Positions 1 through 64,000 of a stretch of DNA of 64,000 nucleotides are shown here, in pieces. Within the stretch, counting starts at the first letter, position 1. The number at the start of each line of letters is the position of its first letter. The notes under the pieces were generated by a model. That model saw only the letters and a list, made by a program, of their open reading frames with translations. It was not told the DNA's origin and did no database searches. The stretch comes from Thermoproteota archaeon (GTDB lineage Archaea > Asgardarchaeota > Njordarchaeia > Njordarchaeales > Panguiarchaeaceae). The position numbers and the translations under genes were made by a program. The DNA lies in contig JANJXX010000003.1 in NCBI GenBank assembly GCA_024720975.1, positions 32,001 through 96,000 of the forward strand, read 5' to 3'.

Positions 1-323
1 GGCCAATTAATTCTAGAATATCCTGCAGGTTCAGTTACGGTTATGTTTATCCTGTAGTTATAGCTTATGTTATGCCACTCTCCGGGATAATGCTCTCCTC
101 CAACGCCTTCTCTCATTTCTACGTTTGATAGCTCAACTTTCACAAAGTTAGACGCATTAACCGGCGTTAGGCTACAACCTCTTCCAGGGATTCTCTGAAT
201 TCTGACTTCTTTTTTAGGACTGTCCAATTTTAAAGTGCTGCTAATCCTATGCTCGTATGTGAAAGCTATGACTTGCACTGCTAGTATATATATCAATAAC
301 ACACATAAGAGTCTACTTCTCAA
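1..323 (-). CDS. Secreted/surface protein, N-terminal fragment (runs off window start)
   Basis: Not in the ORF track. My translation from TTG at 323 is MRSRLLCVLLIYILAVQVIAFTYEH..., open to base 1. It has a signal-peptide-like N-terminus, N-x-S/T sequons (NAS, NIS, NIT) and GGTG ~7 nt upstream. Confidence 0.7.
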   Translation of the reverse strand, partial: MRSRLLCVLLIYILAVQVIAFTYEHRISSTLKLDSPKKEVRIQRIPGRGCSLTPVNASNFVKVELSNVEMREGVGGEHYPGEWHNISYNYRINITVTEPAGYSRINW

Positions 324-658
324 TAGAGAACACCAGCATTAGCAATTGATATATATAATGACATTACAAATTTTAGTATTAATGTATACGTTCGCTTACA
401 TTTGAACGAAAATTGAGAAAACATACACGACTTCAAAATGCTTTATTGTGTTGGACTTAAAAGTAGGATTGCATGAACTTTTGGACACTTTAAATTGTTC
501 TAGTATTGTATTCTGATCTAAGTCAGTTTAGTTGGTAAAATCTTGGCATCAACATATATTATTCGTATATATTTTGATTATGTTGATTATATAATTCCTC
601 TTAGAAATCTTAGAAATGGTGCATTCAAGTATCGTCTTCATTAGGTCCTGGTTTCTGG

Positions 659-1396
659 TTGGTGAATCTATTGCAAGATAAGACTGAGCAGATACCAATG
701 AAAGAGGTTAAGCCTCGCATGGTTACTATTTACTACATGGGGAAGGCTTACCAAGTTCCTGAAGGAATAACTATTATCAAAGCTCTGGAGTACATCGGTT
801 ACAGGTTGGTGCGAGGTGTTGGATGCAGGAGTGGATTCTGTGGTGCTTGTACTACGTTCTATCGGAAGAAAAATGACTATAGACTGTATTCGGGTTTAGC
901 TTGTCAGACTCCAGTCGAGGATGGCATGTACTTAACGCAACTACCCTTCATTCCGGCTGAGAGGAGAAGATATAGGATTGAGGACGCCAAGGCTGATTTT
1001 CATTTTGTGCTGTCTCTTTATCCTGAGATTGCTAGGTGTGTTGGATGCAATTCATGTACTAGGGTTTGTCCTCAAGAGATACAAGTTATGGATGCCGTTC
1101 AGGCGATACTCAGGGGTGATCTAGCAAAGGCTGCAAAAATGGTCTTTGATTGTATCTCTTGTGGGGCTTGTAGTATGAGGTGCCCTGCTGAGATTGTGCA
1201 TTACAATGTCTTCCAACTTGTTAGGAGGTTGTATGGTAAGTATATTGCTCCAAAGGCGAAGCATTTAGCAAGTAGGGTTGAGGAGATACAAAACAATTAT
1301 TACGAGGAACAATTTAAGAAGCTGTTCTCCATGAGTGTTAATGATTGGAAGGTTTTGGCGGAGAAGCTTCAGAAGAAGGAGAGTATAACCATATGA
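659..1396 (+). CDS. SdhB/FrdB-like iron-sulfur protein ([2Fe-2S] + 2x[4Fe-4S])
   Basis: GCRSGFCGAC...LACQ 2Fe-2S motif, plus CVGCNSCTRVCP and CISCGACSMRCP ferredoxin motifs. Coupled to the downstream flavoprotein. Confidence 0.85.
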   Translation: MVNLLQDKTEQIPMKEVKPRMVTIYYMGKAYQVPEGITIIKALEYIGYRLVRGVGCRSGFCGACTTFYRKKNDYRLYSGLACQTPVEDGMYLTQLPFIPAERRRYRIEDAKADFHFVLSLYPEIARCVGCNSCTRVCPQEIQVMDAVQAILRGDLAKAAKMVFDCISCGACSMRCPAEIVHYNVFQLVRRLYGKYIAPKAKHLASRVEEIQNNYYEEQFKKLFSMSVNDWKVLAEKLQKKESITI

Positions 1397-1397
1397 G

Positions 1398-3050
1398 GTG
1401 AAGAAAATGAAGCATCCGGGTTACCCGCCTGAATTTTGGGACTCAATAGAGAGAGTTGAAGAAACTCGCGATAAGAGGCTAAAAGAGAAATTTCCAAAGA
1501 TGTCGGTGACTGAAAGAGAGGATATTGTACGCAAATATCACCCAGATTACAAGGAGGGTACAAAGAGGCCTGTTCGCGTTGGAGCCTATAAGGGTCAGCT
1601 AGCACCTCATGAGGTCGCAGATTTGCTTGAGGCTCATGCCTTGATAAACCCAGATGACGTAGATTTAAGCAATGTAGACTATGACACTGACGTATTAGTT
1701 ATAGGCGGCGGTGGTGCTGGGGCATCTGCAGCATTGTGGGCTAATATAAGTGGTGTTCCGGCAGATCAAATCTTAATAGTCACAAAGCTAAGATTTGGAG
1801 ATTCAAACACGAAGGGAGCCCAGGGTGGTATACAAGCGGCTGATAGAGAGTATGACTCTCCCATATACCACTTCCTGGATGTACTATATGGAGGTCATTT
1901 TACGAATGATCCAGAACTCGTAAAAATTCTTGTCACTGAAGCACCACTAATAATAAAATTCCTAGAGGACTTAGGTGTTATGTTTGATAAAGAATCTAAC
2001 GGAGTAATGATCGAGGTTTCAGGTGGAGGATGTAGCAGAGACCGCATGCACTCCTGTGGTGATTACACAGGACTTGAAATAATGCGCGTATTAATGGACG
2101 AAGTTCTCAATAGAGGGATACCAGTCCTAGAATTTTCTCCTGCTGTTGAGCTCATAACTGATGACCGAGGGCAAGTAGCAGGAGCTGTTGTTATGAATCT
2201 TGAGACAGGAAGATACCACGTGGTACGTGCTAAAGCAACAATAATAGCAACTGGTGGCTTTGGAAGGCTACACATACAGGGCTTTCAAACATCTAATCAC
2301 TACGGAGCAACTATGGATGGCGTCGTTTTGGCTTACCGAGTTGGAGCTCAATTGAGAGATATGGATGCTGTTCAATATCATCCAACTGGTGCAGCGTGGC
2401 CTCCCCAACTCGCTGGTCAGCTAGTAACTGAAAAAGTGCGCTCGTTAGGTGCCCAGCTAGTAAATGTCAATGGCGAGCAATTCGTATACGAGCTAGAACC
2501 AAGGGATACTGTATCTGCTGCTATAATTCGCGAGTGTGAAGAGAGGAAGAGGGGCATAAAGACTATAGTGGGTTGGGGCGTTTGGCTGGATAGCCCGATG
2601 ATCGAGATAATACATGGTGAGGGAACTATAGAAAAATTCTTACCGGCGATGTTTAGGCAATTTAGGAGGTATGGGATTGACATAAGAAAGGAGCCAATAT
2701 TGACCTATCCAACACTCCACTATCAAAATGGAGGTATTCTGATAAACCAGTACACGCAGGTCCTAGACGCCGAAAGAAAACCAATACCTAATCTATTCGC
2801 TGCTGGTGAATGCACAGGTGGTGTACATGGAAAGAATAGGCTAATGGGCAATAGTCTACTAGAGATAACAGTATTTGGTCGTCGTGCAGGAAATTTTGCA
2901 GCTAAACATGTGAAGAATGTCTCCCTTGGTAAGCTAACATTAGATCATGTAACCAAATGGGAGAATATGCTCAAAGAAGCCAAGATAAGAAGCAGTAAGA
3001 AGGCACCAATAATTCTTCCGGACTATCGAGGAGACATGATATTTAGGTAA
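1398..3050 (+). CDS. SdhA/FrdA/NadB-family FAD flavoprotein, soluble type (likely start ATG 1407)
   Basis: GGGGAG FAD motif, AQGGI, ATGG, QYHPT, TEKVR, PRD, LHYQNGG, HGKNRLMGNSL. GAGGTG SD precedes ATG 1407. Confidence 0.85.
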   Translation: MKKMKHPGYPPEFWDSIERVEETRDKRLKEKFPKMSVTEREDIVRKYHPDYKEGTKRPVRVGAYKGQLAPHEVADLLEAHALINPDDVDLSNVDYDTDVLVIGGGGAGASAALWANISGVPADQILIVTKLRFGDSNTKGAQGGIQAADREYDSPIYHFLDVLYGGHFTNDPELVKILVTEAPLIIKFLEDLGVMFDKESNGVMIEVSGGGCSRDRMHSCGDYTGLEIMRVLMDEVLNRGIPVLEFSPAVELITDDRGQVAGAVVMNLETGRYHVVRAKATIIATGGFGRLHIQGFQTSNHYGATMDGVVLAYRVGAQLRDMDAVQYHPTGAAWPPQLAGQLVTEKVRSLGAQLVNVNGEQFVYELEPRDTVSAAIIRECEERKRGIKTIVGWGVWLDSPMIEIIHGEGTIEKFLPAMFRQFRRYGIDIRKEPILTYPTLHYQNGGILINQYTQVLDAERKPIPNLFAAGECTGGVHGKNRLMGNSLLEITVFGRRAGNFAAKHVKNVSLGKLTLDHVTKWENMLKEAKIRSSKKAPIILPDYRGDMIFR

Positions 3051-3179
3051 GCCACCTTTTTTATCTATCCCCAAGACCTAGCCTGCAGGGTAGCAGACTT
3101 TGAGAAAGCGAACTTCTTATAAGCAATTTAAACCAATAAATACCATTAACTTACTCAAGGAAGTTTACCATGATCTCTG

Positions 3180-4241
3180 GTGCGTGTATTGATAAAGAAA
3201 GCATTGCGAAGAATTTATAAAGACAAGCTTCGGCTCTTGATGGGAAGATTATCCGAAGAGTATAACATTTTCAGTCCAAAGCTTGTGGAGGGAAGGATTA
3301 TCTTTGACCGCATAGATGACGTCTCAGAGATCATTAATGAATATCACACAAGGCCGGTTCTGCCTGTGAAAAAGCTTTTTCTACCTCAGAGAGAGACTCT
3401 ATTCGAGTATGAGATAGTTGACAATGATGTTATCATCAGCGATAAACTAGATCTTGTTGCTAGAGAGAAAAGATGCATTTTTGGAGTTAGAGCTTGTGAT
3501 ATTGCAAGTCTCCAAATTTTAAGGAGATTCTTTAGCAGGGGGCCAGGCGATCCCTACGTTATTGGCAGACTTAGTAACTCCATGATAATTGGAATTATGT
3601 GCAATAGTGTCTTTCCGTCATGCTTCTGTCATTTCACCGACAGTGGACCCCTGCCAAAAGATGGATTTGATCTCTTTCTTGTTGACGTTGATGACTATTT
3701 CATCGCAATCATTGGAAGTGAGAGAGGGAATCAAATTGCTTCAAAGAACGAGGATATATTTCTTGATGCAAACAAGGACGATGCTCTGGCTATAGATAAT
3801 AAGGTTAAAGAAATTGTTTCGCTTATGAAATCACCACCAGTAGTTGATCAAATGGTTTTATATGACGCCTTCGTTAGGAGTTTCAATCTAGACTTCTGGG
3901 AGGACTATGCTAAAAAATGCCTCTCCTGTGGTAAATGTAACTTTAATTGCCCGACGTGCTATTGTTTTGATATCTTTGACGAAGTAGATCTTGACCTTCG
4001 GAAGGGAAGACGCGTTAGAGTGTGGGATTCATGCCACTTTCTAAGTTTCACTAGAGTAGCAAGTGGTGAAATTTTCAGAAGGAACCGGAGTTCAAGGTTA
4101 AAGCAGAGAGTCTATCACAAATTCGTATACTCAGTTAATGACATAGGTCTAATTTCATGCGTCGGTTGTGGGAGATGCTTCGAAGTATGTCCAGCATCTA
4201 TAGACCTACGAGACATTATTACGAAGGTCCTGTGTGGTTAG
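3180..4241 (+). CDS. hydB: Group 3b sulfhydrogenase beta subunit (AsrA/HydB-like Fe-S protein)
   Basis: FGVRACD, CFC, CLSCGKCNFNCPTCYCF, RVWDSC, CVGCGRCFEVCP. First gene of a four-gene hydrogenase operon. Confidence 0.85.
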   Translation: MRVLIKKALRRIYKDKLRLLMGRLSEEYNIFSPKLVEGRIIFDRIDDVSEIINEYHTRPVLPVKKLFLPQRETLFEYEIVDNDVIISDKLDLVAREKRCIFGVRACDIASLQILRRFFSRGPGDPYVIGRLSNSMIIGIMCNSVFPSCFCHFTDSGPLPKDGFDLFLVDVDDYFIAIIGSERGNQIASKNEDIFLDANKDDALAIDNKVKEIVSLMKSPPVVDQMVLYDAFVRSFNLDFWEDYAKKCLSCGKCNFNCPTCYCFDIFDEVDLDLRKGRRVRVWDSCHFLSFTRVASGEIFRRNRSSRLKQRVYHKFVYSVNDIGLISCVGCGRCFEVCPASIDLRDIITKVLCG

Positions 4242-5076
4242 CATGAAGAACCCATATATTCCGACGAAAGCTATCATAACGCACATTCGAAATGAAACAC
4301 CTGACACAAAGACTTTCAGGATAAGAATTCTGGATCAAAACGAGTTTAGTTTCACTCCCGGTCAATTCATTCAACTCAGCGTCTTCGGCTTTGGTGAAGC
4401 GCCTTTCTCAATTGCTGGATCAACAAATGAGAAAGAGCTAGAAATTACTGTGAGGCGGATCGGAACAGTTACTGGAGCGTTATTCAGAAAAAATGTTGGT
4501 GATATCGTTGGAGTGAGGGGTCCTTTCGGTAAGGGCTGGCCCATTGGTTTAATGCTGAGGAGGAACATTCTCATAATAGCTGGTGGACTTGGATTAGCTC
4601 CACTCAGGTCACTGGTGCACTACATCATTCTAAACAGGGAGGAATTCGGCAAGGTTTACCTCCTTTATGGCGCTAGGACGCCAGCTGACCTTCTTTATAA
4701 AGACGAATTCAACACGTGGAGCAGGTATATAGATCTCCACTTAACTGTTGACAAGGGCGATAATTATTGGAAAGGAAGAGTTGGTCTTGTTACAATTCTA
4801 CTTGATGATGTAAGTGTCGATACCGAAGATACGATAGCACTGCAATGTGGACCTCCTATAATGATGCACTTTGTCTCGAAGAAATTAAAGAGCCTAGGAT
4901 TTCCTGATGAGAATATTTATCTGTCCCTAGAAAGGCTAATGAAGTGTGGCATGGGCTTTTGTGGTAGGTGTACCGTAAGCGGCAGATATGTTTGCATTGA
5001 GGGCCCAGTCTTCTGCTACGCCGACATTAAGAGCTTTATAGAGGCGATTCCGGAAGCAGGTGTTGAGCATGCATAA
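4234..5076 (+). CDS. hydG: Sulfhydrogenase gamma subunit (FAD/NAD(P)-binding, AsrB/HydG-like)
   Basis: PGQF, GEAPFSI, RGPFGKG, AGGLGLAP, CGPPIMM, MKCGMGFCGRC...VCIEGPV. Confidence 0.88.
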   Translation: MVSMKNPYIPTKAIITHIRNETPDTKTFRIRILDQNEFSFTPGQFIQLSVFGFGEAPFSIAGSTNEKELEITVRRIGTVTGALFRKNVGDIVGVRGPFGKGWPIGLMLRRNILIIAGGLGLAPLRSLVHYIILNREEFGKVYLLYGARTPADLLYKDEFNTWSRYIDLHLTVDKGDNYWKGRVGLVTILLDDVSVDTEDTIALQCGPPIMMHFVSKKLKSLGFPDENIYLSLERLMKCGMGFCGRCTVSGRYVCIEGPVFCYADIKSFIEAIPEAGVEHA

Positions 5077-5764
5077 ATTAAAAGTCGGAATTTACTCACT
5101 ATCATCCTGTGAAGGTTGCATCGTCCAAATTCTAAACCTGGAGGAGAGGTTACTAGAGGTCTTAAACCACGTCGATTTAGTCGAATGCAGAGTCCTTGGG
5201 CTGAAGCATGATGACGAAGTTGATGTAGCTTTCGTCGAGGGATTTGTTAGCAGTGATGAAGAAGCAACCAAAATCAAGGAGATAAGGGGGAGAAGCAGGA
5301 TCCTTATAGCCTTAGGCGACTGCGCTTATTCAGGCATGAGATTCGTCGCGAAAGATTTCGGAACCTCCACTATTAGAGCTGATCCTATAAACATGTACGT
5401 TAACGTTGACTACCACCTGCGAGGCTGCCCGATAGATTCCGAAGAATTCCTATCTTTGATCAGTGACTTAATTCACGGCAAAAAATTTAAGGAGAGCAGT
5501 AAGACTGTTTGTTCAGAATGTATCCTACTCGAAAATAAATGCTTGTTGGATAAGGGATTTTTGTGCTTAGGACCCATAACTAGAGGAGGATGTAATGCTA
5601 TCTGCATTGCAAATAATAAGGGATGTTTCGGTTGTAGGGGTTTAGGTGATGATGTCAATATTAGCGCTTTTATAGAGAGTCTTAAGAGTAAAGGCATAAG
5701 CATACCAAGTTACTTGCTAGGCCTACTAAAGGGTCCCGGTTATGGGAGTAGTCAGAATAGTTGA
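5060..5764 (+). CDS. hydD: [NiFe] hydrogenase group 3b small (delta) subunit
   Basis: SSCEGC, VEG, GDCA, GCP and a distal Cys-rich segment (VCSEC..C..CLGPITRGGCNAIC...CFGCRG). Confidence 0.85.
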   Translation: MLSMHKLKVGIYSLSSCEGCIVQILNLEERLLEVLNHVDLVECRVLGLKHDDEVDVAFVEGFVSSDEEATKIKEIRGRSRILIALGDCAYSGMRFVAKDFGTSTIRADPINMYVNVDYHLRGCPIDSEEFLSLISDLIHGKKFKESSKTVCSECILLENKCLLDKGFLCLGPITRGGCNAICIANNKGCFGCRGLGDDVNISAFIESLKSKGISIPSYLLGLLKGPGYGSSQNS

Positions 5765-7037
5765 GCTACCTAGAATTGAAGGACACCTAGATGTGGAAAT
5801 TGAGATTTTAGGAGAGGACATCAGAGTTAGAGCCATGGCAAGAGAGGGGATTAGGATTTATGATATGATTTTGAGGGGAAGAGAGTACTCAGAGGTTCCA
5901 GACATAGTCTCACGAATGTGCGGTGTTTGCAGCGTCATTCATAGAGTAACCTCTGTAATGGCCATTGAGTCAGCACTCGGTATAACTCCCTCAGATGACA
6001 TTCTGGCACTGAGAGAGCTCGCTACAATTGGTGGGCATGTTCAGAGTCATCTCATTCACCTGTTTTACTTCATCCTCCCGGACGTTCTAGGTATTGATAG
6101 TTTTATCCGTCTCATAGATAAGAACCCAGGCTTGATCAAGAAAGTTATGCGCATTAAGGGTCTTGCGAATAGCATTATTGAGGCTCTTAGTGGCAGAGCT
6201 GTTCATCCCATTACAACAGTTAATGCAGAGACGAGTTTTTTACCAAGTAGGGATAAAGTCTACAGAATTCTGGACGAGTTAAAAGCCACCAAGAATATTA
6301 CTCTTGATATTTCCAAAATTTTCTTAGAAGCTGAATTTCCGGATATTCCTAAAGAGGAGAATTTTGTTTCACTTGCTAGTAGAGACTCCATCAATCTTTT
6401 AACGGGCAAAATATCAACTACTAGTGGAGTAATGGAGCCCCAGGCATTTTTGGAAAGGATCAATGCTATAGTTGAAGAATACTCAACAGCTCCTCATTTC
6501 TTGTTCGATGGAAAAGCATACATGGTGGGCTCTCTTTCTCGACTAAATAACAATTATCCATTGCTTAACGGGAGTGCTAGAGACCTTGCAAAGGAGTTCA
6601 ACTTAACTTTCCCTTCAAATTCTATATTCATGAATAATAAGGCCCAGGCCCTTGAAATTGTATATTTCCTTGAGAGAGCAGAGGAAATACTCGGGAGACT
6701 CCTTGAGAAAGATGAGTTGAAGTTGCAATCTGAGAAAAAACATGGCAACAACTTTGGTCTAGCAGCTACTGAGGCTCCTAGAGGACTTCTGATACACACA
6801 TATCAGCTAGAGAATGGAAAGATAATCTCTGCAAATATAATTACACCCACAGCCCAAAATCTTAAAAACATTGAGAAGAATGCTAGCGAGTACGTTAGAG
6901 CACTTCTCAACAACAACTTTGACCTAGGCGAAATTAGGAAACAGATCGAATTTTTAGTCAGGAGCTATGATCCCTGCATCTCTTGCGCCGCTAGGTTCAG
7001 AAAATCCAACAATCTGGGAAAAAAATTATATAAATAA
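5742..7037 (+). CDS. hydA: [NiFe] hydrogenase group 3b large (alpha) subunit
   Basis: RIEGH, L1 motif SRMCGVCSVIH, EAPRG.L.H, ITPTAQN, L2 motif RSYDPCISC. Confidence 0.9.
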   Translation: MGVVRIVELPRIEGHLDVEIEILGEDIRVRAMAREGIRIYDMILRGREYSEVPDIVSRMCGVCSVIHRVTSVMAIESALGITPSDDILALRELATIGGHVQSHLIHLFYFILPDVLGIDSFIRLIDKNPGLIKKVMRIKGLANSIIEALSGRAVHPITTVNAETSFLPSRDKVYRILDELKATKNITLDISKIFLEAEFPDIPKEENFVSLASRDSINLLTGKISTTSGVMEPQAFLERINAIVEEYSTAPHFLFDGKAYMVGSLSRLNNNYPLLNGSARDLAKEFNLTFPSNSIFMNNKAQALEIVYFLERAEEILGRLLEKDELKLQSEKKHGNNFGLAATEAPRGLLIHTYQLENGKIISANIITPTAQNLKNIEKNASEYVRALLNNNFDLGEIRKQIEFLVRSYDPCISCAARFRKSNNLGKKLYK

Positions 7038-7114
7038 GCATTGTTTCAATAATTATTTTTATAGTAGCCATTTTGTTGTGATGCTTAAAGATCGGGCAAA
7101 CCCGATGAGGCCCC

Positions 7115-7828
7115 ATGTCAATTGATCAACAAGATAAGACTTTACTAAGCTTTAAATGCCCTGTTTGTGGGGAAGTAATAAAATTTACTGTTGAGGAAAA
7201 CAAGATCAAAAATGATCCCTCCGGAGTGTGTACTATACCTCTGCTTCATAATCCTCCTAACTACTCTCCCCATTTAATCGTTATAAGTATAGATCCACAT
7301 GGTTTTGTCCGTTCGGCTTACTTATACAAGCAACTTTATGTTATTGAAAAAACTGGAGAGGAGGAACTCACTAAATTGGAAAAGCGCATTGAGGAAGCTA
7401 AATTCGATGCGCACGAACTCGCTCTTAGTAAGGCATATGATGTTCTTAAAGAGACATACAAAATTATCCAAGCATTCCAAATGAAATATCGGGAGGACCT
7501 ATTCCTTGAGATCCTAGGTAACACTATAATCCACCATGTTATCAAAGGTGGAAAACTGAGATTAAATATTCCTCGCGATGCTACACTATCGGAGATAAGT
7601 AAGGAATGCGTTTTGAAGGTGCTGAAAATTTTCAGAATTGACGCCGACCTCTACTACGGACTGGGAGATACAGTCATCATTAAACACAGTGAATACCCAA
7701 TAGAGTTCATACGCGGCATTCTCAATGGGCTTCTAGTAAAAATAGGAGATTACATTGGGCAAAGTCTAATGTTGGTCACGGAGTCGCTAAACCCTATCCT
7801 ATTTCGAATAGAACCCTACTTGCCATAA
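7115..7828 (+). CDS. Hypothetical protein with N-terminal putative Zn-binding domain (CPVC...H...H)
   Basis: 237-aa ORF with GAGG SD. N-terminal FKCPVCG...LLHNPPNYSPHLIVISIDPHGFVRS, followed by a helical and then alpha/beta C-terminal part. Confidence 0.7.
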   Translation: MSIDQQDKTLLSFKCPVCGEVIKFTVEENKIKNDPSGVCTIPLLHNPPNYSPHLIVISIDPHGFVRSAYLYKQLYVIEKTGEEELTKLEKRIEEAKFDAHELALSKAYDVLKETYKIIQAFQMKYREDLFLEILGNTIIHHVIKGGKLRLNIPRDATLSEISKECVLKVLKIFRIDADLYYGLGDTVIIKHSEYPIEFIRGILNGLLVKIGDYIGQSLMLVTESLNPILFRIEPYLP

Positions 7829-7860
7829 CTGGACCATTATAAGAGTTTATCTGCCATTAT

Positions 7861-7912
7861 CGAACGAATGCGGAGAACCTCTCCAAACCCTTGCCCTTTA
7901 GAGTGAAGGTCA
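7861..7912 (+). mobile_element. Possible degenerate right end of an IS200/IS605 (tnpB) element
   Basis: cgaacgaatgcggagaacct...aacccttgccctttagagtgaaggtca resembles, from memory, archaeal IS605 right ends (gatgcggggaacc...aaccctcgccctttagggcggggaggaggtca). No transposase nearby. Confidence 0.35.
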
Positions 7913-8015
7913 AAGCAATTAACAATTGATAAAAAAGGCAGTTATATTGAGGACTCATTTCTCCTAATGAGATACGGAAGACATACCATATTGCTCGATC
8001 TCACTTACTCAAATG

Positions 8016-9242
8016 TTAAAAGGGGAATATGCCCAGGCGCTTTCGCTTCTTCTTGCTGATGAGACCAAGACTAGCCATCAGGTTAGCGTGAAAGTTACCA
8101 ACTCCACTGATGAATCCCTGCTCACCGAACGTAAATGGCATGATAAATGGCACTCCTATGATTTTGCCGACTTCTTTAATCGATTCACCAATTTTATCTT
8201 TTATCGGAAACATTGTTCCCGCGCAGTAAGTAGTTAAGCAGAAAGCTAAGTTCTTGGGATCCTCTTTTATCGCTGATAAGCAGGCCCTAGCTAGTCGAAT
8301 TGGTCTCTCAATGAGAACTTTTTCATCGCCCTTTAGTAACCATATACGAGATCCTTCAGGAACTTCTGCAAATACTTCTATGCCACCCTCTGGAGTCGCA
8401 CGGCTGGGGTGTACAGAGATCCAATGTTCCACGCCCTTCACGGTGAACTTCCTAGCGAGTGGATAAAATGATGCTGGTCCCAATATGCTCTCCCCGGTTC
8501 TAAGTTTTTCTTCAAATACACGTTCTGTCCAAGTGTTGTAAACATCCCTTGCTGGGTTTCCGTCAATTTCTAGAATTACCCTCCCCTTTGACTTTGTTAC
8601 CACTCCACTCCACTTAAGTGCCGAGTATCCACTCATGTAGACAAACCCCATTTTGAGTTTGGTGTAGATAGCTGTCAGGGAAACGCCGTTCTTATAAACA
8701 TCCTTGCCACAGATGACTTTCCACTTGCCCTCCACGGTATTGTCGGCAGCTGATCCGCCATAGATTGGACACTTGCCGACAACGCTTTCGATACCAGCAA
8801 TAATTTGCTCTTCAAATGGCGGTGTTGGAGTCAACCAAATTAAATCAGGTTTCTTACCATTCTTACCTGCCGATCGCATTGCATTTTTAATGGCTTCTTC
8901 TCCCGCAACCTTAGCATTATCCACTATTAGTGCTCCTCCCACACCGAAGGTTATGTCCGTTGATTTAACTGCTAACGCACCCATAGTTTTATAGTTTGGT
9001 CCAATAATAAAACCATCAGGCGTCCCCACTCCTAAGGACGTAGTTAATCCATGTATCTTCACTTTGCCTCCAAATGCATTATACAATTCGTTAGCGACTT
9101 CTTCAACTGGATATTCGACCGTTAGTGCAAAGAATATGTAGTCAGGCGTTCCTATATCTTTTTCGATTTTTGATACAATTTCTTGAACGGCATCCCTATA
9201 ATCCTCCTTTATGCTATAAGCATAGGTAGCCTTAGTAACCAT
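8016..9242 (-). CDS. Standalone FIST-domain (FIST_N + FIST_C) sensory protein
   Basis: IHGLTT, PIYGGSAAD, VTKS.GR.ILEIDG.PA, YPL, C-terminal YCAG and FTFGEQ motifs. Confidence 0.85.
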   Translation of the reverse strand: MVTKATYAYSIKEDYRDAVQEIVSKIEKDIGTPDYIFFALTVEYPVEEVANELYNAFGGKVKIHGLTTSLGVGTPDGFIIGPNYKTMGALAVKSTDITFGVGGALIVDNAKVAGEEAIKNAMRSAGKNGKKPDLIWLTPTPPFEEQIIAGIESVVGKCPIYGGSAADNTVEGKWKVICGKDVYKNGVSLTAIYTKLKMGFVYMSGYSALKWSGVVTKSKGRVILEIDGNPARDVYNTWTERVFEEKLRTGESILGPASFYPLARKFTVKGVEHWISVHPSRATPEGGIEVFAEVPEGSRIWLLKGDEKVLIERPIRLARACLSAIKEDPKNLAFCLTTYCAGTMFPIKDKIGESIKEVGKIIGVPFIMPFTFGEQGFISGVGNFHANLMASLGLISKKKRKRLGIFPF

Positions 9243-9575
9243 AGGGGCACACCCAATTGCTACTATGGTATTACTTTAAAATTAAATTTAAATATCAGGA
9301 CAAACCCATACAGAAGTTTGGCCATTTTGAGATCCAAGCTTTAATAGATCGCTAATCCCGCCATCTATAAACACTATCTAACTTGCAACTGGCTTGGAAA
9401 TCAGGCCACTTACTCACGCTTTTCAATCTTCCGAAAGTTCTTAGAAGAACTTGTAACATTCGCTTAGAGATATGTTCTATTGGCTGTTGAGACAACTCCG
9501 AGTTCTAAAAATTACATTTAAAAATAAGCTCATTATAAGTTTTTCACGTGATTAGAGTTTTGCGTACGAGAAACT

Positions 9576-10892
9576 TTGAATGCTGTGCACCTCCAAAGGC
9601 TTTATGTTACTGAAGTTATTAGTTCTTCATTGTTTGTCGGTGTGATTATGGAGGGAAAAGATGTTGCTGAGAGAATAATATGGACAAATATTGTTGGGTT
9701 GACTCTTAGTTGGGTTATCTGGAATCCGTTTCAATTGGCTACTATGACTTATTGGCAGATCTTTCTTTTGGCACTAGGTGCAACACCTCCAATCATTGCT
9801 ATGATATCTGCAGTGTCTGAGATAACTTTATCGATTTCGCGAATTCCTGGTGGATACTTAGCTGATAAAATAGGTCGTAGGATTTTAATCGTTTCAATGA
9901 CGTACGTTATCTCACTGGTTTACTTAATCATGTATTTCGCAACTCGTTGGGAGCATATTCTAATAGCTAGTATAATAAATAACATAGCGCTCTTCTACCA
10001 ACCGGCACTTAATGCTATCATTGCAGATAGTTTGCCAAAGAGAAGGAGAGGTTTTGGATTCTCAATAACGAGCACTATTCCCGGTATAGCGAATATCTTT
10101 GCGCCCTATATTGCTCTTATTTACGTGACCAAATATGGTGTTGTAATTGGTACTCGACAATTATTACTCTTATCATGTCTAACCGGCCTAATCGCAGCTA
10201 CAGTGAGGTTAATTACGCTCAGAGAGACTATAAAAAGCGAGAACTTCGCTTTGAATAAAATCGGTAGTGATATTGTGATAGAGTATAGAGAGACCATCAA
10301 ATTAATATTCAGAGTGATGAAATTCCTACTTATAGGGCTTGCATTTGCTGGAATAGCTAGTGGACTTGCATATTTATCTCAGTTATACGCCCTCAACTAC
10401 TTAGCAATTAGCAAGGAAGGTTGGGCATATATACAAATTGCATCCATTACGCTCTTTTTGGTATTACCTTTACCATTCAGTATCCTTGTAGATAAAGTTG
10501 GTAGAAAGTTACCTATAGTCACCGCCGCACTCTTGGCCTCTGTATCATATTTCATGATGGCAATCGCTCCAGTAGGTGAAAGAGCCATCCGATATTTATT
10601 CGCCTCAGCTATACTTGGATCAATAGCTGGCGCCATGAACTCTGTCGCGCTATCTGCTGCTGAAGCTGATTTAATCTCGCAGGAGATTCGAGGAAAGGGA
10701 TATGCCATGATTGGCCTTATAAATACTTTTGTAGTTGCACTAGCTCAACTAACTAGTGGTTTGATATACATATCGCTAGGGCCGAGAGTTCCATTTCTTC
10801 TCGCTGCGATGTTTTCACTACTAGCATTTCTCGTATTCCTTAGAATCTCAGAAACTCTGAGAGGAAAACCACCAACAATTTCAACTCGTTAA
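9576..10892 (+). CDS. MFS transporter (likely start ATG 9648)
   Basis: ~12 hydrophobic segments, motif A GYLADKIGRR and a second copy VDKVGRK. Confidence 0.9.
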   Translation: MNAVHLQRLYVTEVISSSLFVGVIMEGKDVAERIIWTNIVGLTLSWVIWNPFQLATMTYWQIFLLALGATPPIIAMISAVSEITLSISRIPGGYLADKIGRRILIVSMTYVISLVYLIMYFATRWEHILIASIINNIALFYQPALNAIIADSLPKRRRGFGFSITSTIPGIANIFAPYIALIYVTKYGVVIGTRQLLLLSCLTGLIAATVRLITLRETIKSENFALNKIGSDIVIEYRETIKLIFRVMKFLLIGLAFAGIASGLAYLSQLYALNYLAISKEGWAYIQIASITLFLVLPLPFSILVDKVGRKLPIVTAALLASVSYFMMAIAPVGERAIRYLFASAILGSIAGAMNSVALSAAEADLISQEIRGKGYAMIGLINTFVVALAQLTSGLIYISLGPRVPFLLAAMFSLLAFLVFLRISETLRGKPPTISTR

Positions 10893-10926
10893 ATTAATAG
10901 ATCTCAGGCTTTAATGGCTCCGTTTC

Positions 10927-11805
10927 TCATTTACCTCTAAGGAGTTCCTGGAGAGCCTCCCTAGCTGGTTTGTACACTTTTTTAAGAGGCCATTCCAACT
11001 CTAAGCCAGCAGCTTTAAGCCTACGGAGGGACATATCGTAGGGATCTACAACCTCTTCTTCGAGTAGGAGCAAGAGCCTGATATCAATATCAACGAGCCT
11101 CTTAAGCAGCGCAGTGCGCTCCTCTACAGTCATTATTCGTGGGTCTAGAGACATTGCCGCAACGTGCCATCTCTTTCCTAAGGTCTCTATTCCAGCTACA
11201 TCAACTATATTTCTTATGGCTTGGAATGGTATCTCGAAATTCTCCTTTCTGGCCCCGGTCTTTCTCTGAAAATCCTCCGGCGTCCCAGCCTTTAGGGATA
11301 GTCTTAGATAAACCTTGTCGAAGCTATTGAAAATCTTTTTCACATAATCCTTATCTATGCCAAATAAAATACCATTCGTCTCTAGTATGAATATTTTAAT
11401 ATTCTGGTCATCCTCTATATAATCAAGCAAACTAATCAAATGCGCCTTGCATAATGTAGGTTCACAACCTGATATCCTAGCCTTATGAATATTACTCTTC
11501 TTGGCAGAGCTAGCCATACACTCATATGCACGCTCGGGAGTATAAAATTCCCCATAAGTCTCAGGAAAGTCTCTCGAGGGACTAACCCAACAGAATACGC
11601 ATCTTAAGCAGCAACCAACTCCATATCCTGTAGCAATGCCACCATATACACCAGCAACATAGAATGCCGTGTACTTTCTGGCAGCATCTTTCTCTCTACA
11701 GACTATTTTCTCAGTAAGGCGTGCCAATTCTACAGCGTCGAATGGTTCCCAGTTCTTTGTAACAAAACGTGGATATTTAGAAATACCTTCTGACATTCTT
11801 TCCAC
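10927..11805 (-). CDS. Radical SAM protein, uncharacterised archaeal family
   Basis: CxxxCxxC as GCCLRCVFCW, YGGIAT, RISGCEP, FILETNG. Confidence 0.85.
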   Translation of the reverse strand: MERMSEGISKYPRFVTKNWEPFDAVELARLTEKIVCREKDAARKYTAFYVAGVYGGIATGYGVGCCLRCVFCWVSPSRDFPETYGEFYTPERAYECMASSAKKSNIHKARISGCEPTLCKAHLISLLDYIEDDQNIKIFILETNGILFGIDKDYVKKIFNSFDKVYLRLSLKAGTPEDFQRKTGARKENFEIPFQAIRNIVDVAGIETLGKRWHVAAMSLDPRIMTVEERTALLKRLVDIDIRLLLLLEEEVVDPYDMSLRRLKAAGLELEWPLKKVYKPAREALQELLRGK

Positions 11806-11952
11806 TAATCAAAAATACTTAGAGACAATCTATACTTTTCCATCAAGATAAGGAAAAGCAATTTTTGTCTGTGAGAGAGCCCATTATAAGTGTTCATTAT
11901 CTAGAAATCTCAAAAGCGAGAAAAAAATAGAAGGTTAGCGAAATATGCATAT

Positions 11953-13848
11953 CTACGCTCTACGCCTTTTTATAAGTAGAGCTAATCCAACTATTGCTAC
12001 CACTGAAACTATTATGAGGCCAAAGATTAGTGGTTGTGAGATTATGTATTCTCCCATTTTCGCTGGCGTCACAACTTTCCAGGCTTGCTTATCAGAGAAA
12101 GATGGCGGGTCAGAGTCGAGTTGATCCCAGTAGACCACCCAACCAGGAGCCCTTACTTCTTCTGAGACCACCTTATTAATTATCAGCTTAAGAGAATAAT
12201 CCTGCAATGTTTCGTCGTCTAGTGAGCCATCTCCATCAGTATCGTATTTGAGCTTAACACTAAACTCGAAACCAGCCTCTACAAGGTACCCCGTGGACTT
12301 ATAAACAAGCCATATTCCTCCATAACCACTCAGGATAAATGGTCTTTCACCCGGATTAACATTCGTGTAATTTATTGAGAATGTAACATTTGCAAGGATG
12401 GTAAAGTGTCCCTGAATACTCTCAAGTACATCATAGTAACCATGCATATCGAACTCTGGCACGCGATATCCCTGAGATCTTGCTACAGCCAAGTAGTATT
12501 TGACAAATCTAGGTAAAACATCTGCTAGCGCATGTCCAACAAGCTGCAATTGACCATAGAGAATATCTTTATAAGGATACACTCTTATACCTCCCGGCAT
12601 TAGCATTGGACTGGCAAGATCGAACTGTTCTTTCTCTATCATGCTTCCGGATGATTCATTATAATAGTACACCTGTCCTTTGTATTCAGCAATGAGCCCC
12701 GTTGGATTAGCACAATATGTGAGGTTTACCCTTAGATTTTCAAAGGATTTAATAGATATAGGTACACCCGTTTTGTTTAGGATTTCCTCCAAATCTGGTG
12801 AGATTGAAATGTCAGTTACTTTGTATGCTATTACCTCACCAAAGTTCGTCCAGGGCTCTAGATCATGCGATTCAATATACTTTATTCTAATTTTTATTGA
12901 CCCGCTAACAGTCAGCCCAACAGATCCATACTGGTACGTATATATGGAGTATGGAACATTCTGAAAGTTCGCTGAGAGGTATAGATCCTTCAGAAGACCT
13001 GTTGTTAAATCATACTTAGCCTGAAAATCAATACTAAAAACTAGAAGCGAACCTTTAAGACTGAAAATAGCCTCGTTTCCGCTTTCGGTATACATGAAGC
13101 TTAAGCCATAATAACTTCCATTCCATTCAGAACCACATGCTCTTATAGCGTCGGGATCTCCAAGAATCATCCCTGGAGAGAATAAATCCATGCGCATTGG
13201 AACGGCATAAAGGGATCCTAGTAGTTCCGGCGCCTCAAATTGCTTTGGATGAATTTCTATGATGGGTGCAATAATATTCCTTAGCATATTTGATAATATG
13301 TCAACACTCCTGAGGTTCAGTCTAGGAATTAATATCTCACTGAGTGATCTTCCAAGCGACATAGCATATGGCGAGAAGCCATATTGCGCAAGCGGTGGCA
13401 ATGGGAACACAGATTTTTTCGGAATTGAAAATTCTAGGATTTTGGCTAGATCTTCATTCATCGGTATTTCTTCGCCAATTGCCCACTTAACTATACTTGC
13501 CAACGCTAGGAATAAATCTTTGGAAACAAGTATGTCCTTTTGTGTTTCTATAAATCCAGCTGCCCACACAATTTTATAGTAATCTGAATAGTTTTTGTTC
13601 CCTATGAATGCATAGTATTCTGAATCCTTAAATGCGCCTATGATAGCCTCTATACAGTTTGCTAGTTTATTTAAATCATTCTTAACTACAGAGTTGTCTG
13701 ATTCTATATCTATGGATAGCGAGATTTCTGGAACACTCCATTTGTGTACCTTATACGGCTCAACTCCTGGGATGGAAAAAGTTGGTGCTATTCTGACAAA
13801 GGCTGCCAGTAGTAGCACCATTATTAACACATAATATTTGCTCTTCAT
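11953..13848 (-). CDS. Secreted, C-terminally membrane-anchored surface protein
   Basis: N-terminal signal peptide, C-terminal TM followed by KRRRA, sequons, and a DTDGDGSLDDE Ca-binding-like loop. Confidence 0.75.
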   Translation of the reverse strand: MKSKYYVLIMVLLLAAFVRIAPTFSIPGVEPYKVHKWSVPEISLSIDIESDNSVVKNDLNKLANCIEAIIGAFKDSEYYAFIGNKNYSDYYKIVWAAGFIETQKDILVSKDLFLALASIVKWAIGEEIPMNEDLAKILEFSIPKKSVFPLPPLAQYGFSPYAMSLGRSLSEILIPRLNLRSVDILSNMLRNIIAPIIEIHPKQFEAPELLGSLYAVPMRMDLFSPGMILGDPDAIRACGSEWNGSYYGLSFMYTESGNEAIFSLKGSLLVFSIDFQAKYDLTTGLLKDLYLSANFQNVPYSIYTYQYGSVGLTVSGSIKIRIKYIESHDLEPWTNFGEVIAYKVTDISISPDLEEILNKTGVPISIKSFENLRVNLTYCANPTGLIAEYKGQVYYYNESSGSMIEKEQFDLASPMLMPGGIRVYPYKDILYGQLQLVGHALADVLPRFVKYYLAVARSQGYRVPEFDMHGYYDVLESIQGHFTILANVTFSINYTNVNPGERPFILSGYGGIWLVYKSTGYLVEAGFEFSVKLKYDTDGDGSLDDETLQDYSLKLIINKVVSEEVRAPGWVVYWDQLDSDPPSFSDKQAWKVVTPAKMGEYIISQPLIFGLIIVSVVAIVGLALLIKRRRA

Positions 13849-14045
13849 TCATAGCCACCATGGTTCTATCCATAAGAAATTAAAAAGTTATTTATAAAAG
13901 CTAACGAAAAAAGGATACATAAAAAACACTCCATATCAAACTTCTCATTCACCATTGAAAAGCTCCTAAAAATTACACATACTTGTTAAAAACATTTCTA
14001 TGAGAATACTCCTATCCGCATGTAATTTGCTAACCGCCATTTTTA

Positions 14046-15290
14046 TTAGTAATTGGACTTTTTATATAGTACTATGGATAGGGGAATTCCTATAGAATAT
14101 ATTGCAACACCTAACCCTAGAATTACTGACATTAGTGTTATGTTCTTTTCTGCTCCTATCACCCACGAAATAATACCACCTGCTATGTCTCCAAGTGCCA
14201 TGAATATGATGCTTGCCAAATTTCGCACTGCATGGGCTTCTGACTCTCTCGTCTCAATGCTATATATTGTTGTAAGCGATATTAGTTCTAGATTTATGAT
14301 TGTCCAAAGCGGAGCAAGCCAGAATATTATAGATAATGTAAAGTCCCAGCTAAATACTAATAGGGCCATTAGCAAGGTTCTTATAAGCAGGGTACAAATA
14401 AGTATTCTCTCTTCGCCAAGTTTTTTGCTAACTGCCCCAACTAAATATGGTGCTCCAATACTTAAAATCCCACTCACACCAGAAAGTACACCATATAGAG
14501 TCTTGGATCCTACGATCATGTAGAACTTTATTATAAATACTAGGAAGTATAATGAAGACCCAAAACTTAGAACACCAACAATTGCAAGCAGGTATACTAG
14601 CAGGTTATCTTTGCTCGGTAAAGATAAACTCCAAGCAGCCTTAAAGGCTTCCTTAAAGGATATAGAACTTTCTGCAAAAATCTCACTGTAAGAGCCTATT
14701 ACTAGTAGACCTAAAAGTACTGACAAAATTGATACCAACAAGACTGGCTTTAAGCCAATGGTATCGACAAGTATACCTGAAACAAAGCTACCCAGAGTCC
14801 ACCCGATAGCGTCTGAAGCAACAAATATGCCCGACGCTAGGCTTACCCTCTCTCTGCCGAGAGATGTTGTTATTGCCGCGGCTAATGCACCGCCACCAAC
14901 TGATATACTAAGTCCTACCATCGCGGAGAACATGGCGATTGAGATGACATTAATGAATTTTGTCTCAACACATAGATAAAATGTGATGTATGCTGCAAGC
15001 AGAATGATTAATTCTATCACTATGAATTTCTTCCTACCAGTCCTGTCGGCGTATATGCCCAGAGCTCTAGAGAATGTGAGCATAACAAGACTTTGTGATA
15101 TGTATGTTATTGCCATCTCTAGAAAACTAAATCCGAGATCCCACATATATAATGGGAGAATTGTCCAGAATACCGAAATCGAAAACCCCAAAACTACTGC
15201 TGTTATTGATAGGCTTAATAAACCCGACCTCAAAGCAAACACCAACAAATCTGGTACTTGAAGATCGAAGACAGCAACAGAGTTTACCAA
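14046..15290 (-). CDS. MFS transporter (start possibly TTG 15233)
   Basis: Multiple TM segments, GIYADRTGRK motif A. Confidence 0.85.
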   Translation of the reverse strand: MVNSVAVFDLQVPDLLVFALRSGLLSLSITAVVLGFSISVFWTILPLYMWDLGFSFLEMAITYISQSLVMLTFSRALGIYADRTGRKKFIVIELIILLAAYITFYLCVETKFINVISIAMFSAMVGLSISVGGGALAAAITTSLGRERVSLASGIFVASDAIGWTLGSFVSGILVDTIGLKPVLLVSILSVLLGLLVIGSYSEIFAESSISFKEAFKAAWSLSLPSKDNLLVYLLAIVGVLSFGSSLYFLVFIIKFYMIVGSKTLYGVLSGVSGILSIGAPYLVGAVSKKLGEERILICTLLIRTLLMALLVFSWDFTLSIIFWLAPLWTIINLELISLTTIYSIETRESEAHAVRNLASIIFMALGDIAGGIISWVIGAEKNITLMSVILGLGVAIYSIGIPLSIVLYKKSNY

Positions 15291-15371
15291 GCTGCTGGAA
15301 ATACGTTAGGTGCTTAAATCAAAAATTGAGATTTTTTTATTTCTTAGGTGTGAATAGGCGGTGCTCTTATT

Positions 15372-16544
15372 TTGGATCAAGAGGTAGTTTTTCCACTTGT
15401 CGCCTTCGTTGGACAGGACTTATTCAAGTTAGCCCTACTGGCTATAGCAGTTAATCCATCAATTGGAGGACTCTTAGTTAGGGGAGAAAAGGGCACTGGA
15501 AAATCCGTCCTGGTGCGGGCCCTGGCCGATGTTCTTCTACCAATAGAAGTAGTAGCCGATTGTCCATTTAACTGCGATCCTCACAACCCACTTCTAATGT
15601 GTCCACAGTGTCGTGAGCGTTATAATCGGGGAGAGAAACTGCCAGTGAAGCAGATGAAAATGAAGGTTATCACCCTTCCAATAGGAGCGACTGAGGATAT
15701 GGTTCTCGGCACAATAGATATCGAGAAAGTTCTCAAGGAAGGAAAACCGGCATTAAAACCAGGTATATTAGCGCGAGCAAATAGAAATATTCTTTACATA
15801 GATGAGATAAATTTATTGCCTGATCACTTGGTAGACATAATACTGGATGCTGCTGCAATGGGTTTTAACTACGTTGAAAGAGAGAACATAAGCTTCTCGC
15901 ACCCAGCTAAATTCATTCTAGTAGGCACAATGAACCCAGAAGAGGGTGACATTCGACCGCAACTACTAGATAGACTCTCACTGTGCGTGGACGTGAAGGG
16001 TATAGATTCTCCAGAACTACGCGCGGAGATTATTAAGAGGAATATGGAATTTCAGCTAGACCCCATAGCGTTTAGAGAGCGATACAAGGAGCAGACGGAG
16101 AATTTAAGAAATAGAATCGCCTATGCTAAAAGCCTCATAAATAGCGTTGAAATTAGTGATGCGATGATACTCCTAATAGCAAAACTATGTAGCACTCTTG
16201 AGGTTGACGGACACCGTCCTGACATCGTCATTGCTCAGACAGCAAGAGCTCTTGCAGCATTAGATGGAAGAGATAGCGTTGAACCTTCTGACATTCAAAT
16301 AGCAGCTCAGCTGGCTCTTATACATAGAACGCGAAAGGGTGGTCTTCTAGAGCCACCAACACTGGAAGAGATTGAGGAAGCATTCAAGAAAGCATTAAAA
16401 GAAGTAAAATCAAAGCTCACTATTAAAATCGAGGAACGCTACAAGACAGCCAGAGAGTACATCGAAAACATTCTCTTGACTCCTATAGTGCCTAAAGACA
16501 AAGGTAAAGTTTCTTTGAAGGGTGAACAGCACTTTTTTCGATGA
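15372..16544 (+). CDS. Mg/Co-chelatase ChlI/BchI-type AAA+ ATPase
   Basis: FP...VGQ, GEKGTGKS Walker A, CPFNCDP, ATEDMV.GT.D, LYIDEINLL, GTMNPEEG, RPQLLDR, DGHR.DI. Confidence 0.9.
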   Translation: MDQEVVFPLVAFVGQDLFKLALLAIAVNPSIGGLLVRGEKGTGKSVLVRALADVLLPIEVVADCPFNCDPHNPLLMCPQCRERYNRGEKLPVKQMKMKVITLPIGATEDMVLGTIDIEKVLKEGKPALKPGILARANRNILYIDEINLLPDHLVDIILDAAAMGFNYVERENISFSHPAKFILVGTMNPEEGDIRPQLLDRLSLCVDVKGIDSPELRAEIIKRNMEFQLDPIAFRERYKEQTENLRNRIAYAKSLINSVEISDAMILLIAKLCSTLEVDGHRPDIVIAQTARALAALDGRDSVEPSDIQIAAQLALIHRTRKGGLLEPPTLEEIEEAFKKALKEVKSKLTIKIEERYKTAREYIENILLTPIVPKDKGKVSLKGEQHFFR

Positions 16545-17793
16545 AAGTGAGATACCCGATCAGATAAGAAAACTACCTCGAAAGTCAAAATCCTTGAATA
16601 ACCTGAAGAGCATCGATAAAGAGAACGTTGACAAATTCCTGAGTAGCGATAGGAAAAGGAGTATTCTAAAAGCATTCTTCAAAGCAAGATTACTCGAACA
16701 TATAAGACATTCAATACCAATCAGGGGTAAAATTAATATCAAGCCCGACGTTGAGTATTCAGAGCATGCACACGCAAGAAAAGCAAGACTAGGAGTAGCC
16801 AAAGTCAAAATTGTTGAAGAGGACTTTCCGATATTGGAGAAAGTCAGCATCAGGGATCTCTTGTCGATGCCATCAATAAAACGCGCAAATACAACAGCGC
16901 CAAAATTAAGGCGTATCCGTCCCATGCGTGCAGAAGGGAGCTATTATGGTCTGAATTACACAGCGACATACGGTTCTAGAGGATTCTACGTGTCTTACAC
17001 AATGAATAAGAAATTCCATAGTAGAATAGCGCTAGTACCGACACTAATATCAAGGCTTCTATATCAACGGGGAAAGGTGAGTTCGGGAGAAATAAAATTC
17101 GAGTTAAGAGAGGGAAAACAAAGGCTTCTACTTGTAATAGTCTTAGATGCAAGCGAAAGCATGCAGGCATTTATCCCCATAATCGCACGCACCCTATTAC
17201 GCTTTCATGAACGAGCATGGAAGCTGCGAAGCCTCACTGGCCTAATATCAGTACAAGAGAACACGACAAAAGTTCTAGTCTATCCAACGACAAATATTAA
17301 CAAAATTATTAGCGGCTTCTTCCAAGTGGAGTTCTGGGGTAGGACGCCACTTGCACTTGGCCTCCTTAGGGCATTCAGGCTGATATTATCTATGCATGCT
17401 AAGTCTCCTGATTTAGTACCTAGGGTCATTTTATTCTCCGATGGACTAGCTAACATACCTCTTCAAATACCGGTTGACAGAAATGTAAGAAATTACTTTG
17501 AATCTGATGCTCAAGCGGATGTAATTGCTGCTGCTAGACTACTTGCAAGAAGAAACGTAAAGCTAATAACTGTCAATCCATGGCACATTAACTACTGGCC
17601 CGCAAAGTATATAATATCCCCATCTGAACTTCTCAAAATTGCAACTAGAATCACCGGGGGTATTTACTTAGGCTTCAATTTAAGCCAGGAACATCCATCA
17701 ATAATACCACCCAGAATGATTAACATTGACGATGCCACCGTGGAGGAGCTCGTAGATAGGATCCTGTGTGCAATATTTAAGTCAATTAGCTGA
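16522..17793 (+). CDS. VWA-domain protein, equivalent to the C-terminal half of ChlD
   Basis: Basic linker region, then IALVPTL, MIDAS DASES, GRTPLALGL and LFSDGLAN as in ChlD VWA domains. Overlaps the AAA+ gene in the +1 frame. Confidence 0.8.
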   Translation: MNSTFFDESEIPDQIRKLPRKSKSLNNLKSIDKENVDKFLSSDRKRSILKAFFKARLLEHIRHSIPIRGKINIKPDVEYSEHAHARKARLGVAKVKIVEEDFPILEKVSIRDLLSMPSIKRANTTAPKLRRIRPMRAEGSYYGLNYTATYGSRGFYVSYTMNKKFHSRIALVPTLISRLLYQRGKVSSGEIKFELREGKQRLLLVIVLDASESMQAFIPIIARTLLRFHERAWKLRSLTGLISVQENTTKVLVYPTTNINKIISGFFQVEFWGRTPLALGLLRAFRLILSMHAKSPDLVPRVILFSDGLANIPLQIPVDRNVRNYFESDAQADVIAAARLLARRNVKLITVNPWHINYWPAKYIISPSELLKIATRITGGIYLGFNLSQEHPSIIPPRMINIDDATVEELVDRILCAIFKSIS

Positions 17794-17913
17794 AGCCCAT
17801 GCAAAATTCATCAAGACTAGCTAGCAGAGTTAGTCGTGAAGAGTGAGATTAATTCCCTGCTAATTGATAATATCTTAAATCAGTAAGACTGAAATTCGTA
17901 TTCAGTAATCTAA

Positions 17914-18354
17914 GTGATCAATGTGAGTATAGAGAAACCCGAAAAGCCTGATGGTTTGTACCTATACGAAAACGGAGCCTGGATTCAAAAATCCCAAGAA
18001 GACTTCACTGAAGGAGTTCACATAGTATACTTTAACAATAAAGAGTGCTTCGCCTGCCTGTTATTTAATGCTACATGGAATAAATTCGTAGAACTGACTA
18101 ATTCAAGCAATCTAAAATTCTGGACTGTTATCTGCTCTTGGTTTGCCAAGAAGTGCTCAGATGATAGGGCCAAATGGTTATTCGAAAATTATCAAGTCAA
18201 ATCATCACCGACAATACTAATAATAAGAGACGGCGTCATAATAAAGACAATAAAGGGCTCCTTAAGCTTAGAGGAACTCGAGAAACAAATAAAAGACGTA
18301 CTTGAGGGAAAAGAGGAACAAAAGGAAGACCTAACAAAAAGATTTGTATGCTGA
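17914..18354 (+). CDS. Thioredoxin-fold protein
   Basis: YFNNKECFAC CxxC, a second Cys pair CSWFAKKC, and cis-Pro segment VKSSPT. Confidence 0.75.
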   Translation: MINVSIEKPEKPDGLYLYENGAWIQKSQEDFTEGVHIVYFNNKECFACLLFNATWNKFVELTNSSNLKFWTVICSWFAKKCSDDRAKWLFENYQVKSSPTILIIRDGVIIKTIKGSLSLEELEKQIKDVLEGKEEQKEDLTKRFVC

Positions 18355-18359
18355 AAAAG

Positions 18360-19151
18360 TTATTGGGAAGCAGCATATGAGCTATAATAATCCTTGGAAA
18401 TTGCGAGAAGCATTGCACATCTCTTTGTAAAATTAAGTACTATTCCTACTCTTAGAGCCTTTTTCTCTCCACCTATGTCATTAAAAAGCGTTATCAGTGA
18501 TGGATAGCTAGGAGTAATACCACGCTCAGATAACAATCTCATTATATGTTCCTTTCCAAGACCGATCTTGCATCTGTACAGAGCTTTTATAAAGGCGCTG
18601 AAAGTGTAATATGTAAAACCGCGTAGCAAGTCTTCATAACTATACCATCTTTTTTCACTGCTAAGTTTACCTAGTAGATTCTTCGGTGAAACAAAGACTG
18701 AGAAAACTACTGCTAAAGGATCGAAGGTGTTTTCATAATATCTTGGTAGAACTATGAAAACATACTCTTTTCCCATTGCATCATTCCTTTCAGACATCCT
18801 TATAATTTCCTCAGCATCCAAATCATAGTAGAAATTCTTCTTATCATATTCCTCCGTCCCTTGTTCAAATTCCTCTGGAGTTGTGTATATTCCCTTAACC
18901 TCAAGCACAACAAACTTTAGGAAGTCTTCAGTCTGAATCCACTTGACGATGGAGAATTTAACATCAAAAGGAGCACCAACAGGACCAAGACCAACTACTT
19001 GAAAGCCAAGCAATCCTAGCATACTTTTAAGTGACCCGATTATCCAAAAATAGTAGCTGTAAGGACTCCTAATTGGTATCAACATAGCCACCAAGAAGGA
19101 TCCATTAACGGCAACTATTCGGTTAGTAGTGTAGATAATATTAATACCCAT
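18360..19151 (-). CDS. Hypothetical protein, possible PD-(D/E)XK nuclease fold
   Basis: LGFQV...PFDVKF...VVLEVKG pattern. Otherwise unrecognised. Confidence 0.5.
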   Translation of the reverse strand: MGINIIYTTNRIVAVNGSFLVAMLIPIRSPYSYYFWIIGSLKSMLGLLGFQVVGLGPVGAPFDVKFSIVKWIQTEDFLKFVVLEVKGIYTTPEEFEQGTEEYDKKNFYYDLDAEEIIRMSERNDAMGKEYVFIVLPRYYENTFDPLAVVFSVFVSPKNLLGKLSSEKRWYSYEDLLRGFTYYTFSAFIKALYRCKIGLGKEHIMRLLSERGITPSYPSLITLFNDIGGEKKALRVGIVLNFTKRCAMLLAISKDYYSSYAASQ

Positions 19152-19390
19152 TCTTAAAATAAATGTGTATATTAAAACATAAGGGGCATTGCTGGCTCTA
19201 AAAATTCCTGTTCATTTATCTACATGGATATCTAATTTTAAACATTCTTCAGCAAGACATCATTAGGAGTAGTAAAATAGAAATGACTTGATCCATTAGA
19301 GAATTGTGAGCTCGTAGATTCTCTATGCCCCAGCGCCTTTAATTTCCACAAGAGTGTGTATTTGGATTTTACTTTAAAGAGTCTTTATTC

Positions 19391-20812
19391 TTGTCTAGTT
19401 CGGTGTATTCCATGTGGGATCTTCTGGAATTTGCCGTTGAAGAGAGTCTGAGCCTTAACGCAAGCTTTGTTGAAGTTCGAGGCGAGAGGCAGACTTTAAC
19501 CACAATCAGATTTGTTAATAATGTTCTTAAGTCTGTGGAGTCAACGTCTTTGATTGGAATAGGAGTAACTGTCATTGTTGGTAAATCTAGGGGCCACGGT
19601 TTCACAAGTGTACTCACAAAGGAAGGTCTGAGGGATGCTATAAGGAAGGCTATAGATTCTGCTAAGGGATTGACTAAGGCTGCGGAACTTTCTGCTGAGC
19701 CTGCGGAGTATAAACCTAAAGAATATCACGGTTTTGTTCCTTCTAGGAATAAGGACCCAGAAACTACCGAGTTTGAGGAAAAGTTCGAAATTCTTAAAAG
19801 AGGAATAAATGAGATAAAAGGACTTGAGGGAATAGCATCTATTGCTGCTATTTATGCTGAATTACATGGTGAGAGATACTTTATAAATAGTGAGGGTCTA
19901 AAAAGATTCTGGAGACCACTAAGACACGGAATTCTCTTCCAAGTTGTTGCTAGAAAAGATGGAAATATCGGATCTGGACGTGAGTTATTTGCATCATCCT
20001 TCGGTCTGGAAGTCTATGAGAAAGAGAAACCTGAGGAAATCGCTATGAAGGCCTATAAAGGTGCTATTGAATCTGCTCAGGCAAAGACAATACAGCCGGG
20101 AAAATACCCATTAATAGCTGACCCCGACTTCGCCGGTGTTCTAGCTCACGAGAGTTTCGGGCATCTAACAGAATCTGACTATGTTGCTACTAAGGCTAGT
20201 ATACTGTACGGAAGACTCCATGAGCAGCTAGGATCAGAATACGCGACAATAATAGAATCTGGTGACCCCGTAAATTACGGATTTTTCATACCTTACGACG
20301 ATGAAGGCGTGGCTACTGAGAAAATAATCCTCCTCAACAAGGGGGTCTTGGAAAACTATTTGCACTCTCGTAGTACAGCTAAGCTCATGAATATGCAGCC
20401 AACTGGGAATGCTAGGGCGATAAACTTTATGTTTCCAGCGATAGTTCGCATGAGGAATACATACTTTGATTCTGGAGACATGACCAAAGATGAATTATTT
20501 GAACTTGTCAAGCGCGGAGTTTATGTTGAGGGAAGCACAGGCGGTCAAACAGAAGACACCGGAAACTTCACATTTGGTGCAAACAGAGCATACTATATTG
20601 AGAACTCCGAGATAGCATATCCGCTTAAGGGTGTTGTGGTTAGGGCTCACATACTTGACTTTTTAAGGAATATCATAGGAGCTTCAAAAGAGGTAATTGT
20701 TGGAACGTCCCCACTTGGAGGCTGCGGAAAGGCCGGTCAATCACCACTACCCGTGGGAGGAGGCGGGCCATATTTAGCCATAAAAGAAGCCTTAATAGGA
20801 GGAGGTGTGTAG
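19391..20812 (+). CDS. tldD: TldD metalloprotease
   Basis: HESFGH (HExxxH), YDDEG, TGNAR, RMRNT, GCGKAGQ, PVGGGGP. Confidence 0.9.
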   Translation: MSSSVYSMWDLLEFAVEESLSLNASFVEVRGERQTLTTIRFVNNVLKSVESTSLIGIGVTVIVGKSRGHGFTSVLTKEGLRDAIRKAIDSAKGLTKAAELSAEPAEYKPKEYHGFVPSRNKDPETTEFEEKFEILKRGINEIKGLEGIASIAAIYAELHGERYFINSEGLKRFWRPLRHGILFQVVARKDGNIGSGRELFASSFGLEVYEKEKPEEIAMKAYKGAIESAQAKTIQPGKYPLIADPDFAGVLAHESFGHLTESDYVATKASILYGRLHEQLGSEYATIIESGDPVNYGFFIPYDDEGVATEKIILLNKGVLENYLHSRSTAKLMNMQPTGNARAINFMFPAIVRMRNTYFDSGDMTKDELFELVKRGVYVEGSTGGQTEDTGNFTFGANRAYYIENSEIAYPLKGVVVRAHILDFLRNIIGASKEVIVGTSPLGGCGKAGQSPLPVGGGGPYLAIKEALIGGGV

Positions 20813-20814
20813 AC

Positions 20815-22167
20815 TTGAATGAGAGGATAAATAAACTTATCAATATTGGGGAGAAAATAGTTAGTAAGAGGGATGAATTAAACGTAGATGATATTGAGAT
20901 ATATTTATACGAGGCTGATGTATTCAACTCCATAGTGATTAATAACTACGTTACATCGCAATCTGGAGTCGATGCCGGAGTCGGAATTCGTGTTTCTATA
21001 GGGAAGAAGGTAGCGTTTACATCTGTTTCAAGTATTGCTGAAGAGAGAATCTTAGAGGCTGCAAAACTTGCTGGTAAAATTGCAAAAGTTAAAGAGGAAG
21101 ATCCCAATTTCACACACTTGCCAGATCCAATGCGCGGTTATGAGAGGCATGGAATCTTCGACGCTGAGCTCGCATCCCTTAACCCAGAAGAACTTGCAGA
21201 CTACGTTTCAAAACTTGTTCAGGAATCAAAAAGAATACAAAACTTGAAAAAGATGAGTCTACACCTAACAAAAGGAAGCTATACCTATGCTGTGGTAAGT
21301 TCCAGAGGAGTTAATGTTGGCGATTATGGCACGATGATTTCCACGTGGTACGAGATAGATCTGAAGCGCAACGACAAAATAGGAAAGGGAATTGACTTCT
21401 ATATTTCCAGGAAATTCGATGAGGAAGCGCTATTCTCAACCATACCAAAAGCTGAGGCAATGGCACGAGAGGGACTCGAGGCAAAAAAGATTGCTGGGCC
21501 TCTCAAGTGTGATGCTGTAATCGATCCAATGATACTCTCGAGCATTTTGTGGCCCCTCGTATACAATGTATCAGCTTTAGCTGTGCAGGAGCAGAGAAGT
21601 AGATTCATAGGAATGATAGACAAGCAAGTTGCGAATCCAAATTTGACGATACTAGACGATGGCACGCTACCGGATGGTCTATCAACTAACATAAGCGATG
21701 ATGAGGGAATACCAATGCAGAGAAAAGTGATAATAGATCGTGGAATCCTTAAAACCTACCTCTACGATACATATACGGCATATCGGGAGAATAGACCAAG
21801 TACTGGGAATGCTAAAAGAAGGGACTATAAATCTCAACCTTCACCATCACAAACGAATCTTGTTATTGAAAGCACAACGAGCAAAAAACTCGAAGATATT
21901 ATAAGGGAAATTGATAAAGGCATTCTATTGCGAGGTATTGCCATGGGCTCGCATTTAATAGATCCAATTAAGGGATCAATGGCAATTACGTGCTTAAACG
22001 CACTATATATCGAGGGAGGCGAAGTTCGTTATCCCATCGAAGCCGTGAGTATGAGTGCCGATTACTTTGAATTCCTGAGAAATATGGACACAGCAGGTTC
22101 TGATCATAGGATAACTCCTGTTGGGAAGCTGCCTACAGTAGTTGTTAGAAATGTGTTCTTTAGCTGA
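20815..22167 (+). CDS. pmbA: PmbA/TldE family protein
   Basis: GVGIRV, DDEG, STGNA motifs, no HExxxH. Adjacent to tldD. Confidence 0.88.
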   Translation: MNERINKLINIGEKIVSKRDELNVDDIEIYLYEADVFNSIVINNYVTSQSGVDAGVGIRVSIGKKVAFTSVSSIAEERILEAAKLAGKIAKVKEEDPNFTHLPDPMRGYERHGIFDAELASLNPEELADYVSKLVQESKRIQNLKKMSLHLTKGSYTYAVVSSRGVNVGDYGTMISTWYEIDLKRNDKIGKGIDFYISRKFDEEALFSTIPKAEAMAREGLEAKKIAGPLKCDAVIDPMILSSILWPLVYNVSALAVQEQRSRFIGMIDKQVANPNLTILDDGTLPDGLSTNISDDEGIPMQRKVIIDRGILKTYLYDTYTAYRENRPSTGNAKRRDYKSQPSPSQTNLVIESTTSKKLEDIIREIDKGILLRGIAMGSHLIDPIKGSMAITCLNALYIEGGEVRYPIEAVSMSADYFEFLRNMDTAGSDHRITPVGKLPTVVVRNVFFS

Positions 22168-22173
22168 TTCCTC

Positions 22174-22497
22174 TTATTTTTTGAATTCTAGTCCTAGCAA
22201 GTAGCCCAACATCCAATCAACATACTTACCATGAGCTTCGGCTTTGATTGTAACTATCTCTGGTACTGAATAAGGATGATTCTCCTTTAGATATTTTATG
22301 GCTTCCGAAACTTTCTCCTCTAAAGTTTTTATTATCAGTAGAAACTCAGGTTGTTTCTCAACTATCTTTTCCATCCAATAGTATGTTGACCTCACTGGAA
22401 AAACACTAACGCATGCAGCTAGCTTATTTTCAACGAGCTCCTTGGATAACCTATCAGCATCTTTTTCTGTTTCGACTGTTGTCATGATGATTATCAA
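22174..22497 (-). CDS. cutA: Divalent-cation tolerance protein CutA
   Basis: LVENKLAACV, STYYW, LLIIKT, HPYSVPEI. Start reassigned to TTG 22497 behind GAGGTG. Confidence 0.92.
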   Translation of the reverse strand: MIIIMTTVETEKDADRLSKELVENKLAACVSVFPVRSTYYWMEKIVEKQPEFLLIIKTLEEKVSEAIKYLKENHPYSVPEIVTIKAEAHGKYVDWMLGYLLGLEFKK

Positions 22498-22626
22498 TAC
22501 TATCACCTCATTGCATAAGATTTGCAGCTGTTTCACAACTATATTTGATTGAAAGATCAATTATATTGTCTAAATGAAAAACCTACTTACAGTGAGTAGA
22601 ATAACTCTTGAGAATTCTGGTGACTG

Positions 22627-24117
22627 TTGTTGAGAAATAAACTGCACTACTTCTTTGCACCAAGGAGTATAGCCGTTATTGGTGCATCATCTCAAGTTGA
22701 TTCCCCCGGGTACGTAATATTTAAGAATCTACTTGACAATAGGCGAGCTGGCGTACTTAAAGCTAGAGTCTACGGCGTCAACATTAAGGGAGGAGTTTCT
22801 CTTGGTGAAAAATTGTATAGATCAGTAACAGAGATTCCAGATGAGATTGATCATGCAGTTATAGCTATTCCAGCGAAATTCATCCCAGATGTTTTGGACG
22901 AGTGTGGCAGAAAGAACGTGAAAGTTGTTACAATTATCAGTGGCGGCTTTTCTGAGATTGGAAATGTCGAACTAGAGAACAATGTCAGAGAGATAGGTAA
23001 AAAATATGGATTGAGAATAATAGGACCTAATGGACTTGGCGTTTATGACCCTTATACTGGTGTGGATACCCTTTTTATACCGAAAAGTAAGGACGTTGAT
23101 GGAAAGGAAATGATAAACCTCGCTCGGCCTCCTCGAGGATTTGTAGCATTTCTCACGCAGAGCGGTGCTCTTGGAGGTGCACTCCTAGACTACCTCTGTG
23201 GAGAAAATCTAGGTATATCTAAATTCGTGAGCTGGGGGAATAAAATCGATGTCGATGAGATTGACATGCTAGAATACTTAAAGGATGACCCTAACACGCG
23301 CGTAGTAGCTATATATGTAGAAGCATTAAAGGAGAGGGCAAGAGAGTTTGTTAGAATAGGCAGAGAATTCACCCTAATCAAGCCCATTGTTATCCTCAAG
23401 GGCGGTACAACAGAGGCTGGTGCCCGGGCAACACAAACGCATACTGCATCACTAGCTGGTGACTATGCTGTATACATTGGAGCCTTTAAGCATATGGGAG
23501 CCGTCATAGTTGAGTCAGTTATGGAACTTATGGATGCATCTAAGGCTCTTGCATTGCAGCCGCCTGCCCGTGGGAGGAACATTGGTATCATAAGTAATGG
23601 CGGCGGGCCAGGGATAATTACTGCTGATTTGCTTGAGAAGAGGGGACTAAGAGTACCTCCACTGTCGGATGATACTCTAAGGGAGCTTAAGCAAGCCATT
23701 AATGAGGGAATAATCCCCACAATAGCAACATTTGCAAATCCAATTGACATTAGCGGAACTGCTACTGATGAGGCGTATGTCAGAGCCACGGAACTTGTCT
23801 TAAATGATAAGAATATAGACTTAGTTATTATTCTAGCACTTCACCATCCGCCAACACTCACAAGCAAGTTGCCTGATAAATTAATATCAGTGGTAAAGGA
23901 TTCTAAGAAACCGGTCCTAGTTATGGACATTGGTCTTGGTGAGCTATCAGAATATGTTAGGAGACGATTTGAGGCAAGTAATATTCCAGCCTACGCACTC
24001 CCGATTCGGATCGTTAATGGTGCATGTGCACTAGTCAATTATGGTGAGTACTTAGCTAGGCGCGGTGCTTTAGATGAGTACATTGAAAAGTGGAGCCCAC
24101 CAAGGATATCTGGTTGA
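22627..24117 (+). CDS. acdA: Acyl-CoA synthetase (ADP-forming), alpha subunit
   Basis: PRSIAVIGAS, RIIGPN.LG, TQSGALG, SWGNKID, LKGG, phospho-His THTASLAG, NGGGPG, NPIDI. Confidence 0.9.
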   Translation: MLRNKLHYFFAPRSIAVIGASSQVDSPGYVIFKNLLDNRRAGVLKARVYGVNIKGGVSLGEKLYRSVTEIPDEIDHAVIAIPAKFIPDVLDECGRKNVKVVTIISGGFSEIGNVELENNVREIGKKYGLRIIGPNGLGVYDPYTGVDTLFIPKSKDVDGKEMINLARPPRGFVAFLTQSGALGGALLDYLCGENLGISKFVSWGNKIDVDEIDMLEYLKDDPNTRVVAIYVEALKERAREFVRIGREFTLIKPIVILKGGTTEAGARATQTHTASLAGDYAVYIGAFKHMGAVIVESVMELMDASKALALQPPARGRNIGIISNGGGPGIITADLLEKRGLRVPPLSDDTLRELKQAINEGIIPTIATFANPIDISGTATDEAYVRATELVLNDKNIDLVIILALHHPPTLTSKLPDKLISVVKDSKKPVLVMDIGLGELSEYVRRRFEASNIPAYALPIRIVNGACALVNYGEYLARRGALDEYIEKWSPPRISG

Positions 24118-24889
24118 CCGGAGCAAAGAGATTGTCGGTGCCGAAATCATAAAGTCCGTCAGAGAGAATGTTCTTGTAAAGTCTATATATCTGCGGCCCT
24201 TCAGACCACTCGCCAAGCCAAAGCCCGGTCAGTTCGTTATGATCTGGGTTCCAAACATGGAGGAAATTCCTATGAGCGTGTCAGGTTTCTACGGAGATCA
24301 CTTTAGAATAAGTGTTGCTTCAGTTGGACCTACAACTAGAGTGTTAAATGAATTACCAGTTGGGACATTAGTGGGAGTGAAGGGATTCTTAGGGAACGCG
24401 TTACAGTTGGGGAATAAAAAATACCTGTTGGTTGGCGGGGGATATGGTGTGGCTCCGTTAGTTTATGCCATGGCAGGGATAAGAAATTCTCATGGAGAGG
24501 CGCAAATAGTCATTGGAGCTAGGACGAGAGATTTGCTCCTATTCTTAGATGAGGCAAAAAGATTTGGAAAGGTACACATATCTACAGATGATGGCTCGGA
24601 AGGGTTTCATGGAACTGCGCTAGACCTTGCAAAGGAAATACTCTCCTCAGAGAGTTTCGATGAGGTGATAGTATGTGGCCCAGAACCACTACTCATTGGA
24701 GTTTCGGAGCTATGCTCTGAGTATAATATCCAAGCCTATGTTCTTGCCGAAAGATATATGAAATGTGGAATTGGGCTCTGTGGTTCGTGTGTTTTGGACG
24801 GAAGTGGGCTCTTAGTTTGCAGGGACGGTCCGGTGTTTGATGCAAGAATATACCTTAAGGCTTTAAGAAGGAAAATATCAAAAAATTGA
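24074..24889 (+). CDS. pyrK: Dihydroorotate dehydrogenase electron-transfer subunit (PyrK-like)
   Basis: PGQFVMIW, EIPMS, GGGYGVAP, TDDGS.G, CGPE, MKCGIGLCGSC...VCRDGPVF. Confidence 0.8.
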   Translation: MSTLKSGAHQGYLVDRSKEIVGAEIIKSVRENVLVKSIYLRPFRPLAKPKPGQFVMIWVPNMEEIPMSVSGFYGDHFRISVASVGPTTRVLNELPVGTLVGVKGFLGNALQLGNKKYLLVGGGYGVAPLVYAMAGIRNSHGEAQIVIGARTRDLLLFLDEAKRFGKVHISTDDGSEGFHGTALDLAKEILSSESFDEVIVCGPEPLLIGVSELCSEYNIQAYVLAERYMKCGIGLCGSCVLDGSGLLVCRDGPVFDARIYLKALRRKISKN

Positions 24890-24927
24890 ACCTCTGATGG
24901 GAGGTCGCTGCTATCTAGGAGTTAGCA

Positions 24928-26694
24928 TTAGGCTTTTTCGACTTCTTTCTTCACTAACTCAATTTCTCTTCTTCTATTATCAGGCCATGTATCTGGAATC
25001 ATTGGATGCCAGACTTTATGCTTCTTAGCGACTTCGATTGCACGTTCGTAACCAGCATCAGCATGCCTGATTATACCGAGTCCAGGATCTGTCGTTAGAA
25101 CAGTTACTATTCTTTTGTCCATTTCTCGCCTTCCATCACATACTAGGCACATACCAGCATGAATGGATAACCCTATTCCAACACCGCCACCATGATGAAC
25201 CGCCACCCAGGAGGCACCAGCCACGGCATTGAGTAAAGCATTTAGGATTGGCCAATCTGCTACTGCATCGCTTCCATCTTTCATGCCTTCTGTTTCTCTC
25301 GTTGGAGAAGCAACCGAGCCAGCGTCTAGATGATCCCTACCGATCCATATTGGACCGGAGAGCTTACCCTCTCTAACCATTTCATTAATTATCTTGCCCA
25401 TTTTCGCCCTCTGACCATAGCCCATCCAGCATACTCTAGCAGGCAGTCCTTGAAATGCTATAAATTTCTGGGCTTTTTCTACCCAATTAACCAGTATTTT
25501 ATCATCCTTGAACTCTCTCTTTATTACCTCATCGAGCTCAATAATGTCCTCCGGATCGCCCACTAGCGAGGTATACCTAAATGGTCCTCTTCCCTCACAG
25601 AATAGAGGTCTTATGTACTTCTTAACGAATCCTTCAAATGCAAATGCCCCTTCGAATCCAGCATCATAAGCCTGCTGTCGGATGCCATTACCATATTCGA
25701 AGACAATAACTCCCCTCTTATGGAATTCTGTCATCGCTTTAACGTGTCTAACAACACTCTTCTTTGCGAGATATATGTACTCCTTGGGGTCTGACTCTCT
25801 AAGCTTATCGGCTTCTTCTCTAGATATACCTGCTGGATAATAACCTCTTAGTAAATCATGAGCAGCGGTTTGGTCAGTCATTATGTCTGGCTTTATACCC
25901 CTCTTAAGAAGCTCCTCATAAACATCTACGGCATTTGCTAACACAGCTACACTCAGAGGGTATTTTTCCGAAACCGCATTTTTAACCATTTCTACGGCTT
26001 CATCAATATCTTCTGTCCACTCCATTAGGTATCCATGATCGATGCACCTTTGAATTGCCTCCTTTCTCACCTCAGCAAAAAGACCAACACCATCATTCAT
26101 AACAACAGCCAAGGGTTGAGCACCACCCATCTCTCCTAAGCCCGCACTTAAGACAAACCTCCCTCTAAGAGTCCCTCCAAAAGGCTCAGCTGCTTTTGCT
26201 AGTGTCTCATATGTCCCTTGAATAATTCCCTGATGTCCTATGTATGCCCAAGCTCCAGCAGTCATCTGGCCAAACATTATTAGACCTTTCTGCTCTAGTT
26301 CTAGAAAATAATCCCAAGTCGCCCATCGAGGAACAAGTAGACTATTCGCCATTAAGACCCTTGGTGCATAGTCGTGGGTTTTGAAGACACCAACGGGCTT
26401 GCCACTCTGTATAAGTAGCGTCTCGTCTGGCTCCATCTCAAGTAGCGTTTCCACGATAACCTCTAGCGCATCCCAATTCCTAGCTGCTTTACCAGAACCG
26501 CCATATACAATTAGATTCTGTGGATCCTTGGCAACATCTGGAGCCAAAACATTAAATAGCATCCTAAGTGCTCCTTCTATCTGCCAATCAGCACAATGGA
26601 GATCTGGCCCTGTAATTATATCTATCTTCCTAGCTTTAACTTTGGCAATTATTTCCTGCTTTCTCTTAAGCTTCTCGAGATCATAAGCACTCAT
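24928..26694 (-). CDS. hutU: Urocanate hydratase
   Basis: [71 protein letters not shown]. Confidence 0.97.
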
Positions 26695-26847
26695 GGAATC
26701 ACCAAACGAATAATTGTAATTCTAATCTTATCATGAACAAATCGGAGATTTAATATTGCGGTTTATCTGCATCCTACTTTGTTGTGCAGACTTACACCTG
26801 ACTGCAGGCTTCAGCAGAATTCTCAACAATATCTTGGAAGTAACTAG

Positions 26848-28230
26848 TTAACAATTCGCATGAGAAACATTCCCATTACAATATAAGATTCGGTTACAGA
26901 TTTTGTCGCCAGATACTTTCACCACATATTCCGCCACAAGATCAATAAGTTTAGCTCTCTTCTCAGGATCCAATCTAGTGTCTAGGGATGCCTCGATTTG
27001 TATAACTCTAACCTGCGACAGTGAGCTATATCTCGTAACTGTATGTTTCCCTGCTAGTCCGAAGTCATTAACCCCAACGGTAAATTCTTTCTCCAGTGTC
27101 CTTTTTAGTTCAACGCATTTATCTTCAAACCCGCTGATACTCCTGCCGTAATCTGTTCCAAGTACGACATCTAAGCCAAGATTTCTCATCCCATGGATGT
27201 CTAATATCAGTACCCAATCATGTAACTTTCGGAGAACCTTTATTAAGTTCGTTATAAGTTCGTGATACTTCCTGTATACCCTTTTAGCATCGTCATCCTG
27301 AGGCTCATACGGCCGATTCAATTCGACGAAATTTCTGTACGCTCTACTTAAAACCCCCGATGGCAATATATGCCAATTGCTTAATTCGAAAGTTCTTCTA
27401 ATAATTCCCTCTGCTATATCGAGTGTGAAGCTATCCCCAAGCAGTCCTTGGTGAGCTGGCACGTTAGTAGGTCGGAGAAGTCCACCATGAGGTGCTGTAA
27501 TTATAACTGGTGAATTTCCAATAATCCACTTAATGTAAAGGTCACTTGAAAACTCAGAGTAACTGAATAGATAATTGCATATGCAATAAGAGTCAGGATA
27601 TTTGATGGATGTTGCTTTAAGTCCATAACCTTTCTTGTCTTTGCGAAAATAAATCTTAGCACTAATGGGTTCTGCTTTGATCATATTTTCTGCGGGAGTT
27701 ATCTTTACAGTTTTTTCAGTCCATCCATCAGAGCGATCAAAATAGTCAGCAAAATAACCTAATGCATTTGGATACACCTCCCCTAGAATGATGTCGTTAT
27801 CCTTAGTAATTGATGGAAGTTCAGATTCTTTCTGCCATGTCAGTGAGAAGCCCTTAAGAATTCCTTTGATGTGTGGTAATTCGCCTGAGGCTCCCCTATG
27901 AAGTTCACATGTGAATGGATTCCAGTAGCTTGAAAGCCCCTTACTATAAACGAATATTGTCATTCTTGGATCTGCTATCTCTAATGATATCTCCTTAGGT
28001 CCTTTGAGAGCAATATAAGCACTCTTATTCAGAGCTATGCGACTACCAGCCCTATTAGCAATCAAATCCATTGGAGCTACCGCTAATAAGATAGCATTCT
28101 TATTACATCTAGCAATGGCTAAAGCTCCGATTTTTCTGGCTATTTTCCTCGGCACGAATATTGTTGGAAAAGTATCTATGCGTGTTCTAATGATGCTAAA
28201 CTCGCTGATGTTCATTGACACAACCGACAC
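26848..28230 (-). CDS. N-formylglutamate amidohydrolase (HutG-like) domain fused to an unknown ~230-aa N-terminal region
   Basis: C-terminal half has ITAPHGG, ELNR, YH, LDIHG, VLGT..G.S and IQIE. Sits directly upstream of hutU. Confidence 0.7.
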   Translation of the reverse strand: MSVVSMNISEFSIIRTRIDTFPTIFVPRKIARKIGALAIARCNKNAILLAVAPMDLIANRAGSRIALNKSAYIALKGPKEISLEIADPRMTIFVYSKGLSSYWNPFTCELHRGASGELPHIKGILKGFSLTWQKESELPSITKDNDIILGEVYPNALGYFADYFDRSDGWTEKTVKITPAENMIKAEPISAKIYFRKDKKGYGLKATSIKYPDSYCICNYLFSYSEFSSDLYIKWIIGNSPVIITAPHGGLLRPTNVPAHQGLLGDSFTLDIAEGIIRRTFELSNWHILPSGVLSRAYRNFVELNRPYEPQDDDAKRVYRKYHELITNLIKVLRKLHDWVLILDIHGMRNLGLDVVLGTDYGRSISGFEDKCVELKRTLEKEFTVGVNDFGLAGKHTVTRYSSLSQVRVIQIEASLDTRLDPEKRAKLIDLVAEYVVKVSGDKICNRILYCNGNVSHANC

Positions 28231-28237
28231 GTTTGGT

Positions 28238-29077
28238 CTAATCTTCTAGGATTTTCAAATCCTCTTCACTCAATCTCCATCCCATAGTGTCAATATTTTC
28301 CTTAATGTGATTTCGATTTTCCGACTTAGGTATTGCGACAACAAGGGGCTTTGAAATGAGCCAATTGAGTGCAATTTGTGCAGGAGTCTTCCCATATTTC
28401 TCCGCTAGCTTTATAACATTTCTGAGACGCAGAACTTCTCCGCGCTCAAGTGGGGTGTATGCCATTATGATTATCCCTTCTTTTTGACAGTATGGGATTA
28501 TTTCCTTTTCTGCACTACGGTCGAGTAGGCTATATTTCACTTGATTAACAACTATGTCCGTTACCGACAGGTAGCTTCTAGCTTCCTCGAGTAACTCTTT
28601 ATCAAAATTGCTAACACCAATATACCTGATTAGACCATCATTGTATAGTTTTTCCATTGCTCTCATTGTCTCTGATATGGGAATCCTAGGATTGGGCCAG
28701 TGCACTAGGTATAAGTCTATATAGTCAGTTTGAAGTCTCCGCAAGCTACCCTCTGCTGCCTTAACAAGTTTGTTATAGCTTAAATTTTCGGGTTTAACCT
28801 TAGTAGTTATAAAAACTTCCTCTCTGGAAAAACCCCTTAATGATTTACCTACAAGTTCCTCGGAATGGCCAGCCCCGTACAATTCTGCTGTATCTATTAG
28901 AGCTAGTCCTACTTTTTCTATACTGTACCCAATCCCGAATTTCAGTGCATCAATCCACAACGAATCCTTGCTATAATTTGGAGCGTAATTCCCTCCTATT
29001 CTCCACGTACCCATACCGATAGCTGGGATTTTGTCCATCGATCCCTTAATGGGTTTCAGATCTGAAGTATCTATCAT
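28238..29077 (-). CDS. Aldo/keto reductase
   Basis: GMGTW, IDTAELYG, ITTK, DLYLVHWP, IGVSNF, NQV.Y, AYTPL, AQIAL.W, IPKS. Confidence 0.95.
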   Translation of the reverse strand: MIDTSDLKPIKGSMDKIPAIGMGTWRIGGNYAPNYSKDSLWIDALKFGIGYSIEKVGLALIDTAELYGAGHSEELVGKSLRGFSREEVFITTKVKPENLSYNKLVKAAEGSLRRLQTDYIDLYLVHWPNPRIPISETMRAMEKLYNDGLIRYIGVSNFDKELLEEARSYLSVTDIVVNQVKYSLLDRSAEKEIIPYCQKEGIIIMAYTPLERGEVLRLRNVIKLAEKYGKTPAQIALNWLISKPLVVAIPKSENRNHIKENIDTMGWRLSEEDLKILED

Positions 29078-29106
29078 CTAAGTTCTCCGCAATTTACCAA
29101 TTTTGA

Positions 29107-30987
29107 CTATTCAAGCCCAAGGCGATTTCTTATCTTTTTGACTAGTGGTATTGCGTCTTCTAAGCCTAGGTTCCTGAGGACTTCTGGTTTTGATACCCCG
29201 TATTCATCATATCCTATACCCTCGTAGTAAGCTTTCTTTAGTTCATTTACCTCTTGCTCATTAGCTTTCTTACCTTTGTGTGGGCCGCTCGGCAAAGGTT
29301 CATAAAACCTTGGTGGGTTGTCATCATGGACACGCGGATCCCATTGTATGTCTGGCCCTCCTAGCAATAGTAAAAGTCTTTGAATGTGTATTATGCGCGG
29401 CGCTGTCTGGTTTATCCATTCCTCCACAGTCATATTCCAGCCGGTAACTGAGTTTAGGAATTGTATTAATACATCAAAGTTTGTCCAGTACGTGAATGAA
29501 CATATCACTGCAGAATCAGTAAAAACGGCCTCTATCTCTCCCGCTGGTACTTTAGGATCACTGAAAGCCGCTGATGTATGATCTCCACCTTGGACGGATA
29601 CAGCATATCCTATTGGGGATGGGTAATCCTCTCCACTTCTTATTCCATGAGCGCCAACGGCTATACCCTTCACTTCGACAGCAAACCTTGCAGCGTCTAT
29701 GCCCTTGATTTTGCCGATTATCCTTGCAGCTCTGTGTGTTCCCTCGGCCAAAACGCCACCTATACCTTCTCTATTTGCTATCATTTGCATCAACTTAGCA
29801 AATGCATCGGTATCTCCCCACCTAAGCTCAAAGCCAACATCATTTTTGCTCAAAATTCCTTTCTCATATAACTCTGCTGCGAAGCCTAAAACATTTCCCG
29901 TGTTTATAGCATCAAGACCTAGTTCATCAGCTAGGTATGATAGGTATATTATCTCCTCAGGTTTGAATATTCCCAGGTTTGTCCCGAGATACGCCGCTAG
30001 TTCATAGTCTGGTGCGTCAGTCTTAGCACCCTTATATTTTCCATGACGTATGTAAGATATTTTCATGCAAGTAACTGGGCAACCATAATCACCCCAGTAC
30101 TTCTTTACCCAATAGCCCAACTCGAAGTTTACAACACTGATCTCTTTCCTATCATGCCACTCCTCTTGCCAGTTTCGAATAGGCTCACTTGAGGTTCTGT
30201 ACCCAAATTCATAGCCACCAGCTCCTGTGCCCCATGCTCTAAACGTTGTAATTTCTAGTAACTGATGTTGAATATCCCTAAGCAGTTTCTTATACTCCTC
30301 AAAATTTGCTACAGGTGGCAGAGGCCCATTTCCTTTGACAACAATTGCTTTTAAGTTCTTTGATCCCGCTACGGCACCGTATCCTCCATAACCTGCCGCG
30401 TGAACGAATTTTGCCATAATAGATGCAAATCTAACCTTTCTCTCTCCACCTCTTCCTATATAGAGAATCGCTGGTTCTTTCGGCAATCCACTTCTCCCTG
30501 CTAATTCTATCACCTCCCTGTGTGATTCACTCATTAACTCTGAGAGAAAGTCACTGGGACCTCTTCCCCAATATTTCCGAGCATCTTTAATATCGACATG
30601 GTCATCAACTAGTAAGATATACTTCGGCTCTTCCGCTCTTCCTCTGATAATCATTCCATCATAACCAGCTGCTTTGAGCTCAATAGCTACCTCACTTGAG
30701 ATTGTAGAACCCACCACACCATTGCTCTCAGGCGACTTGCCAGTTATACAGAGCTTTATTCCAGGATAGTAGCCTGAGAGAGGCCCTGTGAGAATCAACA
30801 ACAAATTCTCAGGACCAAGAGGATCTATTTCCTCCCACTTATCCCCAAGCTCTTTCCAGAGAATGTATGTTCCTAATCCTCGACCTCCGAGCCAATTCCT
30901 GTACACACCTTCTGAAAACTCCTTGACTCTTATCTTCTCCCTAGATAGATCTACTTCAAGGATCTTGCCAGTAAATCCATATGGCAT
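29107..30987 (-). CDS. aor: Tungsten-containing aldehyde:ferredoxin oxidoreductase family, large subunit
   Basis: GKILEVDLS, LGGRGLG, DPLGPEN, KSP, AAGYDG, GSKNLKAI, DYE, DELGLD, GGDH. Confidence 0.9.
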   Translation of the reverse strand: MPYGFTGKILEVDLSREKIRVKEFSEGVYRNWLGGRGLGTYILWKELGDKWEEIDPLGPENLLLILTGPLSGYYPGIKLCITGKSPESNGVVGSTISSEVAIELKAAGYDGMIIRGRAEEPKYILLVDDHVDIKDARKYWGRGPSDFLSELMSESHREVIELAGRSGLPKEPAILYIGRGGERKVRFASIMAKFVHAAGYGGYGAVAGSKNLKAIVVKGNGPLPPVANFEEYKKLLRDIQHQLLEITTFRAWGTGAGGYEFGYRTSSEPIRNWQEEWHDRKEISVVNFELGYWVKKYWGDYGCPVTCMKISYIRHGKYKGAKTDAPDYELAAYLGTNLGIFKPEEIIYLSYLADELGLDAINTGNVLGFAAELYEKGILSKNDVGFELRWGDTDAFAKLMQMIANREGIGGVLAEGTHRAARIIGKIKGIDAARFAVEVKGIAVGAHGIRSGEDYPSPIGYAVSVQGGDHTSAAFSDPKVPAGEIEAVFTDSAVICSFTYWTNFDVLIQFLNSVTGWNMTVEEWINQTAPRIIHIQRLLLLLGGPDIQWDPRVHDDNPPRFYEPLPSGPHKGKKANEQEVNELKKAYYEGIGYDEYGVSKPEVLRNLGLEDAIPLVKKIRNRLGLE

Positions 30988-30998
30988 CCGAGATCACT

Positions 30999-31532
30999 TT
31001 AATCAAACATTTTCTTAGACAACGCCAAGCTCTTTTCCCTAGGATCACCTGCAAATGTACTGAACACTGGACGATACAACCCCCTGTAAAGTTTTAGAGC
31101 ATTGTAGCCGGCTTCATTACATATCTTCACGCACTTAGGCTCGCCATTGCATAGATCACATATTACAACAGTCTTCTTGCCCTTCGGAATTCTCGGAACT
31201 TTCCCAGGACACGCTTCTATGCACTTACCACATCCAATACATTTCTGATCATCTACTATAACAGCGCCAGTCGCCTCATTGACACTAAGAGCCCCGACTG
31301 GACAACTTTTAACGCACGGATAATCTAAGCATTGAACACATAGATGCGGTACTGGAGCTCCATAAGCCTCCTCAAAAATCCTTATCCTCGATGCTTCTGG
31401 CCATATAGTGCCCTCATGTTCCAGAGCACAAACTACTTCGCATAGCCTACAGCCAGAGCAACTCCCATAGTCCACTAGTATCCATAATCTGTTTGCTTCT
31501 CTAACCAAGATAATCACCGACATTTTACGCAA
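30999..31532 (-). CDS. 4x[4Fe-4S] polyferredoxin partner of the AOR-family enzyme
   Basis: CSGCRLCEVVC, CVQC...C...CP, CIGCGKCIEACP, CDLC...C..IC. Directly upstream of the AOR gene. Confidence 0.9.
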   Translation of the reverse strand: MRKMSVIILVREANRLWILVDYGSCSGCRLCEVVCALEHEGTIWPEASRIRIFEEAYGAPVPHLCVQCLDYPCVKSCPVGALSVNEATGAVIVDDQKCIGCGKCIEACPGKVPRIPKGKKTVVICDLCNGEPKCVKICNEAGYNALKLYRGLYRPVFSTFAGDPREKSLALSKKMFD

Positions 31533-31629
31533 ATAATTATTAGCAGAATTAGGGATTTAATAACTGCAACAACATTATGTAAATTTTTGCTATACGTAGA
31601 AAAAGCCTAAATCTGCTCATCAATTATTC

Positions 31630-31645
31630 AAAAAAACAAAAATTA
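31630..31645 (-). terminator. Oligo-T archaeal terminator candidate after the giant repeat gene
   Basis: A-rich run just past the 31652 stop on +, i.e. T-runs on the - strand. Confidence 0.4.
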
Positions 31646-31651
31646 GTTCGC

Positions 31652-34600
31652 TTAGTAGTTACCGTTACCGTCTGGCTCCAAGGCATCTGGTTCTCCATCA
31701 TACGAATCCATAAAGCAAATACCTGATATCGTTGCATTTTCAACAGTGCTTGCATTAGGATGAGGTTTAATTAGCCACTCTCCTTGCGAATCTTTGTAGA
31801 GAACTATTACACGCGTGTTGCTGTAGTCATGAAATGTCCATTGTACAGTACTTATTAACAGCACAATCTTACCAGCGAGTATATTGGGGTTCCAATCTCC
31901 TGATACTAGATAGAATCCTGGTGTATAGTAGTAAATTACCCACCAGAACATTACTATTTCAACTTCAAAGCTCATTAGAACCATGGACCATGCATCACCA
32001 TCTTCAACACCTTCCCAAGGTGATAATAAACCGTATACGTCTTCCTTCTCTGGTCTACCGATTATTGTAAGGTATTCGTCATCGTACTGGCTATCAAGAT
32101 AGGCATTTCCAATGTAATCATGGAAGGCATCGGTCCATTCAATATCTATCGTGGCACTGAGATCTTTAGTGCCACCACCTCCAAACCAAATGGAGTACGA
32201 TGGCAGACTTGATGGAGCATCCTGTATCTGGGGTGATATGTAGTATTGCGCGGGGTCATGTGCTAGTGGATTAGAATTCTTATCTAGTGCTTTTAATTCT
32301 TCAGCCTCACTAGATTTGTATGAACCACTTGTCCAGCTTCCTGTTGATGGCGGATCATCACCAGTATCATTGTCTTCGAAGAATATTGGATCATCATCCC
32401 ATACTATCAACATTGAGTAATATACTAGCCATTCAGGACTCATAGGCACCTCTATCTTAAAGTATACTGTAACATACACCCATTGGTTGAAGTCTATGGC
32501 TGGGGAAAGCCCCGACATACCTTTGAATTTTATCGTATTTGCTAATGAGGAGGTATCGTATATTCCTGTGAAGTTTAGTTTGCTGAGTTTGACATCGCGT
32601 ATGTAGCATCCCCAAATCTTTAGATCAAACGTTACGTTTACTATGCTAAAGTTGTAGCAGTGATATTTTACCATGCTCCACAGCCAATCTTTAAGTGTGG
32701 TGTTTGAGAAACCGCGAAATCTATTTACTCTCCAAAGTCTGACTTGTACATCAAAGTAGCTATCTTTACCAGCTTCCATGGTTAGATTGTTTATATACAC
32801 CTCACCAAAGAAGTCATCTAATGTCCCAGAGGCTTGTTGGCCAGCTTTGCTACCAAAGTGATATCTTCCATTATAAACCAACAGAGCCTTAAAGTTCTCG
32901 AGTCCTACATTAAATCCTAAGCTACCCACGGCCTGGTGATAATTAAGGAGAATCCAGTTATAGTTCCACAGATTTATATTGCTTGGATTATTATTCCACA
33001 CTGGAACTGCATAATTAGCAGCATTTTCGATGCCTCCATATAGGTCATTTGTGTAGTACGTTCCATAACCTATCGGTACAAGAGCAACAGCATCGGCATT
33101 TATGCCATTGACGTAAGTTTTAACCATTGAGTTTAATGCCGTTTGAATGACATCGGGTGTTATGATGAACATGAATTTCGCAGATAGTGCTTCAAGATTG
33201 CTTATATTAACACCGAATATTTCAAGATCTATCTTAGTACTCGCCCATACGTTTATTGACCATCCTTTTAAGGTTGCATCTAGGAACTCTTGTAAGTATC
33301 TGTTCTTAAGAAATACTATCTCTATCGTTACATTCGAAGGGACCCCGGCCCTCAGATCCGCTACTCCAACTATTTTTTGTATTCCAAAAGCCGTGTATGT
33401 GTTAAGAGGCTCCATGTGTAGAATTGTCTCCATTCTAAGTATTTTTATGTTCAGAGAGCTTTGCACTGGTTCAATTAATCTTATGGTAGCAGAAAGCTTA
33501 TCCTCACCAATTACCTTCCAAGATAAGTTCTCGGTGCTGTATCTAATTACATTGTTTAATAAAGCCGATGCATCAACTTCACCCTGCATTAGGGCTTCGT
33601 AGTAATCGCTTACGCAGTATCGAGTGTTGTTATACTTGAAGTTTATTTCAAGTACTAAGTAGTTCGAATCAAAGAGCCTTATTCTTACTGAGCCCCAAAC
33701 GTCCATTGTAACATTCTTTTTCACGAGCAGATCCTGTAAAAATCCTTGAAGTGCAATTCTGTTTGACTTGAATATAGTTACGTTTACACCAAACGTTGTG
33801 TTTTTATCCAAACTTAATTCTAGGTATGAAATGAATACGTTAGCTACTTTGACGCCGCCATATAGTATATCCACACTTAGGTTGTTAACTTCTACAGGTA
33901 TCTTAGACTTGGACACAGTCACATTGATATTTAGCAGCGCTGTTGAATAATCTTCCCCTAGTACTGTTATACTTCCTACAGTCATATTGAACATACTCAA
34001 AACGGTTTCTTGAACACCTGAAGACTCTAGTTGTTCACTTACGTTCCAACCGAATACCTGTCTGAGTGATATGTTTTGGACGGTGATTCCAAAGAGGCTG
34101 ATTCTGCCAACTCTTGCGTCTACATTAATCTCGATGTTGTAGTTGTTTATTAAGTTCATGAGAAATTCTGCCGTTTTTGGTCTGTCCGCGAGCATTATAT
34201 ATGCGACTATTGTGGTATTACCTAAGGCCGCTTCGATCTTAGGAACATTTATTTTGGCCACTACAGTATTGTCTTTGATTAATTTAGCATTTATATCATA
34301 CGCTGCGAACGATATGTTGAATCTATTCATAAAGTCTACTTCCGCACTAAGAACATAATATTTAACTTGATCCTGCTGATCATAGAAGCTACCAACGTAG
34401 TTGAGACTCTTGTACGCGATAAGCGATTTAAAGTCTACTGGTACTATTCCGGCGCTCGCGTTTGTGGCCGACATGTTAAAGGTTAAACCTTTTAAGTCTA
34501 GAGACAAATTCAAGGTTAAATATTGTGTTGAGCTGTCAAATAGTTGGACCACTATAGATCCGTTAACATTAACAACAGCGTTATTACCCGCTAGATAATC

Positions 34601-37600
34601 TTCAATAAACTTTCTAAGTGCAGGCGAACCTTTGAAGATTGTAATATCTAAGGATATACTTGTTGGCTGAATGGGTGATAATACCATATTGTTGCCACGC
34701 AGTCTGGCGATCTTACCTAGATCATTGCTGACGTCAAGGTTCATTTCATGCACTTTAATATAAACAGGCGTGCTATTGATGCTAAGACTAACTGTTACGT
34801 TTGCTGTGTATTCATCCTCACCCCAAACTTTTACTTGATCTATACCATATAGTGGAAAGAGGCTAGGCGTTATAGTGTTTGCTCCAGTGTTTATTTGCTG
34901 CGAGAGATTCATTGCTTGACAGAGGTTGTAATCGAAGCTTAGGTCATCTATTTCCGCTCCTAGGAATAGCAAGTCCGTAGAACCTCTTATTGTTACATTT
35001 ATGACGCCTCCAGAGATTATACTTTCCAGCAAGTCCTTTGCTCCTGGATTATCGTATATAGCTAGGTGCACCGATATATTTGACCAGTTATCTGGAAGAA
35101 GTGTATATGGTCTGTTTATGAAGATCTTAAGCGCTTCATAACCTGAATTAGATATCGTGATTTTAGTATCCCCTATAGTTATAGGCGCCGCTATTGGGAT
35201 CTTCAGGGAGGCATTTACCTCTAGGTCATAATATTGTCTAGCACCAAAGGTTTTTTGAGAGATGCCGAGGAGCTTAAACAGATCTTGCAGAGGTATGAAA
35301 GTGTATGGCGAAACTACTGAGCCATTGGCTGAATTATAGGATTCAAGGCTTTGGTTTAATGAGAGTTCTATCGGAATTTCGTTTATCCTGTATCCAAATA
35401 CCATTAAATCGAGTTTTCCAGAGACGTTGACACAAAGTATTTTCCTTTCAACAATATCTCTAATGAGTTTCTCTAAGGGTAAATTGTTCGGTCTGTATAA
35501 GAGAACTATCGTAGCATTTACTTTCGAAGTTGCTCCGCGGGTCATTTCCGCACCTGGAACTAGAACGTAACCAATTGATCCAAAGTTGTTTTCGAGCGTT
35601 AAGTTTAGGTTATAAATAGATACGCTTATTGGAACTTCTGTGATGCTGATGGATACATTAACCTCGAACTTCTGTCCATCGTAGTTCGTCGAGACAAGCT
35701 GAGCATTGGTAACGTTTATCAATGGCGCGGCAGCGGTTGCTTGTGGGAGCTCTTGCTTTGATAGATCGGCGAAGATTTTACTTGCAAGTGATATCTGTGA
35801 TATATTTAGTCCAAATAAGGATATTGATGCTACACCGCTAATTGTTACATTGATGCATCTCTGCCGTAGCAATTCCTCTAGAAAACTTTGAGTTGCTGGT
35901 GTATCCTTAATTTCTAGATATATTTTCATGGTTACATTTTGACCAGGAGCCACACTATAGGAGCCTGCAGAACATATTTCCGCAACTGTATAATCTCTAT
36001 AAATTACCTTGAAGCTTAGATATTCAATTCCCAGAGAGACATTAATGAAATTGTTGAATACATACTCAATTAGGAGCGTTCTTGGTCCTGTTTGCTCAAA
36101 CCTCTTAAGCGCCAGGATATTCTCTATATTAAGGGGAACTATTGATTCCGATAATGAGTCTGAGGATGACGTGTAACTTACGTTTTTAAGACTTATTTGA
36201 ACGGTAAAGTTCCATTCTAAGAGTTTCAAATATGCAGACACATTTAAGTCAACTATGGCATCCCCCTCGATGAGATCACCAATTATTTCTGCTGTGACAT
36301 CCTTCTTGTAGAATAGTACTTCAATTACGATGTTCATGAAATCCTTACTAAGATCAAGTGAGTCTACAAATACAGCCTCTATTGCTTTCTCTCCTCCCTT
36401 GCTTAAAACTGCTTTTAAGTCCCACACAGTGACAGGTAGCATGTACTCATTCGTTAGGTTTAGCTTTATCAAGATTTTTGCTAAGGTGGCGTTTTCCATT
36501 AATGTATCTATGTATAACTTATTTATTTTGAGTCGCCCAAGTGGCAAAGGACTTGATCCAAGGCTCTGCTGTCCGACGAGTTCTGTGCTTAACCTGTATG
36601 CGAGATTATATGTGATATTAACATTTATCACTTCAATACCATAGAATGTTATGTTCCCGTAACCCTTGATGGATGCATTGAAAATGCTATTTTCTATTAG
36701 ATCCTTAAGAAACTTATAAGTCTCATTCCTGCTAAATACATACATGTCGACTATTAAACTGGATGTTTCTTTCGGTCGCACCAGAGCATCGCTTATGAAC
36801 ACTCTAGCAACGGTAAGTTGATCTCTGATTACTTCTATTGAGAATGGCCCAACAGCGGCATCTACTCCGTACGGGTTCTTGAATGAAATTGATGTATTGA
36901 AATGATATGCTTTTATACCATTGATTATTTCCTCGCCTATGTACTTAAATTTATCTATGCTTACAGCAAGATTTGGAAGGGCACTAGCTTCGATAATCGC
37001 TTGAGTATTAGGAATTGATGTTATGTTGCTTAGCTTGAATGGCAAGGTTACATTCACGCCAAATATTTCGGCTGTGACTTCTCCACTTATTACTAGCGAG
37101 TGAAGTTTACCCTCGATTATTCTCTTAAGAACCTCTGCTGTGTACTCTTTATTTGATTTGTGTATCTTTATGTAAGCTTTTATTTGTTTTCCGTTGACAG
37201 TATTATACAAATCTATTGTAGAGTTTGAGCTCAAAGTTATTGCTGGAAGACTCCAGCCAATAAGCGATATATTCACTTCATACTGAAATACCTTTACGGG
37301 CAAGTGATCAAGCCTAGCCGAAAGAGATATCTCTAGCAACGTCTCACTTTGATTGTCATAAATTATGGAAATATCCTCTAGATCTAAACCTCCTAGTCCA
37401 CCTATATCCTGATATCCACCCACGCCAACACTATCAGTTATATTCACTAGTAGTCTTTGGATAAACGTTATTTGTGGAAATTCTACCCCAAATATTTTGA
37501 TGCCCACTCTTCCATCGATTGAAGCATTTATAAGCCCATTACAAGCCAGATCAACCAAGAAGTTTCTCATAGCCTCCTTTCCTTTGAATATGTATATGCT

Positions 37601-40549
37601 TACGCTTAGGAGTGTTACTTTCTTGCTTTCCAGTATGTATCTATCTTTCAACATAATTTTTACTAGTCTCTGACCATCTCTGCTTAAGTATATGCTTGCA
37701 TCCCAAAATTCTACCGTTATTCCCATCGTATTGTTAAATGTTACATTTACATCAAATCTAAAGGCATCCTCACCATCAACCTTTGTCTCTCCTGCATATT
37801 TAAATCCCGCGATACGGAATAGATTACTCAACCTAATTGAAGACAGAACTGACTGTTGAGTTTCCTCGGATGACATATCTATGCGAAAGTCTTTGAATGT
37901 TATCACTCCAAAGTCCCAATCAAATAACGACAAAGCTAATGTGGCATCTACGTATAATTCACTAACGTTACCATAAACTAAGCTTCTAATCATATCTACA
38001 AATTCACTCGATTCGTTACGAAGCACTATTTTTAATATCACATCCTTGTTACCTGGTCCTCTTATTGGTTCCTCGAGTATAACTTGAACTGGCGGATTTA
38101 TGCAGTCCTTCCTTAGGCTCACATCAGCAATTAGAAGACTTATAACCATCGGTATAGGTATATCAACAACTGTCTTTATGCGTATTTCGATTCGATTTGG
38201 ATACTCGGTCACATCAAGGAGCTCAACACTTCCACCGCCATAAGTCGATGTTATATCTTTCGTTCCTAAGAGCGTTAATGAGTCCATTAGCGAAACTACA
38301 AAATTCGTCTGAAAGTCTTCTAGGTTTATCTCAACTCCACCTAAGCATGCGGTAATATTTCCACGTATGATCACATTAACTGCTTTTCCATGAAGTGTAT
38401 CGTTTAAGAATTGACGTGCAGATTCCGTCTTGAATATATGTACATTAACAGCAATCAATCTTGATTCGAACTGTGGGATTCGAGTGGATTGCGGTATGAC
38501 AATTTCTAGTGCAGGTTCAATACTATTCGGAGGATATACATAGAGGTCTCCAGGTCCTATGTCTAATTCTGCACCAAATGGGTTAGTTATTGTCGCGTTA
38601 ACATATATTGCATAGCCCTCTAGATTATTAATGACAACTTTACCAGCATATTTAATGCCACTAATCTTGTAGAACTTAGATGCTTCTCCTGCTACTGGGA
38701 CACTACCACTGGAGAGGGAAATCATGCCCCCTCCTGCGCGTATAGGGACGCTATAGAACATTCTGCTGAGAAACTTCATGTCAATTGAACCAATGAACAT
38801 TACATCACTAGTCCACGTGCCTTTGATGAAAGATTTTATAAATTCACCTATGTCTGGAGAGTCTTTTCTGATTCTTATCTCTATTGTTGGCTGGCAAGTT
38901 ACTAGTCCTGTTTCTGACTCTTGATTAAGGTCTATATTTCTGATTTTCACACTTCCTATAGTACTAGAGTTGTATACTATGTTACCTCTAATTTCATATA
39001 TTGCCAAGGGCATTCTTTTATAGGTCAGTGTAACAAGCGAGTTGACTATGAGGTATTTATCTGTTGCGGTTATATTATACTTCATATCAGTTATATTGAA
39101 CCCAGCCATAAGGCTCGATAAGTCGAACCCCTGCCTCATGAATTCGCCCATATCTACTGCAGGAGCACTCACTTGACTAGTAGAGAATGTAGATAGGTCT
39201 ATCTTTTCTATCCATACGCCAGCAAAGTATACATCGGCTGTACCTGCCAAAGAGGCACTAAATTCATTGTTGTAGAGTAACCGGTTTAAGAATGCGTGTA
39301 AGTTCTCATTGTCTATAAAATCTGCACTTATGCGGAATGACCTGTTCTCATTAGGACTTACCAAGATTTTCTCATCTATTCTTACATTAAGAATTGATTC
39401 ATCATTTTCCCCTAGTAGATCAATGTATAGTGGTCCAAAACCTATCGTCCAGTTTAATTTGTTCGTTAGTTCGATCGCTACATCAAATGAGTGCCTTACT
39501 TCACTTCCGATGATTTGTTCCCCTAAGTAGCTTATATCTAGATTGCTGATTCGAAGATTCTTACTCAGCAACTTAAATATCGCATCAAATATTGATGATG
39601 AAGCCCCTGGGGATTGCACTGGTGATAGAAAACCAGAGAATTGAGATATGTCAAATTTTACCTCTGAATTTTCGACCTCTATTCCAAATATCTTCAAGGA
39701 GAGACTTCCTCTTAGCTTGCCACTGACTTTACCCTCTTTTATTGCAAGATTCAGGAAGTTTTCCAGGGCGCTTCCCTTTATAAAACGCAGATGTATTGAT
39801 GTACTGAAGTTACCACTTGCTGAGTCTAGGATGTATTCCGGTATGGTTATATCAAGCACACGGCCGAGACTAGTTAGCAAGCTTAAACTGACATCCCTAA
39901 TTTCTACGGTACCCACTTGGAGTAACTCGGTTGGAACGAAGCCACTTACGAATACCTTTGCCTCGCAGAAGCTTTTTGTCTCGTTAGTGAGTTCGATCTC
40001 TTTGATCTCAAAACTTGGGAAGAAGCTCGAAATCGAGATCGATGCACCGCCTCCTGCCGGGCTTAGGTCAATTAGATCTTTTAACGAAATGTCTAATGGT
40101 ATTCTAATAGCCTCTATCACCCCAAATAGTGATATCGGATATTCAACCCTTATTTTAGCATCTATTTGTTGGGAGGCTAGGTATGTCCTTATTAGTCTCT
40201 TCGTTGCCTCAGTTTTATATAATTTTAATGATACCGTTGATATACCCAACTGACCTGGATCTAGTGTTATTGGACTAAGGTATCCAATACCTATTAACCC
40301 ATCCGTCTGCGAATCTAATACTTTGAAGTTTATTGCAGGAACCCTCGTAGGTAACCAGTGATTGTTTCTAATCAACATCTTTATGCTTAATATGCTAGAA
40401 TCTTTCGTCTCACCAACGAATCTTATGGAGAGGGGCTTGAAGTCCATACCAAGGAGGGGCACTACTGAAATTACATTTACGGCAATATTACCTATAATTA
40501 GCAATATTACAATCGTCAATACTTTTCTCTTAAAGGTCATATACTTCAC
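31652..40549 (-). CDS. Giant N-terminally anchored extracellular protein of ~18 tandem LEA_2/DUF3712-like repeats (start likely ATG 40540)
   Basis: 2965-aa uninterrupted ORF. One N-terminal TM after KRK, ~145-aa beta-rich repeats each with an amphipathic 'FLxxLL' helix followed by 'G.....IFG', many sequons, and an acidic/aromatic C-terminal domain. Confidence 0.8.
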   Translation of the reverse strand: MKYMTFKRKVLTIVILLIIGNIAVNVISVVPLLGMDFKPLSIRFVGETKDSSILSIKMLIRNNHWLPTRVPAINFKVLDSQTDGLIGIGYLSPITLDPGQLGISTVSLKLYKTEATKRLIRTYLASQQIDAKIRVEYPISLFGVIEAIRIPLDISLKDLIDLSPAGGGASISISSFFPSFEIKEIELTNETKSFCEAKVFVSGFVPTELLQVGTVEIRDVSLSLLTSLGRVLDITIPEYILDSASGNFSTSIHLRFIKGSALENFLNLAIKEGKVSGKLRGSLSLKIFGIEVENSEVKFDISQFSGFLSPVQSPGASSSIFDAIFKLLSKNLRISNLDISYLGEQIIGSEVRHSFDVAIELTNKLNWTIGFGPLYIDLLGENDESILNVRIDEKILVSPNENRSFRISADFIDNENLHAFLNRLLYNNEFSASLAGTADVYFAGVWIEKIDLSTFSTSQVSAPAVDMGEFMRQGFDLSSLMAGFNITDMKYNITATDKYLIVNSLVTLTYKRMPLAIYEIRGNIVYNSSTIGSVKIRNIDLNQESETGLVTCQPTIEIRIRKDSPDIGEFIKSFIKGTWTSDVMFIGSIDMKFLSRMFYSVPIRAGGGMISLSSGSVPVAGEASKFYKISGIKYAGKVVINNLEGYAIYVNATITNPFGAELDIGPGDLYVYPPNSIEPALEIVIPQSTRIPQFESRLIAVNVHIFKTESARQFLNDTLHGKAVNVIIRGNITACLGGVEINLEDFQTNFVVSLMDSLTLLGTKDITSTYGGGSVELLDVTEYPNRIEIRIKTVVDIPIPMVISLLIADVSLRKDCINPPVQVILEEPIRGPGNKDVILKIVLRNESSEFVDMIRSLVYGNVSELYVDATLALSLFDWDFGVITFKDFRIDMSSEETQQSVLSSIRLSNLFRIAGFKYAGETKVDGEDAFRFDVNVTFNNTMGITVEFWDASIYLSRDGQRLVKIMLKDRYILESKKVTLLSVSIYIFKGKEAMRNFLVDLACNGLINASIDGRVGIKIFGVEFPQITFIQRLLVNITDSVGVGGYQDIGGLGGLDLEDISIIYDNQSETLLEISLSARLDHLPVKVFQYEVNISLIGWSLPAITLSSNSTIDLYNTVNGKQIKAYIKIHKSNKEYTAEVLKRIIEGKLHSLVISGEVTAEIFGVNVTLPFKLSNITSIPNTQAIIEASALPNLAVSIDKFKYIGEEIINGIKAYHFNTSISFKNPYGVDAAVGPFSIEVIRDQLTVARVFISDALVRPKETSSLIVDMYVFSRNETYKFLKDLIENSIFNASIKGYGNITFYGIEVINVNITYNLAYRLSTELVGQQSLGSSPLPLGRLKINKLYIDTLMENATLAKILIKLNLTNEYMLPVTVWDLKAVLSKGGEKAIEAVFVDSLDLSKDFMNIVIEVLFYKKDVTAEIIGDLIEGDAIVDLNVSAYLKLLEWNFTVQISLKNVSYTSSSDSLSESIVPLNIENILALKRFEQTGPRTLLIEYVFNNFINVSLGIEYLSFKVIYRDYTVAEICSAGSYSVAPGQNVTMKIYLEIKDTPATQSFLEELLRQRCINVTISGVASISLFGLNISQISLASKIFADLSKQELPQATAAAPLINVTNAQLVSTNYDGQKFEVNVSISITEVPISVSIYNLNLTLENNFGSIGYVLVPGAEMTRGATSKVNATIVLLYRPNNLPLEKLIRDIVERKILCVNVSGKLDLMVFGYRINEIPIELSLNQSLESYNSANGSVVSPYTFIPLQDLFKLLGISQKTFGARQYYDLEVNASLKIPIAAPITIGDTKITISNSGYEALKIFINRPYTLLPDNWSNISVHLAIYDNPGAKDLLESIISGGVINVTIRGSTDLLFLGAEIDDLSFDYNLCQAMNLSQQINTGANTITPSLFPLYGIDQVKVWGEDEYTANVTVSLSINSTPVYIKVHEMNLDVSNDLGKIARLRGNNMVLSPIQPTSISLDITIFKGSPALRKFIEDYLAGNNAVVNVNGSIVVQLFDSSTQYLTLNLSLDLKGLTFNMSATNASAGIVPVDFKSLIAYKSLNYVGSFYDQQDQVKYYVLSAEVDFMNRFNISFAAYDINAKLIKDNTVVAKINVPKIEAALGNTTIVAYIMLADRPKTAEFLMNLINNYNIEINVDARVGRISLFGITVQNISLRQVFGWNVSEQLESSGVQETVLSMFNMTVGSITVLGEDYSTALLNINVTVSKSKIPVEVNNLSVDILYGGVKVANVFISYLELSLDKNTTFGVNVTIFKSNRIALQGFLQDLLVKKNVTMDVWGSVRIRLFDSNYLVLEINFKYNNTRYCVSDYYEALMQGEVDASALLNNVIRYSTENLSWKVIGEDKLSATIRLIEPVQSSLNIKILRMETILHMEPLNTYTAFGIQKIVGVADLRAGVPSNVTIEIVFLKNRYLQEFLDATLKGWSINVWASTKIDLEIFGVNISNLEALSAKFMFIITPDVIQTALNSMVKTYVNGINADAVALVPIGYGTYYTNDLYGGIENAANYAVPVWNNNPSNINLWNYNWILLNYHQAVGSLGFNVGLENFKALLVYNGRYHFGSKAGQQASGTLDDFFGEVYINNLTMEAGKDSYFDVQVRLWRVNRFRGFSNTTLKDWLWSMVKYHCYNFSIVNVTFDLKIWGCYIRDVKLSKLNFTGIYDTSSLANTIKFKGMSGLSPAIDFNQWVYVTVYFKIEVPMSPEWLVYYSMLIVWDDDPIFFEDNDTGDDPPSTGSWTSGSYKSSEAEELKALDKNSNPLAHDPAQYYISPQIQDAPSSLPSYSIWFGGGGTKDLSATIDIEWTDAFHDYIGNAYLDSQYDDEYLTIIGRPEKEDVYGLLSPWEGVEDGDAWSMVLMSFEVEIVMFWWVIYYYTPGFYLVSGDWNPNILAGKIVLLISTVQWTFHDYSNTRVIVLYKDSQGEWLIKPHPNASTVENATISGICFMDSYDGEPDALEPDGNGNY
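32525..40447 (-). repeat. Protein-level tandem repeat array (~18 units of ~145 aa, alternating A/B types)
   Basis: Manual alignment. Odd units recur as F/IKY.GE....F.N..G....GP (e.g. FKYAGE, FKYIGE, IKYAGK). Even units recur as E...I.I....(L/I)PV.V..L. No obvious DNA-level identity. Confidence 0.7.
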
Positions 40550-40550
40550 C

Positions 40551-43500
40551 TTAAAGATCTAATTCTTCCGATTCGAATATCTCCAAGAACTCTTTCTCAA
40601 TCTCTTCATAGCTTATTTCTCCTGTCACTGGCGCGGCTTTTTCATGGACACTAAACCTACTTCTTGCAATGAACTTTCTGAGAGCTACAAAAATCGCCCC
40701 AACACAACTAAACGTACCAAGAACAATAAGACCATACATTAAACCGGCCTCACGAGCGGGTTTCACTTCAATCAATTTACTAAGCGATTTATCTTTGTAG
40801 TGCCCATTTCCAAGCACTTCGACTTTGATTAAATGCTCCCCATGCGAATCAGGAACCCATATTATCTCTAGAGGTCCATTATAGATCGTTCTCACGAGTA
40901 GCCTATCACCGACAATTATCGACACAATAACACCAGCAACAGGCTCATTATCATTGTCCGTAATATAAACTTTTATCCTAGCTGCATTCCCAATTTCCAA
41001 TACGCTAGGCACATATACCTGGGCGTTCAAATCTTCTTCAAGAATAGTCAATTGCGTTTCAAATGAGCTGCTAGCATGAATACTCGTTGCTGAGCTTTGG
41101 ATAATGAGTACATACTCGCCTGGTTTAAAGCTCATCCTTACTATAATTTTGGCCGTTCCATTTTCATCTGTTATTGTCGTTACCACTGGGTATTTCACAT
41201 TACTACCATTTGAGAGATAAATTGATATAGGTATTCCCGCTAGAGTCTTATTATCTTGATCGATAAGGATAACATAAATTTCTATGAAGTCGCCGTATTC
41301 TACCATTTGGGGTGATAGTGTAGCGATTATCTCGGTAGAAATCGCTTCTATAACCAACGTGATCTTAGGACTATATACTAGCTCATAGAAGTTGCTCATA
41401 AGCTGTATCTCTAGGTAGTATGTTCCTGGTAGAAAATCTACATAGAATGGATAAGCAAGTCGTATTTGTGGTTTTAGAGTACCATTGTAAATGGTGTACA
41501 AGCCGCTGATAACGACGAATACTTGACCTGAATCATCTATAACTTCTTCTCCGTCGTTATCCGTAAGGAGTATTAATAGCTCCGAACTGTGTTGATAAGT
41601 TACAGTCCATGTGTAACTATTTGAGTATACCATCGCCCTTTCTTTGCATACATACACGTAGTACGTATAGCAAGCTTCACCAACATAGAGGTCACTCCAA
41701 ACTTTGACTATTATTGCTATTTGTTGGAGCGGAATGAACATATTCGTATTGACACTAAGAACAGCTGTGCCATCTTTTACCTCCAGGATTTTACACAGAA
41801 CAGTATTTCCTGAAACAATTGTTATATTAGCTATCCCTTGCACTATTGAGCAATAATCGTCATCAAAGGCATGTATTTTTATTAATAAGGAATCTCCCCA
41901 TTCAATGATACTTGCATTAGTACTTATATCGACGCCTTTGAGAACATCCTTCTCGACAATTAAATTGCGCGCCAGTGAAGCTTCATAAAACTTGTCACTT
42001 TCATAGATCATTATAATGTATACGTACTCGCCAGGAGTTAACCATTTCGGATAGCTACTACTGAGAATACGTACTACTAATCGACCGGATAACGAATAAT
42101 TTCCTCCTAGCAAATAGATGTCATCATTTATTACTACATACACCTCGGCGTATGCGTTCACTGGCACACCGAGTTCGGTTGATACATTAGCGCAGATTGT
42201 ACCACCATCAGAGAATACAATTGTAGCGTCGCTTGATTGAATTACCAAGTGAGCTTTGCTTACAGAAACCGCTACAAAGATCTCTGATGGATAATAACTC
42301 CTCACACTGTCCCCATCAAATGCTACACGAATTTCATATTCGCCCTCGGGCAGATTCACAGCCCAGTTTATTATAGCCTTACCAGATCGGTCTGTATACC
42401 CTTCAGCTAGGATTTCTCCTCCGTACGATAGATACACATATGCGTTGGATACAGGATCTCCGAACATATCCACTAGGATTATCTGTGCCACGACTGTCTC
42501 GCTCCAAACCGGCGAATTTGTGCTTAGTGAAATTGTTATGCTCGTTAGTAACCAAACATGTACCCAAACAATGTTAGACTTTGATTTAAATACAGTGTCA
42601 TTGAGACAAAACTCGAGTCTGAGGTAACCCGCTGGCGCGTGCAATGATGCCAGATCCACAACCACTTGACTATTCTCTCCATTATAATATATTTCAATCG
42701 TATGCATTAAGCCACTTGAGTTATACACATTGATGTATACTTTTTGTCCTTCAAGGGGGATAATGCCTCCATCGTTTCGATATGCACTAAATACTATCGT
42801 GATAGTCTCGTTAGCTAGGGCATTTATTTCCGATGCATTGAATGAGAAAATTACCTCTTCCTCCCTAATGGAAAGGCGCAAACAATATACAGAGAATGAG
42901 GAGTCACTTTCCCTATCATTATCCAGATCATAAATTGTTATCTCAATGTCGCAATCCCCAGCACGCAGTGGAGTGTCTATGATTAGAAGCAGCTCGAATA
43001 GAGTTCCATTTGTGTACAATACTTGAGCTTGTTTCACTAGCACTATACTATAAATCTTTATTACTATTGTTTCATTAACTCCGCTTGGATCACTCACAGA
43101 TATTCTAATACTTAGGCCCTCGTCAGCCTCAATAATACCATCTCCAGTGCCACTACTAAGATACTCTGATACACTTACATTGTGTATAACCGGTCCGTCG
43201 ATGTCATCATCTAGAATTTCCCCGTATGTTATGAATGAGCGTGCTACGGCAGCATCTCCCTGCCAATCATTATCTTTATCGTATGCTATTACTTCAAGAG
43301 AGAATGCAGACCCGACATAGTTTATCCAAATATTCCTCGGGATTATAATATATGCCGTATTTCCATTCCAGTAAATTGAATTGTTGTTGTATGTTATTGC
43401 TACATTGTACTTTTGGAAGTACACTATAAATGTCACAGAGCCTACTCCACTTTCTTGATCAGTTATAACGGCCCATATAACTAAGTCCTCGTTACTTGAG

Positions 43501-45611
43501 TCATATATCGTTATATAATTTCCAGGGAAGACTATTTCAGGCGGGTTTGGATCATCATCAACAAGCTCGACATAGAATCTTTGACTTATAACAGCATTGC
43601 CAGCTTTGTCGATACACTTTGCCTCCCAATACAGTTTCTTCCCTACATGTGGTTTCCATTCACTTGCGGATATCACTATCCGAAACTCTCCACTTATATA
43701 ACTTGCTACAATCCAATCACTCCAGTTTGTGCCACCATAACTATATCGTATTAGCACGCGCTCAACACCACTTATCTGGTCGCTGCACACAACACTAAGA
43801 ACTATATTATTAGTCGCATTGTCTAGGAACACTGTTCCAATTTGAGGTGAATAGCTAAGAATTCTTGGGGCTATTGTGTCTATCTGAATCGGTCCTTTTC
43901 TAGCGCTCTCATTCTCATTACCGGCGCGATCTACTGCGACGACACTTATGCTCCAAACACCCGACGGCAATCCAATGGTTGCATAGAGTTGCTCGTATGG
44001 ACCATACCAGTTAAAAAGAGAACCACTGCTATAGTTATAGACTCGTACCATATAGCATCTTATGCCACTCATACTATCCGTACTTTGACTCCATGCTATG
44101 TATACATTACTAGTATTGTACCATTTCGTGGAACTAGGTTGGGGATTTATGTTTATTATCTCAGGTTTCGTTGGTGGTACAAAATCTACGTTTATTCCAT
44201 GCTCCCAACAAAGCTCCCAAACTTTAGTTCTACTTAGATCAGTTCTCCAAGAGAGCAACCCATTTATAAACTCGAATATTGTTGTGGGTTTATAAGTTCT
44301 TACAACATACCAAATATCCGAAATACTGATACTCAGCGAATCTCCAATGCCATCGCCATCTTGATCATCATCACTTGAATCATATAGATCCCATAGAACA
44401 GCGGCGACACTACTTGCGACATCAAAATCATTGCGTGAGTTATCAGAATCGTAAAGCGTTTCTAAATCGCGAAGTTCAAAGTTTTCACTGCTTATGTAAT
44501 AGCGCTTTATAACTTCTGAGAGAAATATCGACCAACCAACAACCCAAGCTGTTTTTGGGTCTGTGTGAACATTAAAGTTATAGTTGCGCTCAAAGCTAGG
44601 TAATACGCTGCGTTGTGCCAGCAAAAATTGTGCAAAGGCCATGAAGAACTCCGTGTAGTTTGTAGCAGCTGCTGCCCATAGTCTTTTATCGGTAGTGTTA
44701 TAGAAATAAACGCTAGTTTGGGCTGGGTATGTTATATTTAATCCGGGTAAGCTGCTTTCACCTAAGACGCTGATTGCAAAATCTCTAGCTAGCATTGCAA
44801 ATAACATGATCTCTCCAGCTGGTCCTCCAAGAACATATACAATGGATTGAGGGGGTGTTACATAGCTAACGGTTGTGGCATCATTCTTATAAAGTTGTTG
44901 CCCGGATATTGGATCGGTCCAATAAGAACCTTGGATATATAGACTGTACGCACCTCCACCTAAATTGGAGTAGTCGTTATACATTCGGTATAGGTAAACT
45001 CTGTTGCTCGGATCGTATATAGCAACAACATTGGATATATCTGTATAAAATTGAAGAACAGGGTCTCTATTGCTAAGCTCCCCCCAATCAAACGCATCGT
45101 AGACTACACAGAAAGCTCCTTGACTGTCGGTTCTCGTAGATATTATAAATTGCCCACTGGGAGTATAACCGTCGCTATAGGGCTCTCCAGAGTCCTGATC
45201 CCAAACGTCCACTAAGATGCCCTGTATAGTTTTATACGCACCAGAGGATGTCCGTGAATATGGATCTCTGACTTTGACATAACCATAAAGGCGAACATCG
45301 CCGCTAGGAATACTAGGTGTTCCTGAGGTTATGTAGTAGTATAGATAGGCTAATATGACTGGATCCGTGTTTACCCTAGCTTTAAGTATATCTGCCTCGT
45401 TGGCATGCTTGAGCTTTGTTTTGGAGTGCGATACCACAATTACATTTTGTGCATTCTTGGTACCTCCTCTGTGAGCATCGGTATGCAAATCATCTGCTGC
45501 TTTGGAATCCACCCGCAGGTTTTTTATGTTTGCACTAATGATTGGATCTACTATCACTGCTAAAAATATTATTGAGACGAGCATAAACCTAATTATTTGA
45601 ATTTTGTCCAA
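40551..45611 (-). CDS. Large cell-surface protein: transthyretin-like and degenerate zincin-like head, FN3/Ig-like stalk, C-terminal TM anchor
   Basis: Signal peptide, VDVWDQD...TDSQGAF, VAAVLWDLYD, repeated D.xPP/DDD..P modules with A.DRAGN and AYDKDND motifs, TD..G.A Ig-like repeats, then TM, RK and an acidic tail. Confidence 0.75.
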   Translation of the reverse strand: MDKIQIIRFMLVSIIFLAVIVDPIISANIKNLRVDSKAADDLHTDAHRGGTKNAQNVIVVSHSKTKLKHANEADILKARVNTDPVILAYLYYYITSGTPSIPSGDVRLYGYVKVRDPYSRTSSGAYKTIQGILVDVWDQDSGEPYSDGYTPSGQFIISTRTDSQGAFCVVYDAFDWGELSNRDPVLQFYTDISNVVAIYDPSNRVYLYRMYNDYSNLGGGAYSLYIQGSYWTDPISGQQLYKNDATTVSYVTPPQSIVYVLGGPAGEIMLFAMLARDFAISVLGESSLPGLNITYPAQTSVYFYNTTDKRLWAAAATNYTEFFMAFAQFLLAQRSVLPSFERNYNFNVHTDPKTAWVVGWSIFLSEVIKRYYISSENFELRDLETLYDSDNSRNDFDVASSVAAVLWDLYDSSDDDQDGDGIGDSLSISISDIWYVVRTYKPTTIFEFINGLLSWRTDLSRTKVWELCWEHGINVDFVPPTKPEIININPQPSSTKWYNTSNVYIAWSQSTDSMSGIRCYMVRVYNYSSGSLFNWYGPYEQLYATIGLPSGVWSISVVAVDRAGNENESARKGPIQIDTIAPRILSYSPQIGTVFLDNATNNIVLSVVCSDQISGVERVLIRYSYGGTNWSDWIVASYISGEFRIVISASEWKPHVGKKLYWEAKCIDKAGNAVISQRFYVELVDDDPNPPEIVFPGNYITIYDSSNEDLVIWAVITDQESGVGSVTFIVYFQKYNVAITYNNNSIYWNGNTAYIIIPRNIWINYVGSAFSLEVIAYDKDNDWQGDAAVARSFITYGEILDDDIDGPVIHNVSVSEYLSSGTGDGIIEADEGLSIRISVSDPSGVNETIVIKIYSIVLVKQAQVLYTNGTLFELLLIIDTPLRAGDCDIEITIYDLDNDRESDSSFSVYCLRLSIREEEVIFSFNASEINALANETITIVFSAYRNDGGIIPLEGQKVYINVYNSSGLMHTIEIYYNGENSQVVVDLASLHAPAGYLRLEFCLNDTVFKSKSNIVWVHVWLLTSITISLSTNSPVWSETVVAQIILVDMFGDPVSNAYVYLSYGGEILAEGYTDRSGKAIINWAVNLPEGEYEIRVAFDGDSVRSYYPSEIFVAVSVSKAHLVIQSSDATIVFSDGGTICANVSTELGVPVNAYAEVYVVINDDIYLLGGNYSLSGRLVVRILSSSYPKWLTPGEYVYIIMIYESDKFYEASLARNLIVEKDVLKGVDISTNASIIEWGDSLLIKIHAFDDDYCSIVQGIANITIVSGNTVLCKILEVKDGTAVLSVNTNMFIPLQQIAIIVKVWSDLYVGEACYTYYVYVCKERAMVYSNSYTWTVTYQHSSELLILLTDNDGEEVIDDSGQVFVVISGLYTIYNGTLKPQIRLAYPFYVDFLPGTYYLEIQLMSNFYELVYSPKITLVIEAISTEIIATLSPQMVEYGDFIEIYVILIDQDNKTLAGIPISIYLSNGSNVKYPVVTTITDENGTAKIIVRMSFKPGEYVLIIQSSATSIHASSSFETQLTILEEDLNAQVYVPSVLEIGNAARIKVYITDNDNEPVAGVIVSIIVGDRLLVRTIYNGPLEIIWVPDSHGEHLIKVEVLGNGHYKDKSLSKLIEVKPAREAGLMYGLIVLGTFSCVGAIFVALRKFIARSRFSVHEKAAPVTGEISYEEIEKEFLEIFESEELDL

Positions 45612-45819
45612 GTTTCATCGCATGACCACACTCCCCATAAAAGTTTCTGAAAACTTTATCCTAAAGATTTAAAAGCCAGAGGGGTTAAACTAAGAAATTT
45701 CAATAAAACTGTTAAATTTCCGTATAAATCTCGGCTAGTATCTAACATATAATTATAGTAATTTGTGTTTATAAATATTTATCTCAGCGTTTCGAAGGAA
45801 GTATTACGCCAGTAGGATT

Positions 45820-47616
45820 CTATACTAGAATGGCTAATAAACTCAGCAGTACTGATAGGGCGAATGATAGTAGCATGTCTCTGATAAACACTTTAACATA
45901 GACGATAGATAGTCCCTTAATTGCTGCCGCATTGTTTCTACCTAAAACACGTAGATTAATAACTTTTGCCTTGTTTGACACTTCTGCCTCAGTCAAATTT
46001 TCAATGGCCTTCCTAACGGTTTGTATTGTGCATTCCTTAAGGATTTCGCCCTTTTTCTCACCTAATATTGTGTACAGCTTATTTGCGTCCAACGCGCAGA
46101 CTGTGTGCGTGTCTGTAGATAGTAGTTCTACCGACTCAGCTCCAAACTCCTCTCTTATTTTCTCTTTCATGTCTAAGTAGAACTTGGGATTTATATTGTT
46201 GGAGTCATAGGTAATGAGTATATGCAATTTTTGTCCTATTTTCATCGCAATTGCTACAATGCCGAGTCCTCCCAGACCATCTTTAGGCTTGACTTGTTCG
46301 CATTTACACTGATCCACCCCGATCATGAACTTCTTTGGTTCACAGACTTTAGTTATAGCATTTCTAATGAGTTTTCCAAGCATGTGATACTCTTTACTAT
46401 CAATGTCAAGCACTAAACCTTCCACTGGTTCGGATAGAGAATTATGGGCATCTACCAGAAATACATTCTTTCCTGACATATGACCAAGTTCCATTGCAAA
46501 ATAACCAAGTGACGTTTCTAAATCATCCGAATTCTGAGGAGCGTTAGAGGCTAGCAGATATGTTTGATTTCCGAGTGATAATTTAGTTACATGCAAGGAT
46601 CCATTATTAAATATTTCAGGTTCACATATTTCATCGTACCAAAAATTCTCATCAAAGATGCACTTTATTTCCCGCTCGATTACATCCAAGAGCTTGAATT
46701 GCTCCGCCAGGGACGGTAAATTGGCATCATGTGAGGATGCACCCTTGAGAAACAAAGTGGGAATTTTTAGCCTATTCTTCATCTCTCTGAAGAGTATCTC
46801 CGGAAAATCCGATGAACCGGAGTTAAGCAAGGGTCCTGGGTGTATTTGAGCCCCAACGATTGCGAATAGTGGCTCTTTTCTATCTTTGGATCTGAAAGCT
46901 GTTATTGCCACTGGTATTTCGCGATCGATGCTCATTCTCTCTAGTATTTTCTCGAACTCATCACGTTTTCGATCAAGTTTAAGCATTAGGAATGCTCTTA
47001 CGAGCTTCAGTGTGCCAATTTTATTTGTAGTCGGCCATATTTTTTCATTGGAGTAAATTATTGCAAGCGCGGTAAGTATTACCAGAGCGATTAAGAGTGT
47101 CACCTTTGCGAAAGGTGTAATAAAATTCAAAGTTGGGTTATACTGTGCTGTTAAACAATTGGTGCTTCGGATTAATGATAAACTTATGATGGAGACATTC
47201 GAAAAGACAAAGAAGGCCGACTTCCAAATGCCCCAATTTACCAATCCTAGCACAATATATAGCTCCAGGACTGATAGTATGCAGAGAAAGATTGGACAAA
47301 ACCACGCACGCAACAGAGTTAAAATTAATATGAGGTTAAGGAAACCTAGTAGTATATTAGAAATGGCAAGCGCTCTTCTACGATTTAGAGCTCTTACCTC
47401 TTGTGGTAGCTTTAATAATAGTAATGGCATGAAAACAGCTGCAACTGTTAGGATATAGACATCTATTGATGTGACATCTACCCTGTAAAGATTCCATAGA
47501 ATTACAAAGTATATAGAGAACTGAGCCATTAGTGTGAGAAGAGGAGATTTAAGACTAGGGAAAAGAAACATGAGGCGATACAAACGATTGATCTCTTTCA
47601 TCTCATTTTCGCTCAA
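45820..47616 (-). CDS. DUF2070-family archaeal membrane protein
   Basis: N-terminal TM bundle, then HPGP, G.SSHD.N, DAHNS, DSNN and STDTH motifs. Confidence 0.8.
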   Translation of the reverse strand: MSENEMKEINRLYRLMFLFPSLKSPLLTLMAQFSIYFVILWNLYRVDVTSIDVYILTVAAVFMPLLLLKLPQEVRALNRRRALAISNILLGFLNLILILTLLRAWFCPIFLCILSVLELYIVLGLVNWGIWKSAFFVFSNVSIISLSLIRSTNCLTAQYNPTLNFITPFAKVTLLIALVILTALAIIYSNEKIWPTTNKIGTLKLVRAFLMLKLDRKRDEFEKILERMSIDREIPVAITAFRSKDRKEPLFAIVGAQIHPGPLLNSGSSDFPEILFREMKNRLKIPTLFLKGASSHDANLPSLAEQFKLLDVIEREIKCIFDENFWYDEICEPEIFNNGSLHVTKLSLGNQTYLLASNAPQNSDDLETSLGYFAMELGHMSGKNVFLVDAHNSLSEPVEGLVLDIDSKEYHMLGKLIRNAITKVCEPKKFMIGVDQCKCEQVKPKDGLGGLGIVAIAMKIGQKLHILITYDSNNINPKFYLDMKEKIREEFGAESVELLSTDTHTVCALDANKLYTILGEKKGEILKECTIQTVRKAIENLTEAEVSNKAKVINLRVLGRNNAAAIKGLSIVYVKVFIRDMLLSFALSVLLSLLAILV

Positions 47617-47696
47617 AGGAAGGCACCAACTGCTGAACTTGATAGTGTTATGATAGATTCATTGGTGAAATTTTACCTCCACCCGGTTAATGGCTG

Positions 47697-48407
47697 CTAA
47701 TAGTATTCATAATCTGAATAATCTTCAGACTCGTTGTATCCGTGCTCCACTATTGTGTATACTATAGCAGTTTTATACCCCAGCATACGACGCATAAATT
47801 TACTACGAAAGACTATTGCAAAAAGTATCCCGCCTATGATGCCACCAATGTGCGCATAGTGAGCGATAGTTGGAAATATGCCCACAATAGCAAACAATGT
47901 GAAGAGTGCCACTAGCATTGTGATCATTGCCCATGCGGGAAGAACAAGGAATGCGAAAAAGACAAACATGGCTATTCTTCTTTGAGGATAGAGAACAGCA
48001 TAAGCCCCTAAAATTCCAAAGACTGCTCCTGATGCTCCAAGCGCTGGGATGTCTTTGTAGGGACATAAGAGGATGTGCATAAACGCACCAAGAAGCCCAG
48101 AGAGAAAGTACAGAAGTGCAAATGCCTTATGACCAAAATTGCGTTCACACTCTGGCCCAAACATATATAGAGCGTACATGTTAAAGAATATGTGAAGAAA
48201 ATCAGCATGGAGAAACATGTGAGTTATTATAGTCCAAAGCATGGCACCGCGTAGAACTGCATTCGGACGCAGAGCGAAGTAATTGATCATAAGCGCTGGA
48301 TTAATGAGTTCTAAAACGAAGATAACTAGGTTTGATATTATTATAGATTTAACCACAATAGGATTGAAACGATAGGGTTCTAGTCCGTGTTCGTACCAGA
48401 AAACCAT
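47697..48407 (-). CDS. Rhomboid intramembrane serine protease
   Basis: HMFLHADFLHIFFNM, catalytic GASG and AHYAHIGG. Confidence 0.95.
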   Translation of the reverse strand: MVFWYEHGLEPYRFNPIVVKSIIISNLVIFVLELINPALMINYFALRPNAVLRGAMLWTIITHMFLHADFLHIFFNMYALYMFGPECERNFGHKAFALLYFLSGLLGAFMHILLCPYKDIPALGASGAVFGILGAYAVLYPQRRIAMFVFFAFLVLPAWAMITMLVALFTLFAIVGIFPTIAHYAHIGGIIGGILFAIVFRSKFMRRMLGYKTAIVYTIVEHGYNESEDYSDYEYY

Positions 48408-48458
48408 TTTCTATCTCCTTAGTACTAAGCCAATTCTACCTTATAAGATAGTACTGAC

Positions 48459-49679
48459 CTAAATTTCTTCCCATTCATACAGCGTCGAAAGCCAAATGTA
48501 ATCCTCAACACCTTTTATTTTATCAAGTTCACTGGCTATCAACCCGTATGCTTTACCTAGTGTTCTAAGTTTCACTTGAACCACATAGTCATACTTTCCG
48601 GTAACTGCTGAAACTCTTATTACGCCTCTAATCTTAGATAGACTCTCCAGAATTCCTCGTGGCGATGCACCAGCTCTAATTCTTATTAATACAATAGCTC
48701 TAACCTCTGATAATGCAAGCAGTATTATTCCCATTGCAACCAAAACCGCCCCAATAACCTTTATAATGAGGATCCATACATTTGTACTTATCTCTACAAA
48801 GTAACCTGGAGATAATAAATTGCTAAGAATTGTGATAGGAATACCGAGAATTGCAGACACGGATGATACTGCCTGTACTATACTAGCCTTTCCCATGCCG
48901 ACGGCGCGAATATAAGTAACCTTAGCAAAGAAGGTTATCGTCATAGATACTACAACTATAATTATCACCTCGTTTCCAATTTTAAACATTTCAAGTACAT
49001 AACTCGGGTTCATTATGTATGTGACCACAAGAAACATCAAAGTTGTTAGCAATAGGTACCAGAGTCTAATATTTATCGAATCGTATCTTCTGGCATCCAC
49101 AACAACTGAGCGAACTTTCCTCTGAGATAAAGCTACTATCGTTGTTCCTCCATTTACTAGTGTCAGAACTATTATGAGACCGAGGACATCAATATTTCCG
49201 CTTGGAGACATCGAAGCGAGGAGTGCTCCAAACAATATCGAGGAGATAGCATGTAATTCAGAAATCGTAGGCGAATCTTTTTCGGTGAATATTTCGCATA
49301 GGATAATATAAGCTACCGCAGCCTGCATAAAAGGCAATATTGCAGATGGATCACTGAATGCATAAAGTACATAGAAGTAACCCAAAGAGGCGATGGTATT
49401 TCCAAAGGCCATTAAAACAATCTGCTTAAACGCTTTACCACTGATGAATTTAATTCTAGTAAAATTGGGATCGACGTACTTACCTAATGGCTTCCCTTTA
49501 ATTGGTACTAGGAGAAAGAAAACGATTAAAACACTTATGAGAGACCCAACGACAAAGGAGACGTTAGCGTAAATCCATATGTTTGGCGCAGTTTTCTCAC
49601 CAATTATGTCCAGTGGAATAACAATTGCACTAAGCACACCAGAGAGAATTCCTAGCAGGTAAAAGATTTTTCTTTTCAT
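48459..49679 (-). CDS. DMT/EamA-like membrane protein fused to a C-terminal Lrp/AsnC ligand-binding (RAM) domain
   Basis: About ten TM segments in two repeats. C-terminal AIVLIR...GV..VSAVTGKYDYVVQV...GVED is a RAM pattern. Confidence 0.75.
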   Translation of the reverse strand: MKRKIFYLLGILSGVLSAIVIPLDIIGEKTAPNIWIYANVSFVVGSLISVLIVFFLLVPIKGKPLGKYVDPNFTRIKFISGKAFKQIVLMAFGNTIASLGYFYVLYAFSDPSAILPFMQAAVAYIILCEIFTEKDSPTISELHAISSILFGALLASMSPSGNIDVLGLIIVLTLVNGGTTIVALSQRKVRSVVVDARRYDSINIRLWYLLLTTLMFLVVTYIMNPSYVLEMFKIGNEVIIIVVVSMTITFFAKVTYIRAVGMGKASIVQAVSSVSAILGIPITILSNLLSPGYFVEISTNVWILIIKVIGAVLVAMGIILLALSEVRAIVLIRIRAGASPRGILESLSKIRGVIRVSAVTGKYDYVVQVKLRTLGKAYGLIASELDKIKGVEDYIWLSTLYEWEEI

Positions 49680-49691
49680 AGTAACCCCAAG

Positions 49692-49943
49692 CTATTCGGT
49701 AATGACTTCCTTCTCCACTATATGTGTTGTAGTTCGCTCCACACCATCAATAGCATGAATCTTCTCCGTAACTTCGAATAGTTCCTCGAGACTATTGCTA
49801 TGAACTCTCACAATGACATCGTACTCTCCTGCCACCACGGAAATTGATTTTACATGCTCGATTTTCTTAAGCTCATTGATAACGCTACGCATTTTGCCAA
49901 CAGTGACGTTTATCATTACATAAGCTATAATCAAGAAAGACAC
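49692..49943 (-). CDS. Standalone Lrp/AsnC ligand-binding (RAM) domain protein
   Basis: AYVMINV..G, V.GEYDVIVRV, IDGVERTTT. No HTH. Confidence 0.88.
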   Translation of the reverse strand: MSFLIIAYVMINVTVGKMRSVINELKKIEHVKSISVVAGEYDVIVRVHSNSLEELFEVTEKIHAIDGVERTTTHIVEKEVITE

Positions 49944-49993
49944 CCGGTCACTGAGTTGAATTTATAATACACCGGATTCATATAATCAATTGG

Positions 49994-51385
49994 CTAGACT
50001 GTGTATTTATAAAGAGCTAAATCATACACACTCTCGATAATAAACCCACCAGGAGGGGCTTCTATAGAACCAACAGGTGCCGTAATGTACCACACTATAT
50101 AAGCTACATGAAAACCTCTCTGCTTGGCTAAATTGAGATACCTCTCGAAATCATCATCCGGATGTGTTACTAGAACATTATGACTATTGAGCGGCACCCC
50201 AGCCGCATAGGCACACGAAGCTTCTGCATGATGAACTATTATAGCTGAACTCTCATCAAGATATTCAAGTGCTTTTCTGAAGAGCTGTTTTGCTGCCTCT
50301 AACTGCCACGGGAATCCATTTCCACCAACCAAGGCCGGTGGAACTGTTTTACGGAAGGAGTCTCTTATAGGGTATATATAGAAAATTGCCGGGTAAATTG
50401 CTGAGATAGTGATGTTATACAGTATTAACAATTTATATATTCTTCGCCTGTCATGCAAGCCATTGATAAGCATAAATATAAATGCAAGCAGTGGATACGC
50501 TGCGAGAAATGTTATTCTGTATGTAAATTCGAAGACGAATGCGGCTGTCAAGATTGCAAAAATCCATGTTAGTAGTTTTCTATTTTCGGTATTCAGAATT
50601 AATGTGCGTGAAATTTCAGGTCTTTTGTGAAGGATCATTAAAATGATCGGTATGACTGGTGCGTACAACCAAAGTATGTATAGTGGAAGCTCTGCTCTAG
50701 ATACGTACCAGTAGGATTCAAAAATCTCCATCATAGGGAAATTCCATAAGATCATCTTAGTCAAAATCACTATACTCGCTCCAATAAGCACTCCAGAAGC
50801 CGGTATAACAGCTCGCATTTTCCGCATTACTAATAATTCATAAAGGATGCCAGCCCCGATAAAAATGGCACTATAGGGATGACCTAATCCGGCAAGAATA
50901 GACAAAATGAAGGCATTAACATCTTTGCCTTCCTTGTAGAATGCTAACGCCAATAGCGATAATGATATTCCAACAACATTTCTGTGAAGATCCCATAAGA
51001 TCCTTAGAATTACAAAGAAGGTGTAAGTAAAGGCGACAAATCTCAAAACATGATCCTCCTTTACCCCATATTTTATAGCCCAGTACGCCGTTGAGAACGT
51101 AAAAAATCCAGAAACAAGTACTGATCCTATCTTTATAGCTATCAGTACATTACCAATTGCACGATATAACAAGTAAAGGAAAATCGGGTAGAGGGGGGCA
51201 TCGGAAGCATAGTCCCACATTTCACATACACACATAAGCACGTACCACGCACTAGGGTCATATCCTACTGGAAATTCACCGTTGCAAATTTCAATAATTG
51301 CTCTCAAGATTACCCCTAGTAGAAATGCTTTCAGCAAAATTTTGGATCGTTTAGAAATCGCCCACCGGACCCGTATGTTGACCAT
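49994..51385 (-). CDS. Multi-pass membrane protein, GT-C glycosyltransferase-like
   Basis: First TM followed by FPVGYDP.WY loop (acidic residue), PLYP, WDLHRN, GH, ~10 TMs and a soluble C-terminal domain. Confidence 0.55.
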   Translation of the reverse strand: MVNIRVRWAISKRSKILLKAFLLGVILRAIIEICNGEFPVGYDPSAWYVLMCVCEMWDYASDAPLYPIFLYLLYRAIGNVLIAIKIGSVLVSGFFTFSTAYWAIKYGVKEDHVLRFVAFTYTFFVILRILWDLHRNVVGISLSLLALAFYKEGKDVNAFILSILAGLGHPYSAIFIGAGILYELLVMRKMRAVIPASGVLIGASIVILTKMILWNFPMMEIFESYWYVSRAELPLYILWLYAPVIPIILMILHKRPEISRTLILNTENRKLLTWIFAILTAAFVFEFTYRITFLAAYPLLAFIFMLINGLHDRRRIYKLLILYNITISAIYPAIFYIYPIRDSFRKTVPPALVGGNGFPWQLEAAKQLFRKALEYLDESSAIIVHHAEASCAYAAGVPLNSHNVLVTHPDDDFERYLNLAKQRGFHVAYIVWYITAPVGSIEAPPGGFIIESVYDLALYKYTV

Positions 51386-51565
51386 ATAGAACCCCTAAAG
51401 AATAGCATTTATTCCCGCTATTAGTGGCTTCTATATCAATTATTCACTAACCTGCTTTTGGACACCCCATTCAGCAAACGAACTAAGTGTTGCAAGATTT
51501 TAAAATGGCTCTTTTTTATTATCTTTTTCTCCTTTAATATTACCACCATCAGTTGGTGAACATTA

Positions 51566-52117
51566 ATGAAAACCTTGAAAGACGAATCAGGTGACATCGA
51601 AAGTTTGATAACAACGCTTCAGGAGAAAATTCGCGATGAGGCTCGAAAATTTATAATAGAGGACGCTATGATAAAGATTCTTAAATACATCAAACTACTC
51701 AAGAAAGACTTCAGAGTCTTACCGGGCCTTGGTCTAGTTATCGAGGAAAAGGCTCAAGATCTTACCGTACCAATACACATAATTTTCATACCTCCGGAAT
51801 GGATAGAGATGAAGACCCTACTTGCAAGCGGTAAAGAACTACCATCTAATCTGGCGAATCAATGCCGAGTTTATGAAATCCTACTGAAATTAGCAAATGA
51901 TTTTGCTGAACTAAGTTTTAGCATAGATAAAGAGGAAAACCTATATGCGCGACAAAATATACTCGTGGGGGCTTTATCATTTGATGCCTTCAAGGAAGAA
52001 TACAATGCTCTTGTTCTATCGGCAGTGATATTCAGAAAAGAACTTCTTAAAAAATTCAAAGCATGCGTAAGAAAGTATGAGGAGTTTAAAAAGACTTTTG
52101 AATCTGAGTTGACTTAA
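51566..52117 (+). CDS. YbjN/T3SS-chaperone-like fold protein
   Basis: WIEMK...LLKLANDFAELSFSIDKEENL...FKEEYNALV. Clear paralog of the next gene. Confidence 0.6.
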   Translation: MKTLKDESGDIESLITTLQEKIRDEARKFIIEDAMIKILKYIKLLKKDFRVLPGLGLVIEEKAQDLTVPIHIIFIPPEWIEMKTLLASGKELPSNLANQCRVYEILLKLANDFAELSFSIDKEENLYARQNILVGALSFDAFKEEYNALVLSAVIFRKELLKKFKACVRKYEEFKKTFESELT

Positions 52118-52125
52118 AGTAGAGG

Positions 52126-52584
52126 ATGAATATGCTAGCTGTCACTGGATTTGAGTCCTTCTTTATTGACAAGCTGGTGGAATATCTGTCCCTTATGAAT
52201 AAAAATTTCGAAGTACTACCAGAAGGAATTAACGTGTATGAAAAAATAAACGGTAAGGAAGTAAGAATTCTGATTCTGTTGTCCAATAAATGGATAAGAA
52301 TCTACGCAAGGCTGGGCAATCTGGTAGAATTTCCGGACGAAATAAAGGAAGAGCTCCTGGAAAGGCTGCTAAGAATTAATTGGGATTACGCAGAAGTAAA
52401 TTTCAGCATTGATTCTGAAGGCAATATATGCTCAGTTCAAGACGAATACATTCATGCCTTCTATTATGATGTCTTCGAGCAAGAGTATAATGCTGTGCTA
52501 GCATCTGTAAAACTGTTTGAAGCTACTAAAGAAGAGATACTCAGATCTATAAGTGCAAAAGCAACACGCGGAGAAAGATCCTAG
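52126..52584 (+). CDS. YbjN/T3SS-chaperone-like fold protein
   Basis: WIRIYA...LLRINWDYAEVNFSIDSEGNI...FEQEYNAVL, matching the YbjN 'LL.lN......F.ld.dg' pattern. Confidence 0.7.
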   Translation: MNMLAVTGFESFFIDKLVEYLSLMNKNFEVLPEGINVYEKINGKEVRILILLSNKWIRIYARLGNLVEFPDEIKEELLERLLRINWDYAEVNFSIDSEGNICSVQDEYIHAFYYDVFEQEYNAVLASVKLFEATKEEILRSISAKATRGERS

Positions 52585-52733
52585 GGCTAAAACTTGCTGA
52601 ATCTCTTGACTAAATCCCTTTCTTTACCCTGTCACCACCACTTACAAGTCAATCCAGCCTCCTCATACACTCAAGCTTCACACTATATGTACTCAGAATA
52701 TGCGTTGGCACTCACAATAATTTTAAGCCCTTC

Positions 52734-54245
52734 TTAGTGCACTTTGCTAGCTATCTTCCATCGTATAATGTAATTAACGTACGATTCTTTTTTATTCACT
52801 AGACTTTTTCCGTCAAGACCTTTTTGTATAGGTATATCCAATAAAGCATATAGCGACGGAGCTATATCATATATCGAGATTACGCGATGGTTTGTTCGAG
52901 GTATGCTCTCAGATTTTGCTATTAGAACAGCATCGAAGTCATGATAATTGGTTATCTTGCGAATTGCTGGTACTCCCATAAGGACTGGCGATGTTATATA
53001 TCCCGCCTTAACGTTACCAAAGATACAAATATCAGGCGCCTTATTGACAAATGCACCCCAGTAAATCTGATCCTTCTTTGCCACGAGTCCAAATACCCTT
53101 CTGTTGTACTTATCTCTTATTCCTGACAGCAGCCTTACTACGTAGTTAGTATACTTATCCTTAGCTTCTATTTTGCTGTTGATGTTAATAAAGAATGCGG
53201 GTATGCTCAATGAAGCAAACGCTAGGGAGATGTTCGAATCTACAAAGAATCTTACATTGCTTGATATAACTTTTTTGTAAATTTGCCTATGAATGTTGTT
53301 AGCTAGGGGAACTCTTTGAAGGCTATCGAATAATACTGCCAGAGTCTTTTCTATGATGCCAGTCCTGCTAGGTTTATGCATCTGAAGCTTCTTTACGGGC
53401 GCTTTCTCAGATACTCTTCTAATTGTAAAGCCTCTCGCCAGGCCCAGTTTTCTTAGAATCGTGTTTACAAATACAACTTTGCTGTACGTTTTGAAACCGT
53501 GATCTGAAGCAATAATTATATCTAAGTTTCGTCTTATTGCTCTCCCTATCAATGAATCTACAAGGCTATCAAATTCATCCAGGACTTTTTTTATGAAATT
53601 TGGCACTTCATTTTTGCCGGTAATTACATGGTAGAAGCTATGCATTATCCAGTCTAAATCGCTTAAAACGATAAAGTAATTCTCCAGGAAATGAAACTCT
53701 AACAGTCCCTCCAGAACCCATTTTCTTATCTTTAGCTCTTTCTCTAAAATTTCGGCGAATTTCCGCCAACCAAGCACGCTTCTAAGTAGTGGGTTAAGAT
53801 ATACCCTCCTTTTTACGATATCCTCAATAAGGTTTCTTTTTTCGTGTTTGATTAAAACTTTACCATTTCCGGCTAACCAGTCTGGAACGCCAACGCCATA
53901 TAACACTCTGAATGGGTACGATAAGGGAACATTATATACCACCACGGATCTTTTATGCATCGATAGAATCTCAAATATGTAAGGAAACTTTACATCTAGA
54001 CTACTACAAACTCTGGTGCTGCCTCCTTCTGCATTAAAGAAACCAAACACACCATGCTTTCCAGGATTTACCCCGGTGAATATGGATGTCCAAGCAGGCA
54101 CTGTTTGTGGAGGAAAGCAAGCTTTGGCGATTGCCTTAAAATATCTCTCTGCTAAAAAGCTTATCGAATTTAGATGCCCTTTATTGGAAAGTCGCCTCAA
54201 ACACTCCAAGCTAAGTCCATCGATACCAAGAACAAAAACACCCAT
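52734..54245 (-). CDS. Alkaline-phosphatase superfamily (nucleotide pyrophosphatase/phosphodiesterase) protein
   Basis: LGIDG, PPQTVPAWTSIFTGVNPGKHG, D..MH, SDHGF, APD, H, DIAP. Confidence 0.88.
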   Translation of the reverse strand: MGVFVLGIDGLSLECLRRLSNKGHLNSISFLAERYFKAIAKACFPPQTVPAWTSIFTGVNPGKHGVFGFFNAEGGSTRVCSSLDVKFPYIFEILSMHKRSVVVYNVPLSYPFRVLYGVGVPDWLAGNGKVLIKHEKRNLIEDIVKRRVYLNPLLRSVLGWRKFAEILEKELKIRKWVLEGLLEFHFLENYFIVLSDLDWIMHSFYHVITGKNEVPNFIKKVLDEFDSLVDSLIGRAIRRNLDIIIASDHGFKTYSKVVFVNTILRKLGLARGFTIRRVSEKAPVKKLQMHKPSRTGIIEKTLAVLFDSLQRVPLANNIHRQIYKKVISSNVRFFVDSNISLAFASLSIPAFFININSKIEAKDKYTNYVVRLLSGIRDKYNRRVFGLVAKKDQIYWGAFVNKAPDICIFGNVKAGYITSPVLMGVPAIRKITNYHDFDAVLIAKSESIPRTNHRVISIYDIAPSLYALLDIPIQKGLDGKSLVNKKESYVNYIIRWKIASKVH

Positions 54246-54381
54246 ATTTCAAGCACCAGATTAAGGTATTAATTAATTCTGGTGATACAAAGGTTTGGTT
54301 TCTGTGAATGCTTCTCAGCGCCGCATCTGACCAAAGAAGTTGACTTATGCAGTATTGTATCTAAAAATAAAATGCTTTAAT

Positions 54382-55251
54382 TCAATATGCACTTAGCTCC
54401 CCTCGCTTTCTTACGCTATCATATGCAATACTAAAGATCTTTATGGATATCGGATATCCAACCACAATGTAAATGACCATATACAAGATGTCTCTAATGA
54501 TTCTTGAATGCAGCAGATTTGCGCCCCATATAAGCGAGTACCTTATTGCATCCAAAGAGAATGTTAGAGGTAATAGAAGAGAGACAAATCGAAGCTGCGT
54601 TGGTAGCAGCAAGACTGGAAAGAAAACTCCACTTAGGAGATTGTTTATCCATGTTATAAGCCATCCTATAGGATCCCCCTGCTTAAATCTTAAGACCATA
54701 GCAGCAGATATTATGCCTATAGGCAAATTCGCGAGCACTAGCAATATAACAAGAATAGAAAGAGTCAGCATTGTCTCCAGATTTATCACGAGTGCAGCAT
54801 TCAATGCCAGTCCAATCCCAATTATTAAGACAAGGAAAGCCGTAGAATATAGGAAGTAGTACAATACATCGCCTAAGAAAATTATGATGAAGCTTGTAGG
54901 AGTGGATAAGACACTTTCTAGCGTCCCATGAAATTGCTCAAATCTAAGCGTTATAGAGAGACTTCGAAGACTAGCTGTAACGTAGTGTGATACGGCAATC
55001 CCAATTAGAGCAAATGTGAAATAACTTTGTCCATAACCTGCTTGACTTATACTCTCAGGCTTAACTATGAAGGCAAGAAGAAAATACGTTAATACCATGA
55101 AGAACGTATTAGCAAAATCAAAAACGATCCATATCTTATAGTTAAATCGTATCTTTGCCCTCCTGATCATAGCGATTATAACTTTATCCCAAGGTGATAC
55201 ACTACTAGATTCCTTAGATCCAATAACTTCAAGAACTTCCTCAACACGCAT
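54382..55251 (-). CDS. ABC-2 type exporter permease
   Basis: EQFHGTLESVLSTP, SGVFFPV.LLP, LPLT. Start reassigned to ATG 55251 after AGGTG. Confidence 0.88.
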   Translation of the reverse strand: MRVEEVLEVIGSKESSSVSPWDKVIIAMIRRAKIRFNYKIWIVFDFANTFFMVLTYFLLAFIVKPESISQAGYGQSYFTFALIGIAVSHYVTASLRSLSITLRFEQFHGTLESVLSTPTSFIIIFLGDVLYYFLYSTAFLVLIIGIGLALNAALVINLETMLTLSILVILLVLANLPIGIISAAMVLRFKQGDPIGWLITWINNLLSGVFFPVLLLPTQLRFVSLLLPLTFSLDAIRYSLIWGANLLHSRIIRDILYMVIYIVVGYPISIKIFSIAYDSVRKRGELSAY

Positions 55252-55261
55252 TAGAGGGCAC

Positions 55262-56155
55262 CTAATAGGCAGCCAGAATTCCCTCCTTCTTTGCAATTTC
55301 GAGATATTTATTGAAAACTTTGAAACCCAGGTAAACGAGCGGAAGGAACGCTATAAGAAATACCATGTGAAAGATCATTTTAGGATGAAGGAGGGGTAGT
55401 TCATCCATAAGCGTCCTCCTAAAAAGTTCTAATCCATGCGTAAATGGGAGAGATAAACTGATGTAATAAAGTGGCGCAATGTTATAGAGCAATGATATTG
55501 GATAGAGAACTCCACCTAGAAACTCCATAGCTACTGACAAGAAAAATAACATTGTCTCAAGCTCCTTATGCTTTATATACATTCCAGCGGCGATTACACC
55601 TATTCCGGAATGGACTACTATCGTTAGCAGCAATACAAATATTGCTTGAAACCAGGCTAGGAGGTTTGTAGATATACCAGCACCCAGGATCATGCCAATG
55701 ATTATAGCGCCAACAAACCAAAAAGAGGACCAAGAAAAGCCGTACATTATCTGACCAACAAGCCATGATTTGAGATTATCAACGTCTGCAACTACGAGGC
55801 TTTCAAGTGTTCCCTCTGATATTTCATGCGAGAGTTTGTGAGCTAATCTAGAAATTGACGACCATAGATAGCGAGATAGACTTATCCCAAGCACTGCAAA
55901 TGCTAGGTAGTCTGGAGAATATCCCAAAGAACTCAGAGCTTGTTTAGATATAAGAAAGCTCACGAAGTAGTATATCAGAACACTAATGGTTATGTCTATT
56001 ATATCTATGGCGATAGCCATTCTATACTCAAAGAGAATCCTAAGTTGATAGTATAGTGAGGCTACTGCTCTGGTAATAAAGGATTCATGCTTCTTTTCCT
56101 TAACCTGAAATATGTTTAAGACCTCATCAACCTCACTGACCACATTTAACACCAT
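55262..56155 (-). CDS. ABC-2 type exporter permease (paralog)
   Basis: EISEGTLE, GGVLYPI.LL, LPFTHG, six TMs. Confidence 0.88.
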   Translation of the reverse strand: MVLNVVSEVDEVLNIFQVKEKKHESFITRAVASLYYQLRILFEYRMAIAIDIIDITISVLIYYFVSFLISKQALSSLGYSPDYLAFAVLGISLSRYLWSSISRLAHKLSHEISEGTLESLVVADVDNLKSWLVGQIMYGFSWSSFWFVGAIIIGMILGAGISTNLLAWFQAIFVLLLTIVVHSGIGVIAAGMYIKHKELETMLFFLSVAMEFLGGVLYPISLLYNIAPLYYISLSLPFTHGLELFRRTLMDELPLLHPKMIFHMVFLIAFLPLVYLGFKVFNKYLEIAKKEGILAAY

Positions 56156-56169
56156 AACATCAAATTAGT

Positions 56170-57159
56170 CTAGACTCTCGGTTCCGTGCCTGCAAGTTTT
56201 AGAAAGGCTTCCTCCAATGTTGGGAGCATCCTCTGAACGGATTCTATATTGTATTCCCGGAGAGTGCTGGTTATCTCCGGGATTGCTGTAAAGTAATCTG
56301 TTACCAAAACCCTAATTACTATGTTTCGCTCAGAGACTTCCTTAGATAGAATTCCATTTACGACCGGAAGTTGTTCGAGCTTTTTTATGATATCTTCGAG
56401 GACGCCCTTATCTTCAACTAGTCGTATCTCAACTACCTTCATATTTGCTACTTTCTCTCTTAGCTCCCTGGGAGTTCCTAAGAATATTATTTTACCACGA
56501 TTGATCACAGCCATTCTATCGCAAAGCATTTCAACCTCTTGCATGTTATGAGATGTAAAAAGTATTGTTTTCTTGGCTCTATCAACAAGTTCCCTAAGGA
56601 GCATTCTAACATTCCTTGCACTCTCTACATCAAGACCCAGCGTAGGTTCGTCGAGTATTAGTATATCAGGATTGTGAATTAGCGCTCTTATTAACATGAG
56701 CTTGACGCGCATACCAGTGGAGTAATTCATTACGAGCTTGTGAATATCCTTCTCGAGTCCAAGGAATTTAATCATTGCATTGATCCTACGCTTAGCAACG
56801 TCCTTCGGAACATTTTGCAATCTGGCGAAGAACATCAAGTTGTCATACCCAGAAAGCCGCCAGTATAAAGCCCTACCGCCCGTTTCTCCCATCATCCAGC
56901 CAACTCTTTTTCTCACTTCAACAGGCTCCTTCAGTATTGAAAATCCATCTATCCATGCCTCACCTTCATCCGGAATTAACAATGTTACCAACATTTTTGT
57001 ATAAGTTGTTTTACCAGCTCCATTAGGACCCAACAAACCAAAGAATTCTCCCCGCTTAATTTTCAATGAGATGTGATCCACAGCAACAACTTCTTTTTTC
57101 TTTGACTTAAATATCTTCGTCAAATCTTCTGATACAATCACATAATCCAACACAAACAC
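56170..57159 (-). CDS. ABC exporter ATP-binding subunit (DrrA-like)
   Basis: GPNGAGKTT, YSTGM, ILDEPT.GLD, SH, C-terminal PTLEEAF. Confidence 0.95.
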   Translation of the reverse strand: MFVLDYVIVSEDLTKIFKSKKKEVVAVDHISLKIKRGEFFGLLGPNGAGKTTYTKMLVTLLIPDEGEAWIDGFSILKEPVEVRKRVGWMMGETGGRALYWRLSGYDNLMFFARLQNVPKDVAKRRINAMIKFLGLEKDIHKLVMNYSTGMRVKLMLIRALIHNPDILILDEPTLGLDVESARNVRMLLRELVDRAKKTILFTSHNMQEVEMLCDRMAVINRGKIIFLGTPRELREKVANMKVVEIRLVEDKGVLEDIIKKLEQLPVVNGILSKEVSERNIVIRVLVTDYFTAIPEITSTLREYNIESVQRMLPTLEEAFLKLAGTEPRV

Positions 57160-57495
57160 CTAATAAGACCTTATTCTCTCAACAAGTTCTACTATTTTAG
57201 CGGATTCTTCCAATTTTCTTTGAAGCGTCAATTTCCCTTCATCTGTCAAAAAATAAACACGACGGGCGGGGCCACGATTACTTATCTCCAACTTAGATTT
57301 CACAAGACCCTTCTTCTCCAGGCGTCTGAGTACTACATATACAAGAGCTCTTGATATATCTTGATCCAGGATCTTTTTAAGAGCATCCGTCAATGCATAT
57401 CCGTGAAGGGGCTCTTTTGATAGGATTTTCAATACTGCTAGTGAAACTATACAGGTTTTAAGGTTCTTCCTTTGGTGTTTTTGGCCCCCACCCAG
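57160..57495 (-). CDS. PadR-family transcriptional regulator (probable CTG start)
   Basis: L.IL..EPLHGY, VY.VL.RLE..GLV, GPARRVY.LT..G. The frame is open upstream of the track's TTG 57432 to CTG 57495, which lies 7 nt after AGGTGA. Confidence 0.85.
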   Translation of the reverse strand: MGGGQKHQRKNLKTCIVSLAVLKILSKEPLHGYALTDALKKILDQDISRALVYVVLRRLEKKGLVKSKLEISNRGPARRVYFLTDEGKLTLQRKLEESAKIVELVERIRSY

Positions 57496-57637
57496 TTATA
57501 GTTCACCTAGTAAGCTAGTTAACAAAGTTATCTATGATGAAATTATAAGAAAATCTATATATCGGGAGATTGTTAATGACTCTATTATTCTTATTGATTT
57601 TTGAATGTTTGCTTAATAGTTAGGTAGTCAAGCACTG

Positions 57638-58300
57638 GTGAAATCATTGAGAGCTTACGAGGAAGCTGATCCTAGTCGGTTAAGTTATCTGGTAATGCTT
57701 ACGTTTGATAAATCTGTTGGACAAGATAAGATAGATGAATTCTCTGATTCTCTGCTTAGGAACTTAGGCGGAAGAAAGAGAATCTATAGTAATTTCTGTA
57801 TCATATCCAGCAGAGAGCGAATAACATTTATCTGGCCGGCTCAGAGTCAAACAAATAATGCTGTTGTAATTTCAAGAGCTAATACTATCCTATACAAAAA
57901 GCTCCAGAGGATACTCCTGAAGACATTATTAGGCTTAATTTTCGCTGCCCTAGCCGTAGCTGGTGTTGTAGCGTACTTGCTATGGACTGAATATTTTGAA
58001 TGGTCATTGTTTGAACGTGCGTTCAGAGTGGCTACACGCTTAGCTGTGTACACATTGAGTGCTTTCATAGCGGCATTAGCGCTAACTGAATTGATATCAC
58101 TTGATTTAAATCGTAGGTTCATCCATAAACTGGACTGGCTGAGAAATATTATTTTAAACAACGCAGAGAAAGTGTTTAGTGAAAAAGTTGAGAAAACATC
58201 TGACTTACCAGAACCTCTTCGAGGAACTCTTGCTTGCATTAAAGCACAACAACTACTAGCATGGGGTCAATTGGTAAGAATTAGGCTACCAGGACTCTAA
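57638..58300 (+). CDS. Hypothetical protein with two TM helices
   Basis: 220-aa ORF with two hydrophobic segments (LLGLIFAALAVAGVVAYLLW; LAVYTLSAFIAALAL). Confidence 0.6.
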   Translation: MKSLRAYEEADPSRLSYLVMLTFDKSVGQDKIDEFSDSLLRNLGGRKRIYSNFCIISSRERITFIWPAQSQTNNAVVISRANTILYKKLQRILLKTLLGLIFAALAVAGVVAYLLWTEYFEWSLFERAFRVATRLAVYTLSAFIAALALTELISLDLNRRFIHKLDWLRNIILNNAEKVFSEKVEKTSDLPEPLRGTLACIKAQQLLAWGQLVRIRLPGL

Positions 58301-58351
58301 AATTTTCAATTTTCAGTTGCTCAAAATTAGATAAACGGAAAATGGAAGAAC

Positions 58352-58948
58352 TTAAAGTGATTTTAGAAGAACTTCGAGCTGCACCTTTGCCTTATTAATA
58401 ACATCCATGTAAAGATTATTTCCGTGAGAATCTATCGCGACTATCAGTGGACCAAAATCCCTGACCTTAAATAACCATACAGCTTCCGGCACTCCTAACT
58501 CCTCTAACCAGAAGACGTCCTCTACATCCTCGATTGCCTTGGCTGCAAGCAGAGCTGCACCTCCAACAAATGCACCATAGAAAGCACCGAATTTTCTCAT
58601 TGCCTCCGTTGTTCTTTCAAACATTCCTCCCTTACCTATGACTCCTCTTATTCCTGTCATCTCAATGAACTCTGCTTCCATTATCTCCATCCGTGCAGAG
58701 GTTGTTGGCCCAGCTGCTACAACTTGCCATTTATCACCCACTTTTTTGACAACAGGACCAACATGATATACTAATAGGCCCTGCGGGTCAAATGGTAGTC
58801 TTTCACCCTTCTTTAGTAACTCAAGTATCTTCTTATGAGCAGCATCACGTGCTGCGAATATTTTGCCACTTATGTAAACTATATCTCCGACTTTAAGCTT
58901 TCTAACATCTTCCTCACTTAGTGGGGTTTTAAGATGGTACTCGACCAT
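58352..58948 (-). CDS. Class I fumarate hydratase / tartrate dehydratase, beta subunit
   Basis: L.VGD.VY.SG, ARDAAH, GPTTSARM, IGKGG, LG.PEA, FGPL.VAIDSHG. Start reassigned to ATG 58948. Confidence 0.92.
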   Translation of the reverse strand: MVEYHLKTPLSEEDVRKLKVGDIVYISGKIFAARDAAHKKILELLKKGERLPFDPQGLLVYHVGPVVKKVGDKWQVVAAGPTTSARMEIMEAEFIEMTGIRGVIGKGGMFERTTEAMRKFGAFYGAFVGGAALLAAKAIEDVEDVFWLEELGVPEAVWLFKVRDFGPLIVAIDSHGNNLYMDVINKAKVQLEVLLKSL

Positions 58949-58957
58949 GTTTCTCAC

Positions 58958-59827
58958 CTATTGATAGACCCTTATCTCATCACCAGAAACCTCAACAAAA
59001 GCTTTCCTTAGAGCCCAACAGCTGAAGCATACGCCAGTTAGGAGGGTTGCAGGGTGTCTAGACGCCCACTCTATTCTTGCATTAAATATTGTCCACCTAC
59101 CTCCAAGACCCATAGGCCCTATCCCGAGACTATTTGCCTTATCTACGATTTCGCGCTCGAGTTTAGCTAACTCCTCATTTTTGCTATTCTCGTCCATCCT
59201 CGCTAACAAAGCTTTCTTAGCTAGTTTCATTGCTAGGTCTTCTGTGCCACCTATTCCTATTCCAACGAATGTTGGAGGACATGGCATCGAACCGGCATCA
59301 AACACAGATCTTATGACAGCTTCAACAACACCTTTCAGACCCTTTGCAGGTGGAATTGAATGCAGTTTTGCAACATAGCTTGATCCACCACCTTTAGGTA
59401 GCACTGCTATCCTGAGAGTGTTCCCATCTACATGATCCCACGAGATGTCTGGTATGCCTTGTCCAACATTATTTCCAGTATTTTTCTCAGTTAACACGTC
59501 TATGGCATTGGGTCTTAACGGTATGCTTCTCGTAGCTTCAACTGTCGCATCGATAAGAACTTTTTTAATTTTTGAGGCTCTTATAGGGAAATCATCACCA
59601 ATCTCTACATAATAGCTAAATAGACCAGTATCTTGACAAATTGGTGCCCTCATCTCACGCGCAATACGCACATTCTCGAGAATCGCCTTTAATTGTGCTT
59701 TACCCATTTCTGTTTCAGTTTCATATGCTCTTCTAATCATGTTTTCTACGTCTGGAGGGAGATTACATTCAGCGAGAGTTATCGCCTCAACAACTTTTTT
59801 AAGCAATAAATTGCTCGATATTTCCAA
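58958..59827 (-). CDS. Class I fumarate hydratase / tartrate dehydratase, alpha subunit
   Basis: PICQDTG, PLRPN, NTGNN, PKGGGS, PCPP, GIGG, GIGPMGLGG, RHPA, CW. Confidence 0.92.
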   Translation of the reverse strand: MEISSNLLLKKVVEAITLAECNLPPDVENMIRRAYETETEMGKAQLKAILENVRIAREMRAPICQDTGLFSYYVEIGDDFPIRASKIKKVLIDATVEATRSIPLRPNAIDVLTEKNTGNNVGQGIPDISWDHVDGNTLRIAVLPKGGGSSYVAKLHSIPPAKGLKGVVEAVIRSVFDAGSMPCPPTFVGIGIGGTEDLAMKLAKKALLARMDENSKNEELAKLEREIVDKANSLGIGPMGLGGRWTIFNARIEWASRHPATLLTGVCFSCWALRKAFVEVSGDEIRVYQ

Positions 59828-59962
59828 GATTTTTCACCGGTGGGAGTTTTCAGAAAAGAGGCATAAAAAATCAGGATATATCACACAGTATATATAGATC
59901 TTTCCTTGGCTTTAGAATTACACAGTAAGAATAATAATGATACACTTCGACATTAAGCTATC

Positions 59963-60859
59963 TCATTTTTCTAGACCCGGATCCCATACCCTAATTGTTC
60001 TGTCCTCACCACCACTGACCATCTTTAAGTCGGGGCTCCAGTCAACTGATACTACTTTTCCTGTGTGACCGTGCAGTTCTCTTACTAATTTTCCCTCAAC
60101 ATCCCATACTCTTATTACTCCATCATCACAGCCAGCTGCTATGTATAGCCCGTTTGGAGACCATTTCATAGTCATTATTCCTGCTGGACACCTAAAAGCT
60201 TTCACCGGTTTCCAATCTGGATAGCTCCAAATCCTTATTACTCTGCCTTCACAAGCACTAGCTAGGAGATTGGTTGCAGGATTCCAATGAACTAACTTCA
60301 CTGCTCCCAAATGACCTGATAGTTTCGATAATATTGATCCTTTCTCAACATACCATATAAATAGGTTATTGTCCGCACCACCTGTAGCTATATAAGCTCC
60401 TTCCCTCTTCTCCCAATCTACTGCTAAGACTGGGCCTAGGTGTCCTCTCAGTATTTGCAAACACTCTCCTTTACCTACGTCCCAGATGTTTATTGCCTTA
60501 TCAAATGATGCACTAGCTAATCTTTCTGACCTGTGGTCCCAGCTGAGCGCAGTTATCTTGTCCGTGTGGCCAACGAGCTCAGCTACATTTCTTTGTAACC
60601 TAGTATCATATACAGCTATCCTTAAACCATCCAAGACAAACGCAAACATTGCCGAATTGGGAGCCCAGCTCGCAAGAGTGACTTCACCCTTAACTCCAAT
60701 ATACCTCCTGGGACGTAACGTGTCTGGATCCCACATAATGAATGCCTTATCTTTGGCTGAGCTTAGAAATAGCTTGCCGTCAGGAGACCATGCCACAAAG
60801 TTTATTTGTTCTTTATGCTCCTCAATAACTGCATGGGAGGGTTTATTCAAATTCACCAC
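59963..60859 (-). CDS. Standalone WD40-repeat beta-propeller (~7 blades)
   Basis: Recurrent GH...W.P.....S...D..I.IWD units (GHTDKIT, GHLGPV, GHLGAV, GHTGKV; IMWD, NIWD, RVWD x2). Confidence 0.92.
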   Translation of the reverse strand: MVNLNKPSHAVIEEHKEQINFVAWSPDGKLFLSSAKDKAFIMWDPDTLRPRRYIGVKGEVTLASWAPNSAMFAFVLDGLRIAVYDTRLQRNVAELVGHTDKITALSWDHRSERLASASFDKAINIWDVGKGECLQILRGHLGPVLAVDWEKREGAYIATGGADNNLFIWYVEKGSILSKLSGHLGAVKLVHWNPATNLLASACEGRVIRIWSYPDWKPVKAFRCPAGIMTMKWSPNGLYIAAGCDDGVIRVWDVEGKLVRELHGHTGKVVSVDWSPDLKMVSGGEDRTIRVWDPGLEK

Positions 60860-60932
60860 CTAGGCTACTAAATATTGGTCTGAATTTTGGTTAAATAGGT
60901 TAGTATATGAAACTCTAGAAAGATTTGTATTC

Positions 60933-62828
60933 ATGACAAACCAAAATGCTGTTCAAGCGAGAAATTGTAGTGGTGAAAATGACAGCATGAAACCTCACGA
61001 ACTCTTTCCTTACAGCTTTAGAACTGATCAGAAGAAACTCCTCGAGGATATTTATGATTATGCTAAGATGGGAGCAACTATACTACTTCATGCTCCCGCT
61101 GGTTATGGAAAAACGATAGTTGTTCTCTCAGCACTACTACCAATAGCGCTTGAGGAGGATAAGACTATCATCTGGGCTGTTCGCACGGGGAATGAGACTG
61201 ATCGACCAATCGAAGAGCTTCGTGCCATAATAGAGAAGACCAAATTGCCTATATATGGGATCTCAATACGCGGAAAAAAGGATATGTGTCTTCTAGCAAG
61301 GAAAAAGGGAATACTAGACCATGAAGGAGTGACAGTACTTTGCGATAAGATGAGAAATAAATGTCCATTTTTCTCTGGTCTTAAACTCTTTCGTAGTATT
61401 CCAGACAAACCCCTTACATTTACTGAGTTACTGGATTTTGCAGCGACGAAGAAAGTATGCCCGTATTATTACCAGCTTAGGACGATACCAAATGCAAGAC
61501 TTGTGTCTGTCAACTATAATTATGTCTTCTCACCTTCTGTAAAATGGGCTTTGATGAGTTACGTTGATTTTAAAGACTCAATCCTTGTTGTTGATGAGGC
61601 TCATAATTTACAGCACGTCATGGCGAACGTAAATTCTGATAAAATAACGATTGGAACTGTAGATAGAGCAATAGATGAATTGCGAGGACACGCACCTTCC
61701 CATGTGGAGCTTCTCCAAAAGGTTATGAAACTTAGGGAGATTCTTATTAAAGAGGGGGAAAGCATTCCGACTGAGGATGATGTTTTTGATCCAATTGAAC
61801 TCATAGAAGGAGCTGACATAAATGAGGATGATTTTGAAACTGCGTGGGAAATTGTTGATGAAATTTACGCGCGAAAAATTGCTAAAGGCGTTTCACCCAG
61901 ATCATCCTTGAGACATCTTTTCGATTTCTTAGAGACGGCAATCAAAAATCGGGGAAAGAGAGGAATAGCATTCATAAAATCCAAGGAAAAAAACCAGTAT
62001 GCGTTTGAAGTGTGGGACATGCGCGCATCGGAGGTTCTCAAGCGTGTATGGAGGTTATTTAGTTCGAGGGTATTCATGTCTGGGACTTTAGAACCCCTAG
62101 ACGAATTCGCAGAAGTCGTAGGAGTTTCTTCGTATAGGAAACTGAAAGGTACTTTTCCAATACCAAAGGAGAACGTCCTTGCACTGATTTTGGAGGGAGT
62201 AACTACGCGTGGAGAAGAACTTCCAGATGATATGGTAGATAGGTACGTTGATTGTCTTAAGAGAATTCTGCAGGCAGTTAATGTAAACACTGCCATCTTC
62301 TTCGCAAGCTATCGAATAATGAACAGAATACTTCCCAAGCTATTAGATAAGCTAAGTGCGTCTAACAAATATGTAATAATTGAAAGAGAGGAAATGCGAG
62401 GAGATGAAGCCAAGAGAGCCCTAAGCTTACTACGAGAGAAAAAGAATGTCGCTCTTTTTGCTAGTATCTCCGGGAGATTTGCCGAGGGAGTTGATCTACC
62501 AGGCGAGACCCTAGATGGTATTATTACTGTGGGAATACCATTCGAGAGACTAACAGTAAGGACGATAGTTTACATGGAATATTACAAAGAGCTTTATGGA
62601 GATGAAAAGGGTGTATACTATAGTTACGTTTTGCCAGCCCTTCGGAAGGTTGCACAGTCAATGGGACGTGCTATTCGTTCGCCGAATGATAGAGCTTTTA
62701 TCGTCGCAGCAGATGAGCGATTCTCTGAAAGACGGAATTTTGAGCTCCTACCAGAATTCTTTAGAAAGTACTCTAAAAAAGTAGATATAGATGAAGCATT
62801 AGAGCTTCTGACCTCTTTCCTGTCTTAG
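60933..62828 (+). CDS. xpd: XPD/Rad3-family Fe-S 5'-3' DNA helicase (start possibly ATG 60987)
   Basis: FPYSFR..Q, APAGYGKT, four Fe-S Cys (DMC, VLC, KCP, VCPYY), DEAHN, SGTL, FFASY, EGVD, QSMGRAIR, D.RF. Confidence 0.92.
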   Translation: MTNQNAVQARNCSGENDSMKPHELFPYSFRTDQKKLLEDIYDYAKMGATILLHAPAGYGKTIVVLSALLPIALEEDKTIIWAVRTGNETDRPIEELRAIIEKTKLPIYGISIRGKKDMCLLARKKGILDHEGVTVLCDKMRNKCPFFSGLKLFRSIPDKPLTFTELLDFAATKKVCPYYYQLRTIPNARLVSVNYNYVFSPSVKWALMSYVDFKDSILVVDEAHNLQHVMANVNSDKITIGTVDRAIDELRGHAPSHVELLQKVMKLREILIKEGESIPTEDDVFDPIELIEGADINEDDFETAWEIVDEIYARKIAKGVSPRSSLRHLFDFLETAIKNRGKRGIAFIKSKEKNQYAFEVWDMRASEVLKRVWRLFSSRVFMSGTLEPLDEFAEVVGVSSYRKLKGTFPIPKENVLALILEGVTTRGEELPDDMVDRYVDCLKRILQAVNVNTAIFFASYRIMNRILPKLLDKLSASNKYVIIEREEMRGDEAKRALSLLREKKNVALFASISGRFAEGVDLPGETLDGIITVGIPFERLTVRTIVYMEYYKELYGDEKGVYYSYVLPALRKVAQSMGRAIRSPNDRAFIVAADERFSERRNFELLPEFFRKYSKKVDIDEALELLTSFLS

Positions 62829-62840
62829 AGAGTATCGCCT

Positions 62841-63977
62841 TTAGCCTTGACCCCAGCGGAATATCTTATCTTTGACAGTCTCTCTTATAAGATCAATTAT
62901 CCTATCAGGACGACCCCCTTCTAGTATATTAGGTGACTCGTTAACAATCCCTCTAACTGCAGATATTATCTCATTTGCTAGCGCCTCATCCTTAATTTTC
63001 ACTACATCTCTACCATCAATAAGCTTTATCCAAGGTGGAGTCACTTTCAGGCAAAATTTTCCGGCAACAACCTTAACGGCATCTTGTCTAATCTTAACCA
63101 CAGTTTCTCCCCAAACAAGTTTATATTCTTGAGGACTCGCCACCGCAGTAAGCTTTCCCCTCCTAACACTAATTCCTCTAGGAGAACTCAATACCGAGGA
63201 ACTACCCCAAGATACTTTGACTCTATTGCCCCTCACAGATATAAATACCCAGCCTCTATCAAGATCGCTTATGGCCAATAAAGTTCCTTCGAACGGCTTT
63301 TTAATTTCGTCTATCCTCCCCTCTTGGATCTTTATTGGACCAATTCCGACGTACTCTCCACTCCTGGTATCTATTACCGTTATTGGTCCGACCTTGACAT
63401 AATCCATATCCTCATCAGAGTACACCTTTATGAAGGGCAGCTCTACAATTGAACGTCCATGCCTAGCAAAATGCTTTCTTAGCACTTCCAGCGCCTCCTT
63501 AGCACTGGAGAATAGTTCACCAAAGTATATAACATCTCTCTCTGGCTGCATGCGAAGACTGCCCAGTATTTGTTCATAGACATTCTCATCGGTAATAATA
63601 CAAACTCTGTCGGCCTCACCTCTAAAGTTTCTTCCACTAACATCTACATCATAGGATATCTCTCCAAAGATGAACAATCCTCTAGGAGTCCCATCTATCG
63701 TTAGAGGCATCAGATATGAGTTGCTCTGAACTATGAGTTCTATATTACCAGGCAAAATCAAACTTTGAGTATGCTGGAGACTGTATATGTCGGTTTTTAT
63801 GTTAATCTTCGCCAATCTTGGCGAAATTCCTTCGAATCTTATCAATGCTATGGCGACTATTGCTGCGACAAACAATAGCGCTGTCGCCTGCCAAATTTGC
63901 GACAGGAAGATGCTCCATGTGGGATTGACTAGTTTTAGCAAACCAAGTATGGACGCAATTATACCTACCGCTAACAT
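62841..63977 (-). CDS. Hypothetical membrane-anchored beta-rich protein
   Basis: Two N-terminal TM segments, repeated V.VGPI.V/I hairpins and a run of short beta strands. The true start may lie further upstream. Confidence 0.6.
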   Translation of the reverse strand: MLAVGIIASILGLLKLVNPTWSIFLSQIWQATALLFVAAIVAIALIRFEGISPRLAKINIKTDIYSLQHTQSLILPGNIELIVQSNSYLMPLTIDGTPRGLFIFGEISYDVDVSGRNFRGEADRVCIITDENVYEQILGSLRMQPERDVIYFGELFSSAKEALEVLRKHFARHGRSIVELPFIKVYSDEDMDYVKVGPITVIDTRSGEYVGIGPIKIQEGRIDEIKKPFEGTLLAISDLDRGWVFISVRGNRVKVSWGSSSVLSSPRGISVRRGKLTAVASPQEYKLVWGETVVKIRQDAVKVVAGKFCLKVTPPWIKLIDGRDVVKIKDEALANEIISAVRGIVNESPNILEGGRPDRIIDLIRETVKDKIFRWGQG

Positions 63978-64000
63978 ATACCAGAATGCTGTAATTACTG

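Follow-up and report, generated by a model that had tools for sequence, protein, structure and literature searches.

Organization of the locus

The window analysed here is a stretch of 64,000 nt from assembly GCA_024720975.1 (contig JANJXX010000003.1, positions 32,001 to 96,000 of the forward strand), and the features described below all lie on its forward (+) strand. An open reading frame at 15372..16544 starts with a TTG, preceded 8 nt upstream by GGTG, and encodes the short product of the locus, a ChlI/BchI-like AAA+ ATPase of 390 aa that ends in GEQHFFR, as judged from its translation and from profile and structure matches. The translation contains a Walker A motif, GEKGTGKS (15483..15506), a Walker B motif, ILYIDE, and, within the ChlI-like module, a four-cysteine insert of the form CPFNC...CPQC (15561..15611). 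A second ORF, called from a GTG start (16522-17793, 423 aa), is read one base forward of the AAA+ ORF. Its frame is closed by a TGA at 16516-16518 and open from 16519 to 17793, which leaves an overlap of 26 nt (16519..16544); since both frames are open solely there, any change of frame must fall within it. The AAA+ ORF ends in this overlap with CAC TTT TTT CGA TGA (16530-16544), in which TTT TTT occupies 16533-16538, CGA 16539-16541 and the zero-frame stop TGA 16542..16544. An earlier note on this DNA had described this ending, the VWA frame open only from 16519, and a GTG at 16522 that lacks a suitably spaced GGTG, and on each of these points the sequence agrees with it. Among the long ORFs of the window, 25 of 34, the AAA+ ORF included, have a GGTG that precedes a candidate start by 4-16 nt, a count that is biased because GGTG-bearing starts were preferred.

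Past the overlap, the +1 frame (16540..17793, 417 codons plus stop) encodes, according to its translation and a profile match, a basic linker followed by a VWA domain (Pfam VWA_2, 17131..17445) with the MIDAS motif DASES at 17146-17160. Residues 1-389 of the AAA+ ORF joined to this continuation give a predicted ChlD-like protein of 806 aa with the junction GEQHFF-DESEIPDQIR. The trans-frame junction peptide is predicted to be GEQHFFDESEIPDQIR if it arises from a +1 slip or from an mRNA with a run of five U, and GEQHFFFDESEIPDQIR if it arises from a -2 slip. Hydrophobic windows of the predicted protein are confined to the AAA+ module, at residues 5-37, and the linker contains no membrane hairpin.

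Relation to the chelatase ATPases

In profile searches the AAA+ ORF matches TIGR02030 with an E-value of 3.9e-117; it also matches the ChlI structures 6L8D and 8OSF (E about 1e-99), with 1G8P also close, and the VWA profile matches the integrin-I domain of BchD (2X31, E 1.4e-15). The MIDAS residues of the VWA domain are intact, with D203, S205, S207, T269 and D301 invariant in alignment A1. The fused-protein model TIGR02442 (641 positions) is divided between the two frames, positions 1-318 falling on the first ORF and 409-613 on the second, and the two halves score 480.9 + 83.3 bits, below the curated cut-off of 779.45. The corresponding scores for TIGR02031 are 236.8 + 41.2 bits, again below its curated cut-off (499.55).

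The locus resembles the ChlI/BchI-ChlD/BchD motor of the class I (ATP-dependent) chelatases in its ChlI-type first ORF, its BchD-type VWA domain and its intact MIDAS. It differs from that motor in that the family scores lie under the curated cut-offs, in that the linker is basic rather than acidic and Pro-rich, and in that no ChlH/CobN was found to accompany it. The absence of this large subunit from the window, already remarked in the earlier note, extends to a search of the whole genome (G000, 81% complete) with PF02514, a family detected in a single genome among the 14 of the class. Profiles of ALAD (PF00490) and porphobilinogen deaminase (PF01379) found neither of these tetrapyrrole genes in the same 81% complete genome. 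A second ChlI-like gene was not found in it either, so the short product would be the sole I-type subunit.

Conservation of the junction

Relatives of the locus were recovered with alignments A2 and A3; a single-protein scan of genome contigs gave no relative. The candidate slip site, TTT TTT CGA (16533..16541), recurs as TTT TTT CGN in the AAA+ frame at 12 of 12 orthologous loci split by +1, which lie in 11 related genomes, and at 14 of 15 metagenomic loci with a +1 overlap, so that the junction and the frame offset, which the earlier note had proposed to look for in orthologs, are both found there. In an alignment of 20 distinct +1 junctions, T6CG alone is invariant, and the flanks reach a consensus of at most 0.9. 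The third base of the Arg codon is free, as CGC (9 junctions), CGT (9) and CGA (2) all occur. The +1-frame residue that follows FF may be D, A, V or E, always with G as the first base of its codon; because the residue varies and its G is fixed, the constraint is placed on CGN as it is read in the zero frame. In the relatives the distance from CGN to the zero-frame stop is 0-5 codons, which places this stop outside the signal. The T run is two TTT codons in phase at every junction, never more or fewer; the poly-A runs of -1 relatives, a type found in other families of the same phylum, range from A8 to A11. No upstream stimulator was detected in the 20 junctions, whose purine-rich flank has no invariant position, and no downstream RNA structure was detected, with a z-score of +1.7 for the locus itself, z-scores of -2.0 to +2.2 for its relatives and no common fold.

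Homologues fused in a single frame occur in the same genus (G001) and phylum, and 39 fused loci are found among the metagenome matches. One homologue (G017) reads D-F-F-V-Q in one frame, in agreement with the +1 junctions, in which FF is followed by D, A, V or E. Together with the TIGR02442 model that spans both ORFs, this supports the AAA+/linker/VWA fusion of ChlD architecture that had been postulated from the window. In a MAFFT alignment the FF site of this genus is placed about 45 residues after the site of the other families. A P-[RK]-K-S motif shared past the site suggests that an insertion specific to the genus lies ahead of a site that is itself homologous.

The site also stands out against the codon usage of its genome. 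Among the 343,067 codons of the long ORFs, an in-frame TTT TTT CGN occurs once, at this very site, where 3.3 would be expected. Of its FF pairs 11.9% are written as TTT TTT, and of its Arg codons 30% are CGN; the chance of TTT TTT CGN under the null is about 0.036 per lineage. Pairs of TTT codons are depleted genome-wide (72 seen vs 199 expected). Two genes called by ARAGORN as tRNA-Stop(tta) are not suppressors but misread intron-bearing tRNAs of 86-94 nt.

The +1 frame shows a coding signal immediately past the site. Over its first 45 codons, identities at the first, second and third codon positions are 0.66/0.68/0.39, 0.82/0.84/0.58 and 0.82/0.93/0.53 in three pairs of relatives, and the third position is relaxed from the first codon onward, a pattern which indicates that the +1 frame is translated from the site itself. 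No start codon of the VWA frame is conserved. An ATG lies in the overlap in G004 and a GTG directly after TTC in G010 and G006, and neither G003 nor the second copy in G002 has any ATG, GTG or TTG for 42 codons after the site. The conserved independent VWA start that the earlier note had named as evidence against a frameshift is thus not seen.

A predicted +1 frameshift and its alternatives

On the strength of these sequence comparisons, we consider it likely that 15372-17793 forms a single gene, recoded in the manner of frameshifted chlD, in which a +1 slip on UUU-UUU-CGN yields a short and a long product. Standard decoding would produce the 390-aa ChlI-like AAA+ ATPase and terminate at the TGA at 16542-16544. 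In a fraction of ribosomes, the peptidyl-tRNA-Phe on the second UUU (16536-16538) would shift by +1 to pair with UUC, the A site still awaiting a tRNA for CGA, an infrequent Arg codon, and decoding would resume at GAU (16540) to give the 806-aa protein with AAA+, linker and VWA segments in the order of ChlD. We infer both the slip and its +1 direction, the alternative being -2. If the ChlI-ChlD motor is a guide, both products may assemble as a mixed AAA+ complex, and the efficiency of the slip would then set their ratio. The earlier note had proposed the same slip from UUU to UUC at a CGA codon next to a stop; the slip is supported by the conserved T6CG, and the adjacent stop, given its variable distance in relatives, is no part of the signal.

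Several observations weigh against this reading. The genome shows no avoidance of UUU_CGN overall (135 seen vs 138 expected), CGN codons are only moderately rare, at about 4-5 per thousand each (CGA 5.3), the genome has tRNA-Arg genes for the anticodons GCG, UCG and CCG, and there is the lack of a detectable downstream structure. In addition, many single-frame relatives retain an in-frame TTT TTT CGN, so its conservation could partly reflect something besides the joining of frames.

Three other explanations have to be set against a ribosomal slip. Homopolymers are prone to sequencing errors and fused relatives are known, so the split could in principle be an artefact, a truly fused chlD with an error of one base in its T run, or else a decaying gene. 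We regard this as extremely improbable. Logan contigs from four runs and four studies (2017-2024), one of which is possibly where the assembly came from, match 16480-16900 throughout, at 0 differences and 0 gaps, and this agreement argues that T6 is no assembly slip; the 20 distinct junctions, from various samples, have the same split with the same T6, so the earlier note's question of read support is answered in favour of T6 and not T5. Moreover, what distinguishes the fused relatives is indels after CGN and not a T run of another length, and Walker A, MIDAS and a codon-level constraint are kept across the two halves. It is also improbable, although less remotely so, that the T run is resolved by RNA polymerase rather than by the ribosome. 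Under transcriptional slippage the polymerase would drop one U at T6, and the resulting U5 mRNAs would encode the FF-D fusion, the very product that a +1 ribosomal slip would give. T6 is indeed a homopolymer, runs of A8-A11 serve the related -1 loci, for which published work leaves polymerase slippage possible, and the genome-wide depletion of TTT TTT fits a sequence that is hazardous at some level. However, runs of six bases are short for efficient polymerase slippage, as seen in bacterial and viral cases, the length of the run is constant at two in-phase codons, and an invariant CG with a free wobble base is what a codon-level mechanism predicts and a polymerase does not.

We hold it just as doubtful that the locus consists of two translationally coupled genes, with the VWA protein initiated either at GTG 16522 or by ribosomes that restart past the TGA, and no fusion being made. 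In prokaryotes AAA+ and VWA genes commonly occur as split pairs, GTG 16522 lies inside the overlap and could permit independent initiation at this one locus, and the ATG and GTG codons of G004, G010 and G006 would offer similar openings. Yet these positions are not conserved, the two copies devoid of any start for 42 codons are under constraint at the protein level all the same, and GTG 16522 lacks the GGTG found before most genes here. Coupling would also leave unexplained why T6CG, eight bases at synonymous sites, never varies across the 20 junctions, and the fused homologues show that the two halves function as one chain. The +1 ribosomal slip remains the reading that we prefer.

Comparison with known recoding systems

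Genes of the frameshifted-chlD kind (fs-chlD, also the 'magnesium chelatase' recoding cluster) have been described by Antonov et al. 2013 (PMC3711429) and Kuznetsov et al. 2022 (PMC9227772). They are reported in archaea and bacteria, mostly with -1 and in some cases with +1 shifts (PMC9227772, whose supplement shows that +1 types exist), as the earlier note had largely stated, and the pathways for chlorophyll and B12 are missing from some carriers. Like these genes, the locus has a ChlI-like ORF that overlaps a start-less linker and VWA ORF, fused homologues, a conserved slippery site, and an I-like and a D-like product predicted from one gene. It is unlike them in that the validated signals are -1 shifts on A_AAA_AAR or poly-A, often with downstream structure, whereas here the site is +1 UUU_UUU_CGN, with neither a structure nor a cobN partner found. 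A study by Antonov in 2020 (Mol Biol Evol) reportedly treats fs-chlD genes, with a +1 set.

UUU_CGN is an established +1 site, as the earlier note had also stated, in influenza A PA-X, where it reads UCC_UUU_CGU (PMC3498833), and in plant amalgaviruses (PMC5052127). The viral sites share with the mechanism proposed here a P-site tRNA-Phe that moves from UUU to UUC, an A site occupied by CGN, an infrequent Arg codon, and no need for downstream structure; they differ in acting on eukaryotic ribosomes in viral genes and in the preceding codon, UCC in PA-X against an invariant second UUU here. The likeness is one of mechanism and not of common descent. Bacterial dnaX (tau/gamma) is comparable in its shared N-terminal AAA+ module, its slip at a domain boundary and the assembly of its products in one complex, but it belongs to another protein family and relies on a -1 slip at A_AAA_AAG or on slippage of the polymerase, and in E. 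coli the slip yields the short product. The genes prfB and antizyme have in common with the slip proposed here the +1 direction and a putatively slow A-site event. Unlike them, where an A-site stop drives the slip, the stop here follows 0-5 codons later, and the upstream SD-like element of prfB has no conserved counterpart.

Evolution and implications

When the AAA+ domains are arranged in a tree, +1-split genes fall among single-frame ones, and the starred branches force at least four switches between the two arrangements. The switches were caused by small indels right after CGN, and TTT TTT CGN is kept letter for letter in both arrangements. One possible view, to which we give somewhat less than even credence, is that UUU_UUU_CGN is an old slip site that gives two products in either arrangement, the slip making the long form in split genes and the short form in fused genes. 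The latter would follow because the +1 frame of the fused relatives stops 2-16 codons past the site. This distance matches the null, with a median of 5-8 codons for any ORF position, and so gives no evidence either way on a short product in fused relatives. If this view is correct, an indel of one base would flip the default product of the gene without loss of the second product, and Asgard cellular genes would hold a conserved +1 signal with a core that is shared with the UUU_CGN sites of eukaryotic viruses.

The principle that one gene of this family gives two products is already published, and the locus is a well-supported new example rather than a new principle. Annotation pipelines will record it as a 'magnesium chelatase' and a 'VWA protein', so that the predicted 806-aa product will be missed. 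According to a 2021 review (PMC8211752), a single archaeal frameshift had been proven, in the -1 direction, and +1 frameshifting had never been experimentally demonstrated in a cellular archaeal gene. If confirmed, the slip would therefore join a very small number of conserved +1 frameshifts in the cellular genes of archaea, and its host, a hot-spring Asgard archaeon, would use a site that shares the UUU_CGN core with sites used on eukaryotic ribosomes. The locus also draws attention to a ChlI/ChlD-like machine that has no known chelatase partner or tetrapyrrole pathway, none having been found in the 81% complete genome. The eight-base signal is clean and mutable, and may offer a test of how an AAA+/VWA motor sets the ratio of its subunits.

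Overlapping Reading Frames of a ChlD-Like Gene

The zero-frame AAA+ ORF (ORF1; window positions 15372-16544, forward strand) starts at a TTG with GGTG 8 nt upstream, encodes 390 aa and ends in CAC TTT TTT CGA TGA (16530-16544), which contains the proposed slip site TTT TTT CGA (16533-16541). The linker and VWA ORF (ORF2, same strand) lies one base forward and is open only from 16519 to 17793, the frame being closed by a TGA at 16516-16518. Its GTG at 16522 lacks a spaced GGTG, an element found ahead of the candidate start in 25 of the 34 long ORFs of the window, a count biased by the preference given to starts with GGTG. The earlier note had described every element of this layout, the GTG without a spaced GGTG included, correctly. 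The source assembly comprises 1.36 Mb in 29 contigs (81% complete). Logan contigs from four hot-spring metagenome runs of four studies (2017, 2017, 2022 and 2024), one of which may have given rise to the assembly while the remaining runs are independent, cover 16480-16900 with no differences and no gaps, and the T6 run, for which a check of read support had been proposed, is identical in all of them.

ORF1 encodes an AAA+ ATPase of the ChlI/BchI type, with a match to TIGR02030 (E 3.9e-117), AAA_lid_2 and Mg_chelatase domains, and ChlI (6L8D, 8OSF) and BchI (1G8P) as its nearest solved structures (E 1e-99 to 1e-79). ORF2 contains a VWA domain in which five MIDAS residues are invariant across relatives, and a profile of ORF2 and these relatives matches the BchD integrin-I domain 2X31 (E 1.4e-15). 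On the fused-protein model TIGR02442 (641 positions), ORF1 occupies 1-318 and ORF2 409-613. Since no score of either ORF reaches the curated cut-offs, we name the parts ChlI-like and ChlD-like and do not treat them as equivalog members. The ChlI-like module also has a four-cysteine insert, CPFNC...CPQC (15561-15611), downstream of Walker A, which may be a zinc knuckle or metal site.

Conservation of the Junction among Split Relatives

We searched for the VWA part in 60 relatives, then in the host class (only 14 genomes in the genome collection) and then in 400 genomes of the phylum, and additionally scanned JGI metagenome contigs. Homologs occur in three arrangements: in a single frame (fused), +1-split and -1-split. 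All 12 of the +1-split loci, from 11 genomes, have TTT TTT CGN in the AAA+ frame within the overlap. The motif is shared by 14 of the 15 metagenomic loci with a +1 overlap. After de-duplication, 20 distinct 75-nt contexts remained, one of them from a genome with further breaks in the VWA part (G013), and the eight bases T6CG are invariant in all, with the +1 offset, while the consensus at flanking positions never exceeds 0.9. The codon after the T run is CGC in nine contexts, CGT in nine and CGA in two. Past Phe-Phe, the +1 frame encodes D, A, V or E, always with G as the first base of the codon; because this base is fixed while the residue varies, we place the constraint on the zero-frame codon CGN and not on the +1 amino acid. 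Between CGN and the zero-frame stop there are 0 to 5 codons, indicating that the stop is not part of the signal. Thus, of the slip at a CGA beside a stop that had been proposed, the CGN codon is conserved but the adjacent stop falls outside the signal.

Codon usage offers little reason to expect this motif. In the long ORFs of the genome, 72 of 607 Phe-Phe pairs (11.9%) are spelled TTT TTT, and 30% of Arg codons are CGN, so that about 3.6% of Phe-Phe-Arg tripeptides should read TTT TTT CGN; one of 35 does, the site itself, which is also the only in-frame occurrence in 343,067 codons. The relatives are not independent of one another, but at 53-78% AAA+ identity their synonymous sites should be randomized. 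In-frame TTT TTT pairs are strongly depleted in this genome, numbering 72 where codon frequencies predict 199, and Phe-Phe is mostly TTC TTT or TTC TTC; T6 runs, which act as slippage sites or oligo-T terminators, may be avoided here.

Relatives with a -1 split come from different families of the phylum (L026, L027, L029 and L031 in family f9; L062-L064 in f24) and carry A8 to A11 runs, the published signal of frameshifted chlD (fs-chlD) genes; in genus g40, fused and -1 genes stand side by side. Two loci of one metagenome clade (L111, L121) overlap by +1/11 nt and -1/7 nt with neither T6 nor poly-A; they may rely on a different signal or consist of genuinely separate genes. In L075 (Ga0180301_10003515), close to G003, the nearest relative of our genome, a T6CGC TGA junction is followed by a VWA match that from residue 68 is back in the AAA+ frame, so that the frame must change again some 160 nt farther on; the copy may have decayed or been misassembled. 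The present genus has some 45 extra residues (KLTIKIEERYK...KGEQH; 16395-16532) between a conserved basic helix and the Phe-Phe site, which directly follows the helix in other families (compared with L041, L042 and L054); either these residues were inserted or the site has moved.

A Probable +1 Ribosomal Frameshift

The VWA frame appears to be translated from the junction onward. An independent VWA start conserved in orthologs had been named in the earlier note as evidence that would speak against a frameshift, and none is found: start codon positions vary among relatives, and both G003 (61% identity) and the second copy in G002 have no start for 42 codons past the site. Identity at codon positions 1/2/3 over the first 45 +1 codons is 0.66/0.68/0.39, 0.82/0.84/0.58 and 0.82/0.93/0.53 in three comparisons; a fourth shows the same pattern more weakly (0.50/0.59/0.34), and a fifth a marginal third-position relaxation (0.67/0.73/0.53). 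Relaxed third positions indicate that this frame is read as protein even where it is startless. The single-frame gene of G017 reads GAT TTT TTC GTT CAG (D-F-F-V-Q), which is precisely what a +1 slip should produce at the junction of the split gene nearest to it, and we give this limited weight because the gene has another frame break farther upstream.

We consider it probable, from the sequence comparisons, that the two frames are joined by a programmed +1 slip of the ribosome. The peptidyl-tRNA-Phe paired with the second UUU would re-pair to UUC while the A site waits for the infrequent CGN codon, giving products of 390 aa and 806 aa (389 + 417). UUC is a better wobble pair than UUU for the anticodon GAA. 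As the earlier note had stated, UUU-CGN is a recognized +1 context: influenza PA-X (UCC_UUU_CGU; PMC3498833) and amalgaviruses (UUU_CGN; PMC5052127) share this core, and UUU_Ynn is +1-prone in bacteria (PMC5009743). Downstream RNA structure is neither present at the site nor conserved among the relatives, which fits a +1 site. The same frame, with one extra Phe, would also be reached by slipping -2 on the T run, and we regard the +1 slip as the best reading. Polymerase slippage could also act on a T run; however, the run in +1-split loci consists of two in-phase TTT codons, never more or fewer, unlike the poly-A of the -1 relatives, which varies in length, and this favors a codon-level event.

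Frameshifted "magnesium chelatase" genes have been known since 2013 (PMC3711429); E. coli reporters validated -1 slips on A_AAA_AAR, among them those in genes of Methanocaldococcus and Methanococcus (PMC3711429, PMC5009743). Among 169 fs-chlD genes of both types, -1 is more frequent (PMC9227772 and supplement), in line with the earlier note. For cellular genes of archaea, a 2021 review lists a single proven frameshift, a -1 (PMC8211752). Candidatus Njordarchaeota, the phylum of same-genus contigs, is placed by NCBI in Promethearchaeati, the Asgard archaea. On comparative grounds, we assign the locus to the fs-chlD recoding family as a well-supported new member with a +1 shift.

The Site in Fused Relatives and the Role of the Two Products

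Many single-frame AAA+/VWA relatives keep an in-frame TTT TTT CGN at the domain boundary: both copies in G001 of the same genus (L046/L052), three genomes of family f17 (L057-L059), a genus of family f20 (L024, L028, L066-L071), and L087, L097 and L098, with several metagenome contigs among the carriers. One fused lineage has TTT TTT CAT. Fused and split genes differ by small indels within about 20 nt downstream of CGN, and the T run has the same length in both. A FastTree phylogeny built on the AAA+ domain contains a clade with support 99 that unites 16 split genes with the motif, eight fused genes with TTT TTT CGN, the fused TTT TTT CAT and only one gene lacking the T run; split and fused genes are interleaved in it, and the starred branches force at least four changes of arrangement. 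In fused genes, the +1 frame stops within 2-16 codons of the site, as expected by chance.

Neither a second ChlI-like gene, nor CobN/ChlH, nor ALAD or porphobilinogen deaminase was found in the genome; as it is 81% complete, we rate these as not found and not as absent. CobN was found in only one of the 14 genomes of the class (G008), as a homolog with a 1259-aa open frame, and the chlD-like gene of that genome is fused, with neither the Phe-Phe site nor the T run (G008:C237:1717-4926 and L049). Carriers of fs-chlD without chlorophyll or B12 pathways have already been described (Kuznetsov et al. 2022, PMC9227772). We propose, as their likely role, that the two products are the two kinds of subunit in an AAA+/VWA motor acting on something other than a tetrapyrrole chelatase subunit. 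The persistence of the site suggests that it may serve to produce both proteins whether the gene is split or fused; in fused genes, a slip would yield the short ChlI-like form, whereas in split genes it would yield the long one.

Follow-up and report, generated by a model that had tools for sequence, protein, structure and literature searches.

A giant surface protein built from 18 tandem LEA-2 domains is encoded in the 64,000-nt stretch of DNA analyzed here (the window), directly downstream of a second, Ig-like giant. We propose that the two proteins form surface fibres for attachment, with the LEA-2 array as glycosylated stalk and the C-terminal head as binding end, a reading to which we give a probability of about 0.5. 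The ectodomain would be a long segmented stalk of LEA-2 beta-sandwich modules of alternating A and B subtype, joined by short flexible linkers and bearing at its far end a conserved part made up of units 16-18 and an acidic head of ~290 aa; if extended, it might reach ~80-100 nm from the membrane, as estimated from ~4.5 nm per domain. Sharing its transcript with the C-terminally anchored Ig-like giant, the protein would help attach a genome-reduced, lipid-auxotrophic, Panguiarchaeum-like Asgard archaeon to partner cells or to a substrate; the array would serve chiefly as a spacer that is shielded by glycans and can evolve in length. The features of the locus are listed in Table 1.

Table 1. 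Features of the LEA-2 array gene and its neighbor, in window coordinates
Feature	Position	Strand	Basis or remark
Gene, LEA-2 array protein	31652..40540	(-)	ORF list, translation, start site and Shine-Dalgarno box, identical database protein P0003
P0001, frame of P0003 read from GTG 40549	31652..40549	(-)	
Junction with upstream gene	40541..40553	(-)	P0002 TAA stop 40551-40553; GGTGA box 40546-40550; ATG 40540
P0002, 1,686-aa Ig-like giant, upstream	40551..45611	(-)	
N-terminal signal-anchor, residues ~10-33	40451..40522	(-)	top hydropathy window of the protein, Kyte-Doolittle 2.55
Array of 18 LEA-2 units, residues 37-2673	32531..40441	(-)	internal profile, unit alignment, A/B subtype tree
u1	40049-40441	(-)	internal profile
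u2	39602-40012	(-)	internal profile
u3	39152-39550	(-)	internal profile
u4	38684-39100	(-)	internal profile
u5	38264-38671	(-)	internal profile
u6	37844-38242	(-)	internal profile
u7	37412-37819	(-)	internal profile
u8	36980-37387	(-)	internal profile
u9	36560-36964	(-)	internal profile
u10	36137-36526	(-)	internal profile
u11	35732-36133	(-)	internal profile
u12	35318-35719	(-)	internal profile
u13	34880-35266	(-)	internal profile
u14	34457-34849	(-)	internal profile
u15	34013-34420	(-)	internal profile
u16	33599-33985	(-)	internal profile
u17	33134-33532	(-)	internal profile
u18 (recognisable part)	32531-32830	(-)	internal profile
Units 7-10, residues 905-1475, AlphaFold2 model m501f84397bee	36125..37837	(-)	pLDDT 77.9, pTM 0.64
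Best DUF3712 match, residues 2097-2225	33875..34261	(-)	Pfam; middle of unit 15 through middle of unit 16
LEA_2 (PF03168) match, residues 2216-2290, unit 16	33680..33904	(-)	Pfam, 29.1 bits (cut-off 25.4)
~100-residue Gly/Tyr/Asn/Trp-rich insert, unit 17 to recognisable unit 18	32831..33133	(-)	
C-terminal head, residues 2674-2965 (~290 aa)	31655..32530	(-)	alignments A5, A6

The initial annotation had described a 2,965-aa ORF at 31652-40549. The ORF is real, but its true start is ATG 40540, yielding 2,962 aa, and GTG 40549 sits within a GGTGA Shine-Dalgarno-like box 5' of that codon; the database copy P0003 has the same start and length. Ten nucleotides separate the TAA of P0002 from this ATG, and the same gap between the two giant genes recurs in the orthologous loci L006-L009, which implies co-transcription and, as read from the sequence, translational coupling of the array gene to the conserved gene of the Ig-like giant. 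No intrinsic-terminator-like site was found 3' of the array gene in a bacterial-type scan, which says little for archaea. P0002 starts with a signal sequence, continues with domains of the Big_1/CarboxypepD_reg type and ends in a TM segment followed by a short cytoplasmic tail; the membrane anchors of the two giants lie at opposite termini. The pair is conserved in L006-L009 and also, with inverted order, beside the 4,270-aa homologue P0006 in L003, being retained over lineages just 23-31% identical; the Ig-like partners are homologous as well (24% over 1,148 aa, E 9e-27; head region E 3e-7). A complex prediction for the N-terminal head of P0002 and the C-terminal head of P0001 gave no answer (score 0.00, the partner fold being uncertain) and speaks neither for nor against contact between them.

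The single N-terminal anchor and the excess of sequons point to a location of the array protein at the cell surface and support a predicted type II-like (N-in, C-out) extracellular membrane glycoprotein, much as first proposed. The signal-anchor is preceded by KRK and contains neither Cys nor lipobox, and Kyte-Doolittle hydropathy reveals no further credible TM segment; the N terminus is conserved in P0004, P0005 and P0006. Sequons are indeed dense, numbering 75 against 29.0 +/- 4.8 in shuffles (9.6 sd above), or 2.53 per 100 aa against 0-1.1 for cytosolic neighbours. Sequons are also enriched in P0002 but not in the cytosolic neighbour proteins.

Pfam matches, the predicted fold and structural similarity to PDB 3BUT together assign the array units to the LEA-2 superfamily of beta-sandwich domains. 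DUF3712 (PF12505) matches the whole protein with 65.6 bits (cut-off 24.1) in three stretches. When the units were scanned singly at E<=1, 3 of the 18 matched DUF3712 and one matched LEA_2; the others matched neither and are tied in through the internal profile and the fold. DUF3712 represents the LEA-2 domain in a shifted register (Levine 2021), and the above-threshold match is likewise out of register with the unit borders. The alternation of LEA_2 and DUF3712 repeats envisaged in the initial annotation is therefore unsupported as worded, the real alternation being between A and B subtypes, and the LEA_2 match ascribed to the first unit falls in unit 16 instead. At E<=1, Tag1_N, Tag1_M, Tag1_C, LEA-2_1 and LEA-2_4 gave no match in Pfam, which returned DUF3712 and LEA_2 only.

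In the AlphaFold2 model of units 7-10, computed from a four-unit alignment of non-overlapping windows, DSSP assigns each unit seven strands and one helix, the latter between strands 5 and 6. A-type units reach pLDDT 85-94, whereas linkers stay below 50; since the pTM exceeds expectation for four independent beads, the model may hold some fixed inter-domain geometry. A VIA structure search of 48,161 chains ranked 3but_A first (Z 9.7, 124 of 125 residues aligned, rmsd 6.8) and 1xo8 second (Z 6.3), and found the TMEM106B luminal domain (8b7d) at Z 5.6; the weaker matches included the lipid-chaperone beta-sandwiches UNC119B (Z 6.2), PDE6D (Z 5.6) and RhoGDI (Z 4.6). Foldseek, which is uninformative for a query of several domains such as the four-unit model, returned generic multi-Ig matches from the PDB (TM 0.12-0.19), and the 18-unit profile found nothing relevant among PDB sequences (best FliK, E 0.18). 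The nearest ESM-Atlas shapes belong to Tag1/DUF3712/LEA-2_n clusters (TM 0.24-0.37), in line with the likeness to fungal Tag1/DUF3712 arrays noticed at the outset.

Iterated HMM searches delimited 18 tandem units of ~142 aa each (51-108 bits per unit against the internal profile; period ~134-155 aa), close to the ~18 units of ~145 aa anticipated, and the amphipathic-helix motifs quoted for them are present at the spacing reported. The repeats do not, as had been thought, run end to end: linkers of 8-20 residues, rich in Ser, Gly, Thr, Pro and Gln, separate the units, so the array is not gapless. Odd units are of subtype A and even units of subtype B in the subtype tree, a pattern from which the array can be traced to duplication of a two-domain cassette. 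P0006 has 26 units; the extra ones are duplicated A/B cassettes in mid-array, whereas units 1-5 and the final pair each have a single orthologue in the other protein.

Identity to P0006 rises to 40-46% in units 16-18 and the head, compared with 22-34% elsewhere in the protein. The head is acidic and aromatic-rich, with the conserved motifs WDDDP, DAPxSLPxY, YDDE, MFWW, SGD and EPD..GN. It has no Pfam match (E<=5) and no usable ESM Atlas feature match, and a homologue search among longer proteins retrieved a single further Njordarchaeota fragment and nothing outside; AlphaFold2 gave no reliable model of the C-terminal 496 residues from a 5-row alignment (pLDDT 37.4). The insert between units 17 and 18, also devoid of Pfam matches, is larger by ~130 residues in P0006. 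Conservation of the distal head suggests a specific ligand.

The stalk presenting a tip domain, which the initial annotation had kept as its fallback, fits this anatomy best. Linkers rich in Ser, Gly and Pro with pLDDT <50, together with the variable unit number (18 versus 26), would make the array behave as a spacer. Pure spacers usually consist of Ig/Fn3-like modules, as in P0002; LEA-2 is an unusual choice, which hints at some function of the units beyond spacing. An unbroken VPS13/RBG-type conduit along the array is unlikely, given the flexible, low-confidence linkers of the model and a 3BUT groove with one end closed. RBG bridge-like lipid transfer proteins (VPS13/ATG2/TamB) share with the giant a proposed membrane-to-membrane job and repeated beta units, but they form one continuous beta-groove, whereas the giant is modeled as closed sandwiches of seven strands and a helix on flexible linkers; Pfam detected no Chorein_N/VPS13/AsmA/TamB match at E<=1. 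The variable unit number and the conservation centred on the distal head also count against a continuous groove.

The gene content of the archaeon itself counts in favour of the lipid bridge suggested in the initial annotation. Its own genome (81% complete) shows no match to HMG-CoA reductase, polyprenyl synthase, Fe-ADH_2 (the family of G1P dehydrogenase), GGGP synthase or any UbiA prenyltransferase, while CarS is encoded. HMGR, PcrB or UbiA occur in 0/5 genomes of the genus as compared to 8/9 genomes from the remaining families of this order. With HMG-CoA reductase, GGGP synthase and UbiA missing throughout the genus and CarS kept, lipid cores must, judging from gene content, be imported, making the archaeon a lipid auxotroph. 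These losses agree with the published description of Panguiarchaeum, a lineage reported as a putative obligate symbiont and whose type of Njordarchaeia has been proposed as the first obligate Asgard symbionts; surface proteins are not mentioned in that preprint (bioRxiv 10.1101/2025.02.13.637844).

The array might accordingly capture or relay lipids, a tethered fibre reaching the host membrane, extracting lipid cores and passing or reeling them back for remodelling by CarS and head-group enzymes, which we consider possible if rather unlikely. The 3BUT crystal, the best match to the modeled LEA-2 fold, holds a conserved hydrophobic groove of 27 x 6 x 7 A with unmodelled lipid-like density, but lipid binding is a prediction for any LEA-2 domain (Levine 2021). 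The lipid chaperones among the weaker structural matches, the missing lipid-core genes alongside CarS, the contrast between the genus and the rest of its order, and the presence of the giant in all five genomes of the genus, with every LEA-2-unit and DUF3712 match of this genome confined to its single gene, are consistent with such a role. Against it, the sister-family genome G078 carries LEA-2 arrays together with HMGR, PcrB and UbiA; PcrB is encoded by 3 of the 5 further genomes in the phylum that match the unit profile more weakly, short Asgard arrays are common, and the head, not the units, is the most conserved part, in addition to the flexible linkers and closed groove already named. More doubtful still is the specific proposal that an obligately symbiotic Asgard archaeon uses the fibre as its organ of lipid acquisition, the conserved head of the fibre contacting the host envelope while isoprenoid lipid cores, which the genus has lost the ability to make, are extracted for head-group remodelling by CarS.

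Least probable is a general envelope or protective coat, in which the two giants would form a glycocalyx or S-layer substitute that stabilises a thermophile's single membrane, akin to LEA_2/WHy stress protection and uninvolved in contact with partners or in lipid traffic. Very dense sequons on both giants, anchors at opposite termini, the association of LEA_2 annotations with desiccation or stress (the source of one relative calls it 'LEA14-like dessication related protein') and shorter arrays in Asgard relatives not known as symbionts would suit it. Against it, neither Pfam nor NCBIfam gave a match at E<=1, at the sequence level, to a described S-layer family, raised as a counter-case at the outset; a range limited to one genus and a sister lineage (0/7 in the neighbouring family) would be surprising for a wall component that is essential; and the conserved head suggests a specific ligand.

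Relatives of the giant are labelled Candidatus Njordarchaeota, which supports the archaeal origin proposed at the outset. It is present in 5/5 genomes of the genus and 1/1 of one sister family, and was not found in either of the two remaining families of the order (0/7 and 0/1 genomes). Weaker unit-profile matches occur in five other genomes of the phylum. The 4-7-unit DUF3712 proteins of other named Asgard lineages (e.g., Hodarchaeales MHA1213943, Helarchaeota MHA1298307, 'Asgardarchaeia' MGQ4834325 and Promethearchaeota MHA1340953) resemble the giant in their N-terminal anchor, tandem LEA-2 units and high sequon density, but have 600-2,000 aa and ~20% identity; BLASTP aligns two of them, P0016 and P0039, to P0001/P0006 within the unit array only, not the head. 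Archaeal LEA-2 proteins have been described as ~311-aa two-domain proteins of the Thermococcus type (Levine 2021). The giant shares with them the fold of seven strands and one helix (Af_0446 fragment, PDB 3BUT) and an attachment to the membrane at the N terminus that leaves the LEA-2 domains on the outside. It differs in having 18 (to 26) domains rather than 1-2, A/B cassettes, a C-terminal head, a signal-anchor without lipobox Cys and an obligatory pairing with an Ig-like giant, and is too divergent in sequence for a profile-versus-PDB match.

Fungal DUF3712/Tag1 proteins have 3 domains in S. cerevisiae Tag1 and 15 in Ustilago maydis UM15053, some exceeding 4,000 aa (Levine 2021). They are also type II proteins with long tandem LEA-2 arrays, and DUF3712 is out of register with their true domains; however, their arrays, which have been described as lacking gaps, point into the vacuole or lumen, whereas the Asgard giant is predicted to face the cell exterior, has linkers and matches neither the Tag1_N/M/C nor the LEA-2_1/4 models. 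The per-domain profile scores 24-46 bits against short LEA_2-type proteins, no lower than against other Asgard arrays, and 14-24 bits at best against named fungal and other eukaryotic members. The fungal likeness is architectural and not evidence of a special Asgard-eukaryote link. Among prokaryotes, Asgard archaea are closest to eukaryotes; the idea that DUF3712 marks a eukaryotic signature protein was rejected for now, since fungal scores lie below those of short 1-2-domain LEA_2-type proteins. Our literature search found no paper connecting Asgard archaea with LEA-2 or DUF3712. Nanohaloarchaeum antarcticus, a genome-reduced, lipid-dependent archaeal symbiont, has very large, surface-exposed SPEARE proteins for which host contact has been proposed; their domain composition is presumably unrelated to that of the LEA-2 giant.

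To conclude, the locus is a concrete lineage-specific candidate for partner attachment or lipid supply: two giant surface proteins conserved as a pair, one of them with an array built from the sole domain family in this genome predicted to bind lipid. It extends prokaryotic LEA-2 arrays from 1-2 to 18-26 domains, with growth by A/B cassette duplication, and the 'DUF3712' labels on Asgard proteins mirror tandem LEA-2 architecture, with no specific eukaryotic affinity evident here. If true, a lipid-acquisition fibre would represent a new kind of extracellular lipid scavenging and would provide the first experimental handle on the membrane supply of lipid-auxotrophic archaeal symbionts.

The initial annotation had translated the whole open frame of the giant (Table) into a 2,965-aa protein; the frame stands, but the GTG that the ORF finder took as the start is part of a GGTGA box. 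This box immediately follows the upstream gene's TAA, and 5 nt beyond it, at 40540, comes the ATG at which the 2,962-aa database copy (P0003) starts. A 10-nt junction between the two giant genes recurs in orthologous loci and, together with the GGTGA box, marks the giant gene as the second cistron of a two-gene unit, probably translationally coupled to its upstream neighbor. The proposed single N-terminal anchor is borne out by the sole strongly hydrophobic segment (residues ~10-33, after KRK), with no other segment qualifying as a TM helix and neither a lipobox Cys nor a C-terminal sorting signal found in the sequence. Sequons are as dense as first described (75 N-x-S/T against 29.0 ± 4.8 in shuffles). 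They are also enriched in the upstream partner P0002 (24 against 13.2 ± 3.3) and not in cytosolic neighbor genes.

Features of the window around the LEA-2 array gene
Feature	Coordinates	Strand	Remark
Giant ORF	31652..40549	-	Single open frame, 2,965 codons
DUF2070 membrane protein and rhomboid intramembrane protease	45820-48407	-	Directly upstream of the giant pair
Ferredoxin, aldehyde:ferredoxin oxidoreductase, aldo/keto reductase, FGase-like protein, urocanase	24928-31532	-	Downstream, co-oriented

Starting from a single unit, iterated HMM searches of the giant recovered 18 units, each scoring 51-108 bits with the refined profile at a period of 134-155 aa, in agreement with the ~18 units of ~145 aa initially counted. 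The strands, N...P turn, F-L helix, and G...FG hairpin are all visible in the unit alignment, and the quoted helix motifs occur where they had been placed. Pfam scored both DUF3712 (E 7e-18, 65.6 bits) and LEA_2 (29.1 bits) above their cut-offs, as anticipated. DUF3712, however, is the LEA-2 domain in another register: the model begins at strand 4 in one copy and ends at strand 3 in the following copy (Levine, bioRxiv 10.1101/2021.03.12.435176). Its best stretch here (2097-2225) straddles units 15 and 16. The suggested alternation of LEA_2 with DUF3712 thus collapses into one domain type, and what alternates is a pair of LEA-2 subtypes, A (odd units) and B (even units). When 62 units of three homologues were placed in a tree, odd units 3-15 of the giant and the odd units of P0006, a 4,270-aa, 26-unit homologue, formed one clade, with even units elsewhere; parity changes only 3 times where 21 changes are expected, a count as low as 3 came up in 0 of 2,000 shuffles, and the signal persists within single proteins. 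The array therefore expanded via duplication of an A-B cassette. The additional copies in P0006 are middle cassettes, with units 1-5 and the last two paired one-to-one as orthologues.

AlphaFold2 modelling of units 7-10 reached a pLDDT of 77.9 and a pTM of 0.64 from an alignment whose 29 rows were four-unit stretches of homologues that did not overlap, with seven strands and one helix between strands 5 and 6 in each unit. The three linkers fall below pLDDT 50; linkers across the array are 8-20 residues long, with Ser, Gly, Thr, Pro, and Gln abundant in them. After 3BUT, the second structural match was Arabidopsis LEA14 (1XO8, Z 6.3), followed among weaker rows by the TMEM106B luminal domain (Z 5.6) and the lipid-chaperone sandwiches UNC119B, PDE6D, and RhoGDI. 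Shape neighbors in ESM-Atlas were fungal Tag1/DUF3712/LEA-2_n clusters and bacterial LEA_2. Identity between the giant and P0006 is 22-34% over units 1-15 and 40-46% over units 16-18 and the C-terminal ~290 residues. This head carries conserved acidic and aromatic motifs, has no homologue in Pfam, Atlas, or the outside sequences searched, and was predicted without a usable fold (pLDDT 37). P0006 also bears an extra ~130-residue Asp/Trp/Tyr-rich insert (residues ~3740-3875) between its last two units, which Pfam did not match.

The partner P0002 (1,686 aa) carries a signal at its N-terminus, Ig-like domains of Big_1/CarboxypepD_reg type, and a TM segment at its C-terminus. The pair recurs in 62%-identical loci and, with inverted gene order, beside P0006, whose 2,804-aa neighbor is homologous to P0002 over 1,148 residues and in the N-terminal head. 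In L006-L009, the 62%-identical relatives, synteny of the rhomboid and DUF2070 genes with the pair is kept, but not beside P0006; the protease could shed or process the single-pass giants. P0006's contig carries an STT3/AglB oligosaccharyltransferase gene a short way downstream of the pair (L003:27917-28256 and L003:5444-27084), which fits heavy N-glycosylation. The downstream metabolic genes are kept in relatives and resemble a block for histidine/amino-acid fermentation, with no apparent relation to the giant.

Only 199 of 1.84 billion representative proteins matched the 18-unit profile at E<=1e-3. The closest are fragments from additional orthologue lineages (33-55% identity), followed by proteins with a type II anchor and 4-7 units whose names assign them to Hodarchaeales, Helarchaeota, Promethearchaeota, 'Asgardarchaeia', and 'Korarchaeota'. 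More distant are giants from fungi and alveolates, together with short LEA_2 proteins. Fungal members score lowest per domain, so no special eukaryotic affinity is seen. In a survey of 301 genomes from the phylum, the giant is present in 5/5 of the genus and 1/1 of a sister family, and was not found in the other two families of the order (0/7 and 0/1). The label on relatives from GTDB genomes is Candidatus Njordarchaeota. The Altiarchaeales label of P0007 (RLI88952.1, a collinear fragment, 33% identity) and the Korarchaeota label of P0013 (MEM2637143.1, a four-unit relative) are probably binning or taxonomy artefacts, since the lineage was earlier placed with Korarchaeota. Our literature search returned no paper linking Asgard archaea to LEA-2 or DUF3712.

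The window's own genome (G000, 81% complete) encodes CarS (G000:C11:275166-275669) and yielded no match to HMG-CoA reductase (HMGR), polyprenyl synthase, Fe-ADH_2 (the family of G1P dehydrogenase), GGGP synthase (PcrB), or any UbiA prenyltransferase; UbiA and polyprenyl synthase were detected in 14/14 control genomes. HMGR, PcrB, and UbiA occur in 0/5 genomes of the genus against 8/9 in other families of the order. Panguiarchaeum, an Asgard archaeon found together with Thermoproteota and proposed to be an obligate symbiont, has been described with lipid-core auxotrophy of this pattern in a paper that does not discuss surface proteins (bioRxiv 10.1101/2025.02.13.637844). Taken together, the organism must import lipid cores, which raises the prior for the lipid-transfer idea of the initial annotation. 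A role for the LEA-2 modules in capturing or relaying lipid is compatible with both their fold and this auxotrophy; we nonetheless consider it rather unlikely, as it extrapolates from a prediction for the LEA-2 superfamily as a whole. Two observations make the connection weaker: the sister-family genome contains lipid genes as well as arrays, and PcrB is encoded in 3/5 other phylum genomes with weaker unit-profile matches. A third option, a general protective coat, appears less probable still.

We favor, at roughly even odds (about 0.5), a glycosylated stalk displaying a binding head, because the linkers are flexible, unit number varies, the distal head is conserved, glycans are dense, and the giant partner is conserved. 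Such a stalk would act together with the Ig-like protein, probably to contact other cells or a substrate.

Follow-up and report, generated by a model that had tools for sequence, protein, structure and literature searches.

A conserved gene pair of Njordarchaeia for two giant, predicted surface proteins: an Ig-like stalk with a pseudo-peptidase head and a LEA_2 rod with an orphan tip

This work reports on two adjacent giant genes, A and B, in a 64,000-nucleotide stretch of a njordarchaeal contig (hereafter the window), and proposes that they form a conserved two-gene unit that encodes two very long, membrane-anchored and probably N-glycosylated envelope fibres, which we read, with moderate confidence, as a long-range contact or adhesion layer. 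The two ORFs are confirmed, both on the minus strand (Table 1); together they account for 1.03% of the 1.36-Mb assembly (81% complete), and B is its largest ORF. The two proteins are built from known folds, and the new parts are the tip of B and the pairing itself. Njordarchaeota are an Asgard lineage according to the NCBI taxonomy and PMC12411855, a placement that has been debated, and Njordarchaeia have reduced genomes, with a sister clade proposed to be symbiotic (PMC12411855). In the same study, the sequencing runs bear the label 'hot springs metagenome'. Other giant surface-type ORFs occur in this genome as well, one of 1988 aa with a Peptidase_C25 domain and one of 1566 aa with Big_7.

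Table 1. Features of the A–B locus, in window coordinates
Feature	Position	Strand	Basis
Candidate promoter region upstream of A, with TATA-like boxes TTTATAAA (45775-68) and TTTTAAAT (45674-67)	45667..45775	-	read directly
Gene A (P0001), 1686 aa, C-anchored Ig-like stalk with predicted pseudo-peptidase head	40551..45611	-	ORF, translation, Pfam
N-terminus of A resembling a signal peptide (aa 1-27), with Lys3/Arg8, a hydrophobic core and ISA ahead of Asn28	45531..45611	-	hydropathy segment 2-29
Head of A, aa ~85-475: transthyretin-like sandwich and thermolysin-fold domain without zinc ligands	44187..45359	-	AF2 model, fold match, motif alignment
Stalk of A, aa ~480-1620: ~11 divergent Ig-like/prealbumin-like domains	40752..44174	-	weak Pfam matches, internal repeats
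Transmembrane helix of A (aa 1623-1645) with a basic patch and an acidic tail of 41 aa that has EEFLEIFESEELDL at its end	40554..40745	-	hydropathy
A–B junction with a gap of 10 nt: stop codon TAA of A, Shine-Dalgarno motif GGTGA, start codon ATG of B	40538..40553	-	read directly
Gene B (P0002), 2962 aa, N-anchored LEA_2 rod with conserved tip	31652..40540	-	ORF, Pfam
N-terminal signal anchor of B: helix at aa 6-32 containing a pair of invariant Asn (N-x3-N)	40445..40525	-	hydropathy; N-termini of five homologues
Tandem LEA_2-like repeats of B, 17-18 in number, divergent and ~150 aa each (aa ~40-2533)	32942..40423	-	iterated HMM search
C-terminal tip region of B, aa 2534-2962, conserved	31655..32941	-	identity among relatives
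Invariant aromatic segment MFWWVIYYYTPGFYL, aa 2864-2878, near the distal end of B	31907..31951	-	interfacial hydrophobicity
T5-G-T7 run after the B stop, candidate archaeal oligo-T terminator	31630..31642	-	read directly

Architecture of the two giant proteins

The topology of A and B was read from hydropathy only, and a single membrane-anchor helix was found in each. The orientations proposed in the earlier note agree with this reading: the hydrophobic segments of A lie at residues 2-29 and 1623-1645, consistent with a C-terminal anchor and a head at the distal N-terminus, and the sole strong hydrophobic segment of B lies at residues 6-32, consistent with an N-terminal anchor and a unique domain at the distal C-terminus. 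The TTG start codon of A at 45611 is plausible, not certain; the A orthologues likewise begin with a hydrophobic segment at the N-terminus, and judging from the window sequence the signal peptide would be cleaved after ISA. In gene A, Pfam detects Big_1 (44.3 bits against a cut-off of 34.9) and MG4 (29.2 bits against 24.7), and along the stalk it finds Ig-like families alone, with weak matches to Big_13, Big_1, CarboxypepD_reg, MG4 and SpaA, accompanied by internal repeat matches; the number of stalk domains is an estimate from length. The membrane helix is rich in Gly and small residues, and together with the tail it makes up the least conserved part of A (30-37% identity); the terminal EEFLEIFESEELDL motif is conserved in four orthologues. 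Anchoring through a PGF-CTERM/archaeosortase route was considered and rejected, as KPAREAG, not PGF, precedes the helix and 41 residues follow it.

The AF2 model of the A head, built from a 39-sequence alignment (pLDDT 84.8), matches thermolysin (1kei/4tln) with a Z of 17.1, an rmsd of 3.1 Å over 241 residues and a Foldseek probability of 1.00, the alignment covering residues 6-316 of the 316-residue chain; fungalysin 4k90 is matched with a Z of 14.3, and the transthyretin-like sandwich sits N-terminal to the thermolysin-fold domain. An exhaustive search with residues 30-520 of A returned 61 relatives, only about 12 of which span the whole head. Most of the distant ones carry HEYGH about 30 residues ahead of the matched block, then AWxEGWA and then LWDxxD-DDQDGDG, and in the active relatives the HEYGH and EGW motifs align to HEYTH and EGWSDF of fungalysin. 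The sister family in the same class likewise retains ~500-aa homologues with intact HEYGH or HEYAH and the Glu, and a Pfam search found no model for the family of these active relatives.

In A itself, HExxH is absent from the entire protein; the aligned site reads MAFAQ in place of HEYGH, and the Glu of the EGW motif, the third zinc ligand, is missing (AWVVGWS versus AWxEGWA in the active relatives). The A orthologues read MAYSQ, YAYGQ or MAYGQ at the first site and V or N at the position of the third-ligand Glu (AWV[VN]GW), so that all are without HExxH and the Glu. Because both zinc histidines, the catalytic Glu and the third ligand are lost, the A head is predicted to be able to bind, not cut, a ligand. 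The two-lobed fold is common to the A head and the thermolysin-like gluzincins (MEROPS M4 thermolysin, vibriolysin and ProA; M36 fungalysin), but the zinc ligands and the catalytic motif are lost and the head is thus not predicted to be an enzyme of that family. Model and motifs together identify it as a thermolysin-fold pseudo-peptidase derived from an active family that has no Pfam model; here, a family of active secreted metallopeptidases would have given rise to a head without catalysis, carried by a long stalk.

For B, the membrane helix at residues 6-32 and the LEA_2 repeats that begin soon after it point to a type II protein. Pfam reports DUF3712 (PF12505) at 65.6 bits (cut-off 24.1, in three stretches) and LEA_2 (PF03168) at 29.1 bits (cut-off 25.4). 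Iterated HMM searching resolved 17 repeat matches over residues 105-2533, which share a pairwise identity of 10-25% with a weak period-2 signal and among which no conserved groove motif was found. Just 2 of 18 single repeats match DUF3712 by themselves, a MAFFT alignment of the 18 is poor, the repeat profile reaches the PDB only at 1xo8 (plant LEA14) with an E of 0.24, and the last repeats show a strand-strand-helix pattern in a low-confidence model (pLDDT 40). A word-index search with the rod returned nothing beyond B's own family.

The ~430-aa tip of B is 51-71% identical among five full-length relatives, and the distal ends are the best-conserved parts of both A and B. No match to the tip was found in Pfam, a PDB profile search or the ESM Atlas, its last ~270 aa being without detectable family there, and searches for further relatives gave only three truncated fragments of the same family; AF2 modelling from five sequences reached a pLDDT of 40. 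Within the 14-genome class the tip is confined to families f1 (5/5) and f2 (1/1). Near its end, MFWWVIYYYTPGFYL is, on the Wimley-White interfacial scale, the strongest interfacial-hydrophobicity 15-mer of B in every paralogue and takes third place among the 937 ORFs of the genome; the other top-ranking 15-mers of the genome resemble transmembrane-helix sequence. Along the entire protein, B carries 75 N-x-S/T sequons where shuffles give 28.6 ± 4.9, which places it 9th in density among 755 ORFs, and A carries 24 versus 13.3 expected, an excess that fits glycosylated surface proteins.

The A–B junction and the linkage of the pair

The earlier note had described two giant ORFs in which the stop of A runs into the Shine-Dalgarno (SD) motif of B, and this is what the DNA reads: TAA at 40553-40551, GGTGA at 40550-40546, five bases, and ATG at 40540. 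It had also given B a length of 2965 aa; the ORF is real, but the GTG 40549 start implied by that length sits inside the SD motif. Over the whole genome, GGTG has a sharp peak at position -10 relative to the start codon (66 cases among 865 ORFs, background ~3). The junctions of two orthologous pairs have TGA-GGTGA-TATAT-GTG, in which the start codon stands at the offset of ATG 40540. Since GGTG at -10 before ATG 40540 is the genome-wide mode and the orthologous junctions share the start offset, B most likely starts at ATG 40540, not at GTG 40549, and would then have 2962 aa and a 10-nt gap from A. The T-rich terminator noted behind B is likewise recovered as a candidate, 9 nt past the stop, and T-runs lie behind the orthologues too.

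The two genes share a strand, the 10-nt spacer is too short for a promoter and the SD motif stands at the usual distance, all of which argues for an operon, and the sequence is compatible with translational coupling of A and B. Short spacers with an SD motif are frequent in this genome. Of the six lineages that hold the pair, four have A–B gaps of 10, 10, 10 and 24 nt, GGTG lying between -10 and -12, and the tight SD-led junction of the window recurs in L027, L029 and L059; three lineages with ~60% identity among themselves retain the 10-nt form, in which the stop abuts the SD motif. In the remaining two, G004 and G001, the spacer is ~100 nt long and holds a TATA-like box resembling TTTATAAA and a T7 run, and thus B may have its own promoter in these two. 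The locus was compared with the raw reads of three metatranscriptomes from the same study and with one contig set: just 8 RNA reads fell on the 15.5-kb stretch, all from one metatranscriptome, most of them in the ferredoxin gene or at the 3′ end of B, and zero at the junction.

The pair is kept across related genomes, a point that the earlier note had proposed to check: A followed by B on the same strand occurs in six sequence-distinct lineages (the window, L027/28, L029/30, G004:C5, G001:C123 and L059; 32-62% identity) and in three flanking contexts. The identities of A and B to the window pair fall in parallel (56/62%, 54/61% and 32/41%). Rhomboid-DUF2070, on the upstream side, and ferredoxin-AFOR genes flank the pair in three lineages; upstream in L059 there is rhomboid alone, and in G004 Pfam identifies TatD/NTP-transferase upstream along with L13e/STAND NTPase genes, which differ from those of the window; from these differing flanks around an intact pair, it appears that A and B moved, or their surroundings changed, without separating. 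Each A orthologue with downstream DNA at hand is followed by B, and in the 14-genome class the pseudo-peptidase giants occur in the same six genomes as the B tip. The lineages with the pair are close kin, and the six adjacencies do not count as six independent events. Linkage wherever either gene occurs is not strict, as B paralogues stand alone between unrelated genes in L031 (3400 aa), G001:C78 and G005:C257. Moreover, G004, G001 and L060 hold a second pseudo-peptidase giant, A′, after B (~2700 aa, reading KEYAK), and through this extra giant the locus also resembles a variable island of surface genes.

Known systems and rival readings

The earlier note had found no match for the pair among described archaeal systems, which stands for the pairing and for the B tip; the rest belongs to known fold families, and N-anchored multi-LEA_2 proteins have been described (bioRxiv 10.1101/2021.03.12.435176). 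Fungal DUF3712/multi-LEA-2 type II proteins, such as yeast Tag1 and an Ustilago maydis protein with 15 gapless LEA-2 domains, have reported lengths in the thousands of residues, and the archaeal norm is ~311 aa with two domains, PDB 3BUT being one such domain (bioRxiv 10.1101/2021.03.12.435176). Like B, the fungal proteins place gapless tandem LEA_2 domains behind an N-terminal membrane helix; however, they face the vacuole lumen, whereas B is archaeal and probably at the cell surface, and B has 17-18 domains, an orphan ~430-aa tip and a conserved upstream partner gene. With the archaeal tandem LEA-2 proteins B shares the superfamily, the N-terminal anchoring and the extracytoplasmic location predicted for it, but it has ~9 times the domains, lacks the lipobox cysteine and carries the extra tip. 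DUF3712-matching ORFs of 320-970 aa were found in 12 other genomes among 301 Asgard genomes sampled, and in the three other Asgard families examined the LEA_2 arrays of ~915-970 aa lie among housekeeping genes without an A-like neighbour. B is the extreme of this series of Asgard arrays and the longest archaeal LEA_2 chain found here, with an architecture otherwise known from fungi.

For the overall layout of A, a likeness is offered by bacterial giant Ig-repeat adhesins (BAP family, PMC4647330; Mobiluncus adhesin, PMC10619420), which share with it the Ig-like stalk, the distal binding module and a place among the largest genes of the genome. They are anchored to the cell wall, in contrast to the C-terminal membrane helix and acidic, presumably cytoplasmic tail of A, which in addition is archaeal, has a predicted dead metallopeptidase head and is paired with a LEA_2 rod. 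Envelope components are co-encoded in archaea as well, slaA-slaB of Sulfolobales being a two-gene envelope operon, and the tetrabrachion of Staphylothermus holds a protease-type module far from the cell on a long membrane-anchored stalk. In A–B, however, each protein has its own anchor and the protease module appears inactive; the likeness to these two systems is one of layout, and a lattice is not evident for A–B.

Under the reading that we favour, a contact or adhesion layer of two fibres, the signal peptide would export A and the C-terminal helix would hold it, with the ~11 Ig-like domains carrying the thermolysin-fold domain some tens of nanometres off the membrane, where the head could bind a ligand without cleaving it. 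B would remain in the membrane through its N-terminal helix as a type II protein, its 17-18 LEA_2 beta-sandwiches in tandem forming a rod of roughly 60-80 nm if extended, and the rod would end in the tip, in which the invariant aromatic segment is the likely contact site. With the ribosome-binding site of B right behind the stop of A, both proteins are probably made together, from one mRNA in this lineage.

Whether A and B also bind each other, head to tip or through their membrane helices, for example as a capture arm plus a rod, is a separate matter, and we regard such a true two-component apparatus as unlikely, if worth keeping in mind. The pair survives changes of genomic context, its junction is tight in four lineages, conservation peaks at the distal end of both proteins, all 6 of the B-bearing genomes of the class also have a pseudo-peptidase giant, and the two invariant Asn of the B helix and the Gly and small residues of the A helix are compatible with helix packing. 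However, the B paralogues retain the same tip and Asn motif without an adjacent A, the helix and tail of A are the parts that vary most (30-37%), the co-occurrence is explained by one common ancestor, and the predicted fibre lengths differ by domain count, roughly 45 nm for A versus 70 nm for B, so that the tips need not meet. The solitary B paralogues and the partnerless multi-LEA_2 genes of other Asgard families speak against an obligate pair, and the 'conduit' of the earlier note finds no support here. At the opposite end, A and B could be functionally unrelated neighbours, independent surface genes in a variable island whose adjacency reflects shared ancestry and compact spacing. The further giant ORFs of surface type in the genome, the extra giant gained by the locus in some lineages, the close kinship of the lineages with the pair and the frequency of SD-led short spacers would all suit such an island; we nonetheless consider it improbable, given that A and B keep their order and strand even where protein identity is down to 32-41% and the flanking genes have changed at least twice, and that the 10-nt stop-SD junction persists in three lineages at ~60% identity.

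A further reading makes B an extracellular lipid-transfer bridge, in which the LEA_2 grooves would form a hydrophobic track leading from the membrane of the cell itself to that of a partner, into which the aromatic tip would insert while A would hold the partner cell. For LEA-2 domains a conserved lipid-binding groove has been predicted, and fungi possess multi-LEA-2 chains without gaps (bioRxiv 10.1101/2021.03.12.435176); the invariant tip segment is among the most membrane-interface-seeking 15-mers of the genome, and Njordarchaeia have reduced genomes and a sister clade with a proposed symbiotic life (PMC12411855). Lipid transfer by LEA-2 is itself a prediction, though, and the repeats of B, at 10-25% identity, lack a conserved groove motif; the aromatic segment may be a buried hairpin, and the heavy sequon load along the rod points instead to a glycan-coated spacer. 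We consider the bridge highly improbable. We give equally little credence to the wider idea of an intercellular tether, with the ~70-nm B rod setting its aromatic tip in the partner membrane, the A head gripping a partner surface protein, and lipid possibly passing along the LEA_2 chain.

Meaning for Njordarchaeia

Should the tether nevertheless prove true, it would be a prokaryotic counterpart of the bridges at membrane contact sites of eukaryotes, made of the domain that also builds the eukaryotic proteins Tag1, Vac7 and TMEM106B; if A and B merely form a glycan-coated coat, the result would be a useful annotation rather than a discovery. The 430-aa tip of B, conserved and without relatives, is worth solving. 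As a contact or adhesion layer, the reading preferred here, the A–B pair provides testable candidates for the outermost envelope and the cell-contact structures of an uncultured lineage, in which cell contact bears on models of symbiosis and eukaryogenesis (PMC12411855).

Membrane helices and the cytoplasmic tail

Two sequence features concern the giants A (pseudo-peptidase head, C-terminal membrane helix) and B (N-terminal membrane helix, LEA_2 array). The helix of B carries a GN-x-x-VN motif, whose Asn residues, four positions apart, are invariant across all paralogues, the solitary ones included. Since polar residue pairs of this kind usually drive helix association, the sequence suggests that B may oligomerise. 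At its C-terminal end, A's cytoplasmic tail carries EEFLE[IV]FESEEL[DE]L, which is conserved in 4 orthologues and present in a looser, still acidic form in two further ones; this acidic motif may serve as a docking site for a partner in the cytoplasm.

Features in and around the A-B pair and elsewhere in the genomes compared
Feature	Location	Strand	Remark
A cytoplasmic tail, residues 1646-1686	window 40554-40676		C-terminal conserved acidic motif
B membrane helix, residues 6-32	window 40445-40525		two invariant Asn
GGAG-led mini-ORF ATG-CGA-TGA + 9-codon ORF	window 45612-45640	minus	just upstream of A's TTG start
DUF2070 gene	window 45820-47616	minus	upstream of A
Rhomboid intramembrane protease gene	window 47697-48407	minus	upstream of A
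Ferredoxin, aldehyde:ferredoxin oxidoreductase, aldo-keto reductase, FGase-like gene, urocanase	window 24928-31532	minus	directly downstream of B
A'	L025:5148-13306 (G004:C5); L060:1355-9454; L012:3-1196		located after B
1988-aa ORF (L048), Peptidase_C25	G000:C23:114048-120011		outside window
1717-aa ORF (L049)	G000:C23:27188-32338, overlapping window 1-338		ends in window's first bases

Flanking genes and the start of A

A same-strand rhomboid gene occurs upstream of A in 4 lineages, and in one of them (L059) it directly adjoins A on that side. Rhomboid substrates are single-pass proteins oriented as A is, and the membrane helix of A is Gly-rich; we speculate that the rhomboid protease could release A from the cell surface by shedding. 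Because a mini-ORF and a 9-codon ORF lie just upstream of the TTG, two candidate starts of A, TTG 45611 and ATG 45584, are considered. On the other side of the pair, the ferredoxin-to-urocanase block, the gene order of which is kept in two relatives, looks like a set of amino-acid (histidine) degradation genes with no relation to A and B.

Further giant proteins

In 3 lineages, B is followed by A', a second pseudo-peptidase giant of ~2700 aa, in which KEYAK stands at the position of the HEYGH zinc motif of active relatives and the third-ligand Glu is retained. In G004, A' comprises two ORFs (1901 and 825 aa) with a 25-nt overlap, a split that could reflect a frameshift or an assembly error.

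Within G000, the genome of the window, a search of Pfam gave no match for the 1717-aa ORF. The 1988-aa ORF contains a gingipain-type Peptidase_C25 domain at residues 226-593 (E 1e-56), and contig C29 encodes a 1566-aa Big_7 protein. Taken together, these two proteins reveal a recurring theme of this small genome: long polypeptides bearing a protease-type domain.
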